Below are positions 1-64,000 of a DNA stretch of 64,000 nucleotides, piece after piece. This DNA comes from Patescibacteria group bacterium (lineage in GTDB: Bacteria > Patescibacteriota > Microgenomatia > CAYGWK01): the NCBI GenBank assembly GCA_049322615.1, contig JBMORX010000003.1:3328-67327 (forward strand), written 5' to 3'. Positions within the stretch are counted from its first letter, which is position 1, and every line of letters begins with the position of its first letter. A model generated the notes under the pieces. That model saw only the letters and a list, made by a program, of their open reading frames with translations. It was not told where the DNA came from and searched no databases. The position numbers and the translations under genes were made by a program.

Positions 1-203
1 GAATAACAATTCCAAATTCTTTGTCAATAGGGACAATTGGTCGAAGCCCTGATTGGGGGAATTCCAGACTTACATCCAAGGAGTATCTCACCCCGCCCCA
101 TTGATTAAACCGATATCCCAACTCTTCTTTGATCACCGGACCAAAAATAAAAAGCGAAATTAAAATCCCCCCAATGATTAGAAAACTGCTAATTTTTCCC
201 ATC
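1..203 (-). CDS. Partial CDS (N-terminus only, runs off the window edge): small membrane protein with one TM helix
   Basis: The reverse-strand ATG at 201-203 opens a frame with no stop before position 1. It translates as MGKISSFLIIGGILISLFIFGPVIKEELGYRFNQWGG..., with a hydrophobic N-terminal helix. It is not in the ORF track because it is truncated by the window edge. Confidence 0.35.
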
Positions 204-212
204 GTCCCTGGA

Positions 213-242
213 GAGGTTTAACCTGGTACCAGGTTAAACCTC
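213..242. terminator. Perfect 30-bp palindrome GAGGTTTAACCTGGTACCAGGTTAAACCTC downstream of tsaB; likely a transcription terminator hairpin
   Basis: I read it directly. The reverse complement of the left 14 nt equals the right 14 nt, around a GGTACC centre. It lies 20 nt beyond the tsaB stop on the minus strand. Confidence 0.5.
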
Positions 243-262
243 ATTTTGAATGGAAATGTCTA

Positions 263-562
263 TCATTTATATTTCGGTTCAACTAGTTTACCTATCTTTT
301 GATTGTTAACCGAAACTTTCAGTGCCCAGGCTAAAGCATTGGCGACCGCCACTCCAACCCTAAGTCCCGTAAAAGAACCCGGTCCTGTTTCCACTTTAAT
401 TTCGGTTATGTCTTTTAAGGTTTTTTTATTTTTTTTAAGAATTTCTGAAATTAAAGTGAGAACTTGTTGCGATTTATCAACCCCAGTTGGTTTTTCCAAA
501 CGATCTTTATCTAACCCAACCACTGTTTTCCTGTTATCTGAAGTATCAATATATAGCCTCAT
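263..562 (-). CDS. tsaB: tRNA threonylcarbamoyladenosine biosynthesis protein TsaB (YeaZ-like), short form
   Basis: The N-terminus reads MRLYIDTS...VGL and there is a GPGSFTGLRVGVAVANALAWAL motif, matching the YeaZ/TsaB N-terminal Kae1-like fold. It sits directly downstream of tsaE. Confidence 0.7.
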   Translation of the reverse strand: MRLYIDTSDNRKTVVGLDKDRLEKPTGVDKSQQVLTLISEILKKNKKTLKDITEIKVETGPGSFTGLRVGVAVANALAWALKVSVNNQKIGKLVEPKYK

Positions 563-592
563 TTGTTTAAATGATTTAAATCATTTTAACAA
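560..592 (-). promoter_or_regulatory. Copy 1 of an identical 33-nt element (CATTTGTTTAAATGATTTAAATCATTTTAACAA) that includes the tsaB start codon and the 18-bp palindrome AAATGATTTAAATCATTT; promoter/operator candidate
   Basis: It is identical to 2163-2195 and 2641-2672. In gene orientation it reads TTGTTA-N17-TAAACA-AATG, which resembles a -35/-10 pair abutting the ATG (a leaderless start). Confidence 0.55.
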
Positions 593-1022
593 CCCTGATT
601 TTCCTGCTATCTTCTTTTAGATATTGAAAATAAATATCGATCCGCTCTTTTGGTAGGATTTTTTTAATTTTCTCCGCCCACTCAATAACAACAATATTGG
701 CAGGATTACTTAAAATTTCCTCAAGTCCTAAACCCTTTGCATCTCTTTGGCTTTCCACCCGATATAAATCTACGTGGTAAAATCTTCGCCCTTCGCCCTT
801 CTTTCTTTGCACTCGATATTCCCGTATCATCACAAATGTGGGCGAAATAACCCTTTTCTTAATACCTAAACCCTTAAGAACACCCTGAACAAAAGTGGTT
901 TTACCACTCCCCAACTCGCCATAAAGACAAATTATTGCTCTTTCTTTTAAATTATTTGCAATTTTTTCGCCCAGTTTTTGAGTTTGGCGGGCGCTTTTGG
1001 TAAGTATTTCCATATTCCCCAC
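576..1022 (-). CDS. tsaE: tRNA threonylcarbamoyladenosine biosynthesis ATPase TsaE (YjeE)
   Basis: It has the P-loop GELGSGKTTFVQG and the SPTF motif, and is about 150 aa. Confidence 0.8.
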   Translation of the reverse strand: MGNMEILTKSARQTQKLGEKIANNLKERAIICLYGELGSGKTTFVQGVLKGLGIKKRVISPTFVMIREYRVQRKKGEGRRFYHVDLYRVESQRDAKGLGLEEILSNPANIVVIEWAEKIKKILPKERIDIYFQYLKEDSRKIRVVKMI

Positions 1023-1414
1023 CAGGCAAGTAACGCCCCAAGGCTATCTATCAAAACATCTCTTGGAGTTCCTTCCCGACCCTGAGTAAAAGTTTGGTGA
1101 AATTCATCACTTGCCGCATAAAGAAAAGTCAATAAAAATGCCATAAAAGCAGCCTTTTTTTCAGGCAAGGAACTTAAGTTTTTAAGTCCGCGATACAAAA
1201 GAGTAAACAAAACCACATATTCAAAAATATGAATTGTTTTTTTAATGGCAAAATCTTGCCAATCAATATGAGAAGCCCGACCGGTCGGGAAACTGGAAAT
1301 AAAAAAAATTAGACCCATCCAGCCTAGTGGTGGAAGCCAAAATCTAGCCAAGAGGCGGAATTTCCTCATTTTTTCCATTATACCCCCTAATTTTAGGAAA
1401 TAAAAGAAAACCAC
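947..1414 (-). CDS. VanZ-like family membrane protein
   Basis: It has multiple TM segments and the motif ASDEFHQTFTQGREGTPRDVLIDSLG typical of VanZ. It overlaps tsaE by 76 nt in a different frame, so the true tsaE start may be internal. Confidence 0.55.
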   Translation of the reverse strand: MVFFYFLKLGGIMEKMRKFRLLARFWLPPLGWMGLIFFISSFPTGRASHIDWQDFAIKKTIHIFEYVVLFTLLYRGLKNLSSLPEKKAAFMAFLLTFLYAASDEFHQTFTQGREGTPRDVLIDSLGALLAWWGIWKYLPKAPAKLKNWAKKLQII

Positions 1415-2165
1415 CAGAAATCAACAAAAGCAGAGTTCCTGTGCCGATTAAAATTTTCGGCAAAAGATTTGAGGGATTTTTAGTTGTTTCTCCCAAAACT
1501 TCGGGAGTTGGCGGGGCTTCTTCCGCCGAAGGAGTTGCCTCCTCGCCCAAAATTTCCCCAGTTGGAGTAGGAATTAGAGTCGGGGTGGGAGTCGGCTTCT
1601 TCGTTGGAGTTGGAGTTGGAGTTGGCGTCGGCAGTGGCGTCGGCAGTGGCGTCGGAGTAGGAGTTGGCTCTGAAACCTCCTCTGGTTCTGGAGTCGGAGT
1701 GGGCACAACGCAGGAATTAGCGCCTCCTTTGGTTGGCACCTGACAAATGCCCCAGTCTCCACCATCAGGCATTCTTCCATAAGAAACACCGGTGCCAGGA
1801 TCCTTGGTATATTGATATTCATCGATAGTTGACCCATGATCATCTTTTAGATAAATTGTGTCGCTGCTTTTATTTAATCTGCTCCCTACCTCAAAAACCA
1901 AAAACCCCTTGGCGCTAATTGTGGCTTCCTTAATATCCACCATATTGGTAGTGGTACCTTCGTCATCTAATATCCAATTGTTTAAATTAATATCTTGACC
2001 AGTAGAATTGTAAAGCTCCACCCAATCTGGACCATCGGTTGGATTTGGCAATAGTTCATTAATGACCACCTGCGCTAAAACTTTTTCTGGTAAAAATAAA
2101 AAAATCGCCGAAGCGATTAAAAACGACAAGAAAATCTTAATTAAATAATTTTGTTTGGCAGACAT
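1344..2165 (-). CDS. Cell-surface protein with a lamin tail domain (LTD), a Pro/Thr-rich linker and a C-terminal TM anchor
   Basis: It has an N-terminal signal/TM segment. The LTD signature is VVINELLPNPTDGPDWVELYN...NLNNWILDD. A (PT)n linker follows, then a C-terminal hydrophobic segment and a basic tail. Confidence 0.6.
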   Translation of the reverse strand: MSAKQNYLIKIFLSFLIASAIFLFLPEKVLAQVVINELLPNPTDGPDWVELYNSTGQDINLNNWILDDEGTTTNMVDIKEATISAKGFLVFEVGSRLNKSSDTIYLKDDHGSTIDEYQYTKDPGTGVSYGRMPDGGDWGICQVPTKGGANSCVVPTPTPEPEEVSEPTPTPTPLPTPLPTPTPTPTPTKKPTPTPTLIPTPTGEILGEEATPSAEEAPPTPEVLGETTKNPSNLLPKILIGTGTLLLLISGGFLLFPKIRGYNGKNEEIPPLG

Positions 2166-2195
2166 TTGTTTAAATGATTTAAATCATTTTAACAA
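2163..2195 (-). promoter_or_regulatory. Copy 2 of the identical 33-nt palindrome-containing element, at the start codon of the LTD protein gene
   Basis: It is an exact match to 560-592. Confidence 0.55.
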
Positions 2196-2196
2196 A

Positions 2197-2643
2197 CTAG
2201 AATGGTTTTTCTTGGCGTTTTTTCTCAAGTTCCTGACGCAAATATCGCCAAGCGCCACTCCCCTTTCCACCTCTTCCCATCTCTCCACTTAAAGCCTCTC
2301 CAACCCTTAGAAGAAAATCCTTAACCGCCTCTTCCCGCAAAAGTTTTTTAATGATTCTTTGATATCCCTGTCCACCGTATTTTCTCATTAAATTCACCCT
2401 GGCAATAGTGGGCAGGCTTACTCGCAAAACTTTACTAATACTTCGAAAATCGTAATCCTTTTCCAGAAGAAAGGCGATAGTTAACCTTTTGGCAAGCATT
2501 ATTTGTTCAGTTGGTGTTAGAAAATCTTTAATAAACTGATTGGCTTCATCTTTTGTTTTAATTTCCACCAGACTTTTAAAGAAAATTTCAAGAATTCTTT
2601 CATAAACTGTATTAGAAATCGGATATTTAGATACTTGCGCCAT
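2197..2643 (-). CDS. TrpR/YerC-like helix-turn-helix DNA-binding protein; candidate binder of the adjacent palindrome
   Basis: The segment LTPTEQIMLAKRLTIAFLL...ISKVLRVSLPTIARV resembles the Trp-repressor-like YerC/YecD family. The gene is itself preceded by copy 3 of the palindrome. Confidence 0.45.
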   Translation of the reverse strand: MAQVSKYPISNTVYERILEIFFKSLVEIKTKDEANQFIKDFLTPTEQIMLAKRLTIAFLLEKDYDFRSISKVLRVSLPTIARVNLMRKYGGQGYQRIIKKLLREEAVKDFLLRVGEALSGEMGRGGKGSGAWRYLRQELEKKRQEKPF

Positions 2644-2672
2644 TTGTTTAAATGATTTAAATCATTTTAACA
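2641..2672 (-). promoter_or_regulatory. Copy 3 of the identical palindrome-containing element, at the start codon of the TrpR-like gene
   Basis: It is an exact match to copies 1 and 2 over 32 nt. Confidence 0.55.
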
Positions 2673-2674
2673 GA

Positions 2675-3820
2675 TTATTGAATGTGGAGATAAATAGTAA
2701 TTATTCCGTCTGGGTGGCCGATAGCGGCGAATTTAAGGGTGCTTACCCCGGAAATGCGAGGACTATCACAGGTTGTCGACCCGCGGATAATTTTCCCTTC
2801 TTTTGGCGCCCGAATTGTTAAATCATCACTTACCATATCAATTCCATCATGAATATTTCCCCCATACCATCCAAGTCTGGCGTAATAGGTCATCCCAAAA
2901 CCTTGGGTAATTTTCGGATTTAAGATCGGCCAATCCATTGAGCCCGAAAAGGGGAAAGGCCCATCCGGCTGATTATCCCAAGTCACAGGGATGGACCGAA
3001 GAAAAGTTGCTGGGTCTTGGGGATTTCCGTCTTTTAAAATAGCAAAATGAAGATGGGGACCGGTTGAACAATCAGGACCTCCAGAATTACCAAGCAAAGC
3101 AACCTGGTCTCCTTGAGCGATTGGTTCTCCCTTACCAGACTGCAATTCTTCAATTGCCTGGGCAATTGCCCGCTTGGTCGCCGCCTGCTCAGCTAAAGCC
3201 CGAGCAAGGAGGTCCTGATAAATTTTTTCTTGACTTTTAGTTTGCTCTAAAAGAAATTCCATTTCCTTTTGCTGTTTTGCTAAAGTTATTTTTTGTTCTT
3301 CCAATTTTTTCTTCAGCGCCTCGACCGCCTGTTTTTGCTCATCATAATTTGTTCTTGTTTCCTCCATCGAGAATAAAAGCTTTCGGTCATGGAGCTGCAT
3401 CACCTTCAAATATTTGAAGCGTTCAATAAACTCGGAAAATCTTTTTGAAGAAAAAAACAAAGCCAGGGGATCAAGCGAGCCTTTTTTATAAGTGGCGGCA
3501 ATTCTTTTGCCTAAAATCCCAGCCAGCGAATCTAAAGAAACCTCAAGTCGGGCAATTTTCTCTGTTAGAAGTTTAATTTGTTCTTCGGTTTGAGAGATTT
3601 TAGTGGTCGTAAGTTTTATTTGGGTCTTTCTTCTGGTGATTTCATTAGAAAGAGTTTGAGCTTTGCCCTGAAGCCTATGCAAGACTTCCTCGTAACAAGA
3701 AATCTTTGCCTGACCAGACTTTTCGGCACATTCGTCCTGATTCTGAGCAAAACTTAAGGAATGCTTAAAAAGACCAAAAATAAATAAAAAGGAAATAATT
3801 ATTCCTAACCATTTTTTCAT
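2675..3820 (-). CDS. M23 family peptidoglycan endopeptidase with an N-terminal coiled coil (EnvC-like FtsEX-associated murein hydrolase activator)
   Basis: It has a signal peptide and a long coiled coil. The C-terminal LytM motifs are GNSGGPDCSTGPHLHFAIL. It lies immediately downstream of ftsEX. Confidence 0.75.
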   Translation of the reverse strand: MKKWLGIIISFLFIFGLFKHSLSFAQNQDECAEKSGQAKISCYEEVLHRLQGKAQTLSNEITRRKTQIKLTTTKISQTEEQIKLLTEKIARLEVSLDSLAGILGKRIAATYKKGSLDPLALFFSSKRFSEFIERFKYLKVMQLHDRKLLFSMEETRTNYDEQKQAVEALKKKLEEQKITLAKQQKEMEFLLEQTKSQEKIYQDLLARALAEQAATKRAIAQAIEELQSGKGEPIAQGDQVALLGNSGGPDCSTGPHLHFAILKDGNPQDPATFLRSIPVTWDNQPDGPFPFSGSMDWPILNPKITQGFGMTYYARLGWYGGNIHDGIDMVSDDLTIRAPKEGKIIRGSTTCDSPRISGVSTLKFAAIGHPDGIITIYLHIQ

Positions 3821-4686
3821 TTAAGATAGCGTCTGGTTGCCAAAAGACTACCTAAGGTCCCGATTGCTGCCCCGCCAAAGACAAGAGCAGAAAGCAAAAC
3901 CAACATAAAAAGAGGGTCAACCGGTAGAATCGGAATTCCCGAAAGAAAAGAAACCAAAAGTGGGGTTGTGTAAAGAAGGAGAATATAAGTTATAATCCAG
4001 GCAAAGGTTCCCCCGACGACTCCGTAAAATACTCCTTCTAAGATAAAGGGGGCGCGAATATACCATGATGTTGCTCCAATTAGTTTTAAAATCTCAATTT
4101 CTTCCTTGCGGAGAGCAATTTTCATTCCAATAATGACTAAAATCACCAAAAGAGAAATAATACCCAGAGTAATCGTTAAACCTGCACCAATTCTTCGCAA
4201 AGCAGAAGTCCAAGCCGATAAAGAAGAGATAACATCCTCCTGGAAAATAACCTCTTCAACTTGAGGTTCGTTTTTGAGAATTTGCGCCACCTCGCCTAAA
4301 TCCGAAAGTTTAATCGCCGAAACCTCAAGCGAAGCCGGCAAAATATTGGCGGTTACCATTTCCAGAAGTAATGGGTCTTCTTTGTTTTGTTCCCGATAAA
4401 TTGCCAAAGCCTCCTCTTTTGAGACATATTTCATTTGGGAAACCTTAGCCGAAGCCTCAAGACGAGCTTTTAAGGCTTCAACCTGTTCTATTTTTGTCCC
4501 TTCCCTAAAAAAGGCAGTTACTTGAGGACGAGTCTCAAACCAGTTCAAAATCGCTTGAGAACCGGCCGCCAGCAAGATAAAAATGGCGGCGATGGTAAAA
4601 GTTAAGGTCATCACCAGGACTGCCGAAAGTGCCTGATAGGGCGACCTTCTTATATGTTGCCAGGCAACTTTAAAATGTTTCATCAT
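3817..4686 (-). CDS. ftsX: Cell division permease FtsX
   Basis: It has four TM helices and a periplasmic domain. It follows ftsE with a 4-nt overlap. Confidence 0.8.
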   Translation of the reverse strand: MMKHFKVAWQHIRRSPYQALSAVLVMTLTFTIAAIFILLAAGSQAILNWFETRPQVTAFFREGTKIEQVEALKARLEASAKVSQMKYVSKEEALAIYREQNKEDPLLLEMVTANILPASLEVSAIKLSDLGEVAQILKNEPQVEEVIFQEDVISSLSAWTSALRRIGAGLTITLGIISLLVILVIIGMKIALRKEEIEILKLIGATSWYIRAPFILEGVFYGVVGGTFAWIITYILLLYTTPLLVSFLSGIPILPVDPLFMLVLLSALVFGGAAIGTLGSLLATRRYLK

Positions 4687-5363
4687 ACTGGTTCGTATTT
4701 TCCTCCAGTTTGGTCTTTAATAACCTCTCCCTTGTCAAGTTTTATCACTCTTTCTTTCATTGAGTCAACAATATCAACATTATGAGTTGCCATCAAAACC
4801 GTTGTTCCCATTTTATTAATTTTTTTTAAGAGTTTAACAATTTGCCAGGAAGTTGAGGGATCAAGATTTCCTGTTGGCTCATCGGCAATTAAAATTTTTG
4901 GGTTTGAGACAACGGCTCTGGCTAAACAGGTTCGCTGAAGCTCCCCGCCTGCAAGCTGAAGCGGAAAAAGATTTTCCCGATCGGCAAGTCCGACTAATTC
5001 TAAAACTTCTCTTGTCTTTTTTTCAATTTCCTTTCTGTCTTTTTTGGTCACCTCCAAAGCCAAAGCGACATTTTCAAAAACTGTTCGATCTAGCAAAAGT
5101 TTGAAGTCCTGAAAAACCACGCCTATTTTTTGCCTCAATTTGGGAAGTTCTCCCGAAGATATTTCCGAAAGATTAGTTCCATCGATTTCGATTTTTCCTT
5201 CCGAAGGCAGGATTTCCTTAAGGATAAGTTTAACGATGGTTGTCTTTCCTGCTCCTGAAGGTCCGGTTATGAAGACAAACTCTCCAGGTTCAATCTCAAA
5301 TGAGACAGCTCGGAGAGCAACGATGTCACCAAACTTTTTAGTTACCTTTTCGAATTTTACCAT
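4683..5363 (-). CDS. ftsE: Cell division ATP-binding protein FtsE
   Basis: It has Walker A (GPSGAGKTT), an ABC signature region and Walker B (ILIADEPTGNLD). Confidence 0.85.
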   Translation of the reverse strand: MVKFEKVTKKFGDIVALRAVSFEIEPGEFVFITGPSGAGKTTIVKLILKEILPSEGKIEIDGTNLSEISSGELPKLRQKIGVVFQDFKLLLDRTVFENVALALEVTKKDRKEIEKKTREVLELVGLADRENLFPLQLAGGELQRTCLARAVVSNPKILIADEPTGNLDPSTSWQIVKLLKKINKMGTTVLMATHNVDIVDSMKERVIKLDKGEVIKDQTGGKYEPV

Positions 5364-5419
5364 TTTTTCTCATCCTCACTACTCGCCCCCGACCCACAAC
5401 TCACATCTCACCCTCATCC

Positions 5420-5839
5420 TTATTCTAAAATCTTTACCCTACCAACATCCATCAGCCAGCCTGCTTTCTGACCCTTAAAAGTTTCTCCCCAAACTTGGAC
5501 TTTTTTACCAACAAATTGGTCAAGATCAATAATTGAAGAGGTTAAATAAGCAGTTTGCGACGGTCCGCCTTCACGAATAAGTTTATGAGTTCCCTCACCA
5601 TCAATTCCATTTTTTTCAATTATTCCTGTAGCCGTATCTTTAAAGGTTTTAATATCAGGAGAGCCTACTTCTTTGCCTTTCTTAAGAGTTGGCGCAGTCA
5701 GAGCGCTACCAGGAATCACTCCTGGTTTGGCAAGGAAAAAACCAGTTAAAACTCCGGCTGCCATTATTCCCACCACCAAAAGGGCAGGGGCCAAAACTTG
5801 GCGAATGCTTTTCTTTTTTATTTCTTCAGTTTCTTCCAT
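5420..5839 (-). CDS. Hypothetical membrane-anchored protein
   Basis: There is a single N-terminal TM helix and no recognisable motif. Confidence 0.4.
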   Translation of the reverse strand: MEETEEIKKKSIRQVLAPALLVVGIMAAGVLTGFFLAKPGVIPGSALTAPTLKKGKEVGSPDIKTFKDTATGIIEKNGIDGEGTHKLIREGGPSQTAYLTSSIIDLDQFVGKKVQVWGETFKGQKAGWLMDVGRVKILE

Positions 5840-5919
5840 AACTCACCTCCTCTGCAAACGCGGAAACGCAGAACCCTTCGGGCGCAAAAACGCTAAATTT
5901 TTGCGTCTCTGCGGTTCCA

Positions 5920-6906
5920 CTATACCATACTTTTTAACTCTGCTTCAATAAATAAATCAAGTTCTCCGTCTAAAACTTTTTCCGGGTCAGACGTTTCCAC
6001 CTGTGTTCGCAAATCCTTAACCATTTTATAGGGATGCAAAACATAAGACCGAATCTGGTTTCCCCAACCGGTAACTTTTACTTCGCCCTTGAGTTTCTTC
6101 TCCTCTTCTTTAGCCCGAGCGGAAGCGAGGGCCCAGAGTTTGGCGCGCAAAAGCATTAAGGCGATTTTTCGGTTTTGTTCTTGGTAGCGCTGGGATTGAG
6201 AACAGACAACAATTCCCGTTGGTTTGTGGCGAAGCCTCACCGCCGAAGAAACTTTTTGGACATTTTGGCCACCTTGGGAGGAGGCGCGAAAAAACTCCCA
6301 AGATAAATCATTTTCAGAAATTGAGATTTCCGGTGCCTCTTCAATCTGGGGTAAAACCACGACTTGGGCAAACGAGGTTTGCCTAAGCCGGTCAGCATTA
6401 AAAGGCGATTGCCTGACTAACCTGTGAACTCCGGCCTCTCCTTTAAGATATCCATAGGCATAAGTGCCAGAAATAGTCATGGTCACACTTTTTATCCCTG
6501 CTTCTTCTCCAGGATTTAAGTCAACCACGTCCGTTTGCCAGTTTCTTTTTTCGGCGTATCGCAAATACATCCTCTGGAGGATTTCTGCCCAATCCATGGC
6601 TTCGGTCCCCCCTTGACCAGCATGAATTGACAAAATGGCATCGTTTTTATCATAAGGACCAGAAAGAAACGTTTTAAGTTCAAGATCGGCAAGCATTTTC
6701 TCATCCGGAGACAAATCAAGTGTTTCTAGATTCTCAATTGTCTTTTTCAATTCCGCCAGTTCTTGAGTTTTCTCCCTCGCCAAAGTTTGGTCCTGCCAAA
6801 ACTCCGGCTTTGCCATCTCTGCCCCTATTTCCGAAGCCCTCTTTTTCAAGGCTTCGATATCTAATTTTTCTTTAAGAACTTGAATTCTCTTTTTAAAGTC
6901 TTCCAT
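5920..6906 (-). CDS. prfB: Peptide chain release factor 2 (not frameshifted)
   Basis: It has the SPF tripeptide (SPFNADRLRQTS) and the GGQ motif (SSQGGQNVQKV). It aligns with E. coli RF2 from about residue 14, and the reading frame is continuous. Confidence 0.85.
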   Translation of the reverse strand: MEDFKKRIQVLKEKLDIEALKKRASEIGAEMAKPEFWQDQTLAREKTQELAELKKTIENLETLDLSPDEKMLADLELKTFLSGPYDKNDAILSIHAGQGGTEAMDWAEILQRMYLRYAEKRNWQTDVVDLNPGEEAGIKSVTMTISGTYAYGYLKGEAGVHRLVRQSPFNADRLRQTSFAQVVVLPQIEEAPEISISENDLSWEFFRASSQGGQNVQKVSSAVRLRHKPTGIVVCSQSQRYQEQNRKIALMLLRAKLWALASARAKEEEKKLKGEVKVTGWGNQIRSYVLHPYKMVKDLRTQVETSDPEKVLDGELDLFIEAELKSMV

Positions 6907-6992
6907 ATCAGTCTTTCTGGTTTATTCTAGCTTATTTAAGTATATCATAATTTCTGCCTCAAACCATCATCAACTTTACTATCAGTTTGTTC

Positions 6993-7008
6993 CAATGATT
7001 TAAATCAT
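6993..7008. promoter_or_regulatory. Degenerate fourth copy of the AATGATTTAAATCATT palindrome, upstream of prfB
   Basis: The sequence is CCAATGATTTAAATCATTGAATCATTT, which matches 16 of 18 positions of the core. It lies about 90 nt upstream of the prfB start. Confidence 0.4.
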
Positions 7009-7106
7009 TGAATCATTTAGGCACAGATTTTCACTTTTTAATTAATAACCTTGAAACTATAGGAGATCTTCTGTAAGTATGTTTTCTCGGGCAAATTTAA
7101 GGCGGA

Positions 7107-7454
7107 TTATTTTCCTGCTTCTTGAGAAGACCAGACAAGAAATAATCTCTTTTTGAAACTCCCTCGTTCCTCTCTTTTCGTAACCTGTTTTTCTTCTACC
7201 AATCTGAAGTCAATTCCGTAGAATTCAGAAATTGATTTAAGAAGTTCCAAAACATCAGCCATTTCGTTTAATAAATCTTCCCTGGGAGTAGTTAATAATT
7301 CACTTGCCTCCTCTGCTAATTTCTTTTTTAGCTCTCGCTCAAATTCTCTCTCTTCCATGACTCCTACTTCATACTGACCACCGCTAGCCTCAATAATTTC
7401 CGGAATTCTATCCCTAATCAGTTTATTATGAAGAAACTTCCTTTCCTGAGTCAT
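7107..7454 (-). CDS. MazG/HisE-like nucleoside triphosphate pyrophosphohydrolase (start moved to an internal Met)
   Basis: The motif pattern KLIRDRIPEII...EE.EL..KL.EE..EL...DLL.E.ADV matches the all-alpha NTP pyrophosphatase fold. The first 18 codons of the tracked ORF fall inside the 34-bp palindromic element and are probably not translated. Confidence 0.5.
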   Translation of the reverse strand: MTQERKFLHNKLIRDRIPEIIEASGGQYEVGVMEEREFERELKKKLAEEASELLTTPREDLLNEMADVLELLKSISEFYGIDFRLVEEKQVTKREERGSFKKRLFLVWSSQEAGK

Positions 7455-7491
7455 GGCGCGATTATACCACAAAAATTCACACACTAATTTC

Positions 7492-7525
7492 TTGACAAAA
7501 TCTGGCACGTGCGGAATTTTGTCAA
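7492..7525. repeat. Palindromic element copy a: TTGACAAAAT-CTGG-CACGTG-CGGA-ATTTTGTCAA
   Basis: I read it directly. The 10-bp arms are perfect inverted repeats around a CACGTG core. It lies in the divergent region between 7107-7454(-) and 7611-7901(+). Confidence 0.7.
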
Positions 7526-7610
7526 GGCGGAAGAGGTAAGAGGCAAATTCAAAAAAACGGGAAGAATTTGACTATTGATTTTTAATTTTTCTTTTTGTTA
7601 AGATTTCTTT

Positions 7611-7901
7611 ATGTTGACTAAGGCTGATTTGTCTCAAATCCGAAAAATTGTCAGAGAGGAGATAGAAACTGAATCAAAATCTCTTCAGGAAGAACTTCAA
7701 GGAGAAATCAAACTCTCGCGAATGGAGATTCAGAAAGATGTTCACCTACTTGCAAATAAAGTTAAGAACCTAGAGATGATAGCTAACAAAATTCAAAAGA
7801 GCATCAAGTCGGTTGTAAATTTCTTTGACAGAGAATATCTTCGGCTTCGGAAACAGGTTGAGCGCCTCGAAGAACACCTCAATCTTCCCTCGCTCCAGTA
7901 A
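7611..7901 (+). CDS. Small coiled-coil protein (paralog of 30976-31239)
   Basis: It is 96 aa with heptad-rich sequence. Its N-terminus MLTKADLSQIRKIVREEIE resembles MLTRKDLKEEIEIAV of the second gene. The upstream TTGACTATTGATTTTT is shared with the upstream region of 30976. Confidence 0.45.
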   Translation: MLTKADLSQIRKIVREEIETESKSLQEELQGEIKLSRMEIQKDVHLLANKVKNLEMIANKIQKSIKSVVNFFDREYLRLRKQVERLEEHLNLPSLQ

Positions 7902-7929
7902 AATCTAGTCAAAAACAAGGCCCAAATCG

Positions 7930-7963
7930 TTGACAAAATAGAACACGTGTCTTATTTTGTCAA
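7930..7963. repeat. Palindromic element copy b: TTGACAAAAT-AGAA-CACGTG-TCTT-ATTTTGTCAA
   Basis: It has perfect arms and sits in the convergent intergenic region. Confidence 0.7.
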
Positions 7964-8044
7964 AATACGCAAAAAGATGCTCGAGGGAAATTTTGTGTGG
8001 GTTTACATTGAGTTCACCGAACTGCAAATTTAAAAGCGGGAAGA

Positions 8045-8497
8045 TTATTTTGGACAGATAAGATTTTTAACCTTTTGGCTTTCTTCCGAAGGCAAAAGAA
8101 GGATATCTCCGATTACTTCTTGGGCGGTTTTGGGTTTGCGGGGAGAAACAATGGTTGAGACGCCTAAAATTTTGCTCAAATTATTTGCCCCAGAAATCAC
8201 CAACTCTCCAAACGCTTCTTGACGTTTTTCTGGAGAAAAAAGAGCCTGAATTTTTGCTTTATCAGCCATGGCGGCAATAATAATAAGGTCAAATAAAAGC
8301 ATTAAAATCACTCCTAGAAAAAATCCGAAAACCGCCCCTCGCATTGAGATTTTGAAAATATGTTCCCGAACATAAGCCAAAAGCAAAATAAAGAAAAAAG
8401 CGAAAAAAAGAATAATAATAAGTTTTATATAGGGCGAGTTGCCAAATTTTTGGTAAAAAGTAAAAAGTAAAAGATATGGGTCAAAGGGAATTTTCAT
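8045..8497 (-). CDS. Hypothetical membrane protein
   Basis: It has several TM helices and no recognisable motif. Confidence 0.45.
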   Translation of the reverse strand: MKIPFDPYLLLFTFYQKFGNSPYIKLIIILFFAFFFILLLAYVREHIFKISMRGAVFGFFLGVILMLLFDLIIIAAMADKAKIQALFSPEKRQEAFGELVISGANNLSKILGVSTIVSPRKPKTAQEVIGDILLLPSEESQKVKNLICPK

Positions 8498-8498
8498 T

Positions 8499-9104
8499 TT
8501 ATTCTATAATTTCCTCTCCTTCGTCGATAACAGAAGAGGTTGTTTTCTCCCCAGTTAATTGAAAACTTTGACTCACAATACTAAATGCCTGCTCCCAAAA
8601 ACCTTTCTCAGCAGGCGACTCCAGAAAATACAAAATTCCGCTGTCAAGCACAAGAATTAAATTTCGGGAGGGACTATCATATTTTAAAAGTCGTCCTTTC
8701 ATACCAGAAAGACTTACCTCTGAAGTGGTTATTAGCTTTCCTCCCTGGGGATAATCCTTGAGCCATTTATCAATATTAGAAAAGGTTGTGTCAGTAATTT
8801 TTAGGACTAACTTTTCTCCAGGCTTTTCCTTAGATGATAATTCCAAAGAAGAGTAAACACTTGGGTCATTGACATCCTTTTCCACAATTCCTAAGGTAGC
8901 TGGGTACTGAAAAGAAAATCCCGCCTCGTCCTCATATAAAAGAAGCTCTCCAGTTTTGATTTCTGCTGGAGCACTAACCTGGTTTGTTTCGGGAAGCGGC
9001 TTAACCAAAGTTTTAGTCTGCCTTAAATGAAAAAATGAAAGAGAAGCACCTAAAATAACCAAAATCAAAGCCCCAACTGCGAGAAAAATTTTCTTTTTTG
9101 ACAT
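8499..9104 (-). CDS. Hypothetical secreted/membrane-anchored protein
   Basis: There is an N-terminal TM/signal segment. The upstream TTATGATATACTTAAA motif is shared with the prfB upstream region. Confidence 0.45.
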   Translation of the reverse strand: MSKKKIFLAVGALILVILGASLSFFHLRQTKTLVKPLPETNQVSAPAEIKTGELLLYEDEAGFSFQYPATLGIVEKDVNDPSVYSSLELSSKEKPGEKLVLKITDTTFSNIDKWLKDYPQGGKLITTSEVSLSGMKGRLLKYDSPSRNLILVLDSGILYFLESPAEKGFWEQAFSIVSQSFQLTGEKTTSSVIDEGEEIIE

Positions 9105-9134
9105 AAGCCTTGTTTTAAGTATATCATAACCTTA

Positions 9135-9572
9135 ATGAAGCGGGTTGTTTTGTTCATTTTTGTTTTCATTTCCATCTTCTCGCTCTTTCACCTTCTCGCC
9201 TTAAGCGAAGCGTCCGCCAAAAAGAAAATCATCCGCCGAGGAGTGTCTTCGGTGGTTTCAGGAGGTTCCAGGCTTGTCATCAAACCCAAACTTCGGAGCG
9301 ACCGACGAGCTTTAATTGTCAATTTTTCAAATCTTGGAGTCGTTTCTTCGTTTTCTTACGAGTTAATTTACACCGCAAATAGCATCCCTCAAGGAGTCTC
9401 CGGAACAGTAACCCCAACCGGTGAACAAAGCACCCAAAGAGAACTTTTATTTGGAACCTGTTCAAAAAATGTCTGCCGATACCACCGCGGAATTTCGGGA
9501 ATGAAATTCGTCGTTACCTCAACCTTAAAATCAGGTCTCCGCGTCCGCAAAACCTTCAGGATAAAACCATAA
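9135..9572 (+). CDS. Hypothetical secreted protein
   Basis: It has a signal peptide and no motif. Confidence 0.4.
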   Translation: MKRVVLFIFVFISIFSLFHLLALSEASAKKKIIRRGVSSVVSGGSRLVIKPKLRSDRRALIVNFSNLGVVSSFSYELIYTANSIPQGVSGTVTPTGEQSTQRELLFGTCSKNVCRYHRGISGMKFVVTSTLKSGLRVRKTFRIKP

Positions 9573-9654
9573 ATTTGTTCTTTCCAATAGGTTATTAGTT
9601 TTCCTTCGACCTTTTTTACCTTACACTGCTTCATTTTCATCACCAAACACCCTC

Positions 9655-9688
9655 TTGACAAAATTTGGCACGTGCGGTAAATTGTCAA
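9655..9688. repeat. Palindromic element copy c: TTGACAAAAT-TTGG-CACGTG-CGGT-AAATTGTCAA
   Basis: There is one mismatch in the right arm. It lies immediately upstream of the winged-helix regulator gene. Confidence 0.65.
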
Positions 9689-9690
9689 TA

Positions 9691-10401
9691 ATGGAGGCAA
9701 AAAAGGGAAGAAGAATTAAAGATAGACAAAGTTTGTTGCTTCGCAATAAAAAACGCCGGACAGTCCAAACCACCTTGCCCTCTCAACCTACAATTAATGA
9801 AATCACAAAAATTCTTGGAAAACAAATCGATAAGGAAATTTTCTTGAAAAAATATGCCAGAGTCGCTGATGTTCTTCTCCTAGTTGGCATGGGGGTCTTT
9901 TTAGGCGCTTCTCTTGTAATCCCCAATCTTCCAAAGGCTCTCTTGCCTCTTTTCAAACCTAATGAAAAAGAAGCCTGGAGACGGTTCAATGTTCCCTATC
10001 TTAAAAGAACATTAAAAAGGTTAGAGGATGAAAAACTTGTGGAAGTTGATGAGGAAAATGGACTTCAGGTAGTAAAAATAACGGAAGCAGGAAAAATAAA
10101 AATCTTAAAATGCGCTTTAGACAAACTAAAAATAGAAAAACCGAAAATCTGGGATAGAACTTGGTGGTTAGTAAGTTATGATATTTCCCGAGATTTTGAA
10201 CATAAAAGAGATATCTTTAGGGATTATCTTAAAACCTGGGGCTTTTATCCTCTTCAGGAAAGCGTTTTCTTGCATGCTTATCCCTGCCTTAAACAAATTG
10301 AATTTTTAAGAGAATATTTAGGAGTGGGAGACTGCGTTCGTCTCTTCAGAGTTTCCCAAATCGAAAATGATCGCCTTTTTCGAGAATTCTTCGGGGTTTA
10401 A
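9691..10401 (+). CDS. Membrane-anchored winged-helix regulator with a C-terminal PaaX-like (Cas2-fold-like) domain
   Basis: There is a TM helix (VADVLLLVGMGVFLGASLVI) and a winged-helix-like segment (LKRLEDEKLVEVDEENGLQVVKITEAGK). The C-terminus reads WWLVSYDISRDFEHKRDIFRDYLKTWGFYPLQESVF, reminiscent of the PaaX C-terminal/Cas2-like motif. The start was moved to ATG 9691, because the tracked TTG start lies inside the palindromic element. Confidence 0.45.
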   Translation: MEAKKGRRIKDRQSLLLRNKKRRTVQTTLPSQPTINEITKILGKQIDKEIFLKKYARVADVLLLVGMGVFLGASLVIPNLPKALLPLFKPNEKEAWRRFNVPYLKRTLKRLEDEKLVEVDEENGLQVVKITEAGKIKILKCALDKLKIEKPKIWDRTWWLVSYDISRDFEHKRDIFRDYLKTWGFYPLQESVFLHAYPCLKQIEFLREYLGVGDCVRLFRVSQIENDRLFREFFGV

Positions 10402-10436
10402 ATTAAAATACCTAAGTTAAAAACCTTAAATAAATT

Positions 10437-10470
10437 TGGACAAAATCCAGCACGTGCGGAATTCTGTCAA
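10437..10470. repeat. Palindromic element copy d: TGGACAAAAT-CCAG-CACGTG-CGGA-ATTCTGTCAA
   Basis: It has two arm mismatches. Confidence 0.6.
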
Positions 10471-10639
10471 AATATTATACTGGTTTCTTATAAGAATCAA
10501 CCTTAAAATCAGAAGTAAAAGTCAGAAAAACTTTCAGGGTTAGAGTTTAATTTTAACTTCATTTTTCTTTCTGAGCTAATAAGCTAAGTAGTGTAGGTAT
10601 GGTGTAGCTTTAATAATTATTTATTTGATTATTTAGGGG

Positions 10640-10882
10640 CTAACTTTTTTCTTGTAGGCATGTTTCGAAACAAACATTTTTATTGAGAAAGGTTTCGCAT
10701 TGCCGAGTACAGTCTGCTTTCTCGAGCGCGCCCTTGGGGTTGACTGCTGCTAATAATGCTACTGCAAAAATTCCTATCATTGCAAAAACAATTGGAATTG
10801 TTATCAAAATCTTAACCCATGTAGCCCATTTGGTCCAAACCCACATCAAAATAAATCCAACGGGAAAAAAGAAAATAAGCAA
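10640..10882 (-). CDS. Small membrane protein with a Cys-rich C-terminus
   Basis: It is 80 aa with two TM helices and the tail CTRQCETFLNKNVCFETC. Confidence 0.35.
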   Translation of the reverse strand: MLIFFFPVGFILMWVWTKWATWVKILITIPIVFAMIGIFAVALLAAVNPKGALEKADCTRQCETFLNKNVCFETCLQEKS

Positions 10883-11064
10883 AAGAATGGTAACAATAGT
10901 CTTTGTATCTTCGGAGATGTCAGTTGGTTACACAGGAACTTGTTTCATTGGAGCTGTTTGTAGCGGAGAAGTTTGGACTGGAATATTGGGCAGTTGAGGT
11001 GAATTTTCCATCTATTTATAGAGTAAAGAAAACAAGAAACTCTTGTCAAGAGGGATTTGCTGAA

Positions 11065-11724
11065 TTAATCATTTTTATTCCTTGCTAACAAATAAACTTC
11101 TCCTTGTTGTTTCAGCAGCCGATACTCACCTGAATTTTGTAAATAAGAAAAATAGCTAAGGAGCAAGTCGCGTGACCCATCCGGATATAAATTATTACTA
11201 TCACCCAAAGGATCCAAATCAGCAACCAGATAATCCGGCTTTAGTTTAAAACAGCGCTTCATGTCCACCTTCCAAACAGTCGGATCGTCATGACAATTGG
11301 TCAAAAAGATTATTTTCTCCCGATGAGTCAGCTGTGGTCCTAAATTATTAGTGGCTGCCACGCTGGCACTCGCTGGAATCAAAGCTAAAATTGCCCGACT
11401 ATCTTTGGTTTTAGTTAAATCGTAAGAACCTCTCTTAGGCAAATCATTTAGAGCCGGGTTGGTCAATATCTGAACCAAAAGCACTCCAACCAAAAGTAAA
11501 CCAGTGGCTAATTTTTTTCTCAGCAAAAATTTTTTTTGAATTGCTTCTATCGCCCCAAAAGCCAAAATCGGAGCCAAAATTGAATTATACTGGAAAGCCA
11601 AACTCCAGCGAGTACCAATTGGTGTTCCAACAAACCGTTGGAAAAATTCCTCAAATAGAATAACAAAAATCCCAGGGGATAAAACTGGCAGAAAACCAAA
11701 AGCCAAAAAGGAAACAATCATCAC
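11065..11724 (-). CDS. C-terminal part of a DUF2079-like integral membrane protein (probably continuous with 11732-12475 through a frameshift)
   Basis: It follows the upstream ORF after a 7-nt gap in a different frame. A T8/A8 homopolymer at 11745-11752 lies in the last codons of the upstream ORF. Confidence 0.45.
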   Translation of the reverse strand: MMIVSFLAFGFLPVLSPGIFVILFEEFFQRFVGTPIGTRWSLAFQYNSILAPILAFGAIEAIQKKFLLRKKLATGLLLVGVLLVQILTNPALNDLPKRGSYDLTKTKDSRAILALIPASASVAATNNLGPQLTHREKIIFLTNCHDDPTVWKVDMKRCFKLKPDYLVADLDPLGDSNNLYPDGSRDLLLSYFSYLQNSGEYRLLKQQGEVYLLARNKND

Positions 11725-11731
11725 CCAAACT

Positions 11732-12475
11732 TTAGTGTAAGGATAAAAAAAACATCTTTATGGCTTCCCCTAAAGTCAGATCCTTTAAATGGCTTGGCAA
11801 ATAGGTAAAGGGCATTTTGCCAAAATAGGGAATGACGACAAATACGACCAATAAAAATAAAATTGCCGAGCCGAGAGAAATTAAAAGTCCCCGTTTAAAA
11901 TCGCGGTAGTGTATCATTAAAAAGGCTCCGAAAGCTACCGTCAAAAGAAATAAGTTCTCCTGAAGTCCCAAAAACAAGACCAAAACCAACCAAAATAGCC
12001 TATATTTTTTCTCTTCGTACAACCAAAACAACCACGCCAGCAAAGTGGTTGCCAGAACGATCGGATGGAAATCGAAAGCAACCGCATTTTGAATACCAAA
12101 AAAGGAAAGATAAGCAAAAGCAACCACTAAAGACAAGCAAATATCCCTCGTTTTTCTGAAGGCAAGAGAATAAATCGGATAAGCCCCTAAAGCAACAAAA
12201 AAAGCCTGAAACAAAAGTAACATAATCACATTATCCCAAACCCAATATAAGGGGGCTAATAAAAGCAGGGTTGGGGTAAAATGGTCACCCCAAGGATGGG
12301 CTTCTAAAATCGAGGAAAAAAGTGACTTACCGCGAGAGGCTAACCAAACGACCTGGTCATAAACACCCAAATCAAAAATAAAAGATCCAAAACGTAAATG
12401 ACGAACCACTGAATAAAGGCTGTAAACCAACCCAAAAACGATAATTAAAAACCAAATTCCATATTTTTTTACCAT
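11732..12475 (-). CDS. N-terminal part of a DUF2079-like multi-pass membrane protein
   Basis: It has motifs such as LGVYDQVVW, GDHFTPTLLLLAPLY and FDFHP and about 7 TM helices. Confidence 0.5.
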   Translation of the reverse strand: MVKKYGIWFLIIVFGLVYSLYSVVRHLRFGSFIFDLGVYDQVVWLASRGKSLFSSILEAHPWGDHFTPTLLLLAPLYWVWDNVIMLLLFQAFFVALGAYPIYSLAFRKTRDICLSLVVAFAYLSFFGIQNAVAFDFHPIVLATTLLAWLFWLYEEKKYRLFWLVLVLFLGLQENLFLLTVAFGAFLMIHYRDFKRGLLISLGSAILFLLVVFVVIPYFGKMPFTYLPSHLKDLTLGEAIKMFFLSLH

Positions 12476-12724
12476 ATATTGATATAACCCGAGAGTAAAG
12501 CCAAACCACCAATAAGTTCGCCCTGTTTACCCTGAGCGGTTCGGCTGAGCTCACCGTCGAATCCTTGCCGAAGGGCTTTTACCTCCGCCAAAAAATCCCC
12601 ATGCATGTCGTTGGGATGAAGAATGGTAAATTTTTTGTTTTCATCTCTTTTATTTTTTGGTATTTTATGGATAATTTTAGAATATCTTAGAAGAAATTGG
12701 AAGATATTGGAAATGTATCCCATT

Positions 12725-12758
12725 TGGACAAAATTGGGCAATGGCGCAATTTTGTCAA
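12725..12758. repeat. Palindromic element copy e: TGGACAAAAT-TGGG-CAATGG-CGCA-ATTTTGTCAA (degenerate core)
   Basis: The arms are conserved but the central CACGTG is replaced by CAATGG. Confidence 0.55.
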
Positions 12759-12913
12759 TTTTCTGGGAGAAAGATTTATAGCCCGACCTATTTTTTCATC
12801 ACTACATAGCGATGAAAATTTTCCGGTCCTCCAATCTTAGATCGGAATAGGTTCTCGCACTATCTTTTAGGTGTCCTATCTAGTTCACCTCTAAGGTGGA
12901 TTACGTTAGCACC

Positions 12914-13507
12914 TCAGATATTCAGCCTTAGATGTATGTCGCAGTGGAACGTGCCGTATCTTTCAAACTCGGCAATCTTTTCAAAACCAAGTTTTTCGTA
13001 AAAATGTATCGCCCTTTTATTAGAAACCTGTGTTTCCTGCCACAAGGTAATTTGTCGCAGTCCCAAAGACTTTGCCAGCTCTATTGTTTTTAACAGCATC
13101 ATAGTTCCTACCCCTTTATTTTGGTATCTATCAGCAATAACCGGAGCAATACAAACATCTCGACCTGGGACCAAATGAATTCCATAACCCTTAAAGCGCT
13201 CTACTTGGCTATCACGAAGTTGGAAAGATAAGATGTTATAGCCAATTATTTCTTCTTTAGAATTTAGCAACACCAAACGAAGCATTTCCTTATAATCAAG
13301 ATTTTCGCAAATGTTTTTTGCCTCTCCAAAAGTTAGAGGATGAGGACCATATCTTCTTCTTGTTTCCTTTGATAAACTATCTAGAAAAATTCCAAAAGAG
13401 GTAGAGTCATCTTTAAGTAATGGGCGAAAAATGATTTTTTCTCCGTCTTTTAAAACAAATCTACTTTCTATCAAATGAGGGTTATTAATTATTGCTTGCA
13501 AAGTCAT
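12914..13507 (-). CDS. GNAT family N-acetyltransferase
   Basis: It has the acetyl-CoA binding region QNKGVGTMML and the C-terminal motif KRAIHFYEKLGFEKI. Confidence 0.65.
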   Translation of the reverse strand: MTLQAIINNPHLIESRFVLKDGEKIIFRPLLKDDSTSFGIFLDSLSKETRRRYGPHPLTFGEAKNICENLDYKEMLRLVLLNSKEEIIGYNILSFQLRDSQVERFKGYGIHLVPGRDVCIAPVIADRYQNKGVGTMMLLKTIELAKSLGLRQITLWQETQVSNKRAIHFYEKLGFEKIAEFERYGTFHCDIHLRLNI

Positions 13508-13589
13508 TTATTTTCAAAAGTAAAAATATTCTTCTTTTTTTCTTTATCTATGGAGCTGGAGTATTTTCCCTTTGTGTAATCGTTAATTA

Positions 13590-13745
13590 CCTTTTCCCAA
13601 AATAATCTTCATATTCACTGATTTCGTCGTTAGTAAATTCACTAAAATCATAGGCATAAAGTTGTAACAAATTCTCAAGCAGTCTCCTCTTATCGTCCGG
13701 AGCTGGCTCTAGAGATATTTTAAATCCTTTATTTGAAGATTCCAT
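13590..13745 (-). CDS. Small acidic ORF (52 aa) not in the ORF track, between the 257-aa hypothetical gene and the GNAT gene
   Basis: My manual translation from the reverse-strand ATG at 13743-13745 gives MESSNKGFKISLEPAPDDKRRLLENLLQLYAYDFSEFTNDEISEYEDYFGKR, ending at the stop. It has the same orientation as its neighbours, with short gaps. Confidence 0.3.
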
Positions 13746-13769
13746 TTTATTTATATTAAAAAATTCTCA

Positions 13770-14543
13770 CTAATCAGGCTGCACCCGAAGAGTGTTTTGT
13801 GCCCCCACCTTCGCCATTCCACCTCCGAGGTGTAAAGCTGTAATTTCTTTTATCCCAATTTTAATATACTCATCAAAATTTTTTCTTTTTAAAAATGGTT
13901 CCTTTAGCTTTAATTGTAAATCAACCAACTCCGGATAATTATGGTCGGTATAGTAACCGCTAGTATCCCACGGCCAGAATTTTTGCAGTTTCGGTTCTAA
14001 ACCAGTCAGGGCCCAAGCGGCAATTTCTGCCAAAGCCCAAATCTGTCTATCTTTTAAACCACTACCAGAATAATAATTTCTATAAATTGAAAAATAATGC
14101 GCCAAAAGAATCTCGTGAGCGGTAATTCTTCTCTGGGTAAAAGGATTTTCTTTCCAGGTCCTCCCAATGACATTTCCATTCCAATTGCTAACTCCTTTAC
14201 AAAAATGAGTTACTACGCAAACATATTCGTCGTAAAACCAAGGTTTTGTCAACTCCGCAACAGTCTTTGAAAAATCATCAATTATCTCATCCCAAGATTC
14301 TTGATAAAGCCTTCTTAATTTCTCAATGTATGGTAAGCATCTCTCATAGGCTTGATTGACAACCTTGCCAAACTTTCCCTTTGCCAACTTTATTTCTTTT
14401 TTTGAACGAGCATCGTGTATTTTGGACGCCAATTCCTTGCTTATACCTGAACCGTTTAACCGACTCTCCCAATGCTCGCCCTGGAGGAGAGAAAAGAAAA
14501 CCCGAGAATCATAATCTTTGTTAACAACAAAGCGAATTTTCAT
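13770..14543 (-). CDS. Hypothetical protein (257 aa)
   Basis: I found no recognisable motif. It is the first gene of a three-gene minus-strand cluster ending with the GNAT gene. Confidence 0.45.
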   Translation of the reverse strand: MKIRFVVNKDYDSRVFFSLLQGEHWESRLNGSGISKELASKIHDARSKKEIKLAKGKFGKVVNQAYERCLPYIEKLRRLYQESWDEIIDDFSKTVAELTKPWFYDEYVCVVTHFCKGVSNWNGNVIGRTWKENPFTQRRITAHEILLAHYFSIYRNYYSGSGLKDRQIWALAEIAAWALTGLEPKLQKFWPWDTSGYYTDHNYPELVDLQLKLKEPFLKRKNFDEYIKIGIKEITALHLGGGMAKVGAQNTLRVQPD

Positions 14544-14689
14544 ATATTTGGCGACTTTTCTCTAATTTTATCTCTTAGCATTCATCCTGTGCCTACACCC
14601 CAGGGGTGTTTTACGCTTGCACCTGCGGATAGTGACATTTTTTCTACTTTTTACCAGAACCATCCTCCTGTCCTTACCTTTCGCCTTTT

Positions 14690-14711
14690 CATCCCGATTT
14701 AATCGGGGATG
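14690..14711. terminator. Hairpin CATCCCGAT-TTAA-ATCGGGGATG downstream of secA; member of a CCCGATTTAATCGGG hairpin family
   Basis: The inverted repeat was read directly. The same core is found at 28970-28988 and 49379-49395. Confidence 0.5.
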
Positions 14712-14754
14712 GCTCAAAGAGCAGACATAGGAGGACCTCGCTTCCGCTTTCTGA

Positions 14755-17442
14755 TTACCCATATTTGGGATAACAACAATGCTTATACTTTTTCGGCGTG
14801 CCATCTGGTTTAGTCGCTCCGCACGGGCATGGGTCATTCCGGCCGAGTTTTGCCTTCTTGACAGGAGTTACCCCTGTCAAGCCTGTCATGTCCGAGGTAT
14901 CAATATTTGTTTGAATATTCTGAGGTCCTTCGACACGCTCAGGATGAACTGGTCTCTGGGCGACCTGGATTCTAAAAATTCTTCTAACCACCTCATAATC
15001 AATTTGTTTAACTAATCTTTCAAACATCGAGAAAGCCTCATTTTTATATTCAACCAGAGGATCTCTCTGCCCATAACCTCGAAGGCCAATTCCCTCTCGC
15101 AGGTCATCTAAGGCATCCAGGTGGTCCATCCATAAATGGTCGATTGAGGAAAGATAGGCAAATTTTTCAATTTCCCGGGAAAGTTCCGGACCGACTTGTT
15201 TTTCTCTTGATTCGTACAAATCAGTTACCAGTTTAAATAAAAATTCATTTATTTTCTCTGGCAATTTTAAATTTTCAATTTGCAATTTTAAATTCGTTTG
15301 CGATTTATCATCAAACGGGACAATCTCACAAAATCCCCTAATAATATTTTCATACTCGGGCTCGGTGTAACCTTCTGGCGAATACATCGAAACTAAATTT
15401 TCAATATCATTTTTTATTTTCGTTATAATCTCCTCTTTCATATTTTCTCCAGATAAAACTTTCTTCCTTAGGGTATAAATTATTTCTCTTTGTTTATTAG
15501 CCACATCATCGTATTCAACCAGGTGTTTTCGGGCATCAAAATTAAATCCCTCAACTTTTACTTGGGCTTGCTCAATGGCTTTGGAGACCATCCCGTGCTC
15601 TAAAGGTTGGTCTTCGGGAAGTTTGAAGGCAGTCATAAGCTTGGAAACTTGCTCACCCCCAAAAATTCTCATTAGATCATCATCTAAAGCGACAAAAAAT
15701 CTTGAAGAACCAGGGTCTCCTTGGCGACCAGACCGTCCTCGTAACTGATTATCAATTCTGCGCGCCTCATGTCTTTCGGTACCGATAACATGGAGTCCGC
15801 CAAGTCTGACTACCTCATCATGTTCTTTCTGCCACTTCTTCTCCTCTTCTTCCCACTTCCCACTTCCCACTTCCCACTTCCCAAGTCTTTTTCCTCCTAA
15901 AACTATATCCACCCCTCTACCTGCCATATTTGTCGCCACCGTTACCGCTTTTTTCTTTCCCGCTTGACTGATAATTAATGCCTCTTTTTCATGATGTTTG
16001 GCGTTTAAAACCTGATGGGGAATTCCCTTATGAGATAAAAAATCAGAAACTATTTCATTTTTCTCAATTGAGGTTGTTCCTACTAAAACCGGCTGACCTC
16101 GCTTGTAACAATCTTCTATCTCCGATACCGTCGCCGCATATTTTGCCCGAGCAGTTTTATAGACAACATCAGGATTATCAATTCTAATCATCGGTTTATT
16201 GGTCGGAATAACCAAAACATCAAGATTATAGATTTTATGAAATTCCTCAGCTTCGGTGGCGGCTGTTCCCGTCATTCCCGCCAAAACTTCATACATCCGA
16301 AAGTAATTTTGAAAAGAAATTGTCGCCAAAGTTCGCGACTCCTGCTGAATCGCAACCCCCTCTTTTGCCTCAACTGCCTGATGTAACCCTTCTGACCAAC
16401 GCCTGCCAAACATTAATCTTCCGGTAAATTCATCAACAATCACAATTTCTCCATCGCGAACGACGTAATCTTTATCCCGATGAAATAAAGTCCTTGCTCG
16501 CAAAGCATTCTCGATGTGATGAATCGATTCAAAATCTTTCTCGTATAAATTATCTATCCCAAGCATTTTTTCAACCTTTTTAATTCCGTGGTCAGTTAAA
16601 TTAGCAGTTTTTAATTTTTCATCAACAGTGTAATCAGTATCGCCAGACAGCCGACTCACCAGCTGAGCAAAATCATAATATTTTTTCGTAGGTTCGGTGT
16701 CTGGAGCAGAGATAATTAAAGGAGTCCGCGCCTCATCAATTAAAATTGAATCAACCTCATCAACAATGGCAAAATAGTGTTCCCGCTGAACCATGTCTTT
16801 TAAAGAAGAAACCATATTGTCCCGAAGATAATCAAAACCAAATTCGTTATTTGTTCCGTAGGTAATATCTGCCTTGTAGGCTTCTTGGCGGCTACAAGGT
16901 TTAAGATGAGAAAGTCGCCAGTCGGTGGCGTTTTTGTCAGTAAAATTTGGGTCAAATAAAAACGCTTGCTCGTGGACAATACAGCCAACGGAGACTCCCA
17001 GTAAATTAAAAATTGGTCCATTCCAACCAGTATCCCGACGAGCCAAATAATCATTAACAGTGACAAGGTGGGCTCCTTTTTGCGCCAAAGCCCGAAGATA
17101 TAAAGCGGGAACCGCGGATAAAGTTTTTCCTTCTCCGGTTTTTTGCTCAGCAATTTTTCCGGAAAAAAGAGTCATCCCCGCCATAAGCTGAACGTCAAAA
17201 AGCCGAAGTCCTATGGCTCGCCGTCCTGCTTCCCGAACCAGGGCAAAGGCTTCAGGAAGGATATTTTCGAAAGTTTCTCCAGAAGAAATTCTTTCTTTAA
17301 AATTGGCTGTTTTAGCAGCAAAATCTTTATCTTTTAATTTTTTTGTCTCTTCCTCAAGAGAATTTATTTTTTCAACTAAAGGTTTTGCTCTTGAGAGTTC
17401 TTTTTCATTTGAATCAAAAATTTTAGAGAAAATCTTAAGCAT
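14755..17442 (-). CDS. secA: Preprotein translocase ATPase SecA
   Basis: It has the DEAD-like motor motifs (TGEGKTL, DEVDSILIDEARTPLIIS) and a C-terminal zinc-binding tail CPCGATKPDGTPKKYKHCC. Confidence 0.9.
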   Translation of the reverse strand: MLKIFSKIFDSNEKELSRAKPLVEKINSLEEETKKLKDKDFAAKTANFKERISSGETFENILPEAFALVREAGRRAIGLRLFDVQLMAGMTLFSGKIAEQKTGEGKTLSAVPALYLRALAQKGAHLVTVNDYLARRDTGWNGPIFNLLGVSVGCIVHEQAFLFDPNFTDKNATDWRLSHLKPCSRQEAYKADITYGTNNEFGFDYLRDNMVSSLKDMVQREHYFAIVDEVDSILIDEARTPLIISAPDTEPTKKYYDFAQLVSRLSGDTDYTVDEKLKTANLTDHGIKKVEKMLGIDNLYEKDFESIHHIENALRARTLFHRDKDYVVRDGEIVIVDEFTGRLMFGRRWSEGLHQAVEAKEGVAIQQESRTLATISFQNYFRMYEVLAGMTGTAATEAEEFHKIYNLDVLVIPTNKPMIRIDNPDVVYKTARAKYAATVSEIEDCYKRGQPVLVGTTSIEKNEIVSDFLSHKGIPHQVLNAKHHEKEALIISQAGKKKAVTVATNMAGRGVDIVLGGKRLGKWEVGSGKWEEEEKKWQKEHDEVVRLGGLHVIGTERHEARRIDNQLRGRSGRQGDPGSSRFFVALDDDLMRIFGGEQVSKLMTAFKLPEDQPLEHGMVSKAIEQAQVKVEGFNFDARKHLVEYDDVANKQREIIYTLRKKVLSGENMKEEIITKIKNDIENLVSMYSPEGYTEPEYENIIRGFCEIVPFDDKSQTNLKLQIENLKLPEKINEFLFKLVTDLYESREKQVGPELSREIEKFAYLSSIDHLWMDHLDALDDLREGIGLRGYGQRDPLVEYKNEAFSMFERLVKQIDYEVVRRIFRIQVAQRPVHPERVEGPQNIQTNIDTSDMTGLTGVTPVKKAKLGRNDPCPCGATKPDGTPKKYKHCCYPKYG

Positions 17443-17454
17443 GCCTTTAAATTT

Positions 17455-17471
17455 ATCGCGTTTAACGCGAT
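17455..17471. promoter_or_regulatory. Perfect 17-bp palindrome ATCGCGTTTAACGCGAT 13 nt upstream of the secA start codon
   Basis: I read it directly. It could form an RNA hairpin in the secA leader or act as an operator. Confidence 0.35.
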
Positions 17472-17656
17472 TATACCTCTTTAGCCACTAAAAAACCAGC
17501 GCTTTGAGGCTGATTTTTTAGGTTTGAAGATCTTCAATCTGCTTATCTTCTCTTCTTTCTTCTTTTGCGTGCCATGGACAGCTCACCTTCCTTTCATTTT
17601 CAATCATGAAATAATAATTTTGGTTTTGTCAAGAAAAATAACTTGCCTTAAAAATG

Positions 17657-18370
17657 CTATTTTGTATCAATATTTTGGCACAAAAACAATTTATTTGTTT
17701 CCACAATTTTAGCCTCAATTTTTGAGAAATATTTTTTTAATTTTTCCAAAAATTTATCGGTTTTTTCTTTTTTTTCTGAATAATATAATCGGTTAAAAAT
17801 TACTATTCCATCTGGAACGAGAATTTTTTTAATATTCTGAAGAAATTCATTATTCTCGGTTTCAGGCAAAACCTGGTCTCCTTTGTACAAATCCACAAGA
17901 ATCAATTGAAATCGTCTGCTACCATGACCTGCCTCGCCGCAAGGCGGGTATAAATCATTAGAGCAACTTCTTAACCAATTGATTGCGTCTTCATTAAGAA
18001 TTCTTAAATTCTTCGCTTCGCCAAGTCCGAAATATCTTTTCCCAAGTCTTATTATCTCCGGATCAATCTCGATCCCTAAAATCTTCGCCCTTCGCCCTTC
18101 GCCCTTCGCCAAAACCTTTGCCGCATTTCCTGCTCCTAATCCCAGAATTAAACAATTCCTAATTACTAATTTCCAATTACTAATTACTTTTATTGCCGCT
18201 TCCCAAATCTTCTCAACCGCTTCTCCTGATTGCGTCAGTCCCCCAACCACCAATCTTCTCTTGCCAAAAATATCCTCCAAAACCTGAATTTTCCCATTAA
18301 TGACCGACTCGGTTTCCTCCAAAACCACATATCCGCGAAAAAATTTTTGAAGAACTTTTTTTACTTCCAT
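17657..18370 (-). CDS. Class I SAM-dependent methyltransferase, spermidine synthase-like fold
   Basis: The segment ILGLGAGNAAKVL...ILGIEIDPEIIRLGKRYF is typical of the spermidine synthase/MTase family. It contains a CTTCGCC x4 heptamer repeat. Confidence 0.55.
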   Translation of the reverse strand: MEVKKVLQKFFRGYVVLEETESVINGKIQVLEDIFGKRRLVVGGLTQSGEAVEKIWEAAIKVISNWKLVIRNCLILGLGAGNAAKVLAKGEGRRAKILGIEIDPEIIRLGKRYFGLGEAKNLRILNEDAINWLRSCSNDLYPPCGEAGHGSRRFQLILVDLYKGDQVLPETENNEFLQNIKKILVPDGIVIFNRLYYSEKKEKTDKFLEKLKKYFSKIEAKIVETNKLFLCQNIDTK

Positions 18371-18407
18371 TTCTCTATTTGCTATTTACAATTTACTATT
18401 TACTATT

Positions 18408-20339
18408 CTATTGGTAGGCTTTTGCTTGAAGAGTAAAGAGCTGGGCATAAGTTCCTCCAAGTTTCATCAATTCTTGATGCGTTCCTTGTTCAATAATTTT
18501 TCCTTTCTCTAAAACGATAATTCTCTTCGCCCGCCGGACCGTGGAAAAACGATGGGAAATTAAAATGAGATTTTTTCCTTTTACCAACTGAGATATTTTC
18601 CCAAAAATTTCCTCTTCGGCTTTGGCATCAACATTCGAGGTTGGCTCATCCAAAACTAAAATCTCACTATCGCGCAAAAGAATCCTCGCTAACCCAATTC
18701 TTTGCCACTGACCAAACGAGGGTTCAACTCCTTTCTCAAAATCACGAGCTAGGGGATTTTCGTATTTTAATGGGAGTGAAGCAATATAGGGATGAATGGC
18801 GGTCTTTCGGGCAAAATCTTGAATTTCTGGAAGGTTTTCCACCTTCTCAATTTTTCCGTAACCAACTGACTCGCGGGCGGTAAAGGGATAGGTTTCAAAA
18901 TCTTGGAATAAAACTCCTAATTTTTGCCACCATTGGTCTCTTTTGAAATCTCTCAAATTCTTCCCATTAACCAAAATCTCTCCTCGCTGAGGGTCGTAAA
19001 ACCGGCATAAAAGTTTAATTAAGGTGCTCTTCCCTGCCCCATTTTCTCCAACAACCGCTAACCGATCACCAGAGGAGAGTTTCAAGTTGATCTCTTTAAG
19101 AACCCATGGTTGGGTGTTTGGGTACTTAAACCAGACATTTCTAAATTCAATATTTTCTATTTTGCGAGGAGGCTTATGGGTGCCTGAAACAAGCTTGGGC
19201 TTAAGATCTAAAAACCAAACTAAATCAGCAATATAAATATAATTTTCATAAAAATCTACAAGATTTCTCAACAAACCTGAAAAGCTGTAGCGAAACGAGT
19301 TCGTGGCGCTGATATAAAATTGCATTGAACCAACAGTAATCCTTTGAAGAATAGCTAAAATCACCAAATAAACTTCAAAGGCAAAATAAAAAATATTTTG
19401 CGGTAAGGAGGCTAACAGACCAGAACTTTCTTTCTCTTTCTGAATCGCTGTCTGACTTTCAAAAATTTCTTTCTGAAGTCCATAAATTCTTTGTAAAAAA
19501 TAAGGAGCCAGTCTTAAAATTCTCATTTCCAAATAGCTCCTGGCCCTGACAAGATACCAAGAAAGCCAGCCCCGAAGCCGGTATTTGGGACTGATCTGGT
19601 CGCTCCAAGCATATTCTTTTTTGACAAATTTAGCATCAATCCAAAATTGAGGAAAGACAAAAAGGACAATTATCACCACTACCCAAGGCCTAAAACTGAG
19701 CAAAATTAAAAAGGCAACCAGAAGACCAGAGAGGTTTTCAGGAATGCGGGTAAAAGACATCATTGATCCCCAGATTCTACCGTAAATTTCCCTCTCAAGT
19801 TTATTCAGTTTGTCCTTAAATTCTGGATTTTCCAGAGTTTCCACATCTAGAGAGGAATTTTGCTCAGCCAAAAGCAATTCCAAATGGGCATCAAAAACGC
19901 GAGAAAGATAAAATTGCAAAAAGGAAGAAACCCTACTCAAAAGATCTCTGGCGAATTCTAATATTGTTCGCAGTAAAATAAGCAAAACTAAGCCGGATAA
20001 AGCCTGTTGCCAAAGCGGATTGCCAATATTGGCAATCACTTTATCGATAATCAACTTGTTCAACCACGCAAGAGGGGCAAAGAAAACACCAGCAAGAATA
20101 TTCACCAACAAAATGGTAACTAAGAATCCCGGTTGAATTTTCCAGACAAGCTTTACAATCGTAGAAAATGTAAACCAAATCTGCCTAAATCTCCCAATGA
20201 CAACCTGTGGGGAGTAAGAAGATTTCATCCCTTTGATTTTATCCTTTCGGGGAGATCTTTTCAAAACCAGTATATTTTTGAAGAGTTTTTGGCACCAAAA
20301 CCGACCCGTCTTTTTGTTGATAGTTTTCCAAAATAGCAA
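18408..20339 (-). CDS. ABC transporter, fused permease/ATPase (exporter type)
   Basis: It has six N-terminal TM helices, then Walker A (GENGAGKSTLIKLL), a degenerate signature and Walker B (ILVLDEPTSNVD). The tracked start overlaps serS by 100 nt, so the true start is probably internal. Confidence 0.7.
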   Translation of the reverse strand: MLFWKTINKKTGRFWCQKLFKNILVLKRSPRKDKIKGMKSSYSPQVVIGRFRQIWFTFSTIVKLVWKIQPGFLVTILLVNILAGVFFAPLAWLNKLIIDKVIANIGNPLWQQALSGLVLLILLRTILEFARDLLSRVSSFLQFYLSRVFDAHLELLLAEQNSSLDVETLENPEFKDKLNKLEREIYGRIWGSMMSFTRIPENLSGLLVAFLILLSFRPWVVVIIVLFVFPQFWIDAKFVKKEYAWSDQISPKYRLRGWLSWYLVRARSYLEMRILRLAPYFLQRIYGLQKEIFESQTAIQKEKESSGLLASLPQNIFYFAFEVYLVILAILQRITVGSMQFYISATNSFRYSFSGLLRNLVDFYENYIYIADLVWFLDLKPKLVSGTHKPPRKIENIEFRNVWFKYPNTQPWVLKEINLKLSSGDRLAVVGENGAGKSTLIKLLCRFYDPQRGEILVNGKNLRDFKRDQWWQKLGVLFQDFETYPFTARESVGYGKIEKVENLPEIQDFARKTAIHPYIASLPLKYENPLARDFEKGVEPSFGQWQRIGLARILLRDSEILVLDEPTSNVDAKAEEEIFGKISQLVKGKNLILISHRFSTVRRAKRIIVLEKGKIIEQGTHQELMKLGGTYAQLFTLQAKAYQ

Positions 20340-21492
20340 TTAGAGTTCTACCAATGGCAAAAGCGGTTCCATTAAGGGTATGAACAAATTCTGTTGTCTG
20401 TTGTCTGTTGTCTGTTGTCTTATAACGAATATTTAATCTCCTTGCCTGAAAATCGGTGCAAGTCGAAGTCGAGTGGGTTTCGCGGTATTTCTCTTGCGAA
20501 GGAATCCAGCATTCAATATCATATTTTCTGGCGGCTGGAGCCCCTAAGTCTCCGGTGCACATTTTAACCACCCGATAAGGCACTTCAATTAATTGAACTA
20601 GCTTTTCTTCAAGTGAGAGGAGATATTCATGTTCTCTGTCGCCCTGATCGGGTTTGGTGAAAGAAAACATTTCCACCTTGTCAAACTGATGGACACGCAA
20701 AATTCCCCTGGTATCTTTGCCATAAGCACCGGCTTCTCTCCGAAAACAAGAGGAAAATCCCAGATAGCGCCTTGGTAAATCTTTTTCTTCAAATACTTCA
20801 CCCTGATGCATTGGACCAATCGATTGCTCCGAAGTTCCAACCAAAACCAATCCGTCGTTTTCCAAAATATACATATCCTCCTTGCCACCATGCTCTAAAT
20901 ATCCCATCCCTCTCATCGTCTCTTTCTTAATCATAACCGTGGGGACAACCGGAATAAACCCCTCTTTAACTAAAGTCTCAAAAGCCAGCTGAACAAGAGC
21001 GAATTCTAAAATTGCTCCTTCGTTTTTTAAATATCCAAATCTTGAGCCGGAAACTTTTCCCGCTCTTTTAACATCAATAATGTCTAACAATTCACCTAAT
21101 TCCAGGTGATCTTTTGGTTTAAAACCAAACTCTTTGGGTTCTCCCCAACTTCTAATGACTTTATTTTCGGATTCATCTTTACCGAACGAAACATCGGGCG
21201 CGGGAAAATTTGGGACTTGAAGCATTAACTCTTGAAATTCTTCTTCTGCTTTCCGCAATTCTTGTTCCACCAGCTTTAATCTCTCTTTAAGTTTTTTTGC
21301 TTCGGGAGTTCCTTTCCCAATTTTGGCTAATTTGTTCCGCTTGGCCCGAAGCATCTCCGCTTCCTCCTGAATTTCTCTTTTTTTCCTATCCGCTAACAGA
21401 ACTTTATCGACAATCTTTGAATCGTATCCTTTTGCAACAATTCCAACTTTTACTTTTTCCGGATTTTCCCTGATAAGATTAATATCTAACAT
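20239..21492 (-). CDS. serS: Seryl-tRNA synthetase
   Basis: It has an N-terminal coiled-coil arm and class II motifs (FRREAGAYGKDTRGILRVHQFDKVE, TLNGTAFAIGRTLIAILENYQ). Confidence 0.9.
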   Translation of the reverse strand: MLDINLIRENPEKVKVGIVAKGYDSKIVDKVLLADRKKREIQEEAEMLRAKRNKLAKIGKGTPEAKKLKERLKLVEQELRKAEEEFQELMLQVPNFPAPDVSFGKDESENKVIRSWGEPKEFGFKPKDHLELGELLDIIDVKRAGKVSGSRFGYLKNEGAILEFALVQLAFETLVKEGFIPVVPTVMIKKETMRGMGYLEHGGKEDMYILENDGLVLVGTSEQSIGPMHQGEVFEEKDLPRRYLGFSSCFRREAGAYGKDTRGILRVHQFDKVEMFSFTKPDQGDREHEYLLSLEEKLVQLIEVPYRVVKMCTGDLGAPAARKYDIECWIPSQEKYRETHSTSTCTDFQARRLNIRYKTTDNRQQTTEFVHTLNGTAFAIGRTLIAILENYQQKDGSVLVPKTLQKYTGFEKISPKG

Positions 21493-22055
21493 AGACCTAG
21501 TTCTCCACTAATTATTTGCATCGCCTCAAGTGTTATTTTAACAAATTCCGGCAGGGGAATCCCAAGTTTTTCTTCGCACATGGCGATTTGTTCTCTTTTA
21601 ACTGCCGCAGCAAAGGCTTTTTGAGGAAACTTTTTAACCACGGATTCCACCGAAACCGAAGATAATTTTTTATCTGGCATCACTAAGGCAACGGCGACAA
21701 TAAAACCAGTTAACTCATCACAACAATATAGCGACCATTCTAAATTATTTTTAGGCGCATTCTCGCCTGTGTGTCCGAAGTTATGCGACAAGACAGCCGA
21801 GATAATTTCTGAATCCGTTTCTCCAGCATTTTTCAACCACTCCACTGTCAATAAAGTGTGCTTTTCTGGATTATCTTTCGTTTTCTCGTAATCAGCGTCA
21901 TGGAGTAATCCCACCAATCCCCATTTTTCTTCATCCTCTCCAAATTTACGGGCTAAAGCCCTCATCGCCGATTCCACTGCATAACAATGTCTCCGCAGAT
22001 TCTGATTCCGCATATTGTTATGAAGAATTTCTAAGGCTTTTTCGCGAGAAATCAT
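21486..22055 (-). CDS. HD domain phosphohydrolase
   Basis: It has the H...HD motif (HCYAVESAMRALA...LLHDADY). Confidence 0.6.
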   Translation of the reverse strand: MISREKALEILHNNMRNQNLRRHCYAVESAMRALARKFGEDEEKWGLVGLLHDADYEKTKDNPEKHTLLTVEWLKNAGETDSEIISAVLSHNFGHTGENAPKNNLEWSLYCCDELTGFIVAVALVMPDKKLSSVSVESVVKKFPQKAFAAAVKREQIAMCEEKLGIPLPEFVKITLEAMQIISGELGLC

Positions 22056-22594
22056 TTTTTTCTCCTTTCTTCTAATCTTCTCCTAAATAATTTTTCGGTA
22101 TAACCGCCTTCTTTGACAAATTTTTCCTCCAGGGCTTTGATTTGTTTATTTAAAAGAAAACTCTGTTGATGGGCTAGGGTCAAAAGGAAGTTTGCCGCTT
22201 CTTCGGGGTCTTTGGGGAGTTTTGGGATATTCGGGGAATTTGGGGACTTTTTAAAATCCCAAAAGACCCTAAACGCCCTAAGTTCCCTAACTTTAGGATG
22301 ATTTTTGTCCAAAACAGCCAGTTTTCTTTGCCTTAAAAAATCCAAGAAATCTTCTATCAATTCTTCTAAAGATGCTAAAGAAACTCCAAGAAGTTTAATG
22401 TAACCTTTCAAACTTCTCTCCAGATAACCCTCGGCAATATTCTGTTTATGACTTCTGGCAGCCTGAACCATTTGTTCCCTGGTTCTTCGATATTCAAATC
22501 CAGGCATAAAATTCTCGCAAAATTCTCCGTTCAAATCATAAATCACCACTGCCATTTGATAAGTCTTAAGATATTTATAGCCAACTTCGGTCAT
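22052..22594 (-). CDS. Four-helix-bundle protein of the S23-rRNA-intervening-sequence/bAvd-like family with a C-terminal coiled-coil extension
   Basis: The N-terminal part (YKYLKTYQMAVVIYDL...NIAEGYLERSLKGYIKLLGVSLASLEEL) resembles the four-helix-bundle (Avd-like) family. No reverse transcriptase is nearby. Confidence 0.45.
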   Translation of the reverse strand: MTEVGYKYLKTYQMAVVIYDLNGEFCENFMPGFEYRRTREQMVQAARSHKQNIAEGYLERSLKGYIKLLGVSLASLEELIEDFLDFLRQRKLAVLDKNHPKVRELRAFRVFWDFKKSPNSPNIPKLPKDPEEAANFLLTLAHQQSFLLNKQIKALEEKFVKEGGYTEKLFRRRLEERRKK

Positions 22595-22606
22595 TTATTA
22601 AGAACC

Positions 22607-24097
22607 TCATTTTCCCGGTCTTAGCGTTGGAAATAAAATCACGTCGCGGATCGAAGGCATATCGGTTAAGATCATGACTAATCTGTCAATACAGGGTCCG
22701 ATTCCCGAAGTTGGCGGCATACCATACTCCATTGCCTCAATAAAATCTTGGTCAACCTGATGGGCCTCTTCATCTCCCAACCTTTCTTTTTTCCGTTCGT
22801 CTTTAAACCTTTCGGCAAGCTCAAGGGGGTCATTAAGCTCATTATAATTATTAGAACATTCCATGCCGGCGATATAATGTTCAACTCGCTCAACAAAACG
22901 CGGATCATCCGGAACTTTTTTCGCCAGCGGCGAAGTTTCAATTGGATAATTATAAACAAAGGTCGGTTGAATTAAACCCCTCTCCGCTTTTTCTTCAAAA
23001 ATAGTTGCCAAAATCAAGCCTATGGCACTTGCGGTGTATTTATTCAGTTCAATTTTTAAATCTTGGGCAATCTTTTTAGCCTTTTCTAGACTTTTAATTT
23101 TAGAAAAATCAATATTAGTCGCTTTTTTGACTGCCTCAACCATGGTAATTCTTTTCCAGGGAGCTTTAAAATCAATTTCTTTCCCTTGAAAAATGACTTT
23201 TGTGCCACCGGTCAATTCTTTGACCACATATTGCGTCATTTCTTCAATCAATTTCATATTTTCTTGATAATCAATATAGGCTTCCATCGTCTCCAAGATG
23301 GTAAACTCGGGATTGTGCTGACGGTCTATCCCCTCATTTCGAAACACCTTGTTGACTTCAAAAACTTTTTCAAAACCGCCAACAATCAGACGCTTTAGAT
23401 AAAGTTCAGTCGAAATCCGTAAATAAAGAGGAATCCCCAAAGCATTATGATAAGTTTTAAACGGTCTAGCCAGAGCGCCCCCATAAAGCGGATGAAGAAT
23501 CGGGGTTTCCACCTCATAATATCCTCTGTCGGTGAGAAATTTTCGATGAAGAGCAATTATCTTGGATCTTGTCTCAAAAACCTTTTTCACCTGGGGATTC
23601 ATAATTAAATCCAGGTATCTTTTGCGGTAGCGTTCCTCAACATCTTTTAATCCGTGCCATTTTGAGGGTAACGGACGAAGCGATTTTGTCAGAAGGGTAT
23701 ATTCTGAAACTTGAACTGTTATTTCCCCAGCTTGGGTCTTAAAAACTTCTCCCTCAACCCCTAAAAAATCTCCAATATCTAAAAGTTTTAAGAAATCATA
23801 TTTTTTTTCACCCAATTTGTCTCGCCTAAAAAATATTTGGATTTTTCCTGATTCATCCCTTAAGTCAGCAAAGATGGAACCGCCGTGTTCCCGCCAAGAA
23901 ACAATTCGGCCAGCAACTGAAACTTTCTTGTTTAGCATCTTTAGGGCTTGAGATGTTGTTTGTTCTCGCTGATAACGGGCAGGAAAAGGATCAATCCCTA
24001 AAGACTTTATTTTTTGAAGTTTTTCCAAACGGCTGGCTCTGATGTTTTCTAATCTTTTCGCCATACTAAAAGGAAGTTTACCACAAAGAGAAGCCAA
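22607..24097 (-). CDS. lysS: Lysyl-tRNA synthetase, class II
   Basis: It has an OB-fold anticodon-binding N-terminus and class II motifs (FRNEGIDRQHNPEFTILE, GIDRLVMILT). Confidence 0.9.
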   Translation of the reverse strand: MASLCGKLPFSMAKRLENIRASRLEKLQKIKSLGIDPFPARYQREQTTSQALKMLNKKVSVAGRIVSWREHGGSIFADLRDESGKIQIFFRRDKLGEKKYDFLKLLDIGDFLGVEGEVFKTQAGEITVQVSEYTLLTKSLRPLPSKWHGLKDVEERYRKRYLDLIMNPQVKKVFETRSKIIALHRKFLTDRGYYEVETPILHPLYGGALARPFKTYHNALGIPLYLRISTELYLKRLIVGGFEKVFEVNKVFRNEGIDRQHNPEFTILETMEAYIDYQENMKLIEEMTQYVVKELTGGTKVIFQGKEIDFKAPWKRITMVEAVKKATNIDFSKIKSLEKAKKIAQDLKIELNKYTASAIGLILATIFEEKAERGLIQPTFVYNYPIETSPLAKKVPDDPRFVERVEHYIAGMECSNNYNELNDPLELAERFKDERKKERLGDEEAHQVDQDFIEAMEYGMPPTSGIGPCIDRLVMILTDMPSIRDVILFPTLRPGK

Positions 24098-24111
24098 ACC
24101 TCAAGGAGAAT

Positions 24112-24579
24112 TCATTCAATCTCAAGGATAGTGTAGATTAATTTTCCCGCCGGGGCCTCAACTTCGACCTTGTCGCCAACTTTTTTGCCTAAAAGGGCGC
24201 GGCCAAGAGGTGATTCGTGAGAAATTTTCTGATTGAGCGGATCTGCTTCCCATTCACCAACCAAATGAAAAACTCCTTTTTTTCCATGAATTTCAACCGT
24301 CACCCTACAGCCAAGACCAACTTGCTTATGTCCACCTTTATCTTCGGAAATTAAAACTGCTTTTCCTAACACTTCCTCAAGCTCGGTAATTCGACCATCA
24401 ATAAAAGACAGGTCTTGCTTTGCCTGGGTATAATCACTATTTTCCACTAGTTCTCCGACGACTCGGGTAGCGGCTAGTCTTTCAACCGCTGTCGGTCGCC
24501 TCACCTTAGTTAAGGATTCGTATTCTTTTTTGAGATTTTCTAAACCCTCGCGGGTTAGATATACTTTGTCTTCGTCCAT
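24112..24579 (-). CDS. greA: Transcription elongation factor GreA (start moved to the internal Met MDEDKVYLTREG)
   Basis: It has a coiled-coil N-terminus and a C-terminal FKBP-like Gre domain. The upstream 86 codons of the tracked ORF run through a GC-rich non-coding hairpin and are unlikely to be coding. Confidence 0.7.
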   Translation of the reverse strand: MDEDKVYLTREGLENLKKEYESLTKVRRPTAVERLAATRVVGELVENSDYTQAKQDLSFIDGRITELEEVLGKAVLISEDKGGHKQVGLGCRVTVEIHGKKGVFHLVGEWEADPLNQKISHESPLGRALLGKKVGDKVEVEAPAGKLIYTILEIE

Positions 24580-24689
24580 AGTTCTTAAACAAAAAATCAC
24601 CTTTTGGGTGGATTTTGGGCAAAAGAAGTTTTTCTCTATTTCGGCATCATACAACGAAGAAAAAGGTTTGTCAAGGGGCGTAAAATCCG

Positions 24690-24850
24690 CCTTAGGCGGA
24701 TTAACGCCCCGCAGACCCCGTACACGCGCTCCTGCGACGCCCGCCTGCAACTGCGTAGCTGTTGGCGGGGGAGCAGGTAAGCGTTGTAGCGGGGTCAAAC
24801 CCTGGCGCACACTTCTAAAATCGCTCCGCAGCACCAAAGAAATCTTCCGG
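24690..24850. other. GC-rich (~65 percent) ~160-nt segment forming a long nested hairpin, between tRNA-Glu and greA; candidate structured RNA or remnant of foreign DNA
   Basis: There is a UCCGCC-UUA-GGCGGA hairpin. CGCCCCGC pairs with GCGGGGU, CGCGCUCCUGC with GCAGGUAAGCG, and GCCCGCC with GGCGGGG. The GC content contrasts sharply with the flanking sequence. Confidence 0.4.
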
Positions 24851-24968
24851 ACACAATTTCAAGCGGTCGCATAAATTTGTGTCCCTGTATCATTGTACTA
24901 TTACAATAGTACAAAACTGCGATAATCAAATCGCCAAACTCCAGGAGGTGAATAGGTTCACATCTAAG

Positions 24969-25041
24969 TGACCCTGCCCGGATTCGAACCGGGGTTTGTA
25001 GGATGAGAACCTACTATCCTAAGCCGCTAGATGACAGGGCC
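24969..25041 (-). tRNA. tRNA-Glu (anticodon CUC)
   Basis: I folded it manually. The acceptor is GGCCCUG/CAGGGUC, the anticodon stem is GUAGG/CCUAC with loop UUCUCAU, the T-arm is CCCGG-UUCGAAU-CCGGG, and the D-arm is AUCUAGCGGCUUAGGAU. CCA is not encoded. Confidence 0.8.
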
Positions 25042-25107
25042 ACGTCAAACTGAATTTTACCTCATTTTTCTTCTGAAGACAAGATTTGATGATATAATTT
25101 CCTTATC

Positions 25108-26190
25108 ATGACTTTTGATGAAAAACTTCCGGATCTATTTTTTGATGAGGAATTAAGAATAGATTTTAGCTTAACAGAACATGGGGAAGCGGCTGAGATT
25201 TTGAAAAAGAAAGGTTTTGGGGTAGTGTTGGCAATGAATATTGAGCAGGCACCAGAAGTATTTGCTAAAATTTTTAATACTTATACTTCTCATAATATTA
25301 AAGTTATTGGCTGGCCGCTGGTAGGAGATGATAAGGGATATTGGCCGAACAAAGAAAATTTTGATTATTTTTCTCAAAAGTTAATTAAGTATCTTAAAGA
25401 ACTTAAACAACAAGGAATAATCTTAGATTGGTTATGCCTGGATGTAGAACCAACACTTTTTTCTCAAAAGCAAATTATGGAAGTGCATTTTGGTTTTGTG
25501 AACTATTTTATCCGGGCAGTGCGGAGAGCCTTAACTTTAAAAGAGTTCTCAAGTTTTTATCAAAAAATCGGCTCATTGTTAGATAGTCTACATAGTCAAG
25601 GATGCAAAGTGATACTTGTTACTCCGCTTTTAGTAACCGACGATCTAGTATTTAAGGGCAGTGTTTGGCAGAAAGCAAACCATTCGGCAGTAATTTCTCC
25701 AGAAACACAAAAACTTTTACCATTCGATGCAATTCTTTTTATGCTTTTCCCAAGTGAATATGTTGATTACGCCCATTTATTATTTGGAAAGAAGATTGCC
25801 CAAAATTTATTCTTTAAAACTCTTGAAAGTTATGTGGTTGATACTTACTATTGGGCTAAAGAGCGAAATTTCGAGGGACAAATTTTCTTCCAAACAGGGC
25901 TCTTGGGGGAAACTGGTAAAAGAGGACGAGAGCCGATCTTTGAGAAACCAGAGGATTTTTACCCTTATGCTATTCAGTTAAATGCTCTAGCTCAAAAATT
26001 TGGCTTTGGCAGAGCTTACTATAGTTTAGAAGGAGTGACAAAAAATGGACAGCTCAAAGAGTGGCTAGAGGCCGTGCAAAGTAAAAATGAAACATTAGAA
26101 ATGGTAACTCATAGTAGCAAATTCACAAAACTTGTGCGCAAAATGATCTATAATCTCGCCTGCATTGCTTTAAGAGTGACTGGAAAGTAA
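25108..26190 (+). CDS. Hypothetical protein (360 aa), possibly TIM-barrel hydrolase-like
   Basis: There is no clear motif. It is one of the few plus-strand genes. Confidence 0.45.
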   Translation: MTFDEKLPDLFFDEELRIDFSLTEHGEAAEILKKKGFGVVLAMNIEQAPEVFAKIFNTYTSHNIKVIGWPLVGDDKGYWPNKENFDYFSQKLIKYLKELKQQGIILDWLCLDVEPTLFSQKQIMEVHFGFVNYFIRAVRRALTLKEFSSFYQKIGSLLDSLHSQGCKVILVTPLLVTDDLVFKGSVWQKANHSAVISPETQKLLPFDAILFMLFPSEYVDYAHLLFGKKIAQNLFFKTLESYVVDTYYWAKERNFEGQIFFQTGLLGETGKRGREPIFEKPEDFYPYAIQLNALAQKFGFGRAYYSLEGVTKNGQLKEWLEAVQSKNETLEMVTHSSKFTKLVRKMIYNLACIALRVTGK

Positions 26191-26207
26191 CACCTGAAAA
26201 CAAGATT

Positions 26208-28634
26208 TTAGGAGGGAAGATAAGCTGGGACAAAACCAGCAGGTTTTCTAGGCAAAGAGATTTTCTTTTCTTTTTGCTTAAGAAGGACGACTTTTAAAGC
26301 CTCCCCAAGTTCGGAGACAAAAACAAATTTAATATCTTTTTTAACCTTACTTGGAACATCTTCAAGATCCTTTTTATTTTCTTTCGGCAAAATCAAAACT
26401 TTGAGTCCTGCCCGGTGAGCGGCAATAACTTTTTCTTTAACTCCCCCAATCTCCAAAACCCTGCCCCGAAGAGTAATTTCTCCGGTCATGCCAACATCCC
26501 GACGGGTGGGAATTTTCGTCAAAGCCGAAACCAAAGCTGCCGCCATGGCTATCCCGGCTGATGGTCCGTCCTTGGGCACGGCTCCTTCAGGAACATGAAT
26601 GTGAACATCTAAATTCTTTGAGAAATTTTCTCGAAGACCCAAGGTTTCCCAATGACTTCTGGCAAAAGAAAAAGCTGCCTGAGCTGATTCCTTCATTACT
26701 TCTCCTAAATGTCCGGTTAAGACAAGATTGCCCTTCCCAGGCATCAAAGCCGCCTCAATGAAAAGAATCTCTCCCCCAGCCTCAGTCCAAGCCAGTCCAG
26801 TGGCCATCCCTACCTCATTTTTCTTCTCCGCCAAGGTTGAGGAATATTTCTGCGGACCTAAAAACTTTCGGGTCTCTAGCATATCAATCTCTTCTTTCAC
26901 TCTTTTTCCTTCTGCTTTTTTCTTTGCCACCTTTCGCAAGATTGTCGCGAGCATTCGCTCAAGTTCCCGAACCCCTGCCTCTCTGGTATAGCGGCGAATT
27001 ACCTCATAAAGTGCCCTAGAGGTAATTTTTATTTTCTCTAGACCATGGGCTTTAACCTGCTTTGGCCAAAGAAATTGCCTGCCAATATTAAATTTTTCTT
27101 CTTCGGTATAGCCGGGAAAGCTGATAACTTCAAGTCTATCTCGAAGGGCTGGAGGGACGGTGTCTAAAATATTACCAGTACAAATAAACATTACCTCAGA
27201 TAAATCAAATGGGACCTCAAGATAATGATCAGAGAACTCTTTATTTTGTTCAGGGTCTAAAGCCTCCAGGAGTGCAGCCGATGGGTCGCCCCGAAAATCA
27301 ATTCCGACTTTGTCAATTTCATCAAGCATAAAAACAGGATTTTTGGTCCCGGCGTTTCTCATTCCCTGAATTATTCTGCCCGGTAAAGCGCCAACATAAG
27401 TCCGCCTGTGTCCGCGAATTTCTGCTTCATCTCGAATTCCTCCCAAAGAAATCCGAATAAATTTTCGTCCTAACGCTTTAGCGATTGATTTTCCGATTGA
27501 AGTTTTTCCCACCCCCGGAGGTCCGATAAAACAAAGAATTGAGGGCGTCCCGACTTCCTCCCTCTGCGTTTTTGCGCCCGCAAGAGTTTTGCGTCTTTGC
27601 GTTTTCAGCTTCATCACCGCCAAGTACTCAACTACCCGTTCCTTTACTTTCTTTAAACCATAGTGATCTTGTTCTAAAATCTTGGCTGCTCGACTAATAC
27701 TAGTATTATTTGGGGTTGCTCGAGTCCAAGGCATAGAAGTTATCCAATCAAGCCAGTTTTCAATGTACGGTCGTTCAGGAGACATAGGAGGCATTTGGGC
27801 AAAACGAGAAAGTTCTTTCTCAACTTTTTTTCTCGCCTCCAAAGGCAAACGGGACTGGCGAATTTTTTGTTTGAATTCTCTAACTTGTTCGTCTTCCTCT
27901 CCGCCAAGTTCTCCAAGCTCTTTCTCAATTGTTTTCTTCCGCTCCCGCAAGACTGCTTCTTTCATCTCTTTTTCAAACCGGACTTGGGTTTTAGTGGCAA
28001 TTGAGCGTTCAAGTTCTAAAATTTTGATTTCATGGTTAAGATATTCAGCCACTTTATTAAGCCTCTGGGAAACAACCGCCAAGTCCAAAAGTCCTTGTTT
28101 TTCCTCAGTTTTTAAGTCTAAACTTGAAGCAATTTGGTCAGCCAACTCCGCCGGAGAAACCCCAGAGGAAAGTCTCATTAAAACCATAATATCGATTGGT
28201 TTCCCAAGATTAAAAGCCTTGCGATATTGATTAATTAAATGACTTGACAAAGCCTTAACTTCATCCGATTCCTCGATAATTTCCGGAACTTCACTTACCC
28301 TAACCAAAATAAAGGGGTCGGTTGAGATTACTTCCTCAAGCCTTATCCGACCTACTCCTCGGGCAATTGCCGTGACGCTTCCGTCTATCTCAAGGGTATT
28401 TTCTAAAACAACAAGGGTGCCAATTTGATAAAGATCTTCTTTTCCTGGCTCCACTACCCTTGGGTCTTTCTGGGTAAAGACTGCCAAAAGTCTTTCGGCT
28501 GAACCACTAAAAGCAGCCTTGACGGCACTGTTTGACCGTGGTCGACCAAAAGTAAGAGGGACCTCGGTGTAGGGAAAAACCACACTGTCTCGAAGAGCTA
28601 CTGCAGGAATAATTTTTTCTGATTGGTCTGTCAT
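26208..28634 (-). CDS. lon: ATP-dependent Lon protease
   Basis: It has the Lon N-terminal domain, AAA+ Walker A (GPPGVGKTS) and the C-terminal Ser-Lys protease domain ([20 protein letters not shown]). Confidence 0.9.
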
Positions 28635-28678
28635 AGTGAGTTTAGACTTCGGCTGAGCTCAGTCGAAGCCCCGAACCA

Positions 28679-28705
28679 TTAGCAGTCTATCACATTAATT
28701 GCTAA
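28679..28705. promoter_or_regulatory. CIRCE-like inverted repeat TTAGCA-N15-TGCTAA (TTAGCAGTC-N9-AATTGCTAA) in the lon leader; candidate HrcA operator
   Basis: It has the geometry of the CIRCE consensus TTAGCACTC-N9-GAGTGCTAA. The outer hexamers are perfect and the inner triplets diverge. It lies 45-70 nt upstream of the lon start. Confidence 0.5.
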
Positions 28706-28749
28706 AAAGCAATAGGTATTCGTAACACATCTAAATTCCGCCAGTCTCA

Positions 28750-28832
28750 CACGAATTTACACGAATCTGGCGACCACGTATCTTAGTTCTACCCCAAAAG
28801 GCAGTTTGGTCGCCTCACGAATTAACACGAAT
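28750..28832. promoter_or_regulatory. Two pairs of CACGAAT heptad direct repeats (CACGAAT-TTA-CACGAAT at 28750-28766, CACGAAT-TAA-CACGAAT at 28816-28832) in the lon upstream region
   Basis: I read them directly. The heptad-N3-heptad architecture resembles CtsR-type operators (GGTCAAA-NAN-GGTCAAA), but the sequence differs. Confidence 0.4.
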
Positions 28833-28969
28833 TTTGAGCCACCTTCAAGATGGTGAGGGCACAACTTTTGCGCCGAGTTTAATGTGACAGGGGACGTCTG
28901 ACGTCCCAGGCTTGCGCCATCCGAAAACAGCGCCACCAGACTCCTGGAATCTCTATCTAAGCAAGCCGT

Positions 28970-28988
28970 GTCCCGATTTAATCGGGAC
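28970..28988. terminator. Hairpin GTCCCGAT-TTA-ATCGGGAC downstream of the L,D-transpeptidase gene
   Basis: It is a perfect 8-bp inverted repeat with the same core as 14690 and 49379. Confidence 0.5.
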
Positions 28989-29035
28989 GTCATCTCTAAA
29001 CTCAAGCAACAAGTTCGTGCCCGAACCAAAACAAC

Positions 29036-29692
29036 TCATTCATGAATCACAATCCTTGTTCCGGGATTATCTCCAGTTGCCCTAATAGCGTTTAAAGCAT
29101 CAACCGAAGGGGTTGTCCAGTAAAAGAGTCTCTCTGCTACTGGTGTTGGCAAATTAACACATCCGTGACTCATTGTCCGACCAAAATTATTATGCCAATA
29201 GGTTCCATGAAGCCCAAAACCATTATGAAAATACATGATATAGGGAACATTGGGTAGATAATAATAACTATGGGTACCTTTTTCGCCTCCCTCCATTTTA
29301 GCGTACTTAAACTTGCTCCAGATGCGAAATTCACCGGTAATGGTTGGTGTCCAAGGTTTGCCCGAGGAAATCAAAGTCTCCAGAAAAAGATTATTTCCCT
29401 CCCAGGCGCGAAGTTTTTGTTCGGATAAATCAACCTCAATCCATTTTTCTACCCCGGTTTTCTCACCTAAAACTTTTCTCTCGCTTGGCGAAAGCTCCCA
29501 CCTGGCTAAAGGTGCTTGAATTTTCTTTCCTTCAAAATAGGCTTGGGTCTCCCCAAACTGAAATTCTCCAGTTCCTTGACAATAACAGCCAGGTTTCTCA
29601 AGCAGAAATTTCTGGCTTGAGAAAAATAAAACAAAAACAGCCATAAATAAGGCCGTCGGAAGAAGAATTAAGAAAAAATTTTTCTGTTGCAT
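29036..29692 (-). CDS. L,D-transpeptidase (YkuD family) with an N-terminal membrane anchor
   Basis: It has the catalytic motif SHGCVNLP and an N-terminal TM helix. Confidence 0.75.
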   Translation of the reverse strand: MQQKNFFLILLPTALFMAVFVLFFSSQKFLLEKPGCYCQGTGEFQFGETQAYFEGKKIQAPLARWELSPSERKVLGEKTGVEKWIEVDLSEQKLRAWEGNNLFLETLISSGKPWTPTITGEFRIWSKFKYAKMEGGEKGTHSYYYLPNVPYIMYFHNGFGLHGTYWHNNFGRTMSHGCVNLPTPVAERLFYWTTPSVDALNAIRATGDNPGTRIVIHE

Positions 29693-29773
29693 AAATCCAT
29701 ATTAACATGAAGAATTTTATCTTGACAAGAGGAGTTTTAGGAAATAATTAGGAAATAATAGGATTTTAAGCCA

Positions 29774-29826
29774 CAAAAAAAGCGCCGGGAAAAACGTAGC
29801 AAGTGTCTGCTACACCACGGCGCTCT
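29774..29826 (-). terminator. Rho-independent terminator for the small-ORF pair on the minus strand
   Basis: The minus-strand RNA reads AGCGCCG...(nested GUAGCA/UGCUAC)...CGGCGCU followed by UUUUUUU. Confidence 0.55.
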
Positions 29827-29871
29827 TCTTGCACCATTCGATTTGCGGAAAATTGACCGTATGTCTGCCTC

Positions 29872-30180
29872 CTACTTCTTGACTTCGATCACTTCGCCGT
29901 CTGGACCGGTGATGGTGAGCCTGCGGAGACGCGGATGGGTCTTGAAGTCATTGGCCTCGACGAACTCTTCCAGCGCCTCTCTGGTCATACCACGCACCAC
30001 GATTTCCTCGCTACCACCGTGCATCAACACGAACGCCACCTCCATGAACTCAGGGGGGCGGAAGTTCGCGTCAAGCCTGTAAGGCATCGAAGGGTCGTCG
30101 GCGATGTTTGTGCCGCCGGTTTGATAAATCAGCTTCAGACCAGGAATAACGTCGGACATCTTGTGCCTCCTGTTACTCAT
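29872..30180 (-). CDS. Hypothetical protein (102 aa) in the high-GC segment; second gene of a two-gene cassette
   Basis: The local GC content is about 58 percent. It overlaps the upstream ORF by 8 nt (ATGAGTAA-type overlap). I recognised no family. Confidence 0.4.
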   Translation of the reverse strand: MSNRRHKMSDVIPGLKLIYQTGGTNIADDPSMPYRLDANFRPPEFMEVAFVLMHGGSEEIVVRGMTREALEEFVEANDFKTHPRLRRLTITGPDGEVIEVKK

Positions 30181-30370
30181 TCTCGACTTCGCGCACGATT
30201 TCGAGTCCGTAGTGCTGTGTCAAGATGAACTTGACGAATCCCAACGCGTTTGCGTCGTGCACTCGGACTTCCCACGTTCCGTCAGCTTCCTGAACCGGCA
30301 ACCCCTGAGGGAGCGGCGCAACGAATGAGGCGGGTGTTTGAACAACCAGATGGTCGTCAATTCGCTTCAT
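30173..30370 (-). CDS. Hypothetical protein (65 aa) in the high-GC segment; first gene of the cassette
   Basis: It has the same orientation as, and overlaps, 29872-30180. The size and arrangement resemble a toxin-antitoxin pair, but the family is not recognised. Confidence 0.35.
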   Translation of the reverse strand: MKRIDDHLVVQTPASFVAPLPQGLPVQEADGTWEVRVHDANALGFVKFILTQHYGLEIVREVENE

Positions 30371-30838
30371 TACCTGCGGCGTGGTGTAACCACTACACTA
30401 CCAGGAGGAGCTTTGACGTAGAGCTGATACCACTTACCGAACATGTTTATTCTCCTTTCGATGAGATGATGGACAGATCGTCCAGCTTCCGAATGGATAG
30501 CGCTTTAGACACTAGCGGTAATGCCCAAAGTGCTACCCACTCGGTAAGGAGGTTATATTTATTTCTTCCGACCCGCCAAACGGGTCAGGAACGTTCGACG
30601 TTCCGCAAACTATTAAGGTGCAAGAACAATAAATTACCCTGAATTAAGCAAAAAATAGGTTGCTTTATACCTACCCTTACTTAAATCAATGCCAGAAGTA
30701 TACCATAGAAAAAACAAAAAGTCAATTATTATAGGGTTGGGTGCTGAATTTGGCTATTTTGGTTTTGGAATTTTGGCTTCATTCAGAAGGCGGAGAATTA
30801 GTAAGCGTCCCATCGATATCAAAAATTGCCAGATTCAT

Positions 30839-30912
30839 TGGCTGCCCAGCCTCGATTCGAACGAGGATTAGATGGTCCAGAGCCATCTGGCCTACCGTTA
30901 GCCGACCGGGCA
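30839..30912 (-). tRNA. tRNA-Gln (anticodon CUG), CCA encoded
   Basis: I folded it manually. The acceptor is UGCCCGG/CUGGGCA, the anticodon stem is GAUGG/CCAUC with loop CUCUGGA, the T-arm is CCUCG-UUCGAAU-CGAGG, the discriminator is G and the 3' end is CCA. Confidence 0.75.
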
Positions 30913-30975
30913 ATCAGGCTCAATTTTACCATTTACCACTTGACTAATCAATTTTTCCTATGTCAAAATACGATT

Positions 30976-31239
30976 ATGCTCACCAGAAAAGATTTAAAAG
31001 AGGAAATTGAAATTGCCGTTGCTCATATCAGTCAGGTGCTTACCAAGGCGCTTGCAACTTTGGCGACCAAAGAAGAACTCGCTAAAGTTGAAACGAGACT
31101 TGAGAATATTGAGACAGATGTTAGGGATATCAAAAGAGACGTCAGGGATTTGAAAGCGGACACGCCAACTGCTAAAGAATTTCAAAACCACGAAAAGAGA
31201 ATTACAAACTTAGAAAAACGGTCTTCACTTCTTAATTAG
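30976..31239 (+). CDS. Small coiled-coil protein (paralog of 7611-7901), start at the internal Met
   Basis: It reads MLTRKDLKEEIEIAV... with a heptad-rich tail. The tracked ORF begins inside the tRNA. A TTGACT-N18-CAAAAT promoter-like sequence abuts the ATG. Confidence 0.45.
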   Translation: MLTRKDLKEEIEIAVAHISQVLTKALATLATKEELAKVETRLENIETDVRDIKRDVRDLKADTPTAKEFQNHEKRITNLEKRSSLLN

Positions 31240-32514
31240 AGAAATTACTTCCCGGAGTCGTTTTAGGGTTTTTTCGCGACCGAGAATTTCGACTGAATCA
31301 GTAATTGGAGGAGTTATCTTCGAACCAGCAATGGCGACTCGGAAATTCATAAAAAATTCTCCGGTTTTCCAGCCTTTTTCTTTAACAAGTTCTTGGAGAA
31401 CTTGCTCCAGATTTTTCTTATCCCAGGTTTTTAGTTTTTCTAAAACTTCAAGTGCTAAAGACAACTGTCCTTTGGCATTTTTTTCAAAAAGTTTTTTCTC
31501 AACCTTTGGTTCTTTAAAGAAAAATCCAGCTAAGACAGAATAATCTGAAAGTTTATTTAATCTTTCTTTAACTAACAGGATAGTTTGATTAATTAAAGTG
31601 GGGCTTGCACCTTTCGGAGCAAATGGTTTAATTAATTGAAGTAGCTGGCTATCAGATTTTTTTCTGATATAAACACCGTTTAACCAATCAAGTTTTTGAA
31701 AATTAAAAATTGGGGCAGTGGTCACCACTCTTTCAAAACTAAAAAGTTTTATAAATTCCTCTAAAGAGAAGATATCTTTTTCTTCTGGATGAGACCAGCC
31801 TAAAAGGCTCAAGAAATTAATCAAGGCTTCGGGTAAATAGCCTTGCTCTTGATACCAAGATAAAGCAATTGGGTTTTCTCTTTTTGAGATTTTTGATCGA
31901 TCAGGATTTCTTAGAATTGGCATGTGGGCAAAAATTGGCGGTTTTTCACCTAATGCTTGATAGACCAGGAGCTGACGCGGAGTATTTGAAATATGTTCTT
32001 CGGCTCTGATAACATGGGAAATCTTCATCAGGAGATCATCAACCACACAAGCAAAATTATAAGTTGGAAACCCATCTGATTTTAACAAAACAAAATCCTC
32101 AATATTTTCATTTTTGAAAGAGATTTTTCCTCGAACCAAATCATCCCAAGAAATTTCGCCAGTTTTGGGGACCCGAAGACGAACCGCTCCTTCATCTTCA
32201 AAGGCAAGTTTTTTATTCAAAAGTTTCTGGCAAGTTTTTTGGTACAAAGAAAGACGCTCTGATTGGCGATACGGACCAAAAGGACCACCAATATCGGGTC
32301 CTTCATCATAGAGCAAACCTAGCCATTTTAGACCATCGAAAATTGCCTTCTCCGCTTCAGGAATATGGCGCTTAACATCAGTGTCTTCAATCCGGAGAAT
32401 AAACTTGCCTTTATTTTGGTGGGCAAAAGCAAAATTAAAAAGTGAAATATAAGCAGTCCCAACATGGGCAAAACCCGTTGGCGAAGGAGCAATTCTAACT
32501 CTAACTTTCTTCAT
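31225..32514 (-). CDS. gltX: Glutamyl-tRNA synthetase (short, probably non-discriminating type)
   Basis: It has the HIGH motif (PSPTGFAHVG) and the KMSKS-like KISKR motif. It lies near tRNA-Gln and tRNA-Glu. Confidence 0.85.
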   Translation of the reverse strand: MKKVRVRIAPSPTGFAHVGTAYISLFNFAFAHQNKGKFILRIEDTDVKRHIPEAEKAIFDGLKWLGLLYDEGPDIGGPFGPYRQSERLSLYQKTCQKLLNKKLAFEDEGAVRLRVPKTGEISWDDLVRGKISFKNENIEDFVLLKSDGFPTYNFACVVDDLLMKISHVIRAEEHISNTPRQLLVYQALGEKPPIFAHMPILRNPDRSKISKRENPIALSWYQEQGYLPEALINFLSLLGWSHPEEKDIFSLEEFIKLFSFERVVTTAPIFNFQKLDWLNGVYIRKKSDSQLLQLIKPFAPKGASPTLINQTILLVKERLNKLSDYSVLAGFFFKEPKVEKKLFEKNAKGQLSLALEVLEKLKTWDKKNLEQVLQELVKEKGWKTGEFFMNFRVAIAGSKITPPITDSVEILGREKTLKRLREVISLIKK

Positions 32515-32586
32515 TTCACCTTGATTTTAACACAAGGTAACTTTATACTCAAAATACAGGCCTATTCATCCTGAGCCTGTCGAAGA

Positions 32587-33639
32587 ATGGCTACTTTAAC
32601 GGAAACTGCCTACTATACTCGCAAAGGAATAAAATACGGCGCGATTGCTCTGGTAGTCTTTTTAGTCTTTCGGTTTATTTGGGGAATAACTTCTGCCTAT
32701 CTTCGGAAAATCCATCCTCCACCTCCCCCTCCGCCAACGGTTTCTTTTGGAAAATTGCCAAAGATTGATTTTCCCAAAAAAGAGGGCTTACCAACACTCT
32801 CTTTTAAACTTGAGACCATTCAGGGAGCTGTTCCAAAACTTGACAGTATCAGTAAGGTCTATTTTTCGGTCAAACCCGGAGCCACTCTTCTTTCTTTAGA
32901 CCGAGCCAAAGAAACTGCCAAAAAAATGGGGTTTTCCACCAATCCCCAAGCTCTTTCCTCAAAAACCTACCGCTTTCAAACTCAGACAACTCCTCCAACC
33001 AGCCTTGATATTGATATCATCACTTTAAACTTTAAACTTTATTATGATTTCTCAAGCGATCAAACCATTTTAACTGAAAAAAAGTTACCCTCAAATGACC
33101 AGGCAATATCTGAAGCAAAAAGTTTTCTTTCCTCTGCAGGGCTTCTTGCTCAAGATTTGTCTTTGGGCAAAGCCCAAGTCTCCTATCTTAAATATCAAGC
33201 TCCAAACCTTATGCCGGCAATTTCTCTATCCGAGGCTGACTTTGTCAAAGTGGGACTTTTTAGAGAAGATTTAGGAGGTCTCCCAATTTTACCCGAAAAC
33301 CCCAAAGAAGGTTCTATTACTTTCCTTTTTTCAGGGGCGCGAGCAAGAGAAAAAAGAATCGTTGAAATAAACTATAATTACAATAAAATTGAAAGAGAAA
33401 GTTTTGCTACCTATCCCCTAAAGTCTGCCCAAACAGCCTGGCAAGAGCTTCAAGGCGGGAAGGGATTTATTGCCTCTCTTGGAGAAAATACTGATGGTAA
33501 GATAACGGTCAGAAAAGTATATCTTGCCTATTTTGACTCTCCCCAACCCCAAAATTTTCTCCAGCCAATTTTTGTTTTCGAGGGAGACAGAGATTTTTTT
33601 GCTTATGTCTCCGCGGTTGATTCCAAATGGATCGAATAG
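32587..33639 (+). CDS. Hypothetical membrane-anchored protein with a poly-Pro stretch
   Basis: It has an N-terminal TM helix followed by PPPPPPPT. I found no motif. Confidence 0.45.
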   Translation: MATLTETAYYTRKGIKYGAIALVVFLVFRFIWGITSAYLRKIHPPPPPPPTVSFGKLPKIDFPKKEGLPTLSFKLETIQGAVPKLDSISKVYFSVKPGATLLSLDRAKETAKKMGFSTNPQALSSKTYRFQTQTTPPTSLDIDIITLNFKLYYDFSSDQTILTEKKLPSNDQAISEAKSFLSSAGLLAQDLSLGKAQVSYLKYQAPNLMPAISLSEADFVKVGLFREDLGGLPILPENPKEGSITFLFSGARAREKRIVEINYNYNKIERESFATYPLKSAQTAWQELQGGKGFIASLGENTDGKITVRKVYLAYFDSPQPQNFLQPIFVFEGDRDFFAYVSAVDSKWIE

Positions 33640-33642
33640 GCT

Positions 33643-34620
33643 TCAACCCGGTGTCTCCCAACTAAAGTTTCCAAAAACCCAATCAAGAAGTTTTTCTGTT
33701 TCTCCAAAACGATCCTGGCTCCCCAAAACAACAGTGATAACTTTTCTTCCGTCTCGCTCATCAATGCCAACAAGACATTCTCCAGCATTAATGGTCCAAC
33801 CAGTTTTAATCCCCTTAATCCCCGGAATTTTTCCCAAAAGCACATTAATATTACTCATTGGGTGACTAATTTTTGAGTCAGAAGAATAGACGACAACCTT
33901 ATCAGTGGCAACAATTCGGGCAAAAACTGGATTTTGGATGGCACTTTTTGCCAGTCTGGCTAAATCAGACGCTGAAGTATATTCTCCCTCCTCGTCTATT
34001 CCAGTTGGATTAACAAAATAAGTATTTGCAAGCTTTAAGCTCTTTGCTTTTTGGTTCATCTCCTCAATAAAATTAGTCCTACCTCCAGGATAGTTTGCCG
34101 CCAGGGTCTCTGCCGCATCATTGGCTGAAGCCACAAGTAGGGCATATAAAAGATTTTCGACTGTCATTTTTTCTCCTTTTTGAAGTTTAATATCCTGTCC
34201 CTCCCTAAAAACATCTGGGACCTCAAGAACTTGCTCTTGAGGATAATAGTCCAAGGAAACTAAAGCAGTCATTATTTTGGTGGTCGAAGCCGGCAGAAGT
34301 TTTAAATTTGGATTTTTCTCATACATGACTACCCAAGAAGGGAGATCAACGACAAGAGCAGATTTTGCCGAAAGAAGAGGCGCAGGAGCGCCGGTTCTGT
34401 TTTTTGGAATTGGGAAAGGTTGAGGAATAACAAAATGAGAGGCTTGAACTTTTGGATTTTGCCAAGAAAGCCTAAGGGTATCGTAATAACCCTGTCCTGG
34501 GAGTAAAAAGACCACAAAGAAGGTTAGAAGAAAATTAAATCCAGAAAGTTTTTTCTTCCACAAAAATAAAAAGAACTTTTTAAGATTTTTAATCTCTTTT
34601 AAAGTCTTTTTTTTAATCAT
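33643..34620 (-). CDS. D-alanyl-D-alanine carboxypeptidase (S11, PBP5/6-like)
   Basis: It has SxxK (ASTTKIMT), SxN (SANDAAE) and KTG (KTGWT) motifs and an N-terminal TM helix. Confidence 0.75.
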   Translation of the reverse strand: MIKKKTLKEIKNLKKFFLFLWKKKLSGFNFLLTFFVVFLLPGQGYYDTLRLSWQNPKVQASHFVIPQPFPIPKNRTGAPAPLLSAKSALVVDLPSWVVMYEKNPNLKLLPASTTKIMTALVSLDYYPQEQVLEVPDVFREGQDIKLQKGEKMTVENLLYALLVASANDAAETLAANYPGGRTNFIEEMNQKAKSLKLANTYFVNPTGIDEEGEYTSASDLARLAKSAIQNPVFARIVATDKVVVYSSDSKISHPMSNINVLLGKIPGIKGIKTGWTINAGECLVGIDERDGRKVITVVLGSQDRFGETEKLLDWVFGNFSWETPG

Positions 34621-34687
34621 TTCTTAAACCAGATCCTTATGTGTCTACCTGTCCCACACCCGGTGTGTGATAGCTTGACACATAAGG

Positions 34688-35155
34688 TTATATTGCAAAG
34701 TCACCTAAAGAGGGCTTAACTAAACAAAAATAATCTTGATATTTCATTCTGATAGATTTCGTATGAAGACCAGCATTAAAAACTATCTCCTGATTTCTTC
34801 CCAAAGATTTGTCAACATAAACTGGCAAATTATGTAAATTACCCAAAGGATGAACAGCGCCAATCTGGAGTCCCGTCAATTGCACCACTTCTTCAGGTGT
34901 TGCCATCCGTAAATCATCAATCTTTTCTACCTCTTTAAACCGTCCGATATCCACCTTTTTGTCCCCTGGTACCACAATCATTATTGGTTTGCCGTCGGCG
35001 ACAAAAATCAGGGCTTTGGCTCCTCCTTTAAGACTTGAGCCGCGAACCTTAGCCGCCTGCTCACTAGTATAAACCGGTTCGTGTTCAAAAAGATAATAGT
35101 TAATTTTATTAGCCTGAAGTAATCTAATAATCTCTTCAAAAACAACCTGGCTCAT
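34688..35155 (-). CDS. YbaK/ProX-type aminoacyl-tRNA deacylase domain protein
   Basis: It is about 155 aa and has a GAKALIFV...IGAVHPLG pattern typical of the YbaK deacylase fold. Confidence 0.55.
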   Translation of the reverse strand: MSQVVFEEIIRLLQANKINYYLFEHEPVYTSEQAAKVRGSSLKGGAKALIFVADGKPIMIVVPGDKKVDIGRFKEVEKIDDLRMATPEEVVQLTGLQIGAVHPLGNLHNLPVYVDKSLGRNQEIVFNAGLHTKSIRMKYQDYFCLVKPSLGDFAI

Positions 35156-35170
35156 CGCTGATTCATCCCC

Positions 35171-35188
35171 TGATACTCATATATCAAT
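35171..35188. promoter_or_regulatory. AT-rich inverted repeat TCATATAT-CA-ATATATGA between aspS and the ybaK-like gene
   Basis: I read it directly. It is related to the perfect palindrome at 43293-43316. Confidence 0.4.
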
Positions 35189-35194
35189 ATATGA

Positions 35195-36559
35195 TTATTT
35201 TTTGGTAATCTTAATTCCTAGATCCCTCAATTGTTCTTCGGAAACTTCAGAGGGGGCATCCATGACCGAGGTCTGACCGCTGGCATTTGCAGGAAAAGCA
35301 ATCAGTTCCCGTAGACTTTTTTCGCCAGTTACAGCCATTAATAACCGATCAATTCCCAGGGCAATCCCCCCATGAGGCGGAACCCCATATTCAAACGCCC
35401 GAAGGAGATGACCAAACTTTTTCTCGATTTCCTCATCCGAAAGCCCAAGGATTCTAAAAACTTTTCTTTGAATTTCCGGATTGGTAATTCGCAGACTACC
35501 ACCGCCCACCTCAAATCCGTTGCAAACCAAATCATGCTGCCAAGAACGAACTTTCATCGGTTCTTTATCTAGTAAAGGAATATCTTCGTCTTTTGGGGCA
35601 GTAAAAGGATGATGAGAGGGGGCAATTTCCCTCTCTGGCGTCTTTTCAAACAATGGAAAATCCAAAACCCAAGTAAAAGCAACAATACCTGGATCCTTTT
35701 TTTCTCGGAGATCAAATTTGTCATCACCAAATTTTTTCATTGCTTCTTTGTAACTAAATCGGGGAAATGGTTTTTGAAAAAGTTCTTTCTTAAAAATCTT
35801 CTCGGTCAACTCGGTAAAAAGCACTTCAATTAATTGAAGTATTTCCTCTTGGGTAACAAAAGACATCTCCAAATCAAGTTGAGTAAATTCACCATAGGCT
35901 CGATCAGCCCGCGGGTCTTCATCACGAAAACAGCGGGCAATCTGATAATATTTCTCAAAGCCTGAAACCATTAAAAGTTGTTTATATTGTTGAGGAGATT
36001 GAGGAAGAGCATAAAACTTACCAGGTTTGAGTCTTGAAGGAACAATAAAATCTCGAGCGCCTTCAGGAGTGGCTTTGGTTAAAATTGGCGTTTCAATTTC
36101 AATAAAACCTCGTTCATCAAGCCAGTCACGAATAAACTTAATTGTTTTGTGTCTAAGTTCTAAGTGTTTAACCAGACGTGGGCGGCGAAGATCTAAATAG
36201 CGATATTTTAGTCTTAGGTCTTCGTCAATATCTAACCCTTCGGTATCTATCGGAAAAGGCAACTCTTTCGCTTTGGCCAAAACCTTAATTTCTTCTACCT
36301 CTACTTCTATCTCGCCTGTTGGGATTTTAGGATTTATCATTTCCTTGGGTCGTTTTCTAATTGCTCCAGTAATTTCAATCACATCCTCGGCTCGCAAATC
36401 CCCAAGTTTCTGATCGCCAACTATCTGAACAATTCCAGATCTGTCCCGAAGATCAACAAAAACCAGTTTTCCATGGTCCCGTCGAGCTTGAACCCAACCA
36501 CAAAGGCGAGCTTTTTCGCCTATTTTTTTAATTGTTTCTTGAGTAAGTATTCTTTCCAT
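35195..36559 (-). CDS. aspS: Aspartyl-tRNA synthetase, archaeal/short type lacking the GAD insertion
   Basis: Motif 2 reads CFRDEDPRADRAYGEFTQLDLEMSF and matches the AspRS consensus. It has an OB-fold N-terminus and is 454 aa. Confidence 0.85.
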   Translation of the reverse strand: MERILTQETIKKIGEKARLCGWVQARRDHGKLVFVDLRDRSGIVQIVGDQKLGDLRAEDVIEITGAIRKRPKEMINPKIPTGEIEVEVEEIKVLAKAKELPFPIDTEGLDIDEDLRLKYRYLDLRRPRLVKHLELRHKTIKFIRDWLDERGFIEIETPILTKATPEGARDFIVPSRLKPGKFYALPQSPQQYKQLLMVSGFEKYYQIARCFRDEDPRADRAYGEFTQLDLEMSFVTQEEILQLIEVLFTELTEKIFKKELFQKPFPRFSYKEAMKKFGDDKFDLREKKDPGIVAFTWVLDFPLFEKTPEREIAPSHHPFTAPKDEDIPLLDKEPMKVRSWQHDLVCNGFEVGGGSLRITNPEIQRKVFRILGLSDEEIEKKFGHLLRAFEYGVPPHGGIALGIDRLLMAVTGEKSLRELIAFPANASGQTSVMDAPSEVSEEQLRDLGIKITKK

Positions 36560-36572
36560 GACTACATTATAC

Positions 36573-38066
36573 TCAAGAGGGGCGGTCTTTACTAGAACGA
36601 AAATGTTTCAAGATTTCTTTCTTGGCAACCCTGGTGACGACAAAAGAAAGCCAATCGCGCGATGGACCTTTCTTTTTTTCTGAAGTCAAAATCTCAACCA
36701 TATCTCCACTTTTAAGTTTTGAATCTAGGGAAACCATTTTCCCATTAACCTTTGCTCCCACTGCCTTGTCTCCAAGTTCAGTATGGACCGCATAAGCAAA
36801 ATCAATGGGGGAAGACTCGACCGGTAGATCAAAAACATCTCCATTTGGGGAAAAGACAAAAATCCGGTGGCGCAGAGCATCAAATTTTAAAGCATCTAAA
36901 AACTCGCTGGAGTCAACCATTTCTTTTTGCCAAGCCACAAGTTGTTTAACCCAGGAAAGTTTTTCATCAGGGGCAAAAACTCCGTCTCTAAGTCTTTTAC
37001 CCGAGACGCCAGCCGTTTTTAGATGTCCATAATACCAATGGGCGGCGATTCCATTTTCTGCCTCCTCGTGCATCTCGTAAGTTCTTATTTGAACCTCAAT
37101 AATTTTTCCTCCCGGTCCAAAAACTTTGGTATGAATTGAGCGATAACCATTTGGTTTGGGAACAGCAATGAAATCAGAAATCCCAACGAAGGGTACTGGT
37201 TTCCAAATTTTATGAACTACTCCTAAGGCAGCATAACAATCACGAACTGAATTCACCAAAATCCGAAGAGCAACAAGATCATGAATTTTTGTAATATCTT
37301 TATCAACTTCAGGACGGAGAAGTTTTCGCCATAAAGAATATAAGTGTTTAGCCCGACCCGAAACCTCGGCTTTTATTTTTTCTTTTTTTAATTCTTCAAG
37401 GATTGCTTTTCTGGCACCCTGGACGTATTCTTCTGCTTGGTGATAGTATGGGACGGAATAATTTCTAACCCAGGCAAAATCTTGGGGATAAACATAGGGA
37501 AAAGCTAAATCCTCAAGTCTTCCCTTTATCTCTCCAATCCCGAGTCTCTCCGCTAAAGGAGCATAAACCTCAAGTGTCTCCTTGGCAATTCTCTTTTGTT
37601 TCTCTTCTGGCAAGAAGGAAAGAGTCTGCATATTATGATAGCGATCCGCCAGCTTAATTAGAACAACCCGCAAATCGTGAGCCATCACCACAAGCATTTT
37701 TCTTAAATTCTCGACAAATTGTTCTTCAACTGAACCCCGAAGTTTTAACTCGCCAATTTTGGTCACCCCCCAAACCAACTCTGCCACCTGTTCTCCAAAT
37801 TCTTTTTTTACTTCTTCGAGGGTTTTTCCACCATCTTCAATCACATCATGCAAAAGCCCGGCAATAATTGAAGTTGTATCCAATTTCCAGTCAGCTAAAA
37901 TTTCCGCCACCGAAAGTAAATGATCTAAAACCGGCTCACCGGAAAGACGAACTTGGCCAAGATGGGCTTCAGAAACAAAAATAAAGGCTTTTTTTACCTT
38001 ATCAAGACCAGCTTCAGGATTATAGTTTTTTATTTTCTCAATTAATGTTTTAAATTCTTTCTCCAT
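36573..38066 (-). CDS. rel: RelA/SpoT family (p)ppGpp synthetase/hydrolase (short, HD + synthetase + TGS)
   Basis: It has an HD hydrolase motif (LLHDVIEDGG), the synthetase motif YRSIHTKVFGPGGKIIEVQIRT and a TGS-like C-terminus. Confidence 0.85.
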   Translation of the reverse strand: MEKEFKTLIEKIKNYNPEAGLDKVKKAFIFVSEAHLGQVRLSGEPVLDHLLSVAEILADWKLDTTSIIAGLLHDVIEDGGKTLEEVKKEFGEQVAELVWGVTKIGELKLRGSVEEQFVENLRKMLVVMAHDLRVVLIKLADRYHNMQTLSFLPEEKQKRIAKETLEVYAPLAERLGIGEIKGRLEDLAFPYVYPQDFAWVRNYSVPYYHQAEEYVQGARKAILEELKKEKIKAEVSGRAKHLYSLWRKLLRPEVDKDITKIHDLVALRILVNSVRDCYAALGVVHKIWKPVPFVGISDFIAVPKPNGYRSIHTKVFGPGGKIIEVQIRTYEMHEEAENGIAAHWYYGHLKTAGVSGKRLRDGVFAPDEKLSWVKQLVAWQKEMVDSSEFLDALKFDALRHRIFVFSPNGDVFDLPVESSPIDFAYAVHTELGDKAVGAKVNGKMVSLDSKLKSGDMVEILTSEKKKGPSRDWLSFVVTRVAKKEILKHFRSSKDRPS

Positions 38067-39732
38067 CGCTTGCCCTTAGATCCTTAATTTTAAGTTGTAA
38101 TCTTTTTTCGTTATTCCACTGGTCACAAGTGAGGGTGTAGACTAAATCAAGTTCTTCATCCGGTGAAAGTTCCTGGAAAATACTTCCCATTCCAAAACCA
38201 ATAGCGTCAAACGTAACAAGAGACAAGGGACAGGCAACACGGAGCTTCAGATGCTTACCATCACCGCCAACAACCTTAGCGTCCGTAATAGTTAGGTTTC
38301 GGCTTAAGAAAACTGGCTCAGGATTGGCAAAACCAAATGGCTCAAGTTTTTTTAAGTTTTCAAAAAGTTCAAGATTTATATCAGAAAAATCAAGTTCCAA
38401 ATCAATTTTTAAAACTGGGGTCAATTTTTCTTCATCGAGTTCTCTTTCAGTAAATTGAGAAAGTCTGGTTTTTAACTCCTCAATTCTGGCTGTTTCAACC
38501 GTAAAACCAGCGGCTAAAGCATGACCCCCGTGAGGACCTAAAATATCAGCGCAGATCCTGATCGCCTCAACAATATTAAAACCATTAATTGAACGGGCGG
38601 AAGCCCGAGAATATTTTTCTCCTTGAGCAACAATAATTGCCGGTCGGTAAAACTCATCTACCAATTTTCCTGCTATCAATCCGACAATCCCTTCCTCATA
38701 AGACTGGTGCGAAACAAAAATCAGTTTACCTTTTCCATCCTGGGTAAGCCACAAATCTCGAGCATGGATAGTCATCTGTTCAGTTAAGAGTTGACGTTCT
38801 CGGTTTTGCTGATCAATTTTTCGGGCTAAAAGCGCTGCCTTTTCTACGTCTTTAGTGCAGAGCAGTCTCAGCGACTCCATCGGGTCCTCTATCCGTCCGG
38901 CAGCATTAAGCCGTGGACCAATAATAAACCCGATTTCATAAGTGCCAATATTCTCGGGAATTATCCCAGCCGCTTTGTAGAGTTGCCGAAGACCCAATCT
39001 TTTTGTCTTTCTGACCTCCGATAATCCATGATAAACAAGGCAGCGGTTTACCCCGATGAGGGGCATGACATCTACCACTGTTCCAATGGTGACCAAATCA
39101 AGTCCGGGTTTACCCAGTCTTGTGGCTAAAAACCAAGAGACGCCAGACCCAGAAAGCTTAGTGGTGTGAACTATTGCCTTGGCTTTGGGAATTTTTGCTC
39201 CCAGTAAATGATGGTCGGTTACAATCACATCAATTCCAATTTTTTGAGCATGTTCTACCTGCTTTAGGGCAACAATCCCATGGTCTGCGGTTATTATCAA
39301 ACCAATTTTGTCTTTAGCAAATTCATCAATTCTTTCAATCCTCATTCCATAACCTTCTTCTCTTTTAGGAATAAATGGCATAACCTCTGCTCCGAGCTTA
39401 TGAAGTGTTTCCCAAAGAATTGCCGTGGCGCAAACTCCATCAGTATCGTAGTCTCCATAAATTATGATTTTTTCTTTTTTTGAGATTGCCATTTTAATCC
39501 GCTTGACAGCCCCAGCCACCTGTTTCGGATTGATTCCTAAATCTTTGGCAGTCAGTTTATAAGGGTCAGGAGGGTTTAAAAATTCTTTAACTTCTTTCTT
39601 GGTCTTTATCCCCCGATTCGCCAATAAAATCTTAACAATCTGGTCAATTTTGATTTTTGATTTTTGATTTTTGAGTTTATTTAATATCGTCCATTTCTTC
39701 ATGATATCCCGCTCAGCGGGATGTATAATCAC
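38050..39732 (-). CDS. recJ: Single-stranded-DNA-specific exonuclease RecJ
   Basis: It has the DHH motifs (YGDYDTDGVCATAIL, ITADHG), a DHHA1 domain and a C-terminal OB fold. Confidence 0.85.
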   Translation of the reverse strand: MIIHPAERDIMKKWTILNKLKNQKSKIKIDQIVKILLANRGIKTKKEVKEFLNPPDPYKLTAKDLGINPKQVAGAVKRIKMAISKKEKIIIYGDYDTDGVCATAILWETLHKLGAEVMPFIPKREEGYGMRIERIDEFAKDKIGLIITADHGIVALKQVEHAQKIGIDVIVTDHHLLGAKIPKAKAIVHTTKLSGSGVSWFLATRLGKPGLDLVTIGTVVDVMPLIGVNRCLVYHGLSEVRKTKRLGLRQLYKAAGIIPENIGTYEIGFIIGPRLNAAGRIEDPMESLRLLCTKDVEKAALLARKIDQQNRERQLLTEQMTIHARDLWLTQDGKGKLIFVSHQSYEEGIVGLIAGKLVDEFYRPAIIVAQGEKYSRASARSINGFNIVEAIRICADILGPHGGHALAAGFTVETARIEELKTRLSQFTERELDEEKLTPVLKIDLELDFSDINLELFENLKKLEPFGFANPEPVFLSRNLTITDAKVVGGDGKHLKLRVACPLSLVTFDAIGFGMGSIFQELSPDEELDLVYTLTCDQWNNEKRLQLKIKDLRASDGERI

Positions 39733-39758
39733 GCTTAGCGTGATATAATCATATCAGG

Positions 39759-41105
39759 ATGAAGCTTGAACTTCCAGAGTTTGTTTGCCAAATTTTAGAA
39801 AAATTTAAAGCCTGCGGCTTTGAAATTTATATTGTTGGTGGTTCGGTTAGAGATATACTTTTAGGCAGGGAAGTTATTGATTGGGACTTTACTACCAATG
39901 CCCCACCAGTACAAATTCTAGAAATTTTTCCTGATGGTTTTTATGACAATAAATTCGGGACGGTGGGAATTTCTCATCCCTCATCACCTTATCCTTATGA
40001 AATTACCACCTTTAGAAAAGAAGTTGGCTATTCAGATCGAAGACATCCTGACAAGGTAATTTGGGGAGACACTCTGGAAGAAGATTTAGGTAGACGAGAT
40101 TTTACAATTAATGCCATGGCTCTTCGCTATGCTCAGGGTAAACCTTCACTTATTGATTATTTTGACGGACAAAAAGATTTAAAAGCAAGACTTATTCGGG
40201 CAGTTGGAAATCCAAATAAAAGATTTTCCGAGGATGCCCTGCGTTTGATGCGGGCAATTCGACTTGCCACGGAGATTTCTTTTACCATCGAACCAAAAAC
40301 TTTCCAAGCCATAAAAGAAAATGCCACTTTAATTAATCAAATTGCTAAAGAGCGCGTTAGAGACGAGCTTTTCAAAATTCTCAAAAGCGATTTTCCTGCT
40401 GATGGATTCACTTTACTTTTGTCTTCAGGACTTCTGGAACAAATTATGCCAGAACTTCTCAAGGGTTACGGAGTGGAACAAGCAAAACATCATATCTATG
40501 ATGTTTGGACCCACTCACTTTTATCTTTAAAAAATTGTCCCAGCCCCGACCCTCTGGTTCGCCTGGCAACCCTACTTCATGATATTGGCAAACCAGTGGT
40601 TGCCAAAGGTTCAGGAGAAAAAAGAACTTTCTATAACCACGAGGTCGTCAGCGCTTCAATCGCCAGGAATATTGGTGCAAGGCTTCGCTTATCAAAAAAA
40701 CAAATAGGAAAACTAGTCATCCTTGTTCGCTGGCATCAATTTACGTGCGATGAGAGACAAACTGATTCGGCGATTAGGCGTTTTATCAGAAATGTTGGCA
40801 AAGAAAATTTACAAGATATGCTTGACCTTCGGGTTGGCGACAGGCTTGGGGGCGGCGCTCGAGAAACCTCTTGGAGACTAGAAGAATTTAAAAAAAGACT
40901 TTTAGAAGTTCAAAAACAACCGTTCTCTGTCACTGATTTAAAAGTTAATGGCAATGATGTCATGGAAATTTTAAAGATAGGTCCAGGACCAAGGGTTGGA
41001 AAAATTCTCGAAGCCCTTTTTGCTGAAGTGGTTGAAGATATGAAAAGAAACGAAAGAAAATGTCTTTTGAAACGTATCAGAGAAATCGGTAAAACCCTAG
41101 TTTAA
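39759..41105 (+). CDS. cca: CCA-adding tRNA nucleotidyltransferase with an HD domain
   Basis: It has the Pol-beta head motif GGSVRDILLGREVIDWDFTT and an HD domain (LLHDIGKP). Confidence 0.8.
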   Translation: MKLELPEFVCQILEKFKACGFEIYIVGGSVRDILLGREVIDWDFTTNAPPVQILEIFPDGFYDNKFGTVGISHPSSPYPYEITTFRKEVGYSDRRHPDKVIWGDTLEEDLGRRDFTINAMALRYAQGKPSLIDYFDGQKDLKARLIRAVGNPNKRFSEDALRLMRAIRLATEISFTIEPKTFQAIKENATLINQIAKERVRDELFKILKSDFPADGFTLLLSSGLLEQIMPELLKGYGVEQAKHHIYDVWTHSLLSLKNCPSPDPLVRLATLLHDIGKPVVAKGSGEKRTFYNHEVVSASIARNIGARLRLSKKQIGKLVILVRWHQFTCDERQTDSAIRRFIRNVGKENLQDMLDLRVGDRLGGGARETSWRLEEFKKRLLEVQKQPFSVTDLKVNGNDVMEILKIGPGPRVGKILEALFAEVVEDMKRNERKCLLKRIREIGKTLV

Positions 41106-41369
41106 TTAATTAAACTACAATTTCTTTCCGCTATCATGATATAAATCAATAGAGCAAGCCGCTACAATTTCCGCGATTCCCGATACAGTAGCGGAATGGG
41201 TATTGCTAAAAAGGTAGTTAAATATTACAATCAGGAAAGAATTAATAGCAACCATGGTTGCTCACCTTTTGAATCCTTAAGAGAAACTTTTACAAAAATA
41301 AATAACTGTTCTAGCTTAAAAAGAACCAAAAGTGGTTCAGAAAAAGGGTTTCAGTTCCAATTAAGTAGC

Positions 41370-42326
41370 ATGGATAATATAGATTTAGCTAAAAAAATTC
41401 TAGCTCGACACAAAATCACTTCGACTACCTTAGTTCCCTTAACAGGCGGTCAGGTAAATTTAATTTATAAAATCGACAACGGATACATCCTAAGAATTGG
41501 TAGAGATAAAGATTCATCTCGAAGATTACAGCATGAGTTCGACTTATTTAAATCACTTAAAGACAAGATACCTGTTCCGGAAATTTGTAACACTGGCGAG
41601 TTTGATGGAAACACATATCAAATTCAAAAACTCATTCCGGGGATTTTGCTGTCTAGGATTTGGAGGGAATTGACTTCTAAAGTGAAAGAATTGTTAGTAA
41701 AAGAAATAGTTACCTATCTCAAAATACTTCATCAAATTACTTTTGATAATTACGGATTGCAATATTCTGGCGAAAAATATACAAGATGGGTTGAGTTTTG
41801 GGAAGACAAGATTCGGCTGCTAAAAGTAGAGCTATCTTCTATTCAGACCTATCTACCAGAAGATATTTTAAATCTTGTTTTTAAACACTTTGAAACGAAC
41901 AAACATCTGCTTGGTGATGGAAAACCAGTTTTTATCCACGGAGATTTTTGGCCAGGAAATATCCTCGTCCACAAAAACAAAGTAAGCGGCTTTCTTGATT
42001 TTGAATTCGCAAGCCAAGCACCAAAAGAATACGAATTACTCTCTATCGAACGGTTTTGTTTGTATCCCAACGATTACGAAGACGAGGGAAAATATACTTC
42101 AACCGACTTCATAGATTTTGCTGTGCTATTCAAAAAATACTACCCCGAAATACTAGAAATCAAAAATTTAAGAAAAAGGCTAGACCTTTATCAAATGATT
42201 AGATGCATAGAATCCCACATAGGATACCTGGAGCGGCATTTATTATCACCAGAAAAATATTTTCCAATAAATCCAGTCGCTAAAATTACAAATTTTTTGT
42301 ACCAAGAGGGTGCACGAATTTTCTAA
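41370..42326 (+). CDS. Phosphotransferase enzyme family (APH/choline-kinase-like) protein, start moved to the internal Met MDNIDL
   Basis: It has the Brenner motif HGDFWPGNILV and the FLDFEFA motif. Confidence 0.6.
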   Translation: MDNIDLAKKILARHKITSTTLVPLTGGQVNLIYKIDNGYILRIGRDKDSSRRLQHEFDLFKSLKDKIPVPEICNTGEFDGNTYQIQKLIPGILLSRIWRELTSKVKELLVKEIVTYLKILHQITFDNYGLQYSGEKYTRWVEFWEDKIRLLKVELSSIQTYLPEDILNLVFKHFETNKHLLGDGKPVFIHGDFWPGNILVHKNKVSGFLDFEFASQAPKEYELLSIERFCLYPNDYEDEGKYTSTDFIDFAVLFKKYYPEILEIKNLRKRLDLYQMIRCIESHIGYLERHLLSPEKYFPINPVAKITNFLYQEGARIF

Positions 42327-42395
42327 TACTTAATTCTAATCTGGTTCAATGCTCTTACAATACGGTATCGTAATGAGGCTGCGATCCGGTAAAAT

Positions 42396-43229
42396 TTAAA
42401 TTTCGCGCTTCTTTAATTTTTTTTCTATTTTTTCTGCAACTTCAAAATAAATTTCCGAACTATACATAGATCTTTTGTCTAGAAACTCAGGGCTAATTTT
42501 TGCTTCTCGAATAATTTTTCTTGCCTGGTTTTTGGTTAATTTTTGCTGGTAAAGTTTAGCAAAAATTTTAATGACTGCTTCTCGCAAAGCATTTTTCACT
42601 AAGGCTGGCTCATGTTCATAAAGATATTGACGAATAAAACGGCCAATGTCTCCAACCGAAAGAGACTCTTTGAGTCTGGTAATCTTTATAACCACGGCAT
42701 TACTATCTGAAACAGGATAAAAAGCGGTTTTTGGGATATCAAAAACTTTTTCAATCTTATAAAAGGCGCTAAAAATCGGTGACTCAAGAATTTTAAAAAG
42801 AAATTTTTTCGGAATAACAAAAACGATCATTTTAAATGGAGTATGGGTAAACTTGTGCATCATTGGCTCACAAAGACTGTAAGGAAGATTAGAAATCAAT
42901 TTATCGAAAGATATTTTGGGCCGATGGGGTCCGCCCAAAATTTTCCAGGCATCTCCGTAGACAACTTTAACATAACGAGGAAGTTTATCAAGAATTGGTT
43001 TAAATCTCTTATCTATCTCAATCGCCAAAACATTGTTGGTGTATTTTGCTAGCTCTCGAGTAATCAAACCAAGTCCCGCGCCAATTTCGACCACCTGCTC
43101 GTTTGGTTGAATTTCGGCGATTTCAACAATCTTTTCAAGAATATCTTGGTCAACCAGAAAAAATTGATCTTTAAGAGGATCTGGCTTGATTTTATATTGA
43201 GTTAAAAGTTTTCCTATTTCCTCTTCCAT
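42396..43229 (-). CDS. rsmA: 16S rRNA (adenine1518/1519-N6)-dimethyltransferase RsmA/KsgA
   Basis: It has SAM motif I (VVEIGAGLGLITREL) and the NLPY motif. Confidence 0.85.
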   Translation of the reverse strand: MEEEIGKLLTQYKIKPDPLKDQFFLVDQDILEKIVEIAEIQPNEQVVEIGAGLGLITRELAKYTNNVLAIEIDKRFKPILDKLPRYVKVVYGDAWKILGGPHRPKISFDKLISNLPYSLCEPMMHKFTHTPFKMIVFVIPKKFLFKILESPIFSAFYKIEKVFDIPKTAFYPVSDSNAVVIKITRLKESLSVGDIGRFIRQYLYEHEPALVKNALREAVIKIFAKLYQQKLTKNQARKIIREAKISPEFLDKRSMYSSEIYFEVAEKIEKKLKKREI

Positions 43230-43292
43230 AGGATAATTTTAGTATTCTTCAAGGCGGTGTAAGCGATTTAAATCATTAGAACAAGCCGCGCA

Positions 43293-43316
43293 TCATATAT
43301 TAATATATGATGCATA
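43293..43316. promoter_or_regulatory. Perfect 24-bp palindrome GCATCATATATTAATATATGATGC upstream of rsmA
   Basis: I read it directly. An adjacent GATTTAAATCA half-copy of the tsaB-type palindrome lies at 43277-43287. Confidence 0.45.
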
Positions 43317-43338
43317 AAGAGGTAATGAAAATCATATT

Positions 43339-43599
43339 TTAGACCTGAGGTTTCTGATAACTCTCAAAGGCAGCAGCCGCTGTCGGATTAACGCCCCTTA
43401 AAAGCTCTAAAACTTTGTTTCTGATTTCTAACGAATGAATAATCCCGTTTTGAGCCGCACCTTGAGCCCAAGACTCAACTTGAACGGTAATGCTTTCTGC
43501 CTCTGCAGCACTTGCTCCAGATTTGAGCAAACCCGCTGATATTTTATTGCGATCAAAAGGCTCGAGACTTCCGTCCTTCTTTTGAACTTGCAAATTCAT
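43339..43599 (-). CDS. ATP-cone domain protein (86 aa)
   Basis: The N-terminus KKDGSLEPFDRNKI matches the ATP-cone consensus (V.KRDG..E.FD..KI). Confidence 0.5.
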   Translation of the reverse strand: MNLQVQKKDGSLEPFDRNKISAGLLKSGASAAEAESITVQVESWAQGAAQNGIIHSLEIRNKVLELLRGVNPTAAAAFESYQKPQV

Positions 43600-44495
43600 T
43601 TTCTCACCCCCTTTCTTCTTTCTTCAATTTGATTCCAGATGACTAACAAGGGGGCGGCGGTGAAGGTTGAAGAATAAGTTCCGGAGATGGTGCCGATTAA
43701 CAAAGCGGCAACAAACCACTTAATAGTTACCCCTCCTAAAAGTAAAAGAGCAATTAACATAAAAATAATAGTTAGGGAGTTATTCAAAGACCGCGAGAGG
43801 GTCTCGGTGACGGCTTTGTTAACTAAATCCACAAATGCTGTTTGGGGCAATCTTTTTTGCGATTCCCGAATTCGGTCATAAACAACGACCGTATCATGAA
43901 CCGAGAAAGAAAGAATCGTCAACATGGCGGTCACAAATAAAGTATCAATTTCAACGTTCAAGAAATGTCCCAAAAGAGAAAAACTTCCCAATAAAACAAA
44001 GGAGTCATGAAACATTGCCAAAATGGCGCAAATTCCAAACTTAGGGTCTTTGAAAGCCCAGGCAACATAACCTAGAATAAATCCAGCAGCCAAGATTATG
44101 GCAATCAAAGTTTTTACTAAGAGTTCTCGTCCCAAAATCGGACCAACGGTTTCAAAGCGAAGTTCTTGGGGCATTTCTTCAAATTTCTCCGCCAAGGCGG
44201 CTTTGATGGTTGAAACATCGTCTTTGGTGATTGGTTTTAAGCGGATTAAAACAGTTTTGTTGCCGGAAATTTGAACTGAAGAAACATCAAAATTTTTATT
44301 TTTTATCGTCTCCTCAATTGCTAAATTGCTAAATTGCTCAATTGCTGGCTTCTCGAATTTCAATTCGAGTAAAGAACCGCCGGTGAAATCAATTGAGGGT
44401 TTAAGACCAAAGAGGATAAGAGAAAAAATTCCCGGCACCAAAACCAGGGCGGATAAAAGAAAATACAGCCATTTAAATTTCATAAAATTCAACAT
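43596..44495 (-). CDS. secF: Protein-export membrane protein SecF
   Basis: It has six TM helices and the SecD/F family topology. It lies downstream of secD. Confidence 0.85.
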   Translation of the reverse strand: MLNFMKFKWLYFLLSALVLVPGIFSLILFGLKPSIDFTGGSLLELKFEKPAIEQFSNLAIEETIKNKNFDVSSVQISGNKTVLIRLKPITKDDVSTIKAALAEKFEEMPQELRFETVGPILGRELLVKTLIAIILAAGFILGYVAWAFKDPKFGICAILAMFHDSFVLLGSFSLLGHFLNVEIDTLFVTAMLTILSFSVHDTVVVYDRIRESQKRLPQTAFVDLVNKAVTETLSRSLNNSLTIIFMLIALLLLGGVTIKWFVAALLIGTISGTYSSTFTAAPLLVIWNQIEERRKGVRK

Positions 44496-44525
44496 CCGAA
44501 TACTCCCGAATTTAAATAATCCGAA

Positions 44526-45863
44526 TTAATCCGAATTTTTACCTCGATAAAGTGCTCTCAATAGTGTTCTTGTCACCACGATACCCGTAAACAGGGAAAT
44601 AAATATCCCCAAACTTAAAGTTAAAGCAAATCCCCGGACCATGCCCGAGACATTTAAGAAATTCCAATTAAAAGGATTAAATAAAATAAAACAGGTAATT
44701 AAAGTACAAATATTGGCATCCCGAATTGAATCCCAAGCCCGACCAAAACCAAGTTCTAACGCTTGCTGCCAGGGTTTGCCTGAGCGAATTTCTTCTTTCA
44801 TTCTTTCAAAAATTAAAATATTTGCGTCAACTGCCATCCCGACGGAAAGGATAAATCCGGCAATTCCAGGCAAAGTTAAAGTTACCGGAATAAGTTTATA
44901 TAAAGCCAGCGTTATTAAACCATAAATTATTAAAGCCAAATCTGCTAAAAACCCAAGTTTTCCATAATATGCCCACATAAAACCAACAACCATTAAAAGT
45001 CCAACTAAACCTGCCCTCATACTTCTTTGAACCGACTCGACTCCCAGAGTAGCGCCAACATTTCGTTGTTCAATAATTTTGATGGGGACGGGAAGAGCTC
45101 CAGCATTAAGCTTAATTGATAAATCGCGGGCGCCATCAACGGTAAAATTTCCTCTAATAATAGCATCGCCTGAAGTAATTGCCTCCTCAACTACTGGAGT
45201 TGAAATTGGTCTACCATCAAGATAAATAGCCACGATTTTGCCAACATTTCTCAAGGTTATATCAGCAAACTTTTTCGCTCCCTCGGATGAGAACTCTAGA
45301 CTAACGATCGGTTGCCCTGTATTTTGGTCAAATCTAACCTGAGAGCGTTTTAAATCTTTGCCAGTTAAATCAGTGGGCTTAAAACCAGCTGCGGGTGTTG
45401 CCTCTTTCTGTTCCCAAAATTCAAGTTGAGCTGTCGTTCCGATTAAATCAATAGCACGATTGATATCCTTGACTCCCGGCAGTTCAACAACTAAACGATA
45501 GTCTTCACCCCTCTTTGAGGTTTGGACCGTTGCTTCAGTTACCCCAAAGAAATTAACCCGACGTTCGATATTATTCTTGGCTGCCTCTATCGCCGAATCT
45601 CTATCTTCTGGGCTAATTTTTTTTATCTCAGCTTGAAAAACCAAATGTGTTCCCCCGGCTAAATCCAGTCCTTGTTTAAGGTGAAGTTCTCGCTTTATTT
45701 TTAAATTACCCAAGGAAAAATCAAGGTCCGGACCAGAAATTTTCGTGTCAACGGAAAATTTTCTCCAAGAGAATTTAATTGGAAAATCTTTGGGGAGATC
45801 GATAATAAACGAGATAATGGTCAAAAAAATGATAAATAAGAGGAGCAGTCTTTTTTGTTTCAT
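44526..45863 (-). CDS. secD: Protein-export membrane protein SecD
   Basis: It has a large periplasmic loop and six TM helices, with the conserved C-terminal RND-like core. Confidence 0.85.
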   Translation of the reverse strand: MKQKRLLLLFIIFLTIISFIIDLPKDFPIKFSWRKFSVDTKISGPDLDFSLGNLKIKRELHLKQGLDLAGGTHLVFQAEIKKISPEDRDSAIEAAKNNIERRVNFFGVTEATVQTSKRGEDYRLVVELPGVKDINRAIDLIGTTAQLEFWEQKEATPAAGFKPTDLTGKDLKRSQVRFDQNTGQPIVSLEFSSEGAKKFADITLRNVGKIVAIYLDGRPISTPVVEEAITSGDAIIRGNFTVDGARDLSIKLNAGALPVPIKIIEQRNVGATLGVESVQRSMRAGLVGLLMVVGFMWAYYGKLGFLADLALIIYGLITLALYKLIPVTLTLPGIAGFILSVGMAVDANILIFERMKEEIRSGKPWQQALELGFGRAWDSIRDANICTLITCFILFNPFNWNFLNVSGMVRGFALTLSLGIFISLFTGIVVTRTLLRALYRGKNSD

Positions 45864-46093
45864 CTTTTCTTACGATGGAGGAAATTTTCTGAAAGTGGAA
45901 GTTGTTTTACTCCTGAGAAAAAATAAGTTATTCTCCCTCTGTCTTTTTCAAGTCTAGTCTTGACCGGATCACCAATCCTAATCCCTAAATCACGAACAAA
46001 CTCGGCAGGAATGGTTAAAGCAGCAGAATTTCCGGTTTTAATTACTTTTTGGGCCATAATCTTTTTAAGAAACAAGTTCGACTTCTTCGCCAA
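45860..46093 (-). CDS. AbrB/SpoVT (MazE-like) swapped-hairpin DNA-binding protein
   Basis: The segment KVIKTGNSAALTIPAEFVRDLGIRIGDPV matches the SpoVT/AbrB domain. Confidence 0.55.
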   Translation of the reverse strand: MAKKSNLFLKKIMAQKVIKTGNSAALTIPAEFVRDLGIRIGDPVKTRLEKDRGRITYFFSGVKQLPLSENFLHRKKR

Positions 46094-46643
46094 TAATCAT
46101 TACCTTAGAGGCAGAAAGAATTCCCATTAAAAATGGATCTCGACGCTCCCGTCTAAAAGCAAATTCTTCATTCGTCATTACCGTGTAATTTATTTCCTGG
46201 TCCCTTTTGGTCTCCTCGGCTTTAATTAGGGCCGCCAACTCTGGTAAAACGATTTCTCCGACCACCAAAATGTCAACTTCATTTTTCTGGCGGGGGATTC
46301 TTTTAACAAATTTTCCAGAAAAGGCAACAAAGATGATTTTGCCAATTTTTTGTCTATTTTTAAGAATTTCCTGCCCCAGTCCGCAAGTTTTGCTAACCAA
46401 GTTCAACAGTTCGTTATAAAACAAATAATCTTTTCTAAACCAGTAATAAAGCCGATTGCCTCTCGGTTCCTTTTTCACCATTCCACAATTCTCCATATGC
46501 TCAAGTTCTCTCCTTACGGCATTTATTTCCTCATCGGTTCGACGGACCAATTCTCGAACATGATACATCTCCCTCGGATCAGAAAGAAAAGTTTCCAAAA
46601 GTTTTACCCTAACCTTTGAAATCAAAAGATCACGAAGTTCCAT
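46065..46643 (-). CDS. Winged-helix (ArsR-like) regulator fused to a minimal nucleotidyltransferase-like domain
   Basis: It has an N-terminal wHTH (VRVKLLETFLSDPREMYHVRELVRRTD...) and a C-terminal GS...EVD pattern (AFSGKFVKRIPRQKNEVDILVVG) like minimal nucleotidyltransferases (MNTs). Confidence 0.45.
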   Translation of the reverse strand: MELRDLLISKVRVKLLETFLSDPREMYHVRELVRRTDEEINAVRRELEHMENCGMVKKEPRGNRLYYWFRKDYLFYNELLNLVSKTCGLGQEILKNRQKIGKIIFVAFSGKFVKRIPRQKNEVDILVVGEIVLPELAALIKAEETKRDQEINYTVMTNEEFAFRRERRDPFLMGILSASKVMIIGEEVELVS

Positions 46644-46755
46644 ACTTGCAACACAGAAAGCACAGAAACCCTATTTTTCTTCCGTGCTTCTGATATAATT
46701 CAGTGTTCTCTGTGTTTACGGGGCAGGTATTCAAAACACAAAGGACACAGATGAT

Positions 46756-47937
46756 TTAATAACTCACCTCGCTTCCTGTGGGCAGAATTTCAATCCAAAT
46801 TTGTCCCCGATTAAGTTTTATTTCTTTACCTTTCGTGTCTTTAAAAACCATTCTCTCTTTGCGGTCTTTTTTATTCCAAGTCCCCTCTAAAACTTGACCA
46901 TCCTGAAAGATAAGCACTTTACCCGAACCTTTTGTGCCATATAGAAGATGAAGATTCCCCTCATAGCCATCGTTGGCTCTTGACTCTTTCATAAAAGCAA
47001 GGACTACTACCTTTCCTCGAATCTCGCTCTCATCATTTCTATCTTTCTGGGCTAACCCGCCATTAATTCTTTTATAATCATTTGCTGTCTGGTCGTATTC
47101 CCATTTAACATCATAATCCGAATATCCTTTCCAGAAAGAAAATGTCGGACTTTTTGTCCCCCTTTCGCCTTCTTTGCTATCTTCTTTAAATTGCCATTTA
47201 AGAAAATTTTTATCCCAAGGAACACTTGCTTCGTCGACATTCGTCAAATTTCTTTTTTCCGCCACGATAAAAAGCTTATCGCTCGTCGAATACATCGTGT
47301 GTTCCGTCGCCACCGGATGGTCAAGCCGCTCGTAATCTCGCCAAAAAGTAGGAAAACCAATTGAAAATTGATTTAAATCATTTCCTTTTTTAAGCCAACC
47401 ATAGTCGCCAATTTGCCCTAAAGCATTGGCTCTCCCGGGGGTATTGGCACCACCAACATGAGCATAGAGGGGAAAATCTCCATATTCTGAAGCAAAATCA
47501 AGAAAATAAGTTCGAGCCGAGCGGACTGGACCGATTTGAACATCAAAAGCCGAGACACCACAGTAAAAAATTGCTAAAAATCGGGTAATTCCTCCTTCGG
47601 AGACTGCCTCATAGACAATATCGGCTCGAGAAACCCCTGATTGAGGACGAGAGTCTTGATGATTTTCAATCATGACGCTCAATGGTCGGCGCTTACTCCA
47701 GATATCTTTTTCTGCTTTGGTATATTTTTGACCATTTAGAGGACATTCTTCGGTCTTAGGAGCCGATAAATCAACCCTAAATTTACTCTCTCCTGAAGGT
47801 AAGGGAGAAACTATCAAAGGACCGGGAACTTTAAGGTAAGAAAAAGTGGCATAAGAGATACCAGTCGTTAAAAGATAAAGACCAAGTCCGGCTAAAGTTA
47901 AAAGTATTATTTTTTTCTTTTCTCTAATTTTTTCCAT
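46756..47937 (-). CDS. DUF3048 (YerB-like) putative lipoprotein
   Basis: It has an N-terminal TM/signal segment and motifs such as IENHQDSRPQSG, ADIVYE and EGGITRFLAIF. Confidence 0.55.
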   Translation of the reverse strand: MEKIREKKKIILLTLAGLGLYLLTTGISYATFSYLKVPGPLIVSPLPSGESKFRVDLSAPKTEECPLNGQKYTKAEKDIWSKRRPLSVMIENHQDSRPQSGVSRADIVYEAVSEGGITRFLAIFYCGVSAFDVQIGPVRSARTYFLDFASEYGDFPLYAHVGGANTPGRANALGQIGDYGWLKKGNDLNQFSIGFPTFWRDYERLDHPVATEHTMYSTSDKLFIVAEKRNLTNVDEASVPWDKNFLKWQFKEDSKEGERGTKSPTFSFWKGYSDYDVKWEYDQTANDYKRINGGLAQKDRNDESEIRGKVVVLAFMKESRANDGYEGNLHLLYGTKGSGKVLIFQDGQVLEGTWNKKDRKERMVFKDTKGKEIKLNRGQIWIEILPTGSEVSY

Positions 47938-47967
47938 ATTTCTGCGTCTCCACGGTATTTCTGCGCT

Positions 47968-48435
47968 TCAGCGCTTTTGGGCTTTTTCTATCGCCTCTTT
48001 TTCCTCTTTAGAAAACTCGTATCCAACAGGCTTGCCGTTTTTGACTGGTTTGGCATAAATTCTTGTCTGGTCCCGGCTGTGCAAACTTGAAATAATAATC
48101 CCGTTATCGTGCCCATCCAAAACTGCTAAAGTGAAACTTTGACTTCCGCCGGTATCAGAAAATGGATTAAATCTGACTAAACCTGTCTTTTGAACATGAA
48201 ACCTTCCATCTTTTTCTATTTCGTCGGCTCTTTTTATAATTCCATCAATTCTTTTTTCGGTAATCTTTTCTTCTTTTAAAATTTTTTCCAGAATTGAGCC
48301 TAAATCCTCTTTAGTTGTCCCTGTCGTCAGTCTCCGGTAATGGAAAACTGCCCGGAAAAGAAAAAAAGACAAAGCCCCAAGCCAAACAAAAATTGCTCCT
48401 AACAAAATTAAGGACAACTGTTGATTGAGTAACAT
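47968..48435 (-). CDS. Hypothetical membrane-anchored protein (DUF4446-like)
   Basis: It has an N-terminal TM helix. The family assignment is tentative. Confidence 0.4.
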   Translation of the reverse strand: MLLNQQLSLILLGAIFVWLGALSFFLFRAVFHYRRLTTGTTKEDLGSILEKILKEEKITEKRIDGIIKRADEIEKDGRFHVQKTGLVRFNPFSDTGGSQSFTLAVLDGHDNGIIISSLHSRDQTRIYAKPVKNGKPVGYEFSKEEKEAIEKAQKR

Positions 48436-48493
48436 TTTACCACATTATTTTATCCCGGTTCCACACCTTGTGTCAACCCCGTATAATGCTTGC

Positions 48494-48598
48494 TTGCTCC
48501 CGTGGTCTACGTCCACGCGTCGCAAGAGCGCATATACGGGGCAAGCCCCTCAAATAAAATGAAGCCTCCCCGCCCATGGAAGGGCGGGGTTTCTCTTT
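48494..48598 (+). ncRNA. Candidate small structured RNA with a TATAAT -10 box (48482-48487) and a strong intrinsic terminator (CCCCGCCC-AUGGAA-GGGCGGGG + UUUCUCUUU)
   Basis: The segment is GC-rich relative to the genome. A 5' helix pairs GCUUGCUCCCGU with ACGGGGCAAGC. The terminator stem is at 48568-48589 and the U-tract at 48590-48598. No ORF is present. Confidence 0.45.
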
Positions 48599-48607
48599 CG
48601 AGAAAGG

Positions 48608-48624
48608 TCCCGACTAAGTCGGGA
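48608..48624. other. Hairpin TCCCGAC-TAA-GTCGGGA (variant of the CCCGATTTAATCGGG family)
   Basis: It is a 7-bp inverted repeat that I read directly. Confidence 0.4.
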
Positions 48625-48697
48625 AGGCTGCGATTCTTGCTTCATTCATCTCCGCCCACAGAGGGGCAGAGTATTCTGAAGCGCGAAATAAAATCTC

Positions 48698-48731
48698 TTA
48701 CCGAAATTAGACACGTGTACAATTTTGTCAA
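48698..48731. repeat. Sixth, half-degenerate copy of the 34-bp palindromic element (CACGTG-TACA-ATTTTGTCAA; left arm decayed)
   Basis: The right arm and the CACGTG core are intact. The left arm matches only the AAAT part. Confidence 0.45.
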
Positions 48732-48766
48732 CAGGGGTTTTGAAAAAACTTGATGCCTGTGGTATT

Positions 48767-48809
48767 ATTCGGATACATTCGGATAATTTTCATTCGGATG
48801 AATTCGGAT
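48767..48809 (+). repeat. Four direct repeats of ATTCGGAT phased at 10, 15 and 10 bp (iteron-like or tandem regulator-binding sites)
   Basis: The copies are at 48767, 48777, 48792 and 48802, so spacing is about one helical turn. Confidence 0.5.
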
Positions 48810-48869
48810 GTCCAGAAAAACTCGCCAGGAAAAAATTATTGCCGACCTCCGCCGAAGACTGGAAGCAAC

Positions 48870-49015
48870 CAGAAATAGAAGTGAGGGTGAGAAGTGGGAC
48901 GTGGGTCGAGAAGTGAGGGTGAGTCGTGAGGAATTAAAAAACTCCCCGCCCCAATTTCCCATCTCTCAACCCACTTCTCACTTCCCATCCTCACCCTCAA
49001 TCTCTACTTCTTACA
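48870..49015. repeat. Long imperfect inverted repeat built from GAAGTGAGGGTGAG/GTGGG modules (left arm 48870-48925, right arm 48945-49015)
   Basis: A direct repeat AGAAGTGAGGGTGAG occurs at 48876 and 48912. The complement modules CTCACCCTCA, CACTTCTCACTTCCC and CCCACTTCTC lie in the right arm. The ORFs through this region are probably spurious. Confidence 0.45.
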
Positions 49016-49235
49016 TTAAAAAAGACTTGACAAAAACCTTTCTCTTGACAATACTTGCAATTAGCCTTGAGCTTGTGCTATACTTCCTAACTAGGATAGG
49101 CAAGATTTAAAAACTTTACTCTGCCCGACTAGAATTATAATCGTAGCTTAGGCAATGGCGAAAAAGGAGGCTTGCCTCTCCGAAGCTCGCCTACGCCAAA
49201 GGCTACGGCGAGCGAAGGGAGGTGAGAAAGATTTA

Positions 49236-49379
49236 TGGCAACCATGTACTGTGTTAAGTGCCGCGCCAAGAAAGACGTCGCCAACCCACAGAGAGTGACG
49301 ATGAAAAATGGCAAGCCGGCAATGAAAGCCTCTTGTCCAGATTGTGGCACAACCATGTTCAAGATTGGTGCCGCGTAAT
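49236..49379 (+). CDS. Small zinc-ribbon protein (47 aa, CxxC...CxxC)
   Basis: It reads MATMYCVKCRAKKDVANPQRVTMKNGKPAMKASCPDCGTTMFKIGAA. A GGAGG SD lies 9 nt upstream and a hairpin follows. It is not in the ORF track because it is under 60 aa. Confidence 0.5.
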
Positions 49380-49395
49380 CCCGATTAAATCGGGA
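49379..49395 (+). terminator. Hairpin TCCCGAT-TAA-ATCGGGA directly after the zinc-ribbon gene stop
   Basis: It has the same core as 14690 and 28970. Here it is clearly at a gene 3' end. Confidence 0.5.
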
Positions 49396-49470
49396 AACGC
49401 GGCTAAAACGTTAAATCTTTCAAGATTTTTTACGTTTTGCCGCGTAATCCTGCCTAAACACCAACTCTCT

Positions 49471-49519
49471 TTGACAGTTCGTCACGACTTTTATGGAACT
49501 ATCGTTACGAAACTGTCAA
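49471..49519. repeat. Palindromic element variant TTGACAGTTCGTCACGA-N13-TCGTTACGAAACTGTCAA (TTGACA/TGTCAA termini as in the 34-bp family)
   Basis: The arms are imperfect 17-bp inverted repeats. A further hairpin lies at 49399-49448 (CGCGGCTAAAACGT / ACGTTTTGCCGCG). Confidence 0.4.
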
Positions 49520-49565
49520 CCTCGCCGAAGCCTATGGCGAAGGCGGGTTAGTATCAAAGAGAATT

Positions 49566-49599
49566 AAAAAACCCCGTTCTATTTCTGGAGCGGGGTTTT
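49566..49599. terminator. Bidirectional intrinsic terminator AAAAAACCCCG-N13-CGGGGTTTT
   Basis: The GC stem is flanked by an A-run and a T-run, so it can serve the plus-strand zinc-ribbon locus and the minus-strand ZIP gene. Confidence 0.6.
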
Positions 49600-49619
49600 G
49601 GTGAGATAAAATTTAAAAA

Positions 49620-50363
49620 TCAGCTAATAAATTTTAACCCAAGCATTATGCCGATTCCGGCAAGCAAACCGAGGAGTTGGACGAGGGATTTTTGGGGTCT
49701 TGTTTCTTTATGAAGCTCGGGAATTAAATCGGTTGAGGCAATATAAATAAATCCACCGGCAGTAAAAGGAATAAGACTTTCAGAAAACCCAGAAATTCTT
49801 GGGCCAAAACTTAAGACAAAGATTGTTCCCAAAATCGCCATTAGGGATGAGAGAAAATTAAAGATTATGGCTTTTTTCTTGCTAAATCCTCCATGGATTA
49901 AAACACCAAAATCCCCAATCTCTTGAGGAATTTCATGAAAGATAACCGCAATCGAAGTTGCTATTCCCAAGGAAAGACTGACAACAAAAGTTGCCCCAAT
50001 AATCACTCCATCAATAAAATTATGGAGTCCATCACCTATCAAATTCATAAAAACCACGGGGTGGGGATGATCTTTTGAGGTTGGAATATGACAATGGCGC
50101 CAGGCAATAAATTTTTCCAAAATAAAAAATGTTAAGATTCCTACCAGAATCGCTAGATTTGTTTCCAGATTTAATCCTTGGTTTTCCGCAACTTCTGGCA
50201 AAAGATGAATAAAAGTATCTCCTAAAAGTCCACCGGCGGCAAAAGAAACTAAAATTAAAAGCGCTTTTTCCGTTCTTTTTTCTCCAACCACTATACTCAA
50301 AACCCCAACCAAAGAAATTAAACTAACAATCACAACTGATGTGATTGAGTAAAACCAAACCAT
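49620..50363 (-). CDS. ZIP family metal (zinc) transporter
   Basis: It has eight TM helices and the HEIPQEIGDFGVL motif of ZupT-like ZIP proteins. Confidence 0.8.
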   Translation of the reverse strand: MVWFYSITSVVIVSLISLVGVLSIVVGEKRTEKALLILVSFAAGGLLGDTFIHLLPEVAENQGLNLETNLAILVGILTFFILEKFIAWRHCHIPTSKDHPHPVVFMNLIGDGLHNFIDGVIIGATFVVSLSLGIATSIAVIFHEIPQEIGDFGVLIHGGFSKKKAIIFNFLSSLMAILGTIFVLSFGPRISGFSESLIPFTAGGFIYIASTDLIPELHKETRPQKSLVQLLGLLAGIGIMLGLKFIS

Positions 50364-50365
50364 TT

Positions 50366-50797
50366 TTAAACTTGCTCCTCTTCGACAGGTGGCGCAGATG
50401 CTGGCGGCGTCTCGGTTGTCGGCGGTTGAGTCGACGGTACTCTGGTTGGTTGGGTTGGTTCCGTTGGTGTTCCGGTTGGTGGCGGTGCCCCAGGAAGCGG
50501 CGTTTCCGGAATTGGGGGAACTTGAGTCTCTTCAACTGAAGTCTGAGGTGTTACCTGGGTTGGCGTCTGCCAGGCAGGCATTGTCCTCATGTGCTGATCA
50601 ACTTCGGCTGCTATCTCCTCGCGAGTTTTTCCCGGAGACTGTTGCATTTGAAAATTAATCATTCCTTCTCGGACTTCTTCTTTTGATTTAAGATTACCGC
50701 TTGGGTCAGTACAATATTTACAATAAGGATTCTCTACTCTTGCACCACCATGATCGGCATCAGTTGCCATCGGCATCCCGCATGATTGACAATTCAT
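50366..50797 (-). CDS. Zinc-ribbon domain protein with a Pro/Thr-rich C-terminal tail
   Basis: The N-terminal ribbon is MNCQSCGMPM...NPYCKYC, followed by a low-complexity P/T/Q tail. It is co-oriented and adjacent to the ZIP transporter gene. Confidence 0.6.
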   Translation of the reverse strand: MNCQSCGMPMATDADHGGARVENPYCKYCTDPSGNLKSKEEVREGMINFQMQQSPGKTREEIAAEVDQHMRTMPAWQTPTQVTPQTSVEETQVPPIPETPLPGAPPPTGTPTEPTQPTRVPSTQPPTTETPPASAPPVEEEQV

Positions 50798-50960
50798 ATT
50801 ATCTTGTCACCTCCTTTCGTCTCAGTGCCTTCTAGAGTAAGAAATTCTGTTTCCGAATGCACCCCCTAATCACAGAAGGCACTGAATTTACCTAAGAGCA
50901 CTGAAATCTCTGTGCTCTCAGTGATTCCATCCTCCCATTCGGTTTTTTCTAAAACTAGTA
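50798..50960 (-). promoter_or_regulatory. Structured leader of the zinc-ribbon/ZIP operon: extended -10 promoter (TGTTATACT), two hairpins and mutually exclusive pairings, strong SD
   Basis: A 12-bp inverted repeat TCAGTGCCTTCT/AGAAGGCACTGA lies at 50822-50833 and 50873-50884. A 7-bp AGAGCAC/GTGCTCT hairpin lies at 50887-50910. An outer pairing CCGAATG/CATTCGG encloses the first arm, and the SD AGGAGGTGA precedes the ATG. Confidence 0.45.
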
Positions 50961-51013
50961 TAACATTTTTTCAACTTTCCTGTTTAGGTCCCTTCGCTAA
51001 CGCTCAGGGTAAA

Positions 51014-52555
51014 CTAATCCGTACCCTTCGGACGGTATTGTAAGGCTTCAGCAATGTGGTTTGGGCTTATTTCTTTTTCACCAGCCAAATCAGCAATAGT
51101 TCGAGAAACTTTAATAACCCTGAAGAAACTTCTGGCGGTTAAATTCATCTGAATAGTTGCCTGACGAAGTAAAGTCAAACATTCTGAAGACAGCCTACAA
51201 AAACGCTTAACATCCTTTGTTGTCATTTCTCCATTACAGATAATTTTTGTTCCCTTGAATCTTTTAGTCTGTAAATCTCTCGCTCTTTGGACCCGCCTTT
51301 TTATTATTTTTGAGGTTTCTGCGTTTTCCACCGATTTCTGCGTTTCTGCGGTTGCAAGCTTATCTACCTTCACTGCCGGCACCTCCAAATGTAAATCAAT
51401 TCTGTCTATTATTGGTCCAGAAATTCTTTTTTTGTAACGCTGGACCTGACCTGGAAGACAAGTGCAGGGCTTGACCGGATCGCCTAAATATCCACAGGGG
51501 CAAGGGTTTGAGGCGGCGACCATAATAAATTTTGCCGGAAAGGTTAAAGTCCCGGCTGCCCGAGAAACAGTCACAATCCCATCTTCCATCGGCTGCCTCA
51601 GAGCCTCTAAAACATGACGGGGAAATTCGGGAAATTCGTCCAAGAACAAAACACCCCGATGAGCCAGAGAAATTTCTCCAGGGGCAGGATGGCTTCCTCC
51701 ACCAATTAAGCCAATTCTTGAAGTCGTATGATGAGGTGAACGAAAAGGTCGATATTTCACAACCGACTCGCCTGGGGGCAAATTTCCGGTAACTGAATAA
51801 ATTTTTGTCACTTCAAATGCTTCCTCTTCGGTTAAATCAGGCAAAATCCCAGGCAGAGCCCGGGCTAACATCGTTTTCCCCGCTCCTGGTGGACCAATCA
51901 TCACAACATTATGTCCTCCGGAAGCAGCAATTTCCAAAGCCCGTTTAACATGCTCCTGTCCCCGAACATCAGCCATATCAAATTCAACCAAAACATTGGA
52001 AGTGATTTTTGAAAAAGGAGTATGGGGAATTGGCTTTATTTCCTCTCCGCCTTGAAGATGATAGAAAAGTTGTAAAAGGGAGGAGACTGGATAAATTTTA
52101 AGACCTTTGATAACCGAGGCTTCCCTGCTATTTATTTGCGGCAAAAAAATTCTTTTAAACTTTTTTTCTTTTGCCAAAATTGCCATCGCCAAAACACCGT
52201 TGGTATGGCGGAGAGAGCCGTCAAGGGAGAGTTCACCTAAAACTAGAGCATCTTTTAAATCCGCTTTTAACTGCCCGGAGGCAACCAAGATTCCTAAAGC
52301 AATTGGCAAATCATAAGAAGGACCAACTTTTGGTAAATCCGCTGGAGCAAGGTTGACAGTGATACGGCGCGGCGGAAAATCTGCCCCAGAATTTTTCAAA
52401 GCCGAACGAACTCTCTCCTTGGCTTCCTCAACGGCTTTATCTGGAAGTCCGACGATGGTAAAAGAAGGCAGACCTTGGGAGGCAATATCAACTTCAACCT
52501 CAATTGGAACAGAATCAAGTCCTACGGTCGCGCCAGAAAAAACCCGGGCAAGCAT
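51014..52555 (-). CDS. comM: YifB/ComM family Mg-chelatase-like AAA+ ATPase
   Basis: It has an N-terminal Lon-like domain, Walker A (GPPGAGKTM) and sensor motifs. Its first 26 codons are duplicated at 59408-59484 and partly at 60756-60783. Confidence 0.85.
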   Translation of the reverse strand: MLARVFSGATVGLDSVPIEVEVDIASQGLPSFTIVGLPDKAVEEAKERVRSALKNSGADFPPRRITVNLAPADLPKVGPSYDLPIALGILVASGQLKADLKDALVLGELSLDGSLRHTNGVLAMAILAKEKKFKRIFLPQINSREASVIKGLKIYPVSSLLQLFYHLQGGEEIKPIPHTPFSKITSNVLVEFDMADVRGQEHVKRALEIAASGGHNVVMIGPPGAGKTMLARALPGILPDLTEEEAFEVTKIYSVTGNLPPGESVVKYRPFRSPHHTTSRIGLIGGGSHPAPGEISLAHRGVLFLDEFPEFPRHVLEALRQPMEDGIVTVSRAAGTLTFPAKFIMVAASNPCPCGYLGDPVKPCTCLPGQVQRYKKRISGPIIDRIDLHLEVPAVKVDKLATAETQKSVENAETSKIIKRRVQRARDLQTKRFKGTKIICNGEMTTKDVKRFCRLSSECLTLLRQATIQMNLTARSFFRVIKVSRTIADLAGEKEISPNHIAEALQYRPKGTD

Positions 52556-52609
52556 ATACTAATTCTACCAGATCCGAGAACTACTTTTCAGAAGAAAACG
52601 GACAGTACT

Positions 52610-53620
52610 TTATGCAAAATCTTTTTTTAGAGTCTTAAAATACATTTGTTTTTCTGCCATTTCCGGATGCTCTTTAATTATTTTTTTAGCGCTAGCAACG
52701 ATACGTTTTATGCCTTCTTCTACCGACACTTTTGGTTTAAATCCAAGCACCTTCTCTACCCTACTATTGTCTGACAATAGCCTTCTTGCATAAATGTCGA
52801 TTGGTACTGAGACATAAATTGGCTTAAGATTTGTCTCAAGCTCCTCATTAATCAGTTGAATAATTTTATTAAAACTAGTTTCTACCCCAGTACCGACGTT
52901 GAGTGGCTGAGAAGAAATATCTTTTCCCAAAGCAAGGCAAAACATTTCTGCGGCATCATCCACATAAATAAGGTCTCTAGTTTGGTTGCCATCCCCCCAT
53001 ACAACAGGTCTTTTCCCAGAAACCATGGCCCACGCGAACAGCGAGGTGACATTAGCACAGCCTCCTTTAGTATCTTCTTCCTCACCGTAAACACTAAAAG
53101 GTCTCATCGCAACTGATTTTATGCCGCAGGAAGCGTCGTACTGATTACCAATCTCCTCATTAACCTTTTTTGAAAGCGCTTTTAAATCTGGAGGGTTAAT
53201 TACCATGTCTTCATGGTAAGGTAGTTTGTTTCCTTCATACACGGCACTTGTACTTGCATGGACAATTTTTTTTATACCATGTTTCTTCATCGCCTCAAGT
53301 ATGTTTAAGAAACTTTGGATAGTATTAATAGTGCTTTCTCGCGGATTCCCCTTATACATTAAAAATGACGACGGAGCTGCCAGGTGAATAACGCCGTTAG
53401 TTTTTGAGACTAAATCATCAACGAACTTGTAATCACGAAGATCGCCTTGGATAAAAGAAAAATTCGGACTGTTGACTTGAAAAAAAGATTGTGTTTTCTT
53501 TAAGTCTGTCGCTAGGATAACGTATCTATCCCTTCTCAAGAGGTTTCTTACAACGGCTTTTCCGATTAATCCAGAGGCCCCGGTAACTAAAATTTTTTTC
53601 ATGAATATAGATTTTAGCAC
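52610..53620 (-). CDS. NAD-dependent epimerase/dehydratase (extended SDR)
   Basis: It has the Rossmann motif KILVTGASGLIGKAV and YxxxK catalytic residues. Confidence 0.8.
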   Translation of the reverse strand: MLKSIFMKKILVTGASGLIGKAVVRNLLRRDRYVILATDLKKTQSFFQVNSPNFSFIQGDLRDYKFVDDLVSKTNGVIHLAAPSSFLMYKGNPRESTINTIQSFLNILEAMKKHGIKKIVHASTSAVYEGNKLPYHEDMVINPPDLKALSKKVNEEIGNQYDASCGIKSVAMRPFSVYGEEEDTKGGCANVTSLFAWAMVSGKRPVVWGDGNQTRDLIYVDDAAEMFCLALGKDISSQPLNVGTGVETSFNKIIQLINEELETNLKPIYVSVPIDIYARRLLSDNSRVEKVLGFKPKVSVEEGIKRIVASAKKIIKEHPEMAEKQMYFKTLKKDFA

Positions 53621-53648
53621 GAATTGATTGTAGAATAAACATTAACCC

Positions 53649-54830
53649 TTGAAAGTGAAAATGAAAATTTGTATTCTAACCCATGATTTTCCTCCGGTTA
53701 TAGGAGGAGCACAAACACACCAATATAACGAGGCAAAAAAGTTAAGCGAATTTGGCCATAAAGTTCAAGTAATAACAGGAACGCCTACACCTGATTTAAA
53801 AGATATAGACTATTCTAAGGAAAATTTCAATTTAATTCGCCTAGAAGGACTAAAAGAATTTTCAAAGGGTAAGATTGGTATAAAAGAGATTATTCCTTCA
53901 TTATTCAAAACTGTAAAAGAATTCAATCCCGACATAATCCATGCACACGGCTATATTCCTTTTTTAGGGGTCTGTTTTTTTATAAAAAGCATAAGGGCAA
54001 AAGTCTTTTTTACCTATCATGCAACTCCCAAACTAGAGTACAAAAGAGCTGCTGGCGTATTTGATGATTTCGAATTAGATAAATCCTTTGGGGAATTTAT
54101 TTTTCAATACTGTCCGTATGAGAAACTAATTGCTTGTAGCCGTTATTATTACAGCTGGGCAAAGAGCTGCGGCGCCCCTCCTTCCAAATTAAAGCTAGTT
54201 TATTACGGAGTTGACTTCGATAAATTTTTATCGGCAACCCCCCTGGAAAGAAAAAGAATAGGCTTTTCTAAAGATGACTTCATTATTTGTTCACCTGGGA
54301 GAATGATTCCAAGCAAGGGAGTAGTCGATTTAATTGAATTATTGGTATTTCTACCCCCAAATTTTAAATTATTTTTACCCACCAGTATTTCTTATACGAA
54401 ACCAGAGTTTAAAGAACAGATAATGAATCTCGTTAAAAGGCGAGCTTTGGAAAATAGGATCAATATTTTGGCTGACACTTTTAATGTATTTGATATGCCT
54501 GCGGCATACAAAATGTCAGACTTAGTGGTATTAGCATCTCACGTCGAGGGCTTAGGGTTGGTACTGATTGAAGGAATTGCTGCCAAGAAACCCGTTATCG
54601 GAACTGCGGTCCCTGGAATAACTGAAGTGGTGAATGACGGCAGAACCGGTTTACTAGCTCAACCACACAATCCCAAATCATTGGCTAACGCGATAATGAA
54701 GCTTTATAAGGACAGAACTTTACGCAAGCAACTTATAGAAGGCGCTTATTTATTCGCCCGAAAAAAATTCGATCTTACCGCCCAGACTAAAAAAATCGAG
54801 AAATTATTCCTAGATTCTCTTAAAAAGTGA
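53649..54830 (+). CDS. Glycosyltransferase family 4 (GT-B)
   Basis: It has the C-terminal EX7E-type motif region EGLGLVLIEGIAAKKPVIGTAVPGITEVV. Confidence 0.8.
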   Translation: MKVKMKICILTHDFPPVIGGAQTHQYNEAKKLSEFGHKVQVITGTPTPDLKDIDYSKENFNLIRLEGLKEFSKGKIGIKEIIPSLFKTVKEFNPDIIHAHGYIPFLGVCFFIKSIRAKVFFTYHATPKLEYKRAAGVFDDFELDKSFGEFIFQYCPYEKLIACSRYYYSWAKSCGAPPSKLKLVYYGVDFDKFLSATPLERKRIGFSKDDFIICSPGRMIPSKGVVDLIELLVFLPPNFKLFLPTSISYTKPEFKEQIMNLVKRRALENRINILADTFNVFDMPAAYKMSDLVVLASHVEGLGLVLIEGIAAKKPVIGTAVPGITEVVNDGRTGLLAQPHNPKSLANAIMKLYKDRTLRKQLIEGAYLFARKKFDLTAQTKKIEKLFLDSLKK

Positions 54831-55871
54831 TTGCGGGAAATTAAACGTTATGCCCTCGGGTTTTAATGCTATTGTCTCTATTCCCGTAGTTTCAGTCACA
54901 TATTTCTCATACGCATTAGAAAATGCATTATCTGTCAAATCAAGAAGACCAAGATGACTAATGAAACATTTTTTAACTTTTGAATCTTTAAGAATATCTA
55001 TAACGTCGTAGCCGGTTAAGTGAAATTTTGAGTGTTTCGTAAAAATAAAATCGTTAACATTGCAAATTAAAATATCGACGTCTCTGTAAGTTTTTTTTAA
55101 ATAATCATGTTTCTTTAAGATTCGGGAAAAAATTCCTTCGTAATCATCTGTTCCACTTTTCACGATTTGGCCTGTTTTAGTCTGAAATACCTTTGTGTAG
55201 CCAGTGTCGGTTATATAGCCAATTTTTAAGTTTTGATAATTAAGGACAAAGCCTTGGGTTCCTTTAATGCTGTGAAACATCGGAATGGGAGTCAGGGTAG
55301 CCCCATTAACCTCAATGGGGATAAGTGATTTACTTACGATACTTCGGACGTTTTTTATCCCTTTGCCAGAAATGTTACTGAAATAGTCACTCACTGCTTT
55401 TTCCTTAAATACTTCCTTTGGAGCAATAAGGGTAACTATTTTGGGATTTCCTGGATAAAGCATATTTTCTAAAGCCACATTAGCACCAGCATAATGATCT
55501 AAATGACTATGAGAAATAAACAAAGTATTTGCCTCAAGAGGGTTTATACCAGAAGCAAAGGTTCGAGTCTCAAATTCTGCTCCTGGGTCGACAACCATAA
55601 CTAGTTTATCTAAATAGATAACAAAGCCTATATATTTCCAGGGAGCGGTCCTGGCGTAGAGATTTGATTTTGAATAATGAAAGCAGGGGAAAACAATCTT
55701 TCTTTGGTGTGAGGGATAAATCGCTTCCCTTTTTATTTTCTCGGCAGCTTCCCTTTTTAGCCGCCTGAGTTTTTTAGAAAGTTTGATAAGTGTTTGCTCG
55801 CGAATAAGCATATCTTGTGCTATAATTTTCTCTCGTTGGTAATTAGAATTCGTTGCTAAAAATATTATCAT
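54810..55871 (-). CDS. MBL-fold metallo-hydrolase
   Basis: It has the HxHxDH motif (FISHSHLDHYAG). Confidence 0.7.
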   Translation of the reverse strand: MIIFLATNSNYQREKIIAQDMLIREQTLIKLSKKLRRLKREAAEKIKREAIYPSHQRKIVFPCFHYSKSNLYARTAPWKYIGFVIYLDKLVMVVDPGAEFETRTFASGINPLEANTLFISHSHLDHYAGANVALENMLYPGNPKIVTLIAPKEVFKEKAVSDYFSNISGKGIKNVRSIVSKSLIPIEVNGATLTPIPMFHSIKGTQGFVLNYQNLKIGYITDTGYTKVFQTKTGQIVKSGTDDYEGIFSRILKKHDYLKKTYRDVDILICNVNDFIFTKHSKFHLTGYDVIDILKDSKVKKCFISHLGLLDLTDNAFSNAYEKYVTETTGIETIALKPEGITFNFPQSLFKRI

Positions 55872-55900
55872 TTCTGATTGTTAATTACCAGCAGTCAAAC

Positions 55901-56917
55901 ATGGAAAGATTTAGAGAACTACGGCCACTTCCTGAGGGAATTTGGTCTTATGACACCATAGCGTTTAAAGGCCATATTGGTTCAGTCCGTGAGCTTTTGT
56001 TAGTGGTAACAGAGTCAGGCAAAGAGATTGTACCTACAACTCTTGAGTATCGTCAAAATCCTTATGGCGATAGACAAAGTCGTCTCTTTGAGGGAAGGTT
56101 TTCTAAAGAATTTGTTGACTACGGTAAAGTTGGCTTTTATAACAAAGGAGAAAAACAAGATTTTGAAGAGTATATTCTCTGGGACGAACAGGCGAATATT
56201 TCGATTTTAGCTTTACCTTTAGATCCGAAAACAAGAGTTTTTTCTGCTAAGGAAGCCCTAGAGAGATTTTTGGATTACAGTTTACCCCAAACTATTATTC
56301 TTAAAAAGTTTGTTGAATTTTTTCCTGATAAAGATTTAGGGTTGTTAGGTTCATGCGCGAATCTTTTTAATCAGCCCTCTTCTGACCTGGACCTCTTCGT
56401 TTACGGAGGAAGAAGTTTTGAAGAAGTAGCAAAGGCGCTTAGAGATAGTCATGTTAGGGCTCATTTGGGAATTAGACCCTTGCCTGAAGAAATTCAAAAT
56501 AAAAGCGCCGAAAATTACAGTAAGAGGTTTGGAATATCTTTTGAAAGAGCGAAAAGGATAGTCCTTTTAAGGAACCGTTATTTAGTCGAAATAGGTGGTC
56601 AAAACGGAATTAAGGTTTCTATTACAGGATGCTTTGACAAAAAAGAATATCAACTTCAAACAGTTTTGGGATCAAGAAAGATAAGAAAGGTCCAGGAAGA
56701 AGGTTTGGCTGTAGAAACCCATAATTCTGCCTCACTTCCGAGAGAATACATCGTGGAAATAGTTGGGCAGCAAGTTAGGGTTATTGCCATGCAGGAAGTT
56801 TTAAAGATGATGGTCGAAACCGGTGATAAAGTTGAACTCAGAGGAACTCTTCGGGAAAAAGACGGCGTGGAATTTATTTCTCTCGAAGACTATGAAGACA
56901 TCATTATTGCATTATAA
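55901..56917 (+). CDS. Pol-beta superfamily nucleotidyltransferase domain protein (start at the internal ATG 55901)
   Basis: The GS-x(9-13)-DxD pattern is LGSCANLFNQPSSDLDLFVYG. Confidence 0.5.
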   Translation: MERFRELRPLPEGIWSYDTIAFKGHIGSVRELLLVVTESGKEIVPTTLEYRQNPYGDRQSRLFEGRFSKEFVDYGKVGFYNKGEKQDFEEYILWDEQANISILALPLDPKTRVFSAKEALERFLDYSLPQTIILKKFVEFFPDKDLGLLGSCANLFNQPSSDLDLFVYGGRSFEEVAKALRDSHVRAHLGIRPLPEEIQNKSAENYSKRFGISFERAKRIVLLRNRYLVEIGGQNGIKVSITGCFDKKEYQLQTVLGSRKIRKVQEEGLAVETHNSASLPREYIVEIVGQQVRVIAMQEVLKMMVETGDKVELRGTLREKDGVEFISLEDYEDIIIAL

Positions 56918-57184
56918 AGAAATTTCGGCTAGATACGGAAAATTAAATCAAAAGGGCGAAAAATCTTGCTAACGCCATACTTGGTTATCGCCACAGTCTT
57001 AAAAGAGGGGGCGTTAAGGTCCCTAAAAAGTTCCAAGTAAAAATAGCAAAACTAGATAATAGCTTTGGTGTAAAGGTTTCAGAAACTTTTTACCCTGTAA
57101 CTCTTGAAAGAGTTATCCCAAAATGTCCGAAAAAACAATTCTTATAAATTATCAGATTAGTCTTCGAAAGTACAGAAAAATAGT

Positions 57185-57493
57185 TTGACTAAAAATAATT
57201 GGCCTGTATTTTTACTGTCCACAGATCTCTGGGAGAAAAACCTAAGATCAAATTCTCTCAAAAAAATAATCAATGTCATAAGTCTTTTAAAAGAGTCTGA
57301 TAGAGATCTTCTTCGACTGGCACTTCTAATCACATATTATTCTGAGGCTAACGCTGGAAGAAACGGGATCAAAAAAGAAAAAGCCTTTGGGGTCTATAAA
57401 AAATTTAAACCGGTAGCAACTTTTCCCGAAATGAAAAAGTTTATTATCCAAAGATTAAACGAGACTTTTAAGCCAGCTTTTAATAGAGTCTAA
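57185..57493 (+). CDS. Hypothetical small protein (TTG start in the track)
   Basis: It is an ORF only, with no motif. Confidence is low. Confidence 0.3.
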   Translation: MTKNNWPVFLLSTDLWEKNLRSNSLKKIINVISLLKESDRDLLRLALLITYYSEANAGRNGIKKEKAFGVYKKFKPVATFPEMKKFIIQRLNETFKPAFNRV

Positions 57494-58126
57494 AGATTGA
57501 ACAAGAACCTCATCTTCTTCAAGCGCGCTATCTAATATTTTTGTGCTTGCGCTTTCCTTAATATCTGAGATTATCAATTTTTCGAGTTTAATCAACTTTT
57601 TGACTTGCCTTAAAGTCGTCTCCCTATAACGTAGTGGATGGGTTGTAGATCTATTTAATCTTTCTTTAAGCTCTTCTGCTTTAGGAGATTTTAAAAAAAT
57701 AAAAAAAGAATGGTTATCAAGATCTAAATATTGTGGCATTAATTGAACGCCATCGATAATATAGTCTACCCCATCTTTGCGAGAAATCTTGAGTATATAG
57801 TCGACAATGGAGCAAATCTTCTCTGCCTGTTTGAAAAAAAGAGGAAACTCATCAGTGTCTTTATCTAATTGATTAATTCCGCGAAGACTAGAATCCATGG
57901 GTTCAAGAAATCTTAGCGTCTTCGTTATCACTCCTACCGAAGTTCTTTGTTTTATACCTAACCTAAATGAAAGATTATATGACAAAGAAGTTTTACCGAC
58001 ACCAAAAACTCCTCCTATTAATATGGAAATTGGGAAATTAATTTTCTCTTTTAATTTTTTGATTTCTTTTGCTTCGCCCGCTAAATTCACGAGGTTTATT
58101 ATATAATATAGGGTTAAAGATGACAA
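57455..58126 (-). CDS. P-loop NTPase, 2-phosphoglycerate-kinase-like
   Basis: Walker A reads LIGGVFGVGKTSLSYNLSFRLGI, resembling the 2-PGK/ATP-binding family. Confidence 0.45.
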   Translation of the reverse strand: MSSLTLYYIINLVNLAGEAKEIKKLKEKINFPISILIGGVFGVGKTSLSYNLSFRLGIKQRTSVGVITKTLRFLEPMDSSLRGINQLDKDTDEFPLFFKQAEKICSIVDYILKISRKDGVDYIIDGVQLMPQYLDLDNHSFFIFLKSPKAEELKERLNRSTTHPLRYRETTLRQVKKLIKLEKLIISDIKESASTKILDSALEEDEVLVQSLDSIKSWLKSLV

Positions 58127-59310
58127 AAAGGGTTAACGGGTATCCGTTGAATTATTTAAAAAATCCCACATGCAGATATTTTAATGGATACCATCCATGC
58201 CCAATTGCTATAAAATATCACACGGCTTGTCCTTGCGCCCATCACAAACCAATTGGCAAGAAGCTCCTTGTGATAGAAATGGGAGGAATTGGGAGCGTCT
58301 TGAGGACTACTGTCGTCACCAAGAATTTTAAAAGAATATATACTCCGTCGCATATTACATTTTTAACCCATAAGGATGGGATAGAAGTTCTTAAATATTC
58401 TCCCAGCGTAGACATGGCTCTTGCTTATAAGATAGAAAACTGTGTCACTCTCCTTGCGGAGACTTTCGATTTTATTTATAACTTTGAGGTTGATCCAGCT
58501 GCCTGTAGCCTCTGTAGTTTAATCCAGGCGAAGAAAAAATATGGGTTTAAGTGGAACAAAAATGCCCTACCGGGGCTGGCGCATCCTGAATCTGCCGATT
58601 TATTTCGATTTCAGGTTGATAACCAAATAAGGACTAAAAACCAAAAATCAATCCAACAACTTCTTATAGAAGCTGTAGGAATGGAATGGCAGGAACAGGA
58701 GTTTGATATACAACTCGAGAGGGAAGATAGGGCTTTCGCTAACAATTTTTTCCAAGGACACAAATTAGACAATCTAAGGGTAGTCGGACTCAATCTTGGT
58801 TCAAAGAAAATACATGCCAAGAAAAGATGGCCCATCGAATATTTTATCGATTTGACAAAAAGATTAAACGACATTGATAAAGTAAAACCCATTTTGTTAG
58901 GGGGTCCGGAGGAAATAGAAATCTATAGCTATGCGAAGTCAAGATTAAAATCAATCGGAATCATTGGAAATGAGTGTAAAAATACTATTGGGGAGTTTCT
59001 AGCTCTTATCTCTCGCTGTGAGGTTATAGTAAGCGCCACTACCTTTGGATTACTAGCAGCCACAGGACTAGGTGTAAAAACTGTTGCTATTTGTTCTCCA
59101 AAACCAATATCAGAAGTCTATACGTATGGCAAGGGTATAAAGGTTGCTTATTCACCAACTTATGATCCAGAATATAGTACAAAAATTAAAAACTTAACTC
59201 TGGGAGAAGAATTAAAAATTGGGCTAAAAGAGATTCCTGTAGAAATGGTCTTAGAAGCGGTTATAGACAGCTTAAAAAATGATTTTAGTAATCCAACCAG
59301 ATTTGTTTAA
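58120..59310 (+). CDS. Glycosyltransferase family 9 (heptosyltransferase-like), start at ATG 58120
   Basis: It is GT-B with a C-terminal half containing LGGPEEIE...TTFGLLAATGLGVKTVAI. TATAAT lies 12 nt upstream. Confidence 0.55.
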   Translation: MTKRVNGYPLNYLKNPTCRYFNGYHPCPIAIKYHTACPCAHHKPIGKKLLVIEMGGIGSVLRTTVVTKNFKRIYTPSHITFLTHKDGIEVLKYSPSVDMALAYKIENCVTLLAETFDFIYNFEVDPAACSLCSLIQAKKKYGFKWNKNALPGLAHPESADLFRFQVDNQIRTKNQKSIQQLLIEAVGMEWQEQEFDIQLEREDRAFANNFFQGHKLDNLRVVGLNLGSKKIHAKKRWPIEYFIDLTKRLNDIDKVKPILLGGPEEIEIYSYAKSRLKSIGIIGNECKNTIGEFLALISRCEVIVSATTFGLLAATGLGVKTVAICSPKPISEVYTYGKGIKVAYSPTYDPEYSTKIKNLTLGEELKIGLKEIPVEMVLEAVIDSLKNDFSNPTRFV

Positions 59311-59407
59311 GAGTGCTTCTTGATAAAAACCAATTTTATTTCAATCTTGCATTAATCTCAAATTTTGGCATTGAGTTCCTGCCTTTGCAAAAGGAGGAAG
59401 CCCGGCC

Positions 59408-59484
59408 GAGGCAATATCAACTTCAACCTCAATTGGGACAGAATCAAGTCCGACGGTCGCGCCAGAAAAAACCCGGGCAAGCAT
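59408..59484. repeat. Direct repeat of the comM 5' end (77 nt, 75/77 identical to 52479-52555; weaker similarity extends about 25 nt further upstream)
   Basis: I aligned it by eye. GAGGCAATATCAACTTCAACCTCAATTGG(A/G)ACAGAATCAAGTCC(T/G)ACGGTCGCGCCAGAAAAAACCCGGGCAAGCAT encodes [26 protein letters not shown] on the minus strand. Confidence 0.75.
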
Positions 59485-59524
59485 TAGATTAATATTAGCA
59501 GAAAAACTGGTATAATTTAATTCT

Positions 59525-59872
59525 GTGAATCAAAGATATGGTGGAGTGATTTGGACAAATCACGCAATCCAACGGCTTTATGAACGCCGGATTACTCAAT
59601 CGGATGCCTGGTACTCTTTTCAACATCCGGACGGACAATTGTCAGGCACCACTCCTGGTTCCTTCCGCTACTACAAAGATTATGGACCCCAAAGAATTGA
59701 GGTGGTGGCTACCCGAAACGAGAAGAAAGAGTGGGTTATCCTTTCCTGTTGGTCAAAAATAATGGGCACTGGCCAATCTATCTTTCCTAAATCAGAAAAT
59801 ATTTTCTGGGCGCTCGTCAAAAGAATCTTCAGAAAAATTTGGCTGGTAATTTGGAAGAAAAATAAGGCTTAA
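59525..59872 (+). CDS. Hypothetical protein, DUF4258-like (possible toxin-like domain)
   Basis: The N-terminus [20 protein letters not shown] resembles the DUF4258 consensus (H.A.ER..ERGI...). Confidence 0.35.
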
Positions 59873-60720
59873 AAAGACTTCTTCAGCTCTAAAATTGCTG
59901 TCCCCCTCTTCTTATTTTCATGCACAATGGGAGTAAAATCTAACATTCGAAAACCAAACAGGAAAGTCTGAGATGCCTTCTTAGTACGACCAAACTCTTC
60001 CCTTGAAGGTGGTATCATTTCATCTATTAACTTAGCTAAAAGCGCTTTTCCACTTTCTAGTGGCTCCTCTCTAGCTGAACCAATCGGCTGAAAGTAAGAA
60101 CCCCCTGGCTTAAGGACTCTATTGACCTCAATGATAAATCTAATAAGATCTTCTCGCGATAAAAAACACACCAAAGCATTACTCGTAACCAAATCAAACG
60201 CGTTCTCTTTAAATGGAAGTCGAGCAGCTTCTCCGGCGACAAAACCTACTTTTGACTTTTGAATCCGCTCCCTGGCAATCCCTAAAAGAAATGGAAGCAA
60301 ATCTAAACCAACGAAGCTTTTACAATGCTTAGTAATTTTTCGGGTAACATTTCCTGTTCCGCAACCAATATCTAATCCTCTATCCCACTCTTTCTTCCCA
60401 ATCTCCTCGCCTAAAGCTACAATATCATCTTTATATCGCCTGCCAACAATTATGTCATACCAGAGATCGCCAGTGGAGCATTTTTCCACGACTAGTCTAT
60501 AATAATCCTCCAGTCTTTTTGCCTCCTTCATCTTCTTAAACAAACCCTCCATCTCTGTTAAGGCGACTCTACCAAAGAAACCCTTTTGAGATTTTTCTGT
60601 CCCCTCTTCCTGACGGGCAAGATTAAGGACTTGACCTTGGATTTCGGGATCGTGGGGATTTTGTTCTATAGCAGAACTCAAATCTAAATATCGTTGTCGG
60701 ATTTCTTTCTGCTCCTCCAT
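59869..60720 (-). CDS. Class I SAM-dependent methyltransferase with an N-terminal extension
   Basis: It has motif I LDIGCGTGNVT and post I/II motifs. Confidence 0.7.
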   Translation of the reverse strand: MEEQKEIRQRYLDLSSAIEQNPHDPEIQGQVLNLARQEEGTEKSQKGFFGRVALTEMEGLFKKMKEAKRLEDYYRLVVEKCSTGDLWYDIIVGRRYKDDIVALGEEIGKKEWDRGLDIGCGTGNVTRKITKHCKSFVGLDLLPFLLGIARERIQKSKVGFVAGEAARLPFKENAFDLVTSNALVCFLSREDLIRFIIEVNRVLKPGGSYFQPIGSAREEPLESGKALLAKLIDEMIPPSREEFGRTKKASQTFLFGFRMLDFTPIVHENKKRGTAILELKKSF

Positions 60721-60755
60721 TCCGACTCAATTATAACACCACAGGCGGCAAACCA

Positions 60756-60783
60756 TCGCGCCAGAAAAAACCCGGGCAAGCAT
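60756..60783. repeat. Third, 28-nt partial copy of the comM 5' end (TCGCGCCAGAAAAAACCCGGGCAAGCAT)
   Basis: It is an exact match to the first 28 nt of the comM coding 5' end in minus-strand sense. Confidence 0.7.
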
Positions 60784-60816
60784 TAAAATTATTCTGGCAT
60801 ATCTAAGAACTAGTTT

Positions 60817-61533
60817 TCAAGAAGAGCGATGTACCTTGTGCCATAAATGGCGCAGTTTTGCTCGCAATCTTCCCCAAAAGGTAATTTCTCCTCCCTCAAG
60901 GGGGACGCGGATCTCAACATAAAATCGGGAAAGTGAGCGGAGAATTAATTTAAAAAGTTCATCTTTGCCTTCAGTTTTTCCTCGAAGAATATGATGATGA
61001 CAGCCAATAGCGACTGTCTGAACCGGTAAAAACAACTGGATATCCGCCAGACCTTCGACAGTTAATTCTTTTTCTTTAGATTCTATCTCCATCGCTGCCT
61101 TTCGGGCTTCAAGTTTATCCGAAGAATATTCGTCATAGCGCATTTGAATTAATTTCTTCCAATCTTCAAGATATCTTTTCTCGATTCCTAAATCTTTTAG
61201 ATAATCTAGATGGGCTTTAGGGATTTCGTCTTTGACAATTAGAAAATACTCTTTCAATTCTTGCTCACCATGAAGATCAGGTGCCTCAAGGGTAAGCATC
61301 AAAAGAACAAGATAAGAAACTACTAGTTCATTGAAAATTCGATCCTGCTCTGTTTTGTCCAACTTCTCAAATTCAGCAAACTCGCGGAATTTTTTATCTC
61401 GAAAGAGCTTAAAGGCTTGGTTGCTAGCCGCCTGAACCAAAGTGGCGCAAAATACCGAGGTCACCCTAGAAATAGGCGGAGGATTCTTCAACTTCCAATT
61501 TTTAAGTTTTTTTAACTCTTCTTCTAAATTCAT
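60817..61533 (-). CDS. Hypothetical protein (238 aa)
   Basis: I found no motif. Confidence 0.4.
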   Translation of the reverse strand: MNLEEELKKLKNWKLKNPPPISRVTSVFCATLVQAASNQAFKLFRDKKFREFAEFEKLDKTEQDRIFNELVVSYLVLLMLTLEAPDLHGEQELKEYFLIVKDEIPKAHLDYLKDLGIEKRYLEDWKKLIQMRYDEYSSDKLEARKAAMEIESKEKELTVEGLADIQLFLPVQTVAIGCHHHILRGKTEGKDELFKLILRSLSRFYVEIRVPLEGGEITFWGRLRAKLRHLWHKVHRSS

Positions 61534-61582
61534 CGACTCCTATTTTATCCCAAATTTCTTTCGAAGAAAACTTTTGTTAACA

Positions 61583-61837
61583 TCAACCTCTATAAATTTC
61601 TTTCCTATGACCAACACGAAGTATGATAATTTTTCTGTCTTCAACATCAAAAATAACTCGGTAATCTCCTATCCGAAAACGATAACCACCCAGTTGAGGC
61701 AAAATTAATTTTTTAGCATAAAAAAACGGCTTTTCGGCAAGCCGCTTAAGACCCTTGGCTAATTTCTTTTGAGCAACCCGATCGAGTTTTTTGATATCTC
61801 GATAAGCGTTTTTGGTATAAATTAACTCATACACCAT
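61583..61837 (-). CDS. Type II toxin, RelE/ParE family
   Basis: It is 84 aa. The C-terminus GGYRFRIGDYRVIFDVEDRKIIILRVGHRKEIY is typical of RelE/ParE. Confidence 0.75.
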   Translation of the reverse strand: MVYELIYTKNAYRDIKKLDRVAQKKLAKGLKRLAEKPFFYAKKLILPQLGGYRFRIGDYRVIFDVEDRKIIILRVGHRKEIYRG

Positions 61838-61840
61838 TAA

Positions 61841-62092
61841 TTAGAGTTTACCAAAAACTTCCTTGTGAGTGTAATATTTGCCCTTTTTATATTGTTGGCG
61901 CGCTTCTTTTATGCTTTTTAAATATTTTGGGCTTGCCAAAGCCAAAAGGTTTTCAAAAAAGTCAAGGTTAACCAAAGCAGAGACTGGACTATCTTTTTTA
62001 GTCACCAAAAGATATTCGCGTTTTTTGGCAACTTCTTCTAAAACATCAGCTAGATTGTTTCTTAAAGTAGTAATTGGAACTGTCTGAATCAT
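61841..62092 (-). CDS. Type II antitoxin, Phd/YefM family
   Basis: It is 83 aa. TTLRNNLADVLEEVAKKREYLLVTKKDSPVSALV matches the Phd/YefM fold. It lies 3 nt upstream of the toxin gene. Confidence 0.75.
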   Translation of the reverse strand: MIQTVPITTLRNNLADVLEEVAKKREYLLVTKKDSPVSALVNLDFFENLLALASPKYLKSIKEARQQYKKGKYYTHKEVFGKL

Positions 62093-62150
62093 ATGTACGT
62101 TTTAAGTGTACAATAATTTTGTGATATTGTCAAGAGGAATTCCTCGAGAA
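62093..62150 (-). promoter_or_regulatory. Operator/promoter region of the Phd/YefM-RelE operon with two GTACA motifs abutting the ATG and a 12-bp palindrome GAGGAATTCCTC
   Basis: The minus-strand sequence reads TTGTACAC-TTAAAAC-GTACAT-ATG. YefM-type operators use TGTACA cores (established for E. coli yefM). The palindrome at 62139-62150 was read directly. Confidence 0.45.
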
Positions 62151-62177
62151 GGTTCAAATTAATTCCGGTAGAGTTGG

Positions 62178-62861
62178 GTTATTCTTCAATAATGATCTCA
62201 AGTTCTTCACCATATTGTTTGATGACCTGCTGACGTAATTCCTCACGCTTATCTGGTGGTAAACCAAAGGCTGCTACAACATAATCCCAATCTCGCTTTC
62301 TTATAAAATCTCTTTGAATCTTCCCATCACACTCATCGCATAGTGAAATGTCATTGATTGGTCCCCATTATCGCACGATTGGCACTTTCCGTAGTCTAAC
62401 TCTCGATTTTCAGTCTTTTCAACCATTTTCTTTTCTTCTTTAAGCGTTATAAATCCTTCATTTAGTAGGTAGTTATAGACTCTAACTTTAAGTTCTCGCT
62501 CCTTTGGTTTGTGTTTGCTTAGAAGTTGAGAAATATCGTGGAGAACTTCATTTTTCTCCCATCTACCATCCTGGATCTCAAGTAAAATATCTTTAATTCT
62601 CGAAGAACCTACAAAGTGTCTATTTCCACCCAACTCGAGAAACCCATACTCTATAATCGCCCCTAAATGGGCCTCTGTAAAGATTTCTTCATAAGGATAC
62701 TGGAGGATCTCACATAAAGATTTAACATCTGACATTGTTAGATGCCTGGCGTATTTTTCAAAATATTCTCTATTTCTTCGCGATAAAACTGGCGGCGCCT
62801 TAAAGTCTACGGCTCCTTCTAGAAGCATTTCTTCTGTTAAAACCCTTTTTTCCTCTTTCAT
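62178..62861 (-). pseudogene. Hypothetical protein whose C-terminal zinc-ribbon is split by a frameshift (tracked ORF 62301-62861 plus an open continuation to 62178 in another frame)
   Basis: Frame A ends ...YGKCQSCDNGDQSMTFHYAMSVMGRFKEIL*. A second frame gives ...SLCDECDGKIQRDFIRKRDWDYVVAAFGLPPDKREELRQQVIKQYGEELEIIIEE* with no start codon. The two CxxC pairs of one ribbon fall on either side of the shift. Confidence 0.4.
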
Positions 62862-62942
62862 TCTAATTTTTCCTCCTTTTAAAACTTAAGATATAATCCT
62901 GCTTTATCAATTAAAATTGCCGTCCTTCCGGGCAGCAAAGAT

Positions 62943-62970
62943 ATTATAGCACTTCGGGTTTAATTTTCAA
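62943..62970 (-). promoter_or_regulatory. Near-consensus sigma70 promoter TTGAAA-N16-TATAAT for the 62301-62861 gene
   Basis: The minus-strand sequence reads cagtTTGAAAattaaacccgaagtgcTATAATatc. Confidence 0.5.
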
Positions 62971-63022
62971 ACTGCAGGGTGAAAACCCAGGATAGTCCTG
63001 GTAGTCCTGGAACTGCCTGAAA

Positions 63023-63955
63023 CTAAACTCTTATGGACCAATTTTTCTTAACTGCTCTTAATTTGGCGCTGTCGGCGCGGGGATTTTGGGCGATTTCTTC
63101 CGGAGTTGCCATGACTGGTTTTTTGGTGAGAATTTCAACCAAGCCAGATTTCTGCCATTCCAAAAACTGGTGCTTAACAATTCTATCCTCAAGTGAATGA
63201 AAAGAGATAACCACTAACCTGCCTCCAGGTTTTAAAGCACCCAGCGCTTGGGGCAGAGCTTCTTCTAAAGCGGGTAACTCTTGATTGACTTCCATCCTTA
63301 AAGCCCGAAAAATTTTTGATGCCCAGTGCCCTTTGCGGGAAAATCGATAATCAGGAGGGGTGGCTCGGCGAATTAAATCCAGCAGTTCTCCGCAGGTTTC
63401 TATCTTTTTTCTATCCCTAACTTTTATAATTTCTCTGGCAATTTTTCCCCCAAAAGGTTCCTCACCTAGTTTAAAAAATATTTCTCTTAATTTTTTCTCG
63501 GGATAAAAATTGACAATATCATAAGCAGAAAATTGCTGGGCCGGGTTCATTCGCATATCCAAGGGAGCGTCCATCCCTTTTTCTCCGAAAGAAAATCCCC
63601 GCTCTGGTGTCTCGAGTTGATAACTGGAGACACCCAAATCGAAAAGAATCCCATCTACCCCCATAACCCCTAAATTCCCCAGAATATTCTTTAAATTTAT
63701 AAAATTATCATTTATAAAAATTACCTGGTCTTTAAATCTGCTTAAGTTTTTTTGACTTTCGGCAATCGCCTCTGGGTCGCAATCAATGCCAATAAGTTTT
63801 CCATTTTTGCCTATTTTTTCCAAAATTTTTTCGGCGTGTCCTCCGCCCCCTAAAGTTGCATCAACAAAAATTTCGCCAGGTTTTGGGTCTAAAAATTTTA
63901 GGGTTTCTTTTGGTAAAACTGGAATATGGAAAGTTTTTTCTTCCATTAATGACAC
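63023..63955 (-). CDS. rsmH: 16S rRNA (cytosine1402-N4)-methyltransferase RsmH (MraW)
   Basis: The N-terminus is HIPVLPKETLKFLDPKPGEIFVDATLGGGGHAEKIL and it is about 310 aa. Confidence 0.85.
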   Translation of the reverse strand: MSLMEEKTFHIPVLPKETLKFLDPKPGEIFVDATLGGGGHAEKILEKIGKNGKLIGIDCDPEAIAESQKNLSRFKDQVIFINDNFINLKNILGNLGVMGVDGILFDLGVSSYQLETPERGFSFGEKGMDAPLDMRMNPAQQFSAYDIVNFYPEKKLREIFFKLGEEPFGGKIAREIIKVRDRKKIETCGELLDLIRRATPPDYRFSRKGHWASKIFRALRMEVNQELPALEEALPQALGALKPGGRLVVISFHSLEDRIVKHQFLEWQKSGLVEILTKKPVMATPEEIAQNPRADSAKLRAVKKNWSIRV

Positions 63956-64000
63956 TTTAATTAATTAAACTAGAAGAACTATTATTCCTAAAACCAAACA

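Follow-up and report, generated by a model that had tools for sequence, protein, structure and literature searches.

Three near-identical 33-nt elements, each ending at a start codon, are very likely the operators of the 148-aa TrpR/YerC-like protein that is encoded between two of them in the window (the whole 64-kb stretch of Patescibacteria DNA that was analysed), to judge from sequence comparison across the family. In ~80% of the homologous loci across the family, a second copy of the palindrome is found directly after the stop codon of the TrpR-like gene whatever the identity or direction of the next gene, so that the TrpR-like gene has its own putative operator on both sides. The elements, the related sites and the genes concerned are these:

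560..592, minus strand: element copy 1, putative operator ending at the tsaB ATG
2163..2195, minus strand: element copy 2, starting 1-2 nt past the stop codon of the TrpR-like gene and ending at the ATG of the lamin-tail-domain (LTD) gene
2641..2673, minus strand: element copy 3, putative operator and ATG of the TrpR/YerC-like gene
2197..2643, minus strand: TrpR/YerC-like protein, 148 aa, putative repressor
263..562, minus strand: short (99 aa) gene of the TsaB N-terminal type, putative regulated target
1344..2165, minus strand: LTD surface protein gene, putative regulated target
947-1414: VanZ, following LTD with overlapping ORFs
576-1022: tsaE, following VanZ with overlapping ORFs
6991..7012, no strand assigned: fourth site, TCCAATGATTTAAATCATTGAA, whose 16-bp core is perfect and which lies ~85 nt ahead of the prfB ATG
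43261..43278, no strand assigned: weak degenerate site, AAGCGATTTAAATCATTA, intergenic, upstream of rsmA, with 3 mismatches to the 18-mer
47366..47383, no strand assigned: near-match, AATTGATTTAAATCATTT, within a DUF3048 coding region, with 1 mismatch to the 18-mer

The identities of TsaB, TsaE, VanZ, LTD, the TrpR/YerC-like protein, the M23 peptidase and RsmA have been confirmed. The sequence CATTTGTTTAAATGATTTAAATCATTTTAACAA (33 nt) is present exactly at 560-592 and 2163-2195; at 2641-2673 it is identical over 32 nt and differs in its last base, a G, so that the three identical 33-mers of the original prediction are two exact copies and one that falls a single base short, in keeping with the coordinates 2641-2672 given for it there. 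By chance none would be expected (zero matches in 100 dinucleotide-preserving shuffles). Positions bear out that the elements end at the ATGs of tsaB, the LTD gene and the TrpR/YerC-like gene. Copy 3 occupies the whole 31-nt gap after the M23 peptidase stop codon, and copy 1 overlaps the 3' end of tsaE over its final five codons and stop codon.

The perfect 18-bp palindrome that had been described within each copy does occur exactly three times in the window, and exact and near matches together number 6 against 0.33 expected; its symmetry is wider than had been proposed, each copy holding a near-palindrome of 28-30 bp, TTGTT-A-AAATGATTTAAATCATTT-A-AACAA, with one asymmetric pair. A degenerate copy before prfB had also been predicted correctly: at 6993-7010 it has 2 mismatches to the 18-bp palindrome and shares with the three elements a perfect 16-mer core, AATGATTTAAATCATT. 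A promoter-like site, TTGATG-18-TATGAT, lies immediately downstream of it. The half-copy ahead of rsmA is real, at 43264-43275 and not at 43277, and the function of the site at 43261-43278 is uncertain. The near-match at 47366, which the original prediction did not list, is probably due to chance and outside the system.

The assignment of the 148-aa protein to the TrpR/YerC families holds: it matches PF01371 with 53.5 bits (cutoff 27) over residues 18-101, and TIGR02531 (YerC/YecD) with 43.8 bits (cutoff 42.2), its score of 23.3 against TIGR01321 (TrpR proper) being under the cutoff of 67. It has an all-helical TrpR fold with a helix-turn-helix (domain at ~residues 11-104), and its best structural matches are of the HisR type (3g1c, 3frw and 3kor). 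At 148 aa the protein exceeds the ~90-108 aa of the small single-domain TrpR family; nearly all members of its subfamily are 144-152 aa long (best 150 representatives). The additional length is a C-terminal extension of ~45 aa (~residues 105-148), modelled with low confidence and conserved across the subfamily, with G128, W132, Y134 and L135 as conserved residues. The 64-kb window encodes no further TrpR-like paralogue.

Comparison across Patescibacteria strongly supports the protein as the ligand of the palindrome. In 66 of 79 homologous loci a strong palindrome (defined as at least 11/14 complementary pairs, at most 75 nt upstream of the ATG) precedes the TrpR-like gene; the same threshold is reached by 1.1% of random windows and by 3.0% of the regions upstream of other ORFs. 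All five close relatives keep a site ahead of both the TrpR-like gene and the LTD gene, the orthologous position of copy 3 being conserved in L002, L004, L006, L007 and L008. The site preceding tsaB is kept in two of the four relatives that retain tsaB (L004 and L006, not L002 and L008), and the prfB-upstream site was not found in relatives. Among these close relatives the core stays constant at the same two positions as the flanks drift, and the invariant core of the window's clade is ATGATTTAAATCAT. Palindrome symmetry ends abruptly 14 bp from the dyad, a sharp edge that is footprint-like.

Operator type changes in step with residues at the beginning of the recognition helix. The motif S-x-G-T pairs with a TTC|GAA centre, a combination that, by comparison with the sisters L017/L021/L027, arose independently in L058; RVTPPTIA pairs with ATAT|ATAT, and KVSTTTV with GTATT|AATAC. 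In many Patescibacteria operators CACTTTA...TAAAGTG forms the outer arms, and in the L010-type operator TTTA-N6-TAAA fits twice, at an 8-bp offset. Together with the 66/79 loci and the conservation in relatives, this co-variation supports the proposal that the palindrome is the operator of the adjacent TrpR/YerC-like protein. (A metagenome-wide scan for AAATGATTTAAATCATTT is of no use for defining the regulon, because the matches are mostly single and in unrelated AT-rich DNA; what this means in numbers is that 116/120 among the matches listed are of this kind, lacking a TrpR-like gene, and that among the matches listed such a gene accompanies only L090, L107, L128 and L129. The flanking palindrome pair is present in three of these four, namely those with a contig spanning the TrpR-like gene.)

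A second palindrome lies ~3 nt past the stop codon of the TrpR-like gene in ~80% of loci (at least 61/79), and the spacing between the two flanking sites is 470-540 bp. It is present even where the next gene is convergent (20/47 convergent). Downstream neighbours are mixed (LTD 7, SecDF 4, LytR_C 4, GyrA 3, RecA 3, and others); this heterogeneity and the convergent cases argue against a conserved partner gene downstream that would explain why the second palindrome is there. The original prediction had missed that the post-stop copy is a family-wide feature, regardless of the downstream gene.

The arrangement of the promoter probably differs from the one first proposed. TTGTTA-N17-TAAACA finds no support as a -35/-10 pair: the TAAACA position reads AGAACA in L002, L007 and L008, and a sigma-70 scan calls no promoter at the elements, a result that also counts against the operator model. 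TAAACA, moreover, ends 1 nt before the ATG instead of three, which is too close for transcription to start at the A. The better -10 candidate, from sequence, is an extended -10, TGnTAnnAT, in the left arm of the palindrome, which is conserved in the window's clade and would leave a leader of ~14 nt. Leaderless transcripts are not indicated in the window, where the proposed -10 lies too close to the ATG, and in the relative L004 the palindrome is followed by leaders with Shine-Dalgarno sequences; the idea does fit other subfamilies (L031 and L048, for example), which have the truly leaderless geometry TTGACA-17-TATCAT-9-ATG. In many subfamilies TTGACA stands 17 nt ahead of a -10 inside the palindrome, and this overlap of sites with promoter elements speaks for the operator model. 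Other promoters of the window are TTGACA/TAnAAT-like, with short leaders or none, and do not carry the palindrome motif.

A mechanism compatible with this anatomy would have a TrpR-fold homodimer, possibly two dimers per site, binding the elements by recognition of the 28-bp palindrome with its clade-invariant core. The promoter may be built into the left arm of the operator (extended -10 TGnTAAAAT), and because operator and promoter would overlap, binding would repress the downstream genes: the TrpR-like gene itself, the LTD-VanZ-tsaE unit and tsaB, with prfB perhaps modulated. The post-stop copy may be an auxiliary operator, acting through cooperative binding or through looping with the promoter-proximal site, and in the window's clade it would double as the operator of the next gene. 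Binding, repression, promoter position and looping are what we infer, a looping role for the second site purely so. In the survey of +/-10 kb around homologues, the detectable sites at most loci mostly flank the repressor's own gene, with no obvious physiological output, and this counts against the operator model. Doubtful when taken as a whole is the most elaborate form of the proposal, in which an operator, a 450-bp repressor gene and a second operator would form a cassette with two tandem dimers per site, looping around the gene and capable of inversion by way of its mutual inverted repeats.

The palindromes might instead work as sense-strand RNA hairpins and not as DNA operators, placed at the 5' and 3' ends of the TrpR-like mRNA to terminate, process or stabilise it. 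The elements do fold, into 12-bp hairpins of -7 to -10 kcal/mol with z-scores of -1.5 to -3.3, and the post-stop copy, present even where the two genes converge, is compatible with such a role. So are compensatory double changes in the arms: the outer arms of copies within a genome often differ, yet each copy is self-complementary (46/63 double changes at d=9, 10, 12, 13 and 14), which hints that a constraint of a structural (hairpin or cruciform) or a mutational (template-switch) kind is at work and, not being obviously needed by a sequence-reading homodimer, also counts to that extent against the operator model. What makes the hairpin explanation improbable is that mismatches on the sense strand are not enriched in G.T (38 G.T vs 69 A.C), that the TTGACA -35 of many subfamilies forces transcription to start inside or after the palindrome, and that the inner 14 bp are conserved as sequence, beyond pairing, and co-vary with residues of the helix-turn-helix. 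No terminator is called at the elements, whose AT-rich hairpins lack a U-tract, and Rfam 15 covariance models give no match there (E<=1, positions 1-8000). An intrinsic terminator is specifically ruled out, the stems being almost all A-T and followed by AUG rather than by U's.

Alternatively, the gene with its two palindromes may be a cassette shaped by recombination, with the mutual inverted repeats mediating inversion or gene conversion and the 33-nt identity reflecting concerted evolution. Copies within a genome are identical even at asymmetric positions (the arms match in L002, L007 and L008 too); in L006 both flanking copies have a TTTGAA centre that is absent from the tsaB copy; several genomes have two paralogous cassettes; and in two comparisons, L020 vs L045 and L063 vs L074, the cassette has the opposite orientation between flanking neighbours that are conserved on either side. 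Heterogeneous downstream neighbours point the same way. Against this, five relatives show stable synteny around the window's cassette, the cassette has no associated recombinase or transposase (the protein is an HTH-only TrpR fold), and in the window identity ends precisely at functional boundaries, the ATG and the palindrome end. As an alternative to operators it is quite improbable; recombination accounts for the likeness of the copies and not for their presence, and thus complements the operator model without replacing it. That the element is just a compact promoter of general use in the organism, or a REP/MITE-type dispersed repeat, unrelated to the TrpR-like protein, is most improbable, for all its promoter-like hexamers and its exact placement in three short intergenic gaps: ubiquity is the mark of a generic promoter, and strong sites number four per 64 kb, all inside one 7-kb gene cluster, with the window's other promoters devoid of the motif. 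Across lineages, moreover, the motif changes with the TrpR-like protein, and it flanks the TrpR-like gene in 79 loci. Integron attC sites, IS200-like hairpin ends and dif sites are rejected on account of the HTH-only TrpR fold, a misfit to the core-site consensus and stable synteny.

Taken as a putative repressor-operator pair, the system most resembles HisR (= B. subtilis YerC), a TrpR-family histidine repressor of <100 aa, often autoregulated and with lineage-specific motifs, which binds the 20-bp palindrome cacTTTAnnnnnnTAAAgtg, as validated in vitro (PMC9413887). The two share TIGR02531 and PF01371, and a palindromic operator with TTTA/TAAA half-sites. They differ in that the 148-aa protein is ~45 aa longer, with a conserved C-terminal extension; in that the 28-bp Patescibacteria operator is 8 bp longer, with an added inner ATGAT...ATCAT core; and in that the window's sites stand ahead of the TrpR-like gene, LTD, tsaB and prfB and not of histidine genes, his genes being absent from the top downstream Pfam families at 77 loci. 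HisR is not known to have a second operator directly past the stop codon.

E. coli TrpR is likewise an autoregulated homodimeric HTH repressor with a palindrome overlapping its promoter, properties that are here predicted, and its tandem dimers (1TRR, 1TRO) have an 8-bp offset equal to the difference in length between HisR and Patescibacteria sites. At ~20% identity and with a different operator consensus (TGTACTAGTTAACTAGTACA), however, it gives no reason to assume a tryptophan corepressor for the 148-aa protein, and it has neither the C-terminal extra region nor a self-bracketing pair of operators. Two identical putative sites a few hundred bp apart, one of them at a promoter, also recall LacI O1/O2, GalR, DeoR and lambda CI OL-OR, although the proteins are unrelated and looping would be conjectural here. 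Since the auxiliary site immediately follows the repressor's stop codon, a loop would enclose exactly the repressor gene, unlike in LacI-type systems.

Patescibacteria (CPR) are almost entirely uncultivated and are thought to have very few transcription factors; to our knowledge, essentially nothing is known of their gene regulation. The TrpR-like family comprises at least 1000 sequence clusters, and the bracketed repressor layout with its lineage-specific palindrome recurs in hundreds of uncultivated Patescibacteria lineages, which implies a large, previously undescribed family of matched putative repressor-operator pairs (no description of the TrpR-like family in these organisms was found in the literature covered, which was incomplete and leaves room for an earlier one). 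What this offers is a concrete putative protein-DNA pairing for the family that can be checked without growing the organism. The parallel variation seen in recognition helix and operator provides a ready specificity code for a minimal HTH repressor, and the putative pairs are potentially orthogonal parts for synthetic biology. If the cassette proposal were true, they would offer dozens of mutually orthogonal pairs as a natural library and would add a major, undescribed layer of regulation in Patescibacteria. The post-stop copy, for its part, may show how genomes that have hardly any intergenic space accommodate auxiliary operators. The putative targets, a surface protein and the tRNA t6A-modification genes tsaE and tsaB, hint at a link between the envelope and translation capacity.

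The elements that flank the TrpR/YerC-like gene, together with the copy at tsaB, are best explained as operators bound by the adjacent TrpR/YerC-like repressor, an assignment that, judged from sequence, is very probable. The 33-mer CATTTGTTTAAATGATTTAAATCATTTTAACAA is found exactly at two places in the window and with one change, in its last base, at a third (the original prediction had all three identical); 100 dinucleotide-preserving shuffles yield no match. In gene orientation the element reads TTGTTAAAATGATTTAAATCATTTAAACAA-ATG, and each copy is palindromic over 28-30 bp apart from one asymmetric pair. The features are:

560-592, exact copy at the tsaE/tsaB junction, doubling as coding sequence for TsaE's last five residues
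2163-2195, exact copy filling the entire gap between the TrpR-like and LTD (lamin-tail-domain surface protein) genes
2197-2643 (-), TrpR/YerC-like gene, 148 aa
2641-2673, copy with the changed last base, filling the entire gap between the M23 peptidase and TrpR-like genes
All (-), gene order prfB, 139-aa ORF, ftsE, ftsX, M23 peptidase, TrpR/YerC-like, LTD, VanZ, tsaE, TsaB-type (99 aa)

Gene calls and family matches agree in placing the element before tsaB, the LTD gene and the TrpR/YerC-like gene, as proposed, and the related site expected before prfB is present, with a perfect 16-bp core in common with the elements. Near-copies of the 18-bp palindrome at 6993, 43261 and 47366 bring its matches to 6 (0.33 expected), and the 12-mer TGATTTAAATCA has 8 matches in the window at one mismatch or fewer (0.82 expected). 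The match at 47366, within a DUF3048 coding region, is probably due to chance.

The TrpR-like protein is identical (100%) to a 'YerC/YecD family TrpR-related protein' of a Patescibacteria MAG, and its homologues in Microgenomates-type lineages number in the hundreds. (Homologous loci from other Patescibacteria genomes are numbered with the prefix L.) In five close relatives (L002, L004, L006, L007 and L008; proteins 68-78% identical, loci of 12-20 kb) the order prfB...M23-TrpR-LTD-VanZ-tsaE-tsaB is kept, and the core ATGATTTAAATCAT precedes both the TrpR-like gene and the LTD gene, as in the window. The third copy, before tsaB, is present in L004 and L006 and absent from L002 and L008; the prfB site is confined to the window. 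These 12-20-kb loci contain no further zero-mismatch core, which marks the motif as specific rather than a generic promoter.

The association extends far beyond this clade. Eighty loci with homologues down to 36% identity were retrieved from species-representative genomes, spanning Shapiro-, Levy-, Gottesman-, Davies-, Curtiss-, Roizman- and Woesebacteria, WWE3, Saccharibacteria, Paceibacterota and others, and almost every one has a long palindrome immediately 5' of the ATG. At least 11 of 14 complementary pairs are found within 75 nt upstream in 66 of 79 loci, against 1.1% of random windows and 3.0% of regions preceding the other ORFs of these loci. The palindrome's sequence depends on lineage (ATGATTTAAATCAT, ATGATTCGAATCAT, ATGATATATATCAT, ATAATATATATTAT, ATGTTTTAAAACAT, ATGTATTAATACAT, ATGTTCTAGAACAT, GATGATACGTATCATC). 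Complementarity is 0.71-0.99 out to 14 bp from the dyad and ~0.4 further out; the unit is therefore 28 bp (28-30 bp in the window), and the 18-bp palindrome originally described, while palindromic, is only part of it. In four WWE3/Saccharibacteria-type loci (L066, L069, L070, L072) the palindrome is split (ATGAATT-N8-AATTCAT), the stop codon is not followed by another copy, and GAGCCCCTGCC is conserved ahead of the downstream gene.

The TrpR/YerC-like identity of the protein is borne out by matches above cutoff to Pfam PF01371 and NCBIfam TIGR02531 and by Foldseek, which ranks the HisR/YerC-type proteins 3g1c, 3frw and 3kor highest for an AF2 model (90-sequence alignment; pLDDT >90 at residues 11-100). 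A C-terminal extension, ~45 aa more than in HisR or TrpR, has conserved G128, W132, Y134 and L135 and is modelled, at low confidence, as helices 108-120 and 129-144 with a Gly-rich loop between them. The family comprises 3350 clusters (50% identity) at E<=1e-3 and 1020 at E<=1e-10; nearly all of the best 150 cluster representatives are 144-152 aa long.

When proteins are sorted by operator type, the first residues of the recognition helix (S76-x-x-T79 in the protein from the window) vary with the operator's central bases, although such counts are confounded by shared ancestry. S-[LA]-[PT]-T goes with the centre TTT/AAA (dyad at the slash), RVTPPTIA with ATAT/ATAT, KVSTTTV with GTATT/AATAC and, in three separate groups, S-x-G-T with TTC/GAA. 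One of these groups is L058, whose nearest relatives (L017, L021, L027) have V/L-T/A-T with TTT/AAA. Shared ancestry notwithstanding, the repeated independent switching of helix and operator is what direct readout predicts. Asymmetric centres (TTC/AAA or TTT/GAA), often in both copies, occur in L016, L020, L057, L076, L006 and L017, and look like evolutionary intermediates between the TTT/AAA and TTC/GAA types.

HisR, a TrpR-family repressor that is often autoregulated, has a 20-bp palindromic operator, cacTTTAnnnnnnTAAAgtg, with binding validated in vitro for Ruminococcus gnavus (PMC9413887). Many Patescibacteria operators have the form CACTTTA-ATGATATATATCAT-TAAAGTG, that is, HisR-like outer arms set 8 bp wider apart with a new core between them. 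The L010-type operator TGCTTTAATGATTTAAATCATTAAAGCA accommodates the HisR core TTTA-N6-TAAA at two positions, offset by 8 bp; tandem TrpR dimers in PDB 1TRR reportedly have the same offset. The 8 extra bp might be read by a second dimer or by the basic C-terminal extension. The protein has the TrpR fold, belongs to the YerC/YecD sequence family and probably shares the working mode of TrpR and HisR, but is set apart from described members by its length, by the length of its operator, by its targets and by the operator pair that brackets its own gene. No published description of a Patescibacteria TrpR-like protein with flanking operators was found in the searchable literature.

Two copies in one genome nearly always agree throughout the inner 14 bp, and positions 9, 10, 13 and 14 from the dyad are often changed on both arms with complementarity kept (for example TGACTCGATG...CATCGAGTCA against TGTAGCGATG...CATCGCTACA in L081). 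Double changes remain complementary in 46 of 63 cases (positions 9, 10, 12, 13 and 14 pooled over intragenome pairs), so that symmetry itself looks favoured, by selection or by a templated mutational process. Sense-strand RNA hairpins are an unlikely source, because mismatches show no G.T bias (38 G.T against 69 A.C), many promoters would begin transcription within the palindrome, and the stems, besides being weak, have no U-tract. The arm symmetry may stem from correction of quasi-palindromes by template switching, or from a requirement for a cruciform or a particular shape.

At least 61 of 79 loci (~80%; ~64 of 74 by eye) carry their lineage-specific palindrome a second time, past the stop codon of the TrpR-like gene. 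Median distances are ~4 nt from the end of the first palindrome to the ATG and ~3 nt from the stop to the start of the second, and their centres are 470-540 bp apart. Examples of flanking positions are:

L010, 9974 and 10459
L031, 9977 and 10452
L081, 9971 and 10391
Window, 2641-2673 and 2163-2195

Of the genes past the second copy, 27 run in the same direction as the TrpR-like gene and 20 are convergent with it; their functions are unrelated between loci (LTD, SecDF, LytR_C, GyrA, RecA in 3 loci, CysS and MetG among them). This ties the second copy to the repressor gene and not to a conserved target, although in the window's clade it also sits as the LTD gene's putative operator. Its role is assigned with less confidence than binding. 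An auxiliary operator, cooperative with the promoter-proximal one, is the preferred reading: with so little intergenic DNA, the gap past the 450-bp gene would be the nearest room for a 28-bp palindrome. A transcriptional roadblock or insulator is the alternative to such an auxiliary operator.

Flanking copies in one genome match even at asymmetric substitutions: L006 has TTTGAA in both and TTTAAA in its tsaB copy, and L002, L007 and L008 likewise have asymmetric arms common to both. Some homogenisation between copies is therefore likely, and the earlier choice between selection and recent copying is answered by both. With respect to conserved genes on either side, the cassette (gene plus both palindromes) has opposite orientations in L020 and L045, and likewise in L063 and L074, which suggests recombination between the flanking palindromes; it would yield exactly this arrangement. 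Several genomes have two paralogous cassettes with differing palindromes (locus pairs from one assembly each: L011/L031, L007/L029, L027/L030, L018/L046, L013/L048, L032/L081, L060/L072, L043/L073), suggesting non-cross-reacting repressor-operator pairs in one cell.

The promoter first proposed, TTGTTA-N17-TAAACA, does not hold: TAAACA ends 1 nt before the ATG and is AGAACA in L002, L007 and L008, and L004 has a Shine-Dalgarno sequence, AGGTGAG, between palindrome and ATG. The ATG is the real start, because the N-terminus M-x-Q-x-S-K-Y-P is conserved. Every clade copy keeps an extended -10 in the left arm: TGTTAAAAT (window, L006), TGTTATCAT (L002, L007, L008), and TGATACTAT or TGATATCAT (L004). 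It would predict a start near the dyad and a ~14-nt leader without Shine-Dalgarno. The window palindrome's sole asymmetric pair, at -11 (TAAAAT in the gene direction, TTAAAT in reverse), would make this promoter one-directional. The left-arm assignment is held less firmly than binding. Elsewhere (L031, L048, L077 and L085, for example) TTGACA lies 17-18 nt 5' of a -10 that falls within the palindrome, 6-9 nt ahead of the ATG, a geometry that reads as genuinely leaderless; in L019, L040 and L058 the inner half-site TTGATT serves as -35 for a downstream TAGAAT or TATAAT box. Whatever the layout, operator and core promoter elements overlap, consistent with repression. The promoters of other genes in the window are of the ordinary TTGACA/TAnAAT kind and often lie 6-9 nt ahead of the ATG.

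The window holds further repeats. A perfect 24-bp palindrome, GCATCATATATTAATATATGATGC, at 43290-43313 upstream of rsmA adjoins the degenerate site 43261-43278 and may be the operator of another regulator, encoded outside the window. AT-rich palindromes at 41098-41117 and 24893-24914 (TAGTTTAATTAATTAAACTA and TTGTACTATTACAATAGTACAA) have arms like operator types of distant paralogues (TAGTTTAAACTA in L073; TTGTAC...GTACAA in L050). Exact ATTCGGAT repeats (9 copies, 3.2 expected) form clusters of three and four, spaced 10-15 nt, at 44494-44536 (-) and 48767-48809 (+), directly 5' of ORFs 43596-44495 and 48808-49110; they look like a distinct regulatory motif built of direct repeats. The palindrome GAGGTTTAACCTGGTACCAGGTTAAACCTC at 213-242 (30 bp, perfect, with G+C content), 20 nt 3' of the tsaB stop, was called terminator-like by the scan and is probably the real terminator of the gene cluster. 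TsaB itself is 99-101 aa, about half the usual length, in the window (263-562), L001 (12148-12450) and L004 (12683-12988), and its matches to TsaB/TsaD models are confined to their N-terminal part; L004 has a Sua5/TsaC gene between tsaE and tsaB.

Follow-up and report, generated by a model that had tools for sequence, protein, structure and literature searches.

Background

The canonical CIRCE element is a 9-bp inverted repeat of the form TTAGCACTC-N9-GAGTGCTAA, and is the operator of the HrcA repressor. The CtsR operator is built differently, as a tandem heptad, A/GGTCAAA-NAN-A/GGTCAAA. In Mollicutes, CIRCE-controlled promoters have been documented for dnaK, clpB and lon, and a functional CIRCE is reported to tolerate up to 2 mutations (PMC5138195). 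The locus described here is the lon gene of a member of the Patescibacteria, with its upstream region. An earlier note on this DNA had read that region as a leader carrying a CIRCE-like element and heptad pairs laid out in the CtsR style, with another heptad sequence. The comparison presented below retains the first, in modified form, and assigns the second to a different kind of sequence.

The lon locus and its relatives

The window (the whole 64-kb stretch of DNA that was analysed, in which all positions below are numbered) has a GC content of ~40%. The gene for the ATP-dependent Lon protease (808 aa) lies on the minus strand at 26208-28634; it is identified by its open reading frame and translation, by the Pfam domains LON_substr_bdg, AAA and Lon_C on an identical product, and by homologues with up to 86% identity. 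The next gene upstream of lon, at 29036-29692 on the same strand, encodes a YkuD-family L,D-transpeptidase (218 aa; Pfam PF03734, E = 1.3e-21), and the intergenic region (IGR) between the two is 401 nt long. The order ykuD-lon-greA is syntenic in all close relatives.

Relatives of this Lon in GTDB contigs (one genome per species) all belong to the Microgenomates/Patescibacteria (CPR) and are at most 63% identical to it. Metagenome assemblies hold nearer relatives, at 72-87% identity. Two comparison sets have been used: a close set of 8 lineages, including the window, with Lon proteins 72-87% identical, and a distant set of 80 GTDB Microgenomates lon loci. (In the close set, L083-85 are three assemblies of one population and count as one lineage; L082 is the nearest relative of the window.)

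The promoter and operator of lon

Direct reading of the sequence gives TTAGCAGTCTATCACATTAATTGCTAA at 28679-28705 on the plus strand. In lon sense (minus strand) this is TTAGCAATT-AATGTGATA-GACTGCTAA, an inverted repeat that lies over the promoter spacer, the -10 element and +1. The earlier note had reported a TTAGCA-N15-TGCTAA repeat of CIRCE geometry at this place, and the observation is sound: the exact pattern has 1 match in the window, against 0.00 expected (100 shuffles). The outer hexamers and the 27-bp geometry are exactly those of CIRCE, and TTAGCAATT-N9-GACTGCTAA agrees with the canonical element at 15 of 18 positions, the three that differ being inner ones. Judged by the tolerance of the Mollicutes elements (up to 2 mutations), three mismatches make the lon element borderline.

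When the 401-nt IGR is compared with the 80 GTDB Microgenomates lon loci, the 27-bp element is its sole conserved segment, and a CIRCE-like element is found 30-60 nt 5' of lon in ~70 of the 80 genomes. The consensus of 74 Microgenomates lon sites is cTTGACA-n-TTAGCA-n10-TAGACT-GCTAA, in which the -35 box, the extended TG, the -10 box and both outer arms are near-invariant (-10 columns in the 74 loci: T 100%, A 98%, G 82%, A 100%, C 76%, T 100%; TG 84% and 75%). The TTGACA-N17-TAGACT architecture is kept around the repeat in these 74 loci and in all close relatives. Since the columns of a σ70-type promoter are conserved together with the repeat, the latter is placed in the 17-nt spacer, from where it runs through the -10 element to about +1. 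In the window, the extended -10 element is TGaTAGACT (28684-28692, minus strand; TAGACT at 28684-28689, TG at 28691-28692), and the -35 box, 17 nt upstream, is TTGCTT (28707-28712, minus strand), which is weaker than the TTGACA of most relatives.

The right arm of the repeat, GACTGCTAA, is one base off the canonical GAGTGCTAA and contains the -10 hexamer TAGACT, so that operator and promoter are fused. In this, and in a degenerate left inner triplet, the Microgenomates element departs from CIRCE. Across the 74 sites that triplet is poorly conserved, unlike that of the textbook element, and the operator class as a whole has the consensus TTAGCA(g/a)(t/a)(t/c)-N9-GACTGCTAA. On the other hand, canonical arms are present in some copies (TTAGCACTC in L069, GAGTGCTAA in L211), and the 27-bp geometry, the perfect TTAGCA/TGCTAA outer hexamers, the overlap with a σ70-type promoter and the location 5' of protease and chaperone genes (lon, clpB and hsp20) are all shared with the CIRCE/HrcA system. 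The CIRCE reading thus holds in substance, the lon element being a novel form of this operator, fused with its promoter, in a lineage new to it.

The same promoter-operator is located 5' of an hsp20 gene (L036) and of a clpB gene (L069) in other CPR genomes, the identities of Hsp20 and ClpB having been confirmed. Among the matches to the element with at most 1 mismatch in 846 kb of CPR DNA, all lie 5' of lon except three: those at Hsp20 and ClpB, and a chance match in coding sequence. Confinement to lon, hsp20 and clpB fits the regulon that is known for HrcA in small genomes (PMC5138195). The proposal of a CIRCE-like heat-shock operator at lon, for which the earlier note had made recurrence at other chaperone promoters the thing to look for, is upheld on both counts, by the ~70 conserved sites embedded in a conserved promoter and by the sites before hsp20 and clpB. 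Genes for HrcA, DnaK and GroEL are absent from the 64-kb window and from the loci compared, and hrcA is absent within 10 kb of lon on four long contigs; nothing relevant on HrcA in CPR was found in the searchable literature. It is the operator that points to HrcA. On that footing HrcA-type heat-shock repression of lon is well supported, and HrcA is most likely the protein that would bind the lon operator.

The heptad module

A 130-nt module abuts the -35 box on its upstream side. It comprises four direct copies of the heptad ATTCGTG, in two pairs with 10-bp phase placed around a hairpin, and one inverted copy, and spans approximately -40 to -155. The promoter-proximal pair (28750-28766, minus strand) reads ATTCGTG-TAA-ATTCGTG in lon sense (CACGAAT-TTA-CACGAAT on the plus strand), and the distal pair (28816-28832, minus strand) reads ATTCGTG-TTA-ATTCGTG (CACGAAT-TAA-CACGAAT on the plus strand); both are identical in L083. 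These are the two CACGAAT-N3-CACGAAT pairs, 66 bp apart from start to start, that had already been noticed, and they are not a chance occurrence: tandem heptads with at most 1 mismatch occur 2 times in the window, against 0.03 expected. The hairpin between the pairs (28769-28814, minus strand) is formed by GGCGACCA (28769-28776) and TGGTCGCC (28807-28814), with an inner CTGCC/GGTAG stem. An open reading frame at 28757-29029, which the earlier note took to be probably spurious, does appear to be so, in that it overlaps the module and that its upstream two-thirds lie in sequence that cannot be aligned in L083.

The inverted copy, a fifth heptad that the earlier note does not mention, is ATTCGTA on the plus strand (28718-28724; TACGAAT in lon sense). 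It lies 5 nt upstream of the -35 box, is centred at about -45, and is kept in L083.

Within the close set the module is present in 2 of 8 lineages, the window and L083. It is missing from the other six (L082, L086, L087, L208, L210 and L211), that is, from 6 of the 7 close orthologous lon regions, and from the region upstream of lon in all 80 GTDB loci. Where the module is present, its conservation is strong. A block of 130 nt that extends into the promoter is ~88% identical in the two genomes; none of the five heptads is damaged, both 3-nt spacers are kept, and the position relative to the -35 box is the same. For comparison, lon is 78% identical between the window and L083; the figure for its fourfold-degenerate sites is 52%, and no alignment is possible over the adjacent 200 nt. 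The differences that do exist fall in predicted loops, the stems of the GGCGACCA...TGGTCGCC hairpin being invariant.

Such conservation, together with the fixed position relative to the -35 box, looks like the outcome of purifying selection and would fit a cis-regulatory role on lon. (That the differences are placed in loops would be compatible with an RNA or single-stranded DNA structure as well.) In the simplest history, the module would have been inherited vertically under constraint and lost from L082. The strong conservation between the window and L083 implies that the module is probably functional in some sense and leaves room for a local cis-acting role; lying at about -40 to -155, it is placed so as to allow an effect on lon. 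The module is, however, no general feature of lon control, and its patchy distribution, along with the promiscuous contexts of its heptad (described below), argues against a dedicated lon regulator.

The likeness to a CtsR operator is confined to the presence of two direct heptads 3 bp apart. The lon heptad ATTCGTG is unrelated to the CtsR box. The module is located upstream of the -35 element and not over the promoter or start site. It consists of four direct copies and one inverted copy around a hairpin, is not kept at orthologous lon genes, and is made of a heptad that is dispersed in many phyla. Membership in the CtsR class fails on sequence, on position and on conservation, and the reading of the pairs as a CtsR-style operator is not supported.

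The remainder of the intergenic region

The earlier note had treated the entire region as a 400-nt lon leader. The conserved -35 and -10 boxes put the start of transcription ~43 nt before the ATG, and leader alignments give leaders of only ~5-40 nt in the relatives, so that the remaining ~350 nt of the IGR is not leader; a long lon leader was rejected on the position of the conserved promoter. From its promoter (~43-45 nt before the ATG) lon would be transcribed from near 28677, with a predicted 5' UTR of ~43 nt (28635-28677, minus strand), the start site being set by the conserved -10 element.

This short 5' UTR harbours a 28-nt palindrome (~28645-28672) that is absent from the earlier note. 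It is an insertion relative to the leaders of L210 and L082, and folds as a hairpin at -16.1 kcal/mol.

At the other end of the IGR, beyond the distal heptad pair, is the hairpin-rich 3' flank of ykuD (28833-29035, minus strand), whose sequence resembles that of neither L083 nor any other locus. It contains the hairpin GGGACGT-CTG-ACGTCCC (28891-28907, minus strand) and a recurrent hairpin, GTCCCGATTTAATCGGGAC (28970-28988, minus strand). Strong hairpins had been described as lying between the heptad pairs; this is correct for GGCGACCA...TGGTCGCC and incorrect for GGGACGT-CTG-ACGTCCC, which lies beyond the distal pair. A search of the IGR against the rest of the window for self-similarity found the short TCCCGATTnAATCGGGA hairpin alone to recur, at 14692, 48608 and 49379, in each case 3' of a gene end. 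Its occurrence downstream of other genes suggests that the hairpins of the flank are 3'-end or terminator-type elements of ykuD.

The IGR as a whole folds far better than its shuffles (z = -5.0 and -5.9 on the two strands), whereas the heptad module by itself does not (z = -0.9 and -0.1). Judged by the latter values, most of the low folding energy of the IGR would probably come from the hairpins of the distal flank and from the palindrome in the leader. Rfam searches of the IGR, at E up to 1 and at gathering score, gave nothing relevant, and ARAGORN found no tmRNA. A tmRNA, RNase P RNA, 6S RNA or riboswitch was set aside as a candidate on these blank searches, and on the location of the lon promoter downstream of the region.

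A dispersed family of phased heptads

Metagenome contigs were scanned for the pattern ATTCGTG-N3-ATTCGTG-N(35-65)-ATTCGTG-N3-ATTCGTG. This fixes 28 bases, so that essentially no chance matches are expected; among the matches listed, it is nevertheless found in at least 120 metagenomic contigs, with GC contents of 27-68%. (One of the contigs is from Omnitrophota, by its protein names.) The spacing of copies, among the matches listed, peaks at 10 nt (599 cases) and at 9 nt (130 cases), and runs are mostly doublets (224) or triplets (216) in which the last copy is usually followed by G. Positions T2, T3 and G5 of the heptad are the most constrained, and ATTCGTA is the commonest degenerate variant among the listed matches. 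The module at lon, with its two 10-nt-phased doublets and one inverted ATTCGTA, falls within the family so defined.

The arrays are intergenic and have no orientation bias relative to flanking genes (among the matches listed). Tandem amplification reaches 76 copies in 8 kb in the listed set, and at some loci every intergenic gap contains an array. The neighbouring genes are heterogeneous and include polysaccharide synthesis genes, toxin-antitoxin pairs, gatB and a pilin gene. One association stands out. Genes of the GxxExxY / PDDEXK_3 type (~125 aa) number 14 in 719 kb of listed heptad loci, all of them abutting arrays; the control, 782 kb of CPR DNA, has none. Typically, three CACGAAT copies lie just 5' of the start codon and three ATTCGTG copies just 3' of the stop. 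The spacers of such inverted arrays are often not complementary between the two arms, which implies that it is the heptads, and not pairing, that are conserved. Cultured bacteria provide examples of the same layout with variant heptads: CTCTGTG on a Bacteroides finegoldii plasmid and ATCCGTG-type heptads in Treponema saccharophilum. In Microgenomates, a 23S_rRNA_IVP gene is bracketed by phased AGGA repeats.

Hairpins of the type CGACC..GGTCGCC follow heptad pairs in 13 metagenomic modules (among the matches listed), making up a sub-family with the order seen in the window: heptad pair, CGACC..GGTCGCC hairpin, heptad run. The copy in the window is a solo module with no bracketed GxxExxY ORF; by tblastn and HMM searches of the six-frame translation, neither a GxxExxY gene nor the remains of one are present in the window or the IGR, and the same searches dispose of a degraded gene of this or another kind in the IGR. 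The lon module is thus one local representative of a family of phased ATTCGTG repeats that crosses phyla, and not a lon-specific switch. The family appears to be undescribed: no Rfam family matches the heptad arrays, and nothing relevant on the heptad or on GxxExxY/PF13366/TIGR04256 was found in the searchable literature. A phage origin was discarded, as only 1 of 2.9 million viral contigs contains the four-heptad pattern.

Several known classes of sequence bear comparison with the family. The sites of OmpR/PhoB-family winged-helix proteins and the MraZ boxes likewise are 7-bp sites at a 10-bp phase, in runs of two or three copies, and the heptad, like the MraZ box, ends in GTG. Unlike these sites, the heptad arrays can number dozens on one contig, as they do in some organisms, and they lie beside unrelated genes. 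No MraZ-like ORF was detected beside any of 120 listed heptad loci or near the module (by an approximate query, a test of moderate strength); on this result, and given that the boxes in the literature differ, MraZ boxes were rejected. With REP/BIME elements, MITEs and 23S rRNA intervening-sequence (IVS) ORFs the family has in common that it consists of short intergenic repeats, in either orientation and sometimes tandemly amplified; as with IVS-type cassettes, inverted arrays bracket small ORFs (GxxExxY and 23S_rRNA_IVP), and only some close relatives have a copy. Elements of the REP type are palindromes specific to a species, in contrast to a phased, non-palindromic 7-mer shared across phyla, and no transposase or target-site duplication was identified for the heptad arrays. 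None of integron attC, REP/RAYT, Tn7/Mu-type ends, Chi, DnaA boxes, or the Pho, OmpR, Spo0A and PurR boxes is known to fit the heptad sequence.

Interpretation

The explanation that we consider probable combines a CIRCE/HrcA promoter-operator at lon with an ATTCGTG module that is there as a copy of a repeat family. A σ70-type promoter (TTGCTT, 17-nt spacer, TGaTAGACT) set inside the CIRCE-geometry repeat would transcribe lon; a dimeric repressor, most likely HrcA, bound at TTAGCA-N15-TGCTAA would occlude the -10 element and the start site; and protein-folding stress would release the repressor from the lon operator. In this way lon would join hsp20 and clpB in a small CPR heat-shock regulon. 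The ~350 nt farther upstream comprise the hairpin-rich 3' flank of ykuD and the 130-nt heptad module that abuts the -35 box, the phased ATTCGTG family itself providing a putative binding array for some sequence-specific protein. The phasing by one helical turn, the runs of 2-3 copies, the pairing of a conserved 7-mer with unconserved spacers and the lack of strand bias favour a double-stranded-DNA-binding protein over an RNA stem. As to what the heptads do, a protein-binding array is the favoured assignment, though a tentative one; GxxExxY-type proteins or a host factor are the candidate binders. More doubtful is the further idea that the heptads are a recognition array (with the GxxExxY PD-(D/E)XK protein as candidate reader) and a class of cis element that crosses phyla (Omnitrophota and CPR among others, Bacteroides and Treponema having heptads of variant sequence), that this element might mark the borders of small selfish cassettes, and that in the present lineage it may have been retained under selection at the lon -35 box, where it would modulate a heat-shock gene.

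Three other readings of the locus can be set against this explanation. The earlier note proposed dual control. Spelt out for this locus, a CtsR-like tandem-heptad regulator, acting on the two ATTCGTG pairs and the inverted copy, would activate or repress lon alongside HrcA. In favour of this, the 7-3-7 geometry is confirmed and is not due to chance, the module directly adjoins the -35 box and its inverted copy has its centre at about -45, two or three copies per run are what is typically seen where dimers or trimers bind head to tail, and the 88% identity of the block exceeds the 52% of neutral sites; a pair upstream of a TTGACA box in another locus (L015, see below) is placed likewise. Nevertheless, the module is lacking at 6 of 7 close lon promoters and 80 of 80 GTDB lon loci, its heptad has no similarity to the CtsR box, and the same heptads are found beside unrelated genes, in either orientation, in operon junctions and in long arrays, in many phyla. 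The window also has no CtsR-like ORF by an approximate query, which is a weak test. Dual control in the form proposed is not supported and must be regarded as unlikely. That the TTAGCA...TGCTAA repeat is bound by some regulator other than HrcA, or is a mere lineage-specific promoter signature, is very improbable. The absence of hrcA from the window and the loci compared, the degenerate left inner triplet and the coincidence of the right arm with the -10 box would be compatible with it, but two-fold symmetry and exact CIRCE spacing are kept across ~70 genomes, some copies have canonical arms, and the confinement of the element to lon, hsp20 and clpB in 846 kb is that of a small-genome HrcA regulon (PMC5138195).

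The third reading makes the module an RNA or single-stranded DNA element, belonging to the 3' region of ykuD or to read-through from it, which would serve in processing, in termination or in the insulation of ykuD from lon; by analogy, it would be likened to the stems that bracket intervening-sequence ORFs. The folding of the whole IGR on both strands speaks for it, yet the module alone is no more stable than its shuffles. The invariance of stems between the window and L083, with all differences in loops, points the same way, but n=2 independent sequences are too few for covariation. Inverted heptad arrays in other genomes do flank small ORFs on both sides, much as IVS stems do, and related ATTCGGAT loci in the window fold as G.U-containing hairpins; against this, copies of ATTCGTG are unable to pair with one another, the spacers of the inverted arrays are often non-complementary, orientation relative to genes is unbiased, and no Rfam family matches. 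An element of this kind is quite improbable.

The CIRCE/HrcA promoter-operator would add the CPR/Microgenomates, a radiation of uncultured bacteria with reduced genomes, to the groups that have heat-shock control of the CIRCE type. Its design is compact, the right operator arm serving at once as the -10 hexamer, and the minimal regulon so defined consists of lon, hsp20 and clpB. The heptad family is the more unexpected by-product: an identical 7-mer, at a phase of 10 or 9 bp, is tied statistically to GxxExxY genes. Should it turn out to bind a protein as an array, or to form the end of a mobile cassette, a very large family of orphan proteins would gain its first functional lead. For annotation, the locus carries the warning that a long, structured intergenic region 5' of a stress gene is not necessarily its leader.

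Other phased repeats

Phased ATTCG repeats occur at dispersed places in the genome, with no tie to lon, and are rare in other CPR loci; three further examples were found in or near the lineage. In L015, a single ATTCGTG pair lies 10 nt upstream of a TTGACA box. In the window, four copies of ATTCGGA (44495-44536) fill the junction between the secD stop and the secF start, and four copies of ATTCGGAT (48767-48811) lie 3' of a promoter-like site. The ATTCGGA and ATTCGGAT copies are self-complementary by way of G.U pairs and fold as RNA hairpins at z = -4.1 and -2.3, and may for this reason be a different kind of element.

Promoter-operators and lon starts in relatives

The lon-type promoter-operator, a sigma-70-type promoter fused with the CIRCE-geometry repeat TTAGCA-N15-TGCTAA, is found upstream of an Hsp20 gene in Microgenomates (L036, ~408-890, minus strand) and of a ClpB gene in a Pacebacteria genome (L069, 2331-2360 and 5120-5150); in the latter, lon is the next gene downstream of the ClpB gene. 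In several metagenome loci of relatives (L208, L083 and L211) only 4-10 nt separate the -10/operator from the lon start codon, so that the lon mRNA is predicted to be leaderless or nearly so. The lon 5' UTR of the window carries a 28-nt palindrome, GGGCTTCGACTGAGCTCAGCCGAAGTCT (~28645-28672, minus strand), which is an insertion relative to the related loci L210 and L082 and could affect translation or stability. Two relatives carry insertions between lon and greA, an IS200-type Y1 transposase gene and a GIY-YIG gene (L087, 5556-6245; L082, 5605-5886), which marks the lon-greA neighbourhood as prone to small insertions.

Phased repeats and hairpins in the window

Phased ATTCG-type repeats also occur elsewhere in the window. 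The gap from the secD stop codon to the secF start codon is filled by four phased heptads (44495-44536, minus strand; ATTCGGA-TTA-ATTCGGA ... ATTCGGG-AGT-ATTCGGA), the last of which overlaps the secF ATG; in RNA form, these heptads base-pair among themselves by way of G.U (z = -2.3 relative to shuffled sequence). On the plus strand (48739-48811), a promoter-like TTGAAA-N17-TGgTATTAT is directly followed by four copies of ATTCGGAT, laid out 2+2 with a 10-nt phase. At the RNA level these copies form a hairpin of 16 bp that includes G.U pairs (-19.3 kcal/mol, z = -4.1).

The 1.2 kb at 48436-49619 are without a long ORF. This stretch holds a long imperfect hairpin (~48873-49009; its matches to miRNA models are at chance level only), an ORF for a 47-aa zinc-ribbon-like product (49236-49379) and, in addition, a hairpin resembling a terminator. 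The hairpin TCCCGATTnAATCGGGA occurs four times in the window (14692, 28971, 48608 and 49379; one copy is a variant), each time 3' of a gene end; it may serve this genome as a common terminator or represent a REP-like element. L087 has a similar hairpin in the spacer between ykuD and lon.

Small-gene cassettes and a tRNA gene

Inverted arrays of three phased heptads flank small GxxExxY genes (PDDEXK_3, TIGR04256) in metagenome contigs L088-L207 and in L212 and L213. Many phyla share the heptad ATTCGTG; in Bacteroides finegoldii it is CTCTGTG, and in Treponema saccharophilum it is ATCCGTG-type. These genes are frequently inserted between conserved genes, for example gatA and gatB. A 23S_rRNA_IVP (PF05635) gene of a Microgenomates contig (L216, 18280-18860), located between a 195-aa gene and serS, has the same layout but a different repeat, being flanked on both sides by inverted AGGA-type repeats with a phase of ~9 nt.

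A tRNA-Gln(CTG) called by ARAGORN (30839-30912, minus strand) adjoins the gene for a class I Glu/Gln-tRNA synthetase (31225-32514); it is not among the hits of a window-wide Rfam scan at the gathering threshold.

Follow-up and report, generated by a model that had tools for sequence, protein, structure and literature searches.

We have analysed a segment of Patescibacteria DNA on the minus strand of a contiguous stretch of 64 kb (hereafter the window). The segment extends from about position 30736 to 29775 (~0.96 kb) and is probably a self-contained, horizontally acquired accessory-gene cassette belonging to a modular family that is met repeatedly in metagenomic contigs of Patescibacteria type; its cargo consists of two unrelated orphan genes that do not form a toxin-antitoxin pair. 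The cassettes of this family share a 5' module composed of a CCYATAR box, a σ70-type promoter, a terminator-like hairpin, a motif that we call A, and a helix between anti-Shine-Dalgarno (anti-SD) and Shine-Dalgarno (SD) sequences that encloses a hairpin of 23-25 bp. The middle part is variable and carries one or a few small genes, and in the 3' module an inverted counterpart of motif A, called A', stands directly 5' of an intrinsic terminator. A search of the literature found no description of the motif or of the cassette, and this kind of gene cassette has apparently not been described before. Patescibacteria (CPR) have tiny genomes that are rich in orphan genes, and to our knowledge little has been learned about how their accessory functions are regulated and exchanged. 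A searchable framework that marks exchanged cargo would offer a handle on accessory genes in these uncultured bacteria, including genes that may be concerned with anti-phage functions or interaction with hosts.

Composition and genomic context

The stretch between 29775 and 30640 is the most GC-rich 866-nt piece of the window (52.5% GC against 39.4±3.0%, z=4.4), and its coding part reaches 55.3% GC. The original prediction had described a patch of 58% GC; the excess is genuine, and it is weaker than was claimed, at about 53-55%. GC3 is 0.73 in the cargo gene for a 95-aa protein and 0.64 in that for an 88-aa protein, compared with 0.34±0.03 (maximum 0.42) in 40 host ORFs. The ORFs found between 28500 and 32000 are those of Lon, YkuD, the two cargo proteins, a coiled-coil protein and GluRS. 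Two long ORFs on the plus strand, opposite the cargo genes, had been set aside as probable artefacts of GC content. To regard them as shadows of the real genes is reasonable, and neither has a match in Pfam, NCBIfam or PHROGs.

In two syntenic, Shapirobacteria-like relatives (L079 and L081), the genes for GluRS, tRNA-Gln(CTG), YkuD and Lon are all kept. The interval between the tRNA and YkuD contains other genes in these relatives, with no similarity to the segment and no match to the model of the leader RNA that is described below, and similarity to the relatives of the host picks up again only at 29711. The segment is therefore a lineage-specific acquisition, and its horizontal origin, as first proposed, is borne out both by this absence and by the foreign GC3 of the two genes. 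An abrupt shift of composition in a metagenome-assembled genome might also reflect an assembly chimera, in which a fragment from an organism of higher GC was joined into the contig. This explanation is scarcely credible here, since the AT-rich promoter, leader and terminator form one coherent unit with the GC-rich genes, the same architecture, again with GC above that of the flanks, recurs in dozens of independent assemblies, and the synteny of the host continues unbroken to either side.

The gene for tRNA-Gln(CTG) (30839-30912, minus strand) was predicted by ARAGORN, scores 51 bits against the Rfam tRNA model, and occupies the same syntenic place in L079 and L081. It is a host neighbour gene and a landmark that lies outside the cassette. 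The GC-rich patch had been thought to abut this tRNA; in fact ~210 nt of AT-rich DNA lie between the tRNA 3' end (30839) and the GC-rich part, and about 100 nt between that end and the promoter box of the cassette (30736).

The segment might be what is left of a prophage, or of a genomic island mobilized by an integrase, that inserted at the tRNA-Gln 3' end, an origin that would account for the hypervariability of the tRNA-Gln-YkuD interval among relatives. It would also fit a homologue of the 88-aa protein that adjoins a tyrosine integrase in L005, and the phage-like nature of part of the cargo of the family (Tad4 and PHROG members). We nevertheless consider it improbable, both as an account of the segment and as the tRNA-targeted mechanism suggested earlier. 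No recombinase, whether a tyrosine or a serine integrase, was found among the ORFs at 28500-32000. The 21-nt 3' end of tRNA-Gln occurs only once in the window with up to 3 mismatches allowed, so that the direct repeats looked for are found nowhere in it, and a repeat scan gave nothing relevant. The gap of ~100 nt between tRNA and cassette argues against such an insertion as well, as does IMG/VR, in which neither protein has a relative and the exact motif core is absent. Among roughly 40 cassette loci, a tRNA lies upstream of only about 4, and association with tRNAs was accordingly rejected as a trait of the cassette family.

A 14-nt direct repeat, GAATTAAG[A/C]AAAAA (at 29665 and 30641), was considered separately as an att site and rejected because one of its copies lies inside the YkuD coding sequence; it is probably a chance match in AT-rich DNA.

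Cargo genes

Cargo gene 1 (30173-30444, minus strand) encodes a member of an orphan family of 85-89 aa and is frameshifted in the window, as judged from 14 homologues (77-105 aa, mostly 85-89) and from repair of the reading frame. The 65-aa ORF at 30173-30370 corresponds to the C-terminal three quarters of the 88-aa product. A tandem duplication of 5 nt (TAGTG-TAGTG, 30391-30400) puts the first 24 codons (30444-30373) out of frame with the rest. Deletion of 5 nt in silico restores an 88-aa protein with 90% identity to P0121, for which an AF2 model (pLDDT 94) predicts a ferredoxin-like fold; public protein sets do not contain the 65-aa form. From its sequence, cargo gene 1 would appear to be inactivated or split by the duplication.

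Cargo gene 2 (29872-30159, minus strand) encodes an orphan protein of 95 aa. Its homologues and the public annotation place the start at M8 of the 102-aa ORF, and an AGGAGG ribosome-binding site is found at 30166-30171. The 95-aa protein is identical to MFZ5365938.1 and contains the motifs GGSEEIVV and HPRLRRLTITGPDG. Its family comprises 125 clusters at 90% identity and at least 254 at 50%, the latter number coming from a profile search over 1.84 billion representatives. Nearly all members are stand-alone proteins, and the longer ones contain no Pfam domain. The ORFs of 65 and 102 aa with an 8-nt overlap that had been reported are indeed present on the minus strand (30173-30370 and 29872-30180); the overlap is an artefact of choosing the longest ORF. 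The genes themselves are co-oriented and 13 nt apart, with one promoter before them and one terminator after them. Neither protein has a match in Pfam, NCBIfam, PADLOC, PHROGs or PDB sequence profiles, and the 95-aa protein matched no family, PDB entry or fold.

Elsewhere the two families are not linked. The 88-aa family is found in four independent contexts (L005, L006/7, L008, L083/84), never with the 95-aa family adjacent to it, and the 95-aa family in eight (L001, L002-4/L013, L009/10, L011, L012, L076, L077, L078), never next to the 88-aa family; monocistronic units are found for each as well (L076, L083). These distributions bear on the original prediction of a type II toxin-antitoxin or addiction cassette from a high-GC donor. 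The close spacing and common orientation of two small genes, their shared promoter and terminator, and their foreign composition are what such a cassette would have. Since the pairing is not kept in any of about 12 other contexts, and since family searches that included toxin-antitoxin families matched no toxin or antitoxin, the proposal is unsupported; the frameshift in the upstream gene also counts against it, as do predicted folds unlike those of known toxins and antitoxins. We regard it as very unlikely, and the cassette interpretation replaces it with a testable alternative.

Promoter and leader RNA

The 5' limit of likeness to other cassettes is the box CCCTATAAT (30728-30736, minus strand), directly 5' of the -35 hexamer; similarity between the window and L070, for example, runs from 30735 to 30601. 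A CCYATAR box is found at this place in 22 of 29 unique cassettes. The promoter itself, TTGACT-17 nt-TATACT with a TG-extended -10 (30697-30725, minus strand), is of the σ70 type and was located by a consensus scan (10/12 matches). When the region from -125 to -80 relative to motif A was searched, a -35 hexamer TTGAC(T/A), or TTGATT in one case, was found 5' of the motif in 24 of the 29 cassettes, with scored promoters at -93 to -110. Between promoter and motif A the transcript is predicted to fold into a terminator-like hairpin, GGTAGGT...ACCTA followed by U6 (30650-30675, minus strand), that is possibly an attenuator. A T-run occurs at the same position in 22 of 29 cassettes, and it lies within a 5' module that is common to loci with unrelated flanks.

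The conserved leader as a whole (30442-30627, minus strand) scores 96.8 bits against covariance model R1, which has no other match in the 64 kb. Its parts, all on the minus strand, are an anti-SD sequence CCTCCTT (30546-30552), a long hairpin (30489-30544), a small hairpin (30471-30483) and an SD sequence AAGGAG (30452-30457). The predicted fold of 30441-30700 has a z-score of -7.9. A search of Rfam 15 returned tRNAs only, with nothing relevant in 29600-31000 at E≤10.

The long hairpin shows strong covariation. Paired cells amount to 91.3% of the total, compared with 34-45% in slid controls, no shuffle out of 500 was as good, and 22 of the 23 pairs have changes on both sides. At four positions the pair seen most often is G·U, and the hairpin is therefore strand-specific. 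Cognate anti-SD:SD pairs have an energy of -10.8 kcal/mol, as against -8.3 kcal/mol for cross pairs (p=1.4e-4). The window copy has an anti-SD/SD helix of only 6 bp, and this pairing is absent from the minimum free energy (MFE) structure of the whole transcript. Sense-strand covariation of a hairpin and pairing of the SD with an anti-SD, the features by which a generic cis-regulatory, SD-sequestering leader RNA is recognized, are thus both found in this family, and the inventory of bacterial cis-regulators would gain a structured, strongly covarying leader.

Two further hairpins, GGAACGT-CGA-ACGTTCC (30588-30604) and GACCCG-TTTGG-CGGGTC (30570-30586), are predicted by folding just 3' of motif A (30570-30604, minus strand). 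They had been pointed out before as hairpins near the tRNA; both exist, and the setting to which they belong is the conserved 5' module, found in >40 other metagenomic loci. The two hairpins are a lineage-specific insertion into the leader. Most leaders are without them; in L030 a comparable insertion occupies this position.

Motifs A and A' and the terminator

Motif A, TTCTTGCACC-TTAATAG-TTTGCGGAA (30601-30626, minus strand), has 2 copies in the window where 0 are expected by chance. The core of the motif in the family is TTGCAC-N-TTAA-N4-TTGCGGAA (TTGCAC-N9-TTGCGGAA), and the exact core was found in 62 metagenome stretches; L076 has a variant, TTGTTC. Because the search pattern itself dictated the core in all 26 aligned leaders, the invariance of the core is not independent evidence. 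The possibility that motif A is itself a promoter (σ70, σ54, σ28 or ECF) was rejected by eye, the spacing being unfit and no -10 element following it. Such a role is also unnecessary because a canonical σ70 promoter lies at a fixed distance upstream.

Motif A', TTCTTGCACC-ATTCGA-TTTGCGGAA (29826-29850, plus strand), is an inverted, degenerate form of motif A and is located 3' of the stop codon of cargo gene 2 and 5' of the terminator. The same element, TTCCGCAA-N(6-10)-(G)TGCAAG, stands directly 5' of the terminator in at least 18 further cassettes. The 3' end of the cassette is an intrinsic terminator consisting of a compound hairpin followed by U7 (29775-29826, minus strand). This agrees with the distal terminator originally proposed: the stem AGAGCGCCG/CGGCGCU, an inner hairpin and the U7 run are all present, and the stretch 29760-29875 folds with a ΔG of -41 kcal/mol (z -3.4). 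A simple terminator scan missed it because its loop is long.

The two motifs are well suited to pair with each other. Duplexes of A and A' have a mean energy of -27.5 kcal/mol, compared with -11.4 kcal/mol for control windows, and in the MFE structure of the whole window transcript A is paired with A', mostly with pair probabilities of 0.8-1.0. When the strands were compared, pairing was stronger in the sense than in the antisense orientation in 12 of 19 cassettes (Wilcoxon p=0.058; G·U 35 vs 26). Strand specificity is not established by this result, so that A and A' could act as inverted repeats in DNA. Nor does pairing alone explain why the core of the motif is held, the core being fixed here by the search pattern.

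If A and A' were DNA recombination sites, the cassette could be a mobile insertion cassette bounded by inverted repeats, or an invertible or exchangeable segment, served by a recombinase or transposase in trans. The motifs do bracket the leader and the cargo, both half-sites of A' are kept though the spacer varies between 6 and 10 nt, and several breakpoints of homology between cassettes coincide with the inner edge of A (+27 to +40) or, in the L021 family, with A'; these points, like the outcome of the strand test, speak for the explanation. Similarity between cassettes, however, reaches 60-500 nt outside A and continues past A' through the terminator, which leaves the repeats in internal positions. 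Motif A must be transcribed, since the promoter upstream of it is conserved in position, and the 3' modules contain small hairpins whose GNRA loops are typical of RNA. No target-site duplication was found flanking 29826 or 30626, and no nearby transposase or recombinase and no copies in inverted orientation were seen. We think it unlikely that A and A' are recombination sites of this sort.

Recurrence of the cassette and exchange of cargo

The leader model R1 detects cassettes beyond its training set (L076 with 82 bits, L006 with 81, L008 with 65), and at a score of 46 bits or more it finds 36 metagenome loci, the training loci included. The metagenomes were scanned with an exact pattern, and the apparent size and variability of the family are therefore biased. 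The hairpin is missing in about 10 of the 62 exact-motif matches, which may be chance matches. In almost all loci the GC content of the cassette is higher than that of its flanks.

The same 5' and 3' modules, at 80-92% identity, enclose non-homologous cargo in L025/L044, in L021/L040/L063/L066, in L056/L072/L011 and in L018/L074. L021 and L063 are orthologous loci (87% identity, 2 kb flank) that differ in their cargo. The window cassette is itself a mosaic, with its nearest hairpin in L032, the nearest relative of its 88-aa gene in L006 and that of its 95-aa gene in L076. Cargo at other loci includes a homologue of the anti-Thoeris protein Tad4 (88 bits), a Macro domain, membrane proteins, lipoproteins and several PHROG families. 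We identified no gene for mobility, no duplicated target and no junction of an empty site.

From this anatomy we infer how the cassette may be expressed and how it may move between genomes. Transcription would begin at the cassette's own promoter and pass through a leaky terminator in the leader, the transcription start site, the read-through and the 3' end all being predictions. Translation would be gated by sequestration of the SD sequence. Pairing of A with A' would bring the 5' leader, beyond the attenuator, to the 3' end of the mRNA, and may affect stability or processing. The conserved modules could serve as portable homology arms between which cargo is swapped from genome to genome, and the cargo proteins would act in interaction with phages or hosts and not in housekeeping.

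We suggest tentatively, as a possibility short of our favoured expectation, that Patescibacteria have an undescribed 'RNA-framed' cassette system. Its framework, with a conserved promoter, an attenuator and a leader on one side and a complementary 3' end on the other, would be at once a closed, translationally gated mRNA bound by a dedicated factor and a recombination scaffold that shuffles small accessory genes, among them anti-defence genes (Tad4-like, Macro). Such a system would be functionally analogous to integron cassettes, though made from different parts. A dedicated factor recognizing the mRNA would explain the constancy of the core TTGCAC...TTGCGGAA.

Comparison with known systems

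Lambdoid phage genomes contain 'morons', units of promoter, gene and terminator that have been inserted among resident genes and are autonomous. Like these, the cassette is a small, independent transcription unit that has a promoter and an intrinsic terminator of its own, an atypical composition and accessory cargo, and its presence varies among close relatives. Unlike them it lies between housekeeping genes and not in a prophage, and its conserved, structured leader, its pair of inverted motifs and its conserved 3' elements recur in many genomes with different cargo.

The mRNAs of type I toxins of the hok/AapA1 type combine a 5'-3' fold-back with SD sequestration. The cassette transcript resembles them in the predicted pairing of its leader with the extreme 3' end, by the terminator, and in an SD that would be locked in a helix. 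It differs in that most cassette cargo is no small hydrophobic toxin and no antisense RNA gene was identified. With MICs and MITEs the cassette shares the plan of a unit without a transposase that carries passenger genes between inverted repeats, whereas its repeats lie within conserved modules, a target-site duplication is lacking, and none of the known IS ends was established as a match.

Putative mobile promoters, or promoter propagation, are represented by highly similar 5' regulatory regions before unrelated genes (Matus-Garcia et al. 2012, PMC3488235). The cassettes likewise have such 5' regions ahead of unrelated genes. They differ in sharing more than a promoter, namely a promoter, an attenuator-like hairpin and an SD-sequestering leader of ~280 nt together with a matching 3' module, and also in the exchange across genomes of the cargo between the modules.

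Integron cassettes are similar in being short and mostly single-gene, in their diverse, mostly orphan cargo, in an imperfect inverted-repeat element and in the swapping of cargo at a fixed framework. Unlike them, the window cassette has no intI nearby, has its own promoter, and carries a conserved hairpin with conserved primary sequence 5' of the ORF, in which inspection by eye showed no R''/R' GTTRRRY core. The family would offer a natural form of cassette exchange without integron machinery. The cassettes are not arrayed: there is one leader per locus (52 loci), with rare second, weak matches.

Base composition and genomic position

This region is best read as a self-contained accessory-gene cassette of ~0.96 kb (30736 to 29775, minus strand) that was acquired horizontally and belongs to a modular family found at other loci (loci and contigs compared with the window are designated L001-L084). 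The interval 29775-30640 is the most GC-rich 866-nt segment of the window, at 52.5% against 39.4±3.0% elsewhere (z=4.4; window mean 39.6%). The compositional shift noted in the original prediction is thus real, and the 58% GC given there was too high. The tRNA-Gln(CTG) gene lies on the minus strand at 30839-30912 (ARAGORN; 51 bits in a local Rfam scan). Since its 3' end is at 30839, ~210 nt away, the GC-rich part does not abut the tRNA as had been supposed, and no direct repeat of the tRNA 3' end was found in the window. At gathering threshold, the Rfam scan of the whole window missed this tRNA (51 bits locally versus a cutoff of 29), presumably a filter effect and a caution for relying on such scans.

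The GC content at third codon positions is 0.73 in the 95-aa gene carried by the segment and 0.64 in the 65-aa part of the gene upstream of it, while 40 long host ORFs have 0.34±0.03, with a maximum of 0.42. Two syntenic host relatives, L079 and L081 (one labelled Candidatus Shapirobacteria), encode YkuD proteins 79% and 74% identical to that of the window, and both keep the order GluRS, Trp-repressor-like gene, tRNA-Gln(CTG), variable interval, YkuD, Lon. The variable interval contains four unrelated low-GC genes in L079 and one DUF4405 gene in L081; neither locus has any similarity to the window segment or any match to the leader model described below. Because the relatives keep the gene order but differ between tRNA-Gln and YkuD, and because the codon composition is atypical, the segment is a lineage-specific acquisition in a hypervariable spot 3' of tRNA-Gln, which bears out the horizontal origin first suggested. 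No integrase was found near the window segment, and only ~4 of 40 cassette loci are located downstream of a tRNA. Cassettes are richer in GC than their flanks at almost every locus (for example 0.49 versus 0.37, and 0.47 versus 0.32), and the anomaly in the window is therefore a property of the family.

An 87-aa coiled-coil ORF with weak, sub-threshold matches to DUF2730 and phage XhlA occupies 30976-31239 (plus strand), between tRNA-Gln and GluRS. L079 and L081 have the Trp-repressor-like gene in its place, and variability thus extends to the GluRS side of the tRNA. A perfect 11-nt tandem repeat (TTAGGAAATAA, two copies) occupies 29737-29758, where a short spacer separates the cassette terminator from the YkuD promoter.

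Cargo genes

The two predicted minus-strand ORFs, 29872-30180 (102 aa) and 30173-30370 (65 aa), are present as listed. Homologues of the 102-aa ORF form 125 clusters (45-82% identity), none of which is named or has a Pfam domain; in the homologues and in the public annotation (MFZ5365938.1, 'Patescibacteria group bacterium') the gene starts at M8, behind an AGGAGG site, and thus encodes 95 aa (29872-30159, minus strand). The 65-aa ORF has 14 homologues of 77-105 aa, mostly 85-89 aa, whose N-terminal 23 residues (MxGKWYQLYVKAPxGxGYTTPxA) are encoded in a different frame at 30444-30373. This gene is broken by a 5-nt tandem duplication (TAGTG/TAGTG, 30391-30400), and removal of 5 nt yields an intact 88-aa protein 90% identical to P0121. 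Neither the 65-aa nor the 102-aa form occurs in public protein sets; given the M8 start and the frameshift, the reported 8-nt overlap is therefore an artefact of choosing the longest ORFs. Neither cargo protein matches Pfam, NCBIfam, PHROGs, PADLOC or PDB sequences. A profile search of 1.84 billion representatives extended the 95-aa family to 254 clusters, nearly all stand-alone proteins of 90-125 aa, and the longer members show no added Pfam domain. The window cargo is two orphan proteins, one of them disrupted.

The size and order of these ORFs had suggested a type II toxin-antitoxin or addiction cassette. This reading is rejected because the two families are unlinked elsewhere, neither resembles a toxin or antitoxin family, and the upstream gene is frameshifted. 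The gene after the closest 88-aa homologue (L006/L007) is an unrelated one of 97 aa, and that after the L008 homologue an unrelated one of 85 aa. The L005 homologue lies 3' of a tyrosine integrase, among a series of small genes, and the L083 homologue forms a monocistronic unit. Across L001, L002-4/L013, L009/10, L011, L012, L076, L077 and L078, the 88-aa gene never adjoins the 95-aa homologue.

At L005:4019-5270, the homologue directly after the integrase heads more than 12 small unannotated genes in a region that looks like a prophage or integrative element. In L002 (2080-3152) and L003, a 95-aa-family homologue is preceded, at a distance of 2-3 kb, by an IS200/IS605-type Y1 transposase and a GIY-YIG gene, beside tRNA-Leu. 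Outside cassettes as well, the 95-aa family tends to exceed its surroundings in GC; the homologue at L077:452-742 (62% GC within a 44% GC contig) has an ordinary σ70 promoter, is without the leader and lies beside a GP88-family gene.

The conserved 5' module

The 200 nt preceding the 88-aa gene have a far more stable fold than shuffled sequences (z=-7.9). They include a bipartite motif, A (TTCTTGCACC-N7-TTTGCGGAA, 30626-30601, minus strand), of which an inverted copy, A', is found at 29826-29850, between the 95-aa stop codon and the terminator; 0 such copies are expected by chance. The core of A (TTGCAC-N-TTAA-N4-TTGCGGAA) is also present 5' of the L008 and L011 homologues. Scanning for the exact pattern gave 62 JGI metagenome stretches, of which, by our rough estimate for an 18-base pattern in such a collection, on the order of ten could be chance matches, and no IMG/VR sequence. 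About ten of the 62 are without downstream leader elements. The remainder have, in order after the motif, an anti-SD-like CTCCT, a 23-25-bp hairpin with conserved arms (GAGUGGGUAGC...GCUAUCCAUUC), and an AGGAG Shine-Dalgarno sequence with the start codon. The family was seeded with the exact motif pattern, and most metagenome loci have no taxonomic assignment.

Paired cells make up 91.3% of the hairpin alignment, against 34-45% with slid partners, and 22 of 23 pairs show changes on both sides; none of 500 shuffles did as well. At four positions the pair seen most often is G·U or U·G, which assigns the structure to the sense strand. The anti-SD and SD flanks covary (in L063, UACGCACUCCUU with AAGGAGUGUGUA), and duplexes between cognate partners are more stable than cross pairs (p=1.4e-4). 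A covariance model trained on 26 leaders has its sole match within the 64 kb at the window leader (96.8 bits). Outside the training set it scores 82 bits in L076, directly upstream of an 80%-identical 95-aa homologue; 81 bits in L006, whose cassette includes a 99-aa gene and a 92%-identical 88-aa homologue, among others; 65 bits in L008; and 30 bits in L009/10. Counting training loci, 36 metagenome loci score at least 46 bits; Rfam 15 contains nothing comparable. The two short tRNA-proximal hairpins fold as originally described, and are a lineage-specific insertion directly after motif A, with a similar one in L030.

A σ70-type promoter is predicted ~95-105 nt upstream of motif A, so that the motif would be transcribed. 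Among 29 unique cassettes, 24 have the -35 hexamer TTGAC(T/A) (TTGATT in one), 19 the full promoter with a 17-nt spacer and -10 element, 22 a preceding CCYATAR box, and 22 a hairpin and T-run between promoter and motif. On the minus strand of the window these are the box CCCTATAAT (30736-30728), the predicted promoter TTGACT-17-TATACT (30725-30697) and the hairpin GGTAGGU...ACCUA-U6 (30675-30650). The last is ruled out as the terminator of a neighbouring gene, since it belongs to the conserved module; its position would be that of an attenuator.

The 3' module

The distal intrinsic terminator folds as predicted. At least 18 further cassettes have TTCCGCAA-N(6-10)-(G)TGCAAG directly before such a terminator, and this A' element often follows small hairpins with GNRA loops. 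The A:A' duplexes average -27.5 kcal/mol, versus a mean of -11.4 and a best value of -25.1 in 1345 control windows from the same cassettes, and in the whole-transcript fold of the window A pairs with A' at probabilities mostly of 0.8-1.0. Some substitutions (GUGUAA, CCGCGA, CGUAAG) preserve sense-strand pairing via G·U. Pairing favours the sense strand in 12 of 19 cassettes (p=0.058; G·U counts 35 versus 26), which does not separate the strands; A and A' may therefore work at the RNA level, in a closed 5'-3' stalk, or at the DNA level, as inverted repeats. Past the cassette terminator, L021 (2200-2330), L040 (7390-7510) and L063 (1370-1490) have a second, very long near-perfect hairpin of ~100 nt, as well as 25-nt sequences that recur in inverted orientation at other places on their contigs, a further conserved structured or repeated element.

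Modularity and cargo exchange

Several groups of loci (L025/L044; L021/L040/L063/L066; L056/L072/L011/L035; L018/L074) share 5' and 3' modules at 80-92% identity around unrelated cargo, and L021 and L063 are orthologous loci (87% identity over a 2 kb flank) with different cargo. Homology breaks in several cases just past A (+27 to +40), and also at A' in the L021 group. Mosaicism extends to the window cassette itself, whose hairpin is nearest to L032 (86%), whose 88-aa gene is nearest to L006 (82%) and whose 95-aa gene is nearest to L076 (78%). The sequence resembles other cassettes from 30735 onwards and host relatives again from 29711.

These features suggest that the cassette would fire from its own predicted promoter through a leaky leader terminator, with translation gated by SD sequestration around the leader hairpin, which a factor probably recognises. 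Pairing of A with A' would close the transcript, or alternatively mark a recombination site, and the conserved modules could supply homology for cargo swapping. Neither Rfam nor the literature searches yielded an account of this framework. Phage morons, mobile promoters (PMC3488235), integron cassettes and hok-type fold-back mRNAs come nearest in concept; none fits the cassette fully.

Cargo elsewhere includes small membrane proteins, lipoproteins, a cold-shock protein, a Cys-rich DnaJ-type protein and members of 23 PHROG families. Anti-defence genes may be among the cargo of some cassettes: the 232-aa cargo protein of L072 (7195-7893) matches Pfam Tad4, a type I Thoeris inhibitor (88 bits, cutoff 25), and that of L056 has a Macro domain. 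L011 (CAYIWI010000003.1) is labelled 'uncultured Gammaproteobacteria' but includes a cassette together with a DUF3800 gene and CPR-like neighbours, and contigs L017 and L033 from the 0.1-µm fraction of Hainich groundwater are identical to it; the record is probably mis-binned or mislabelled.
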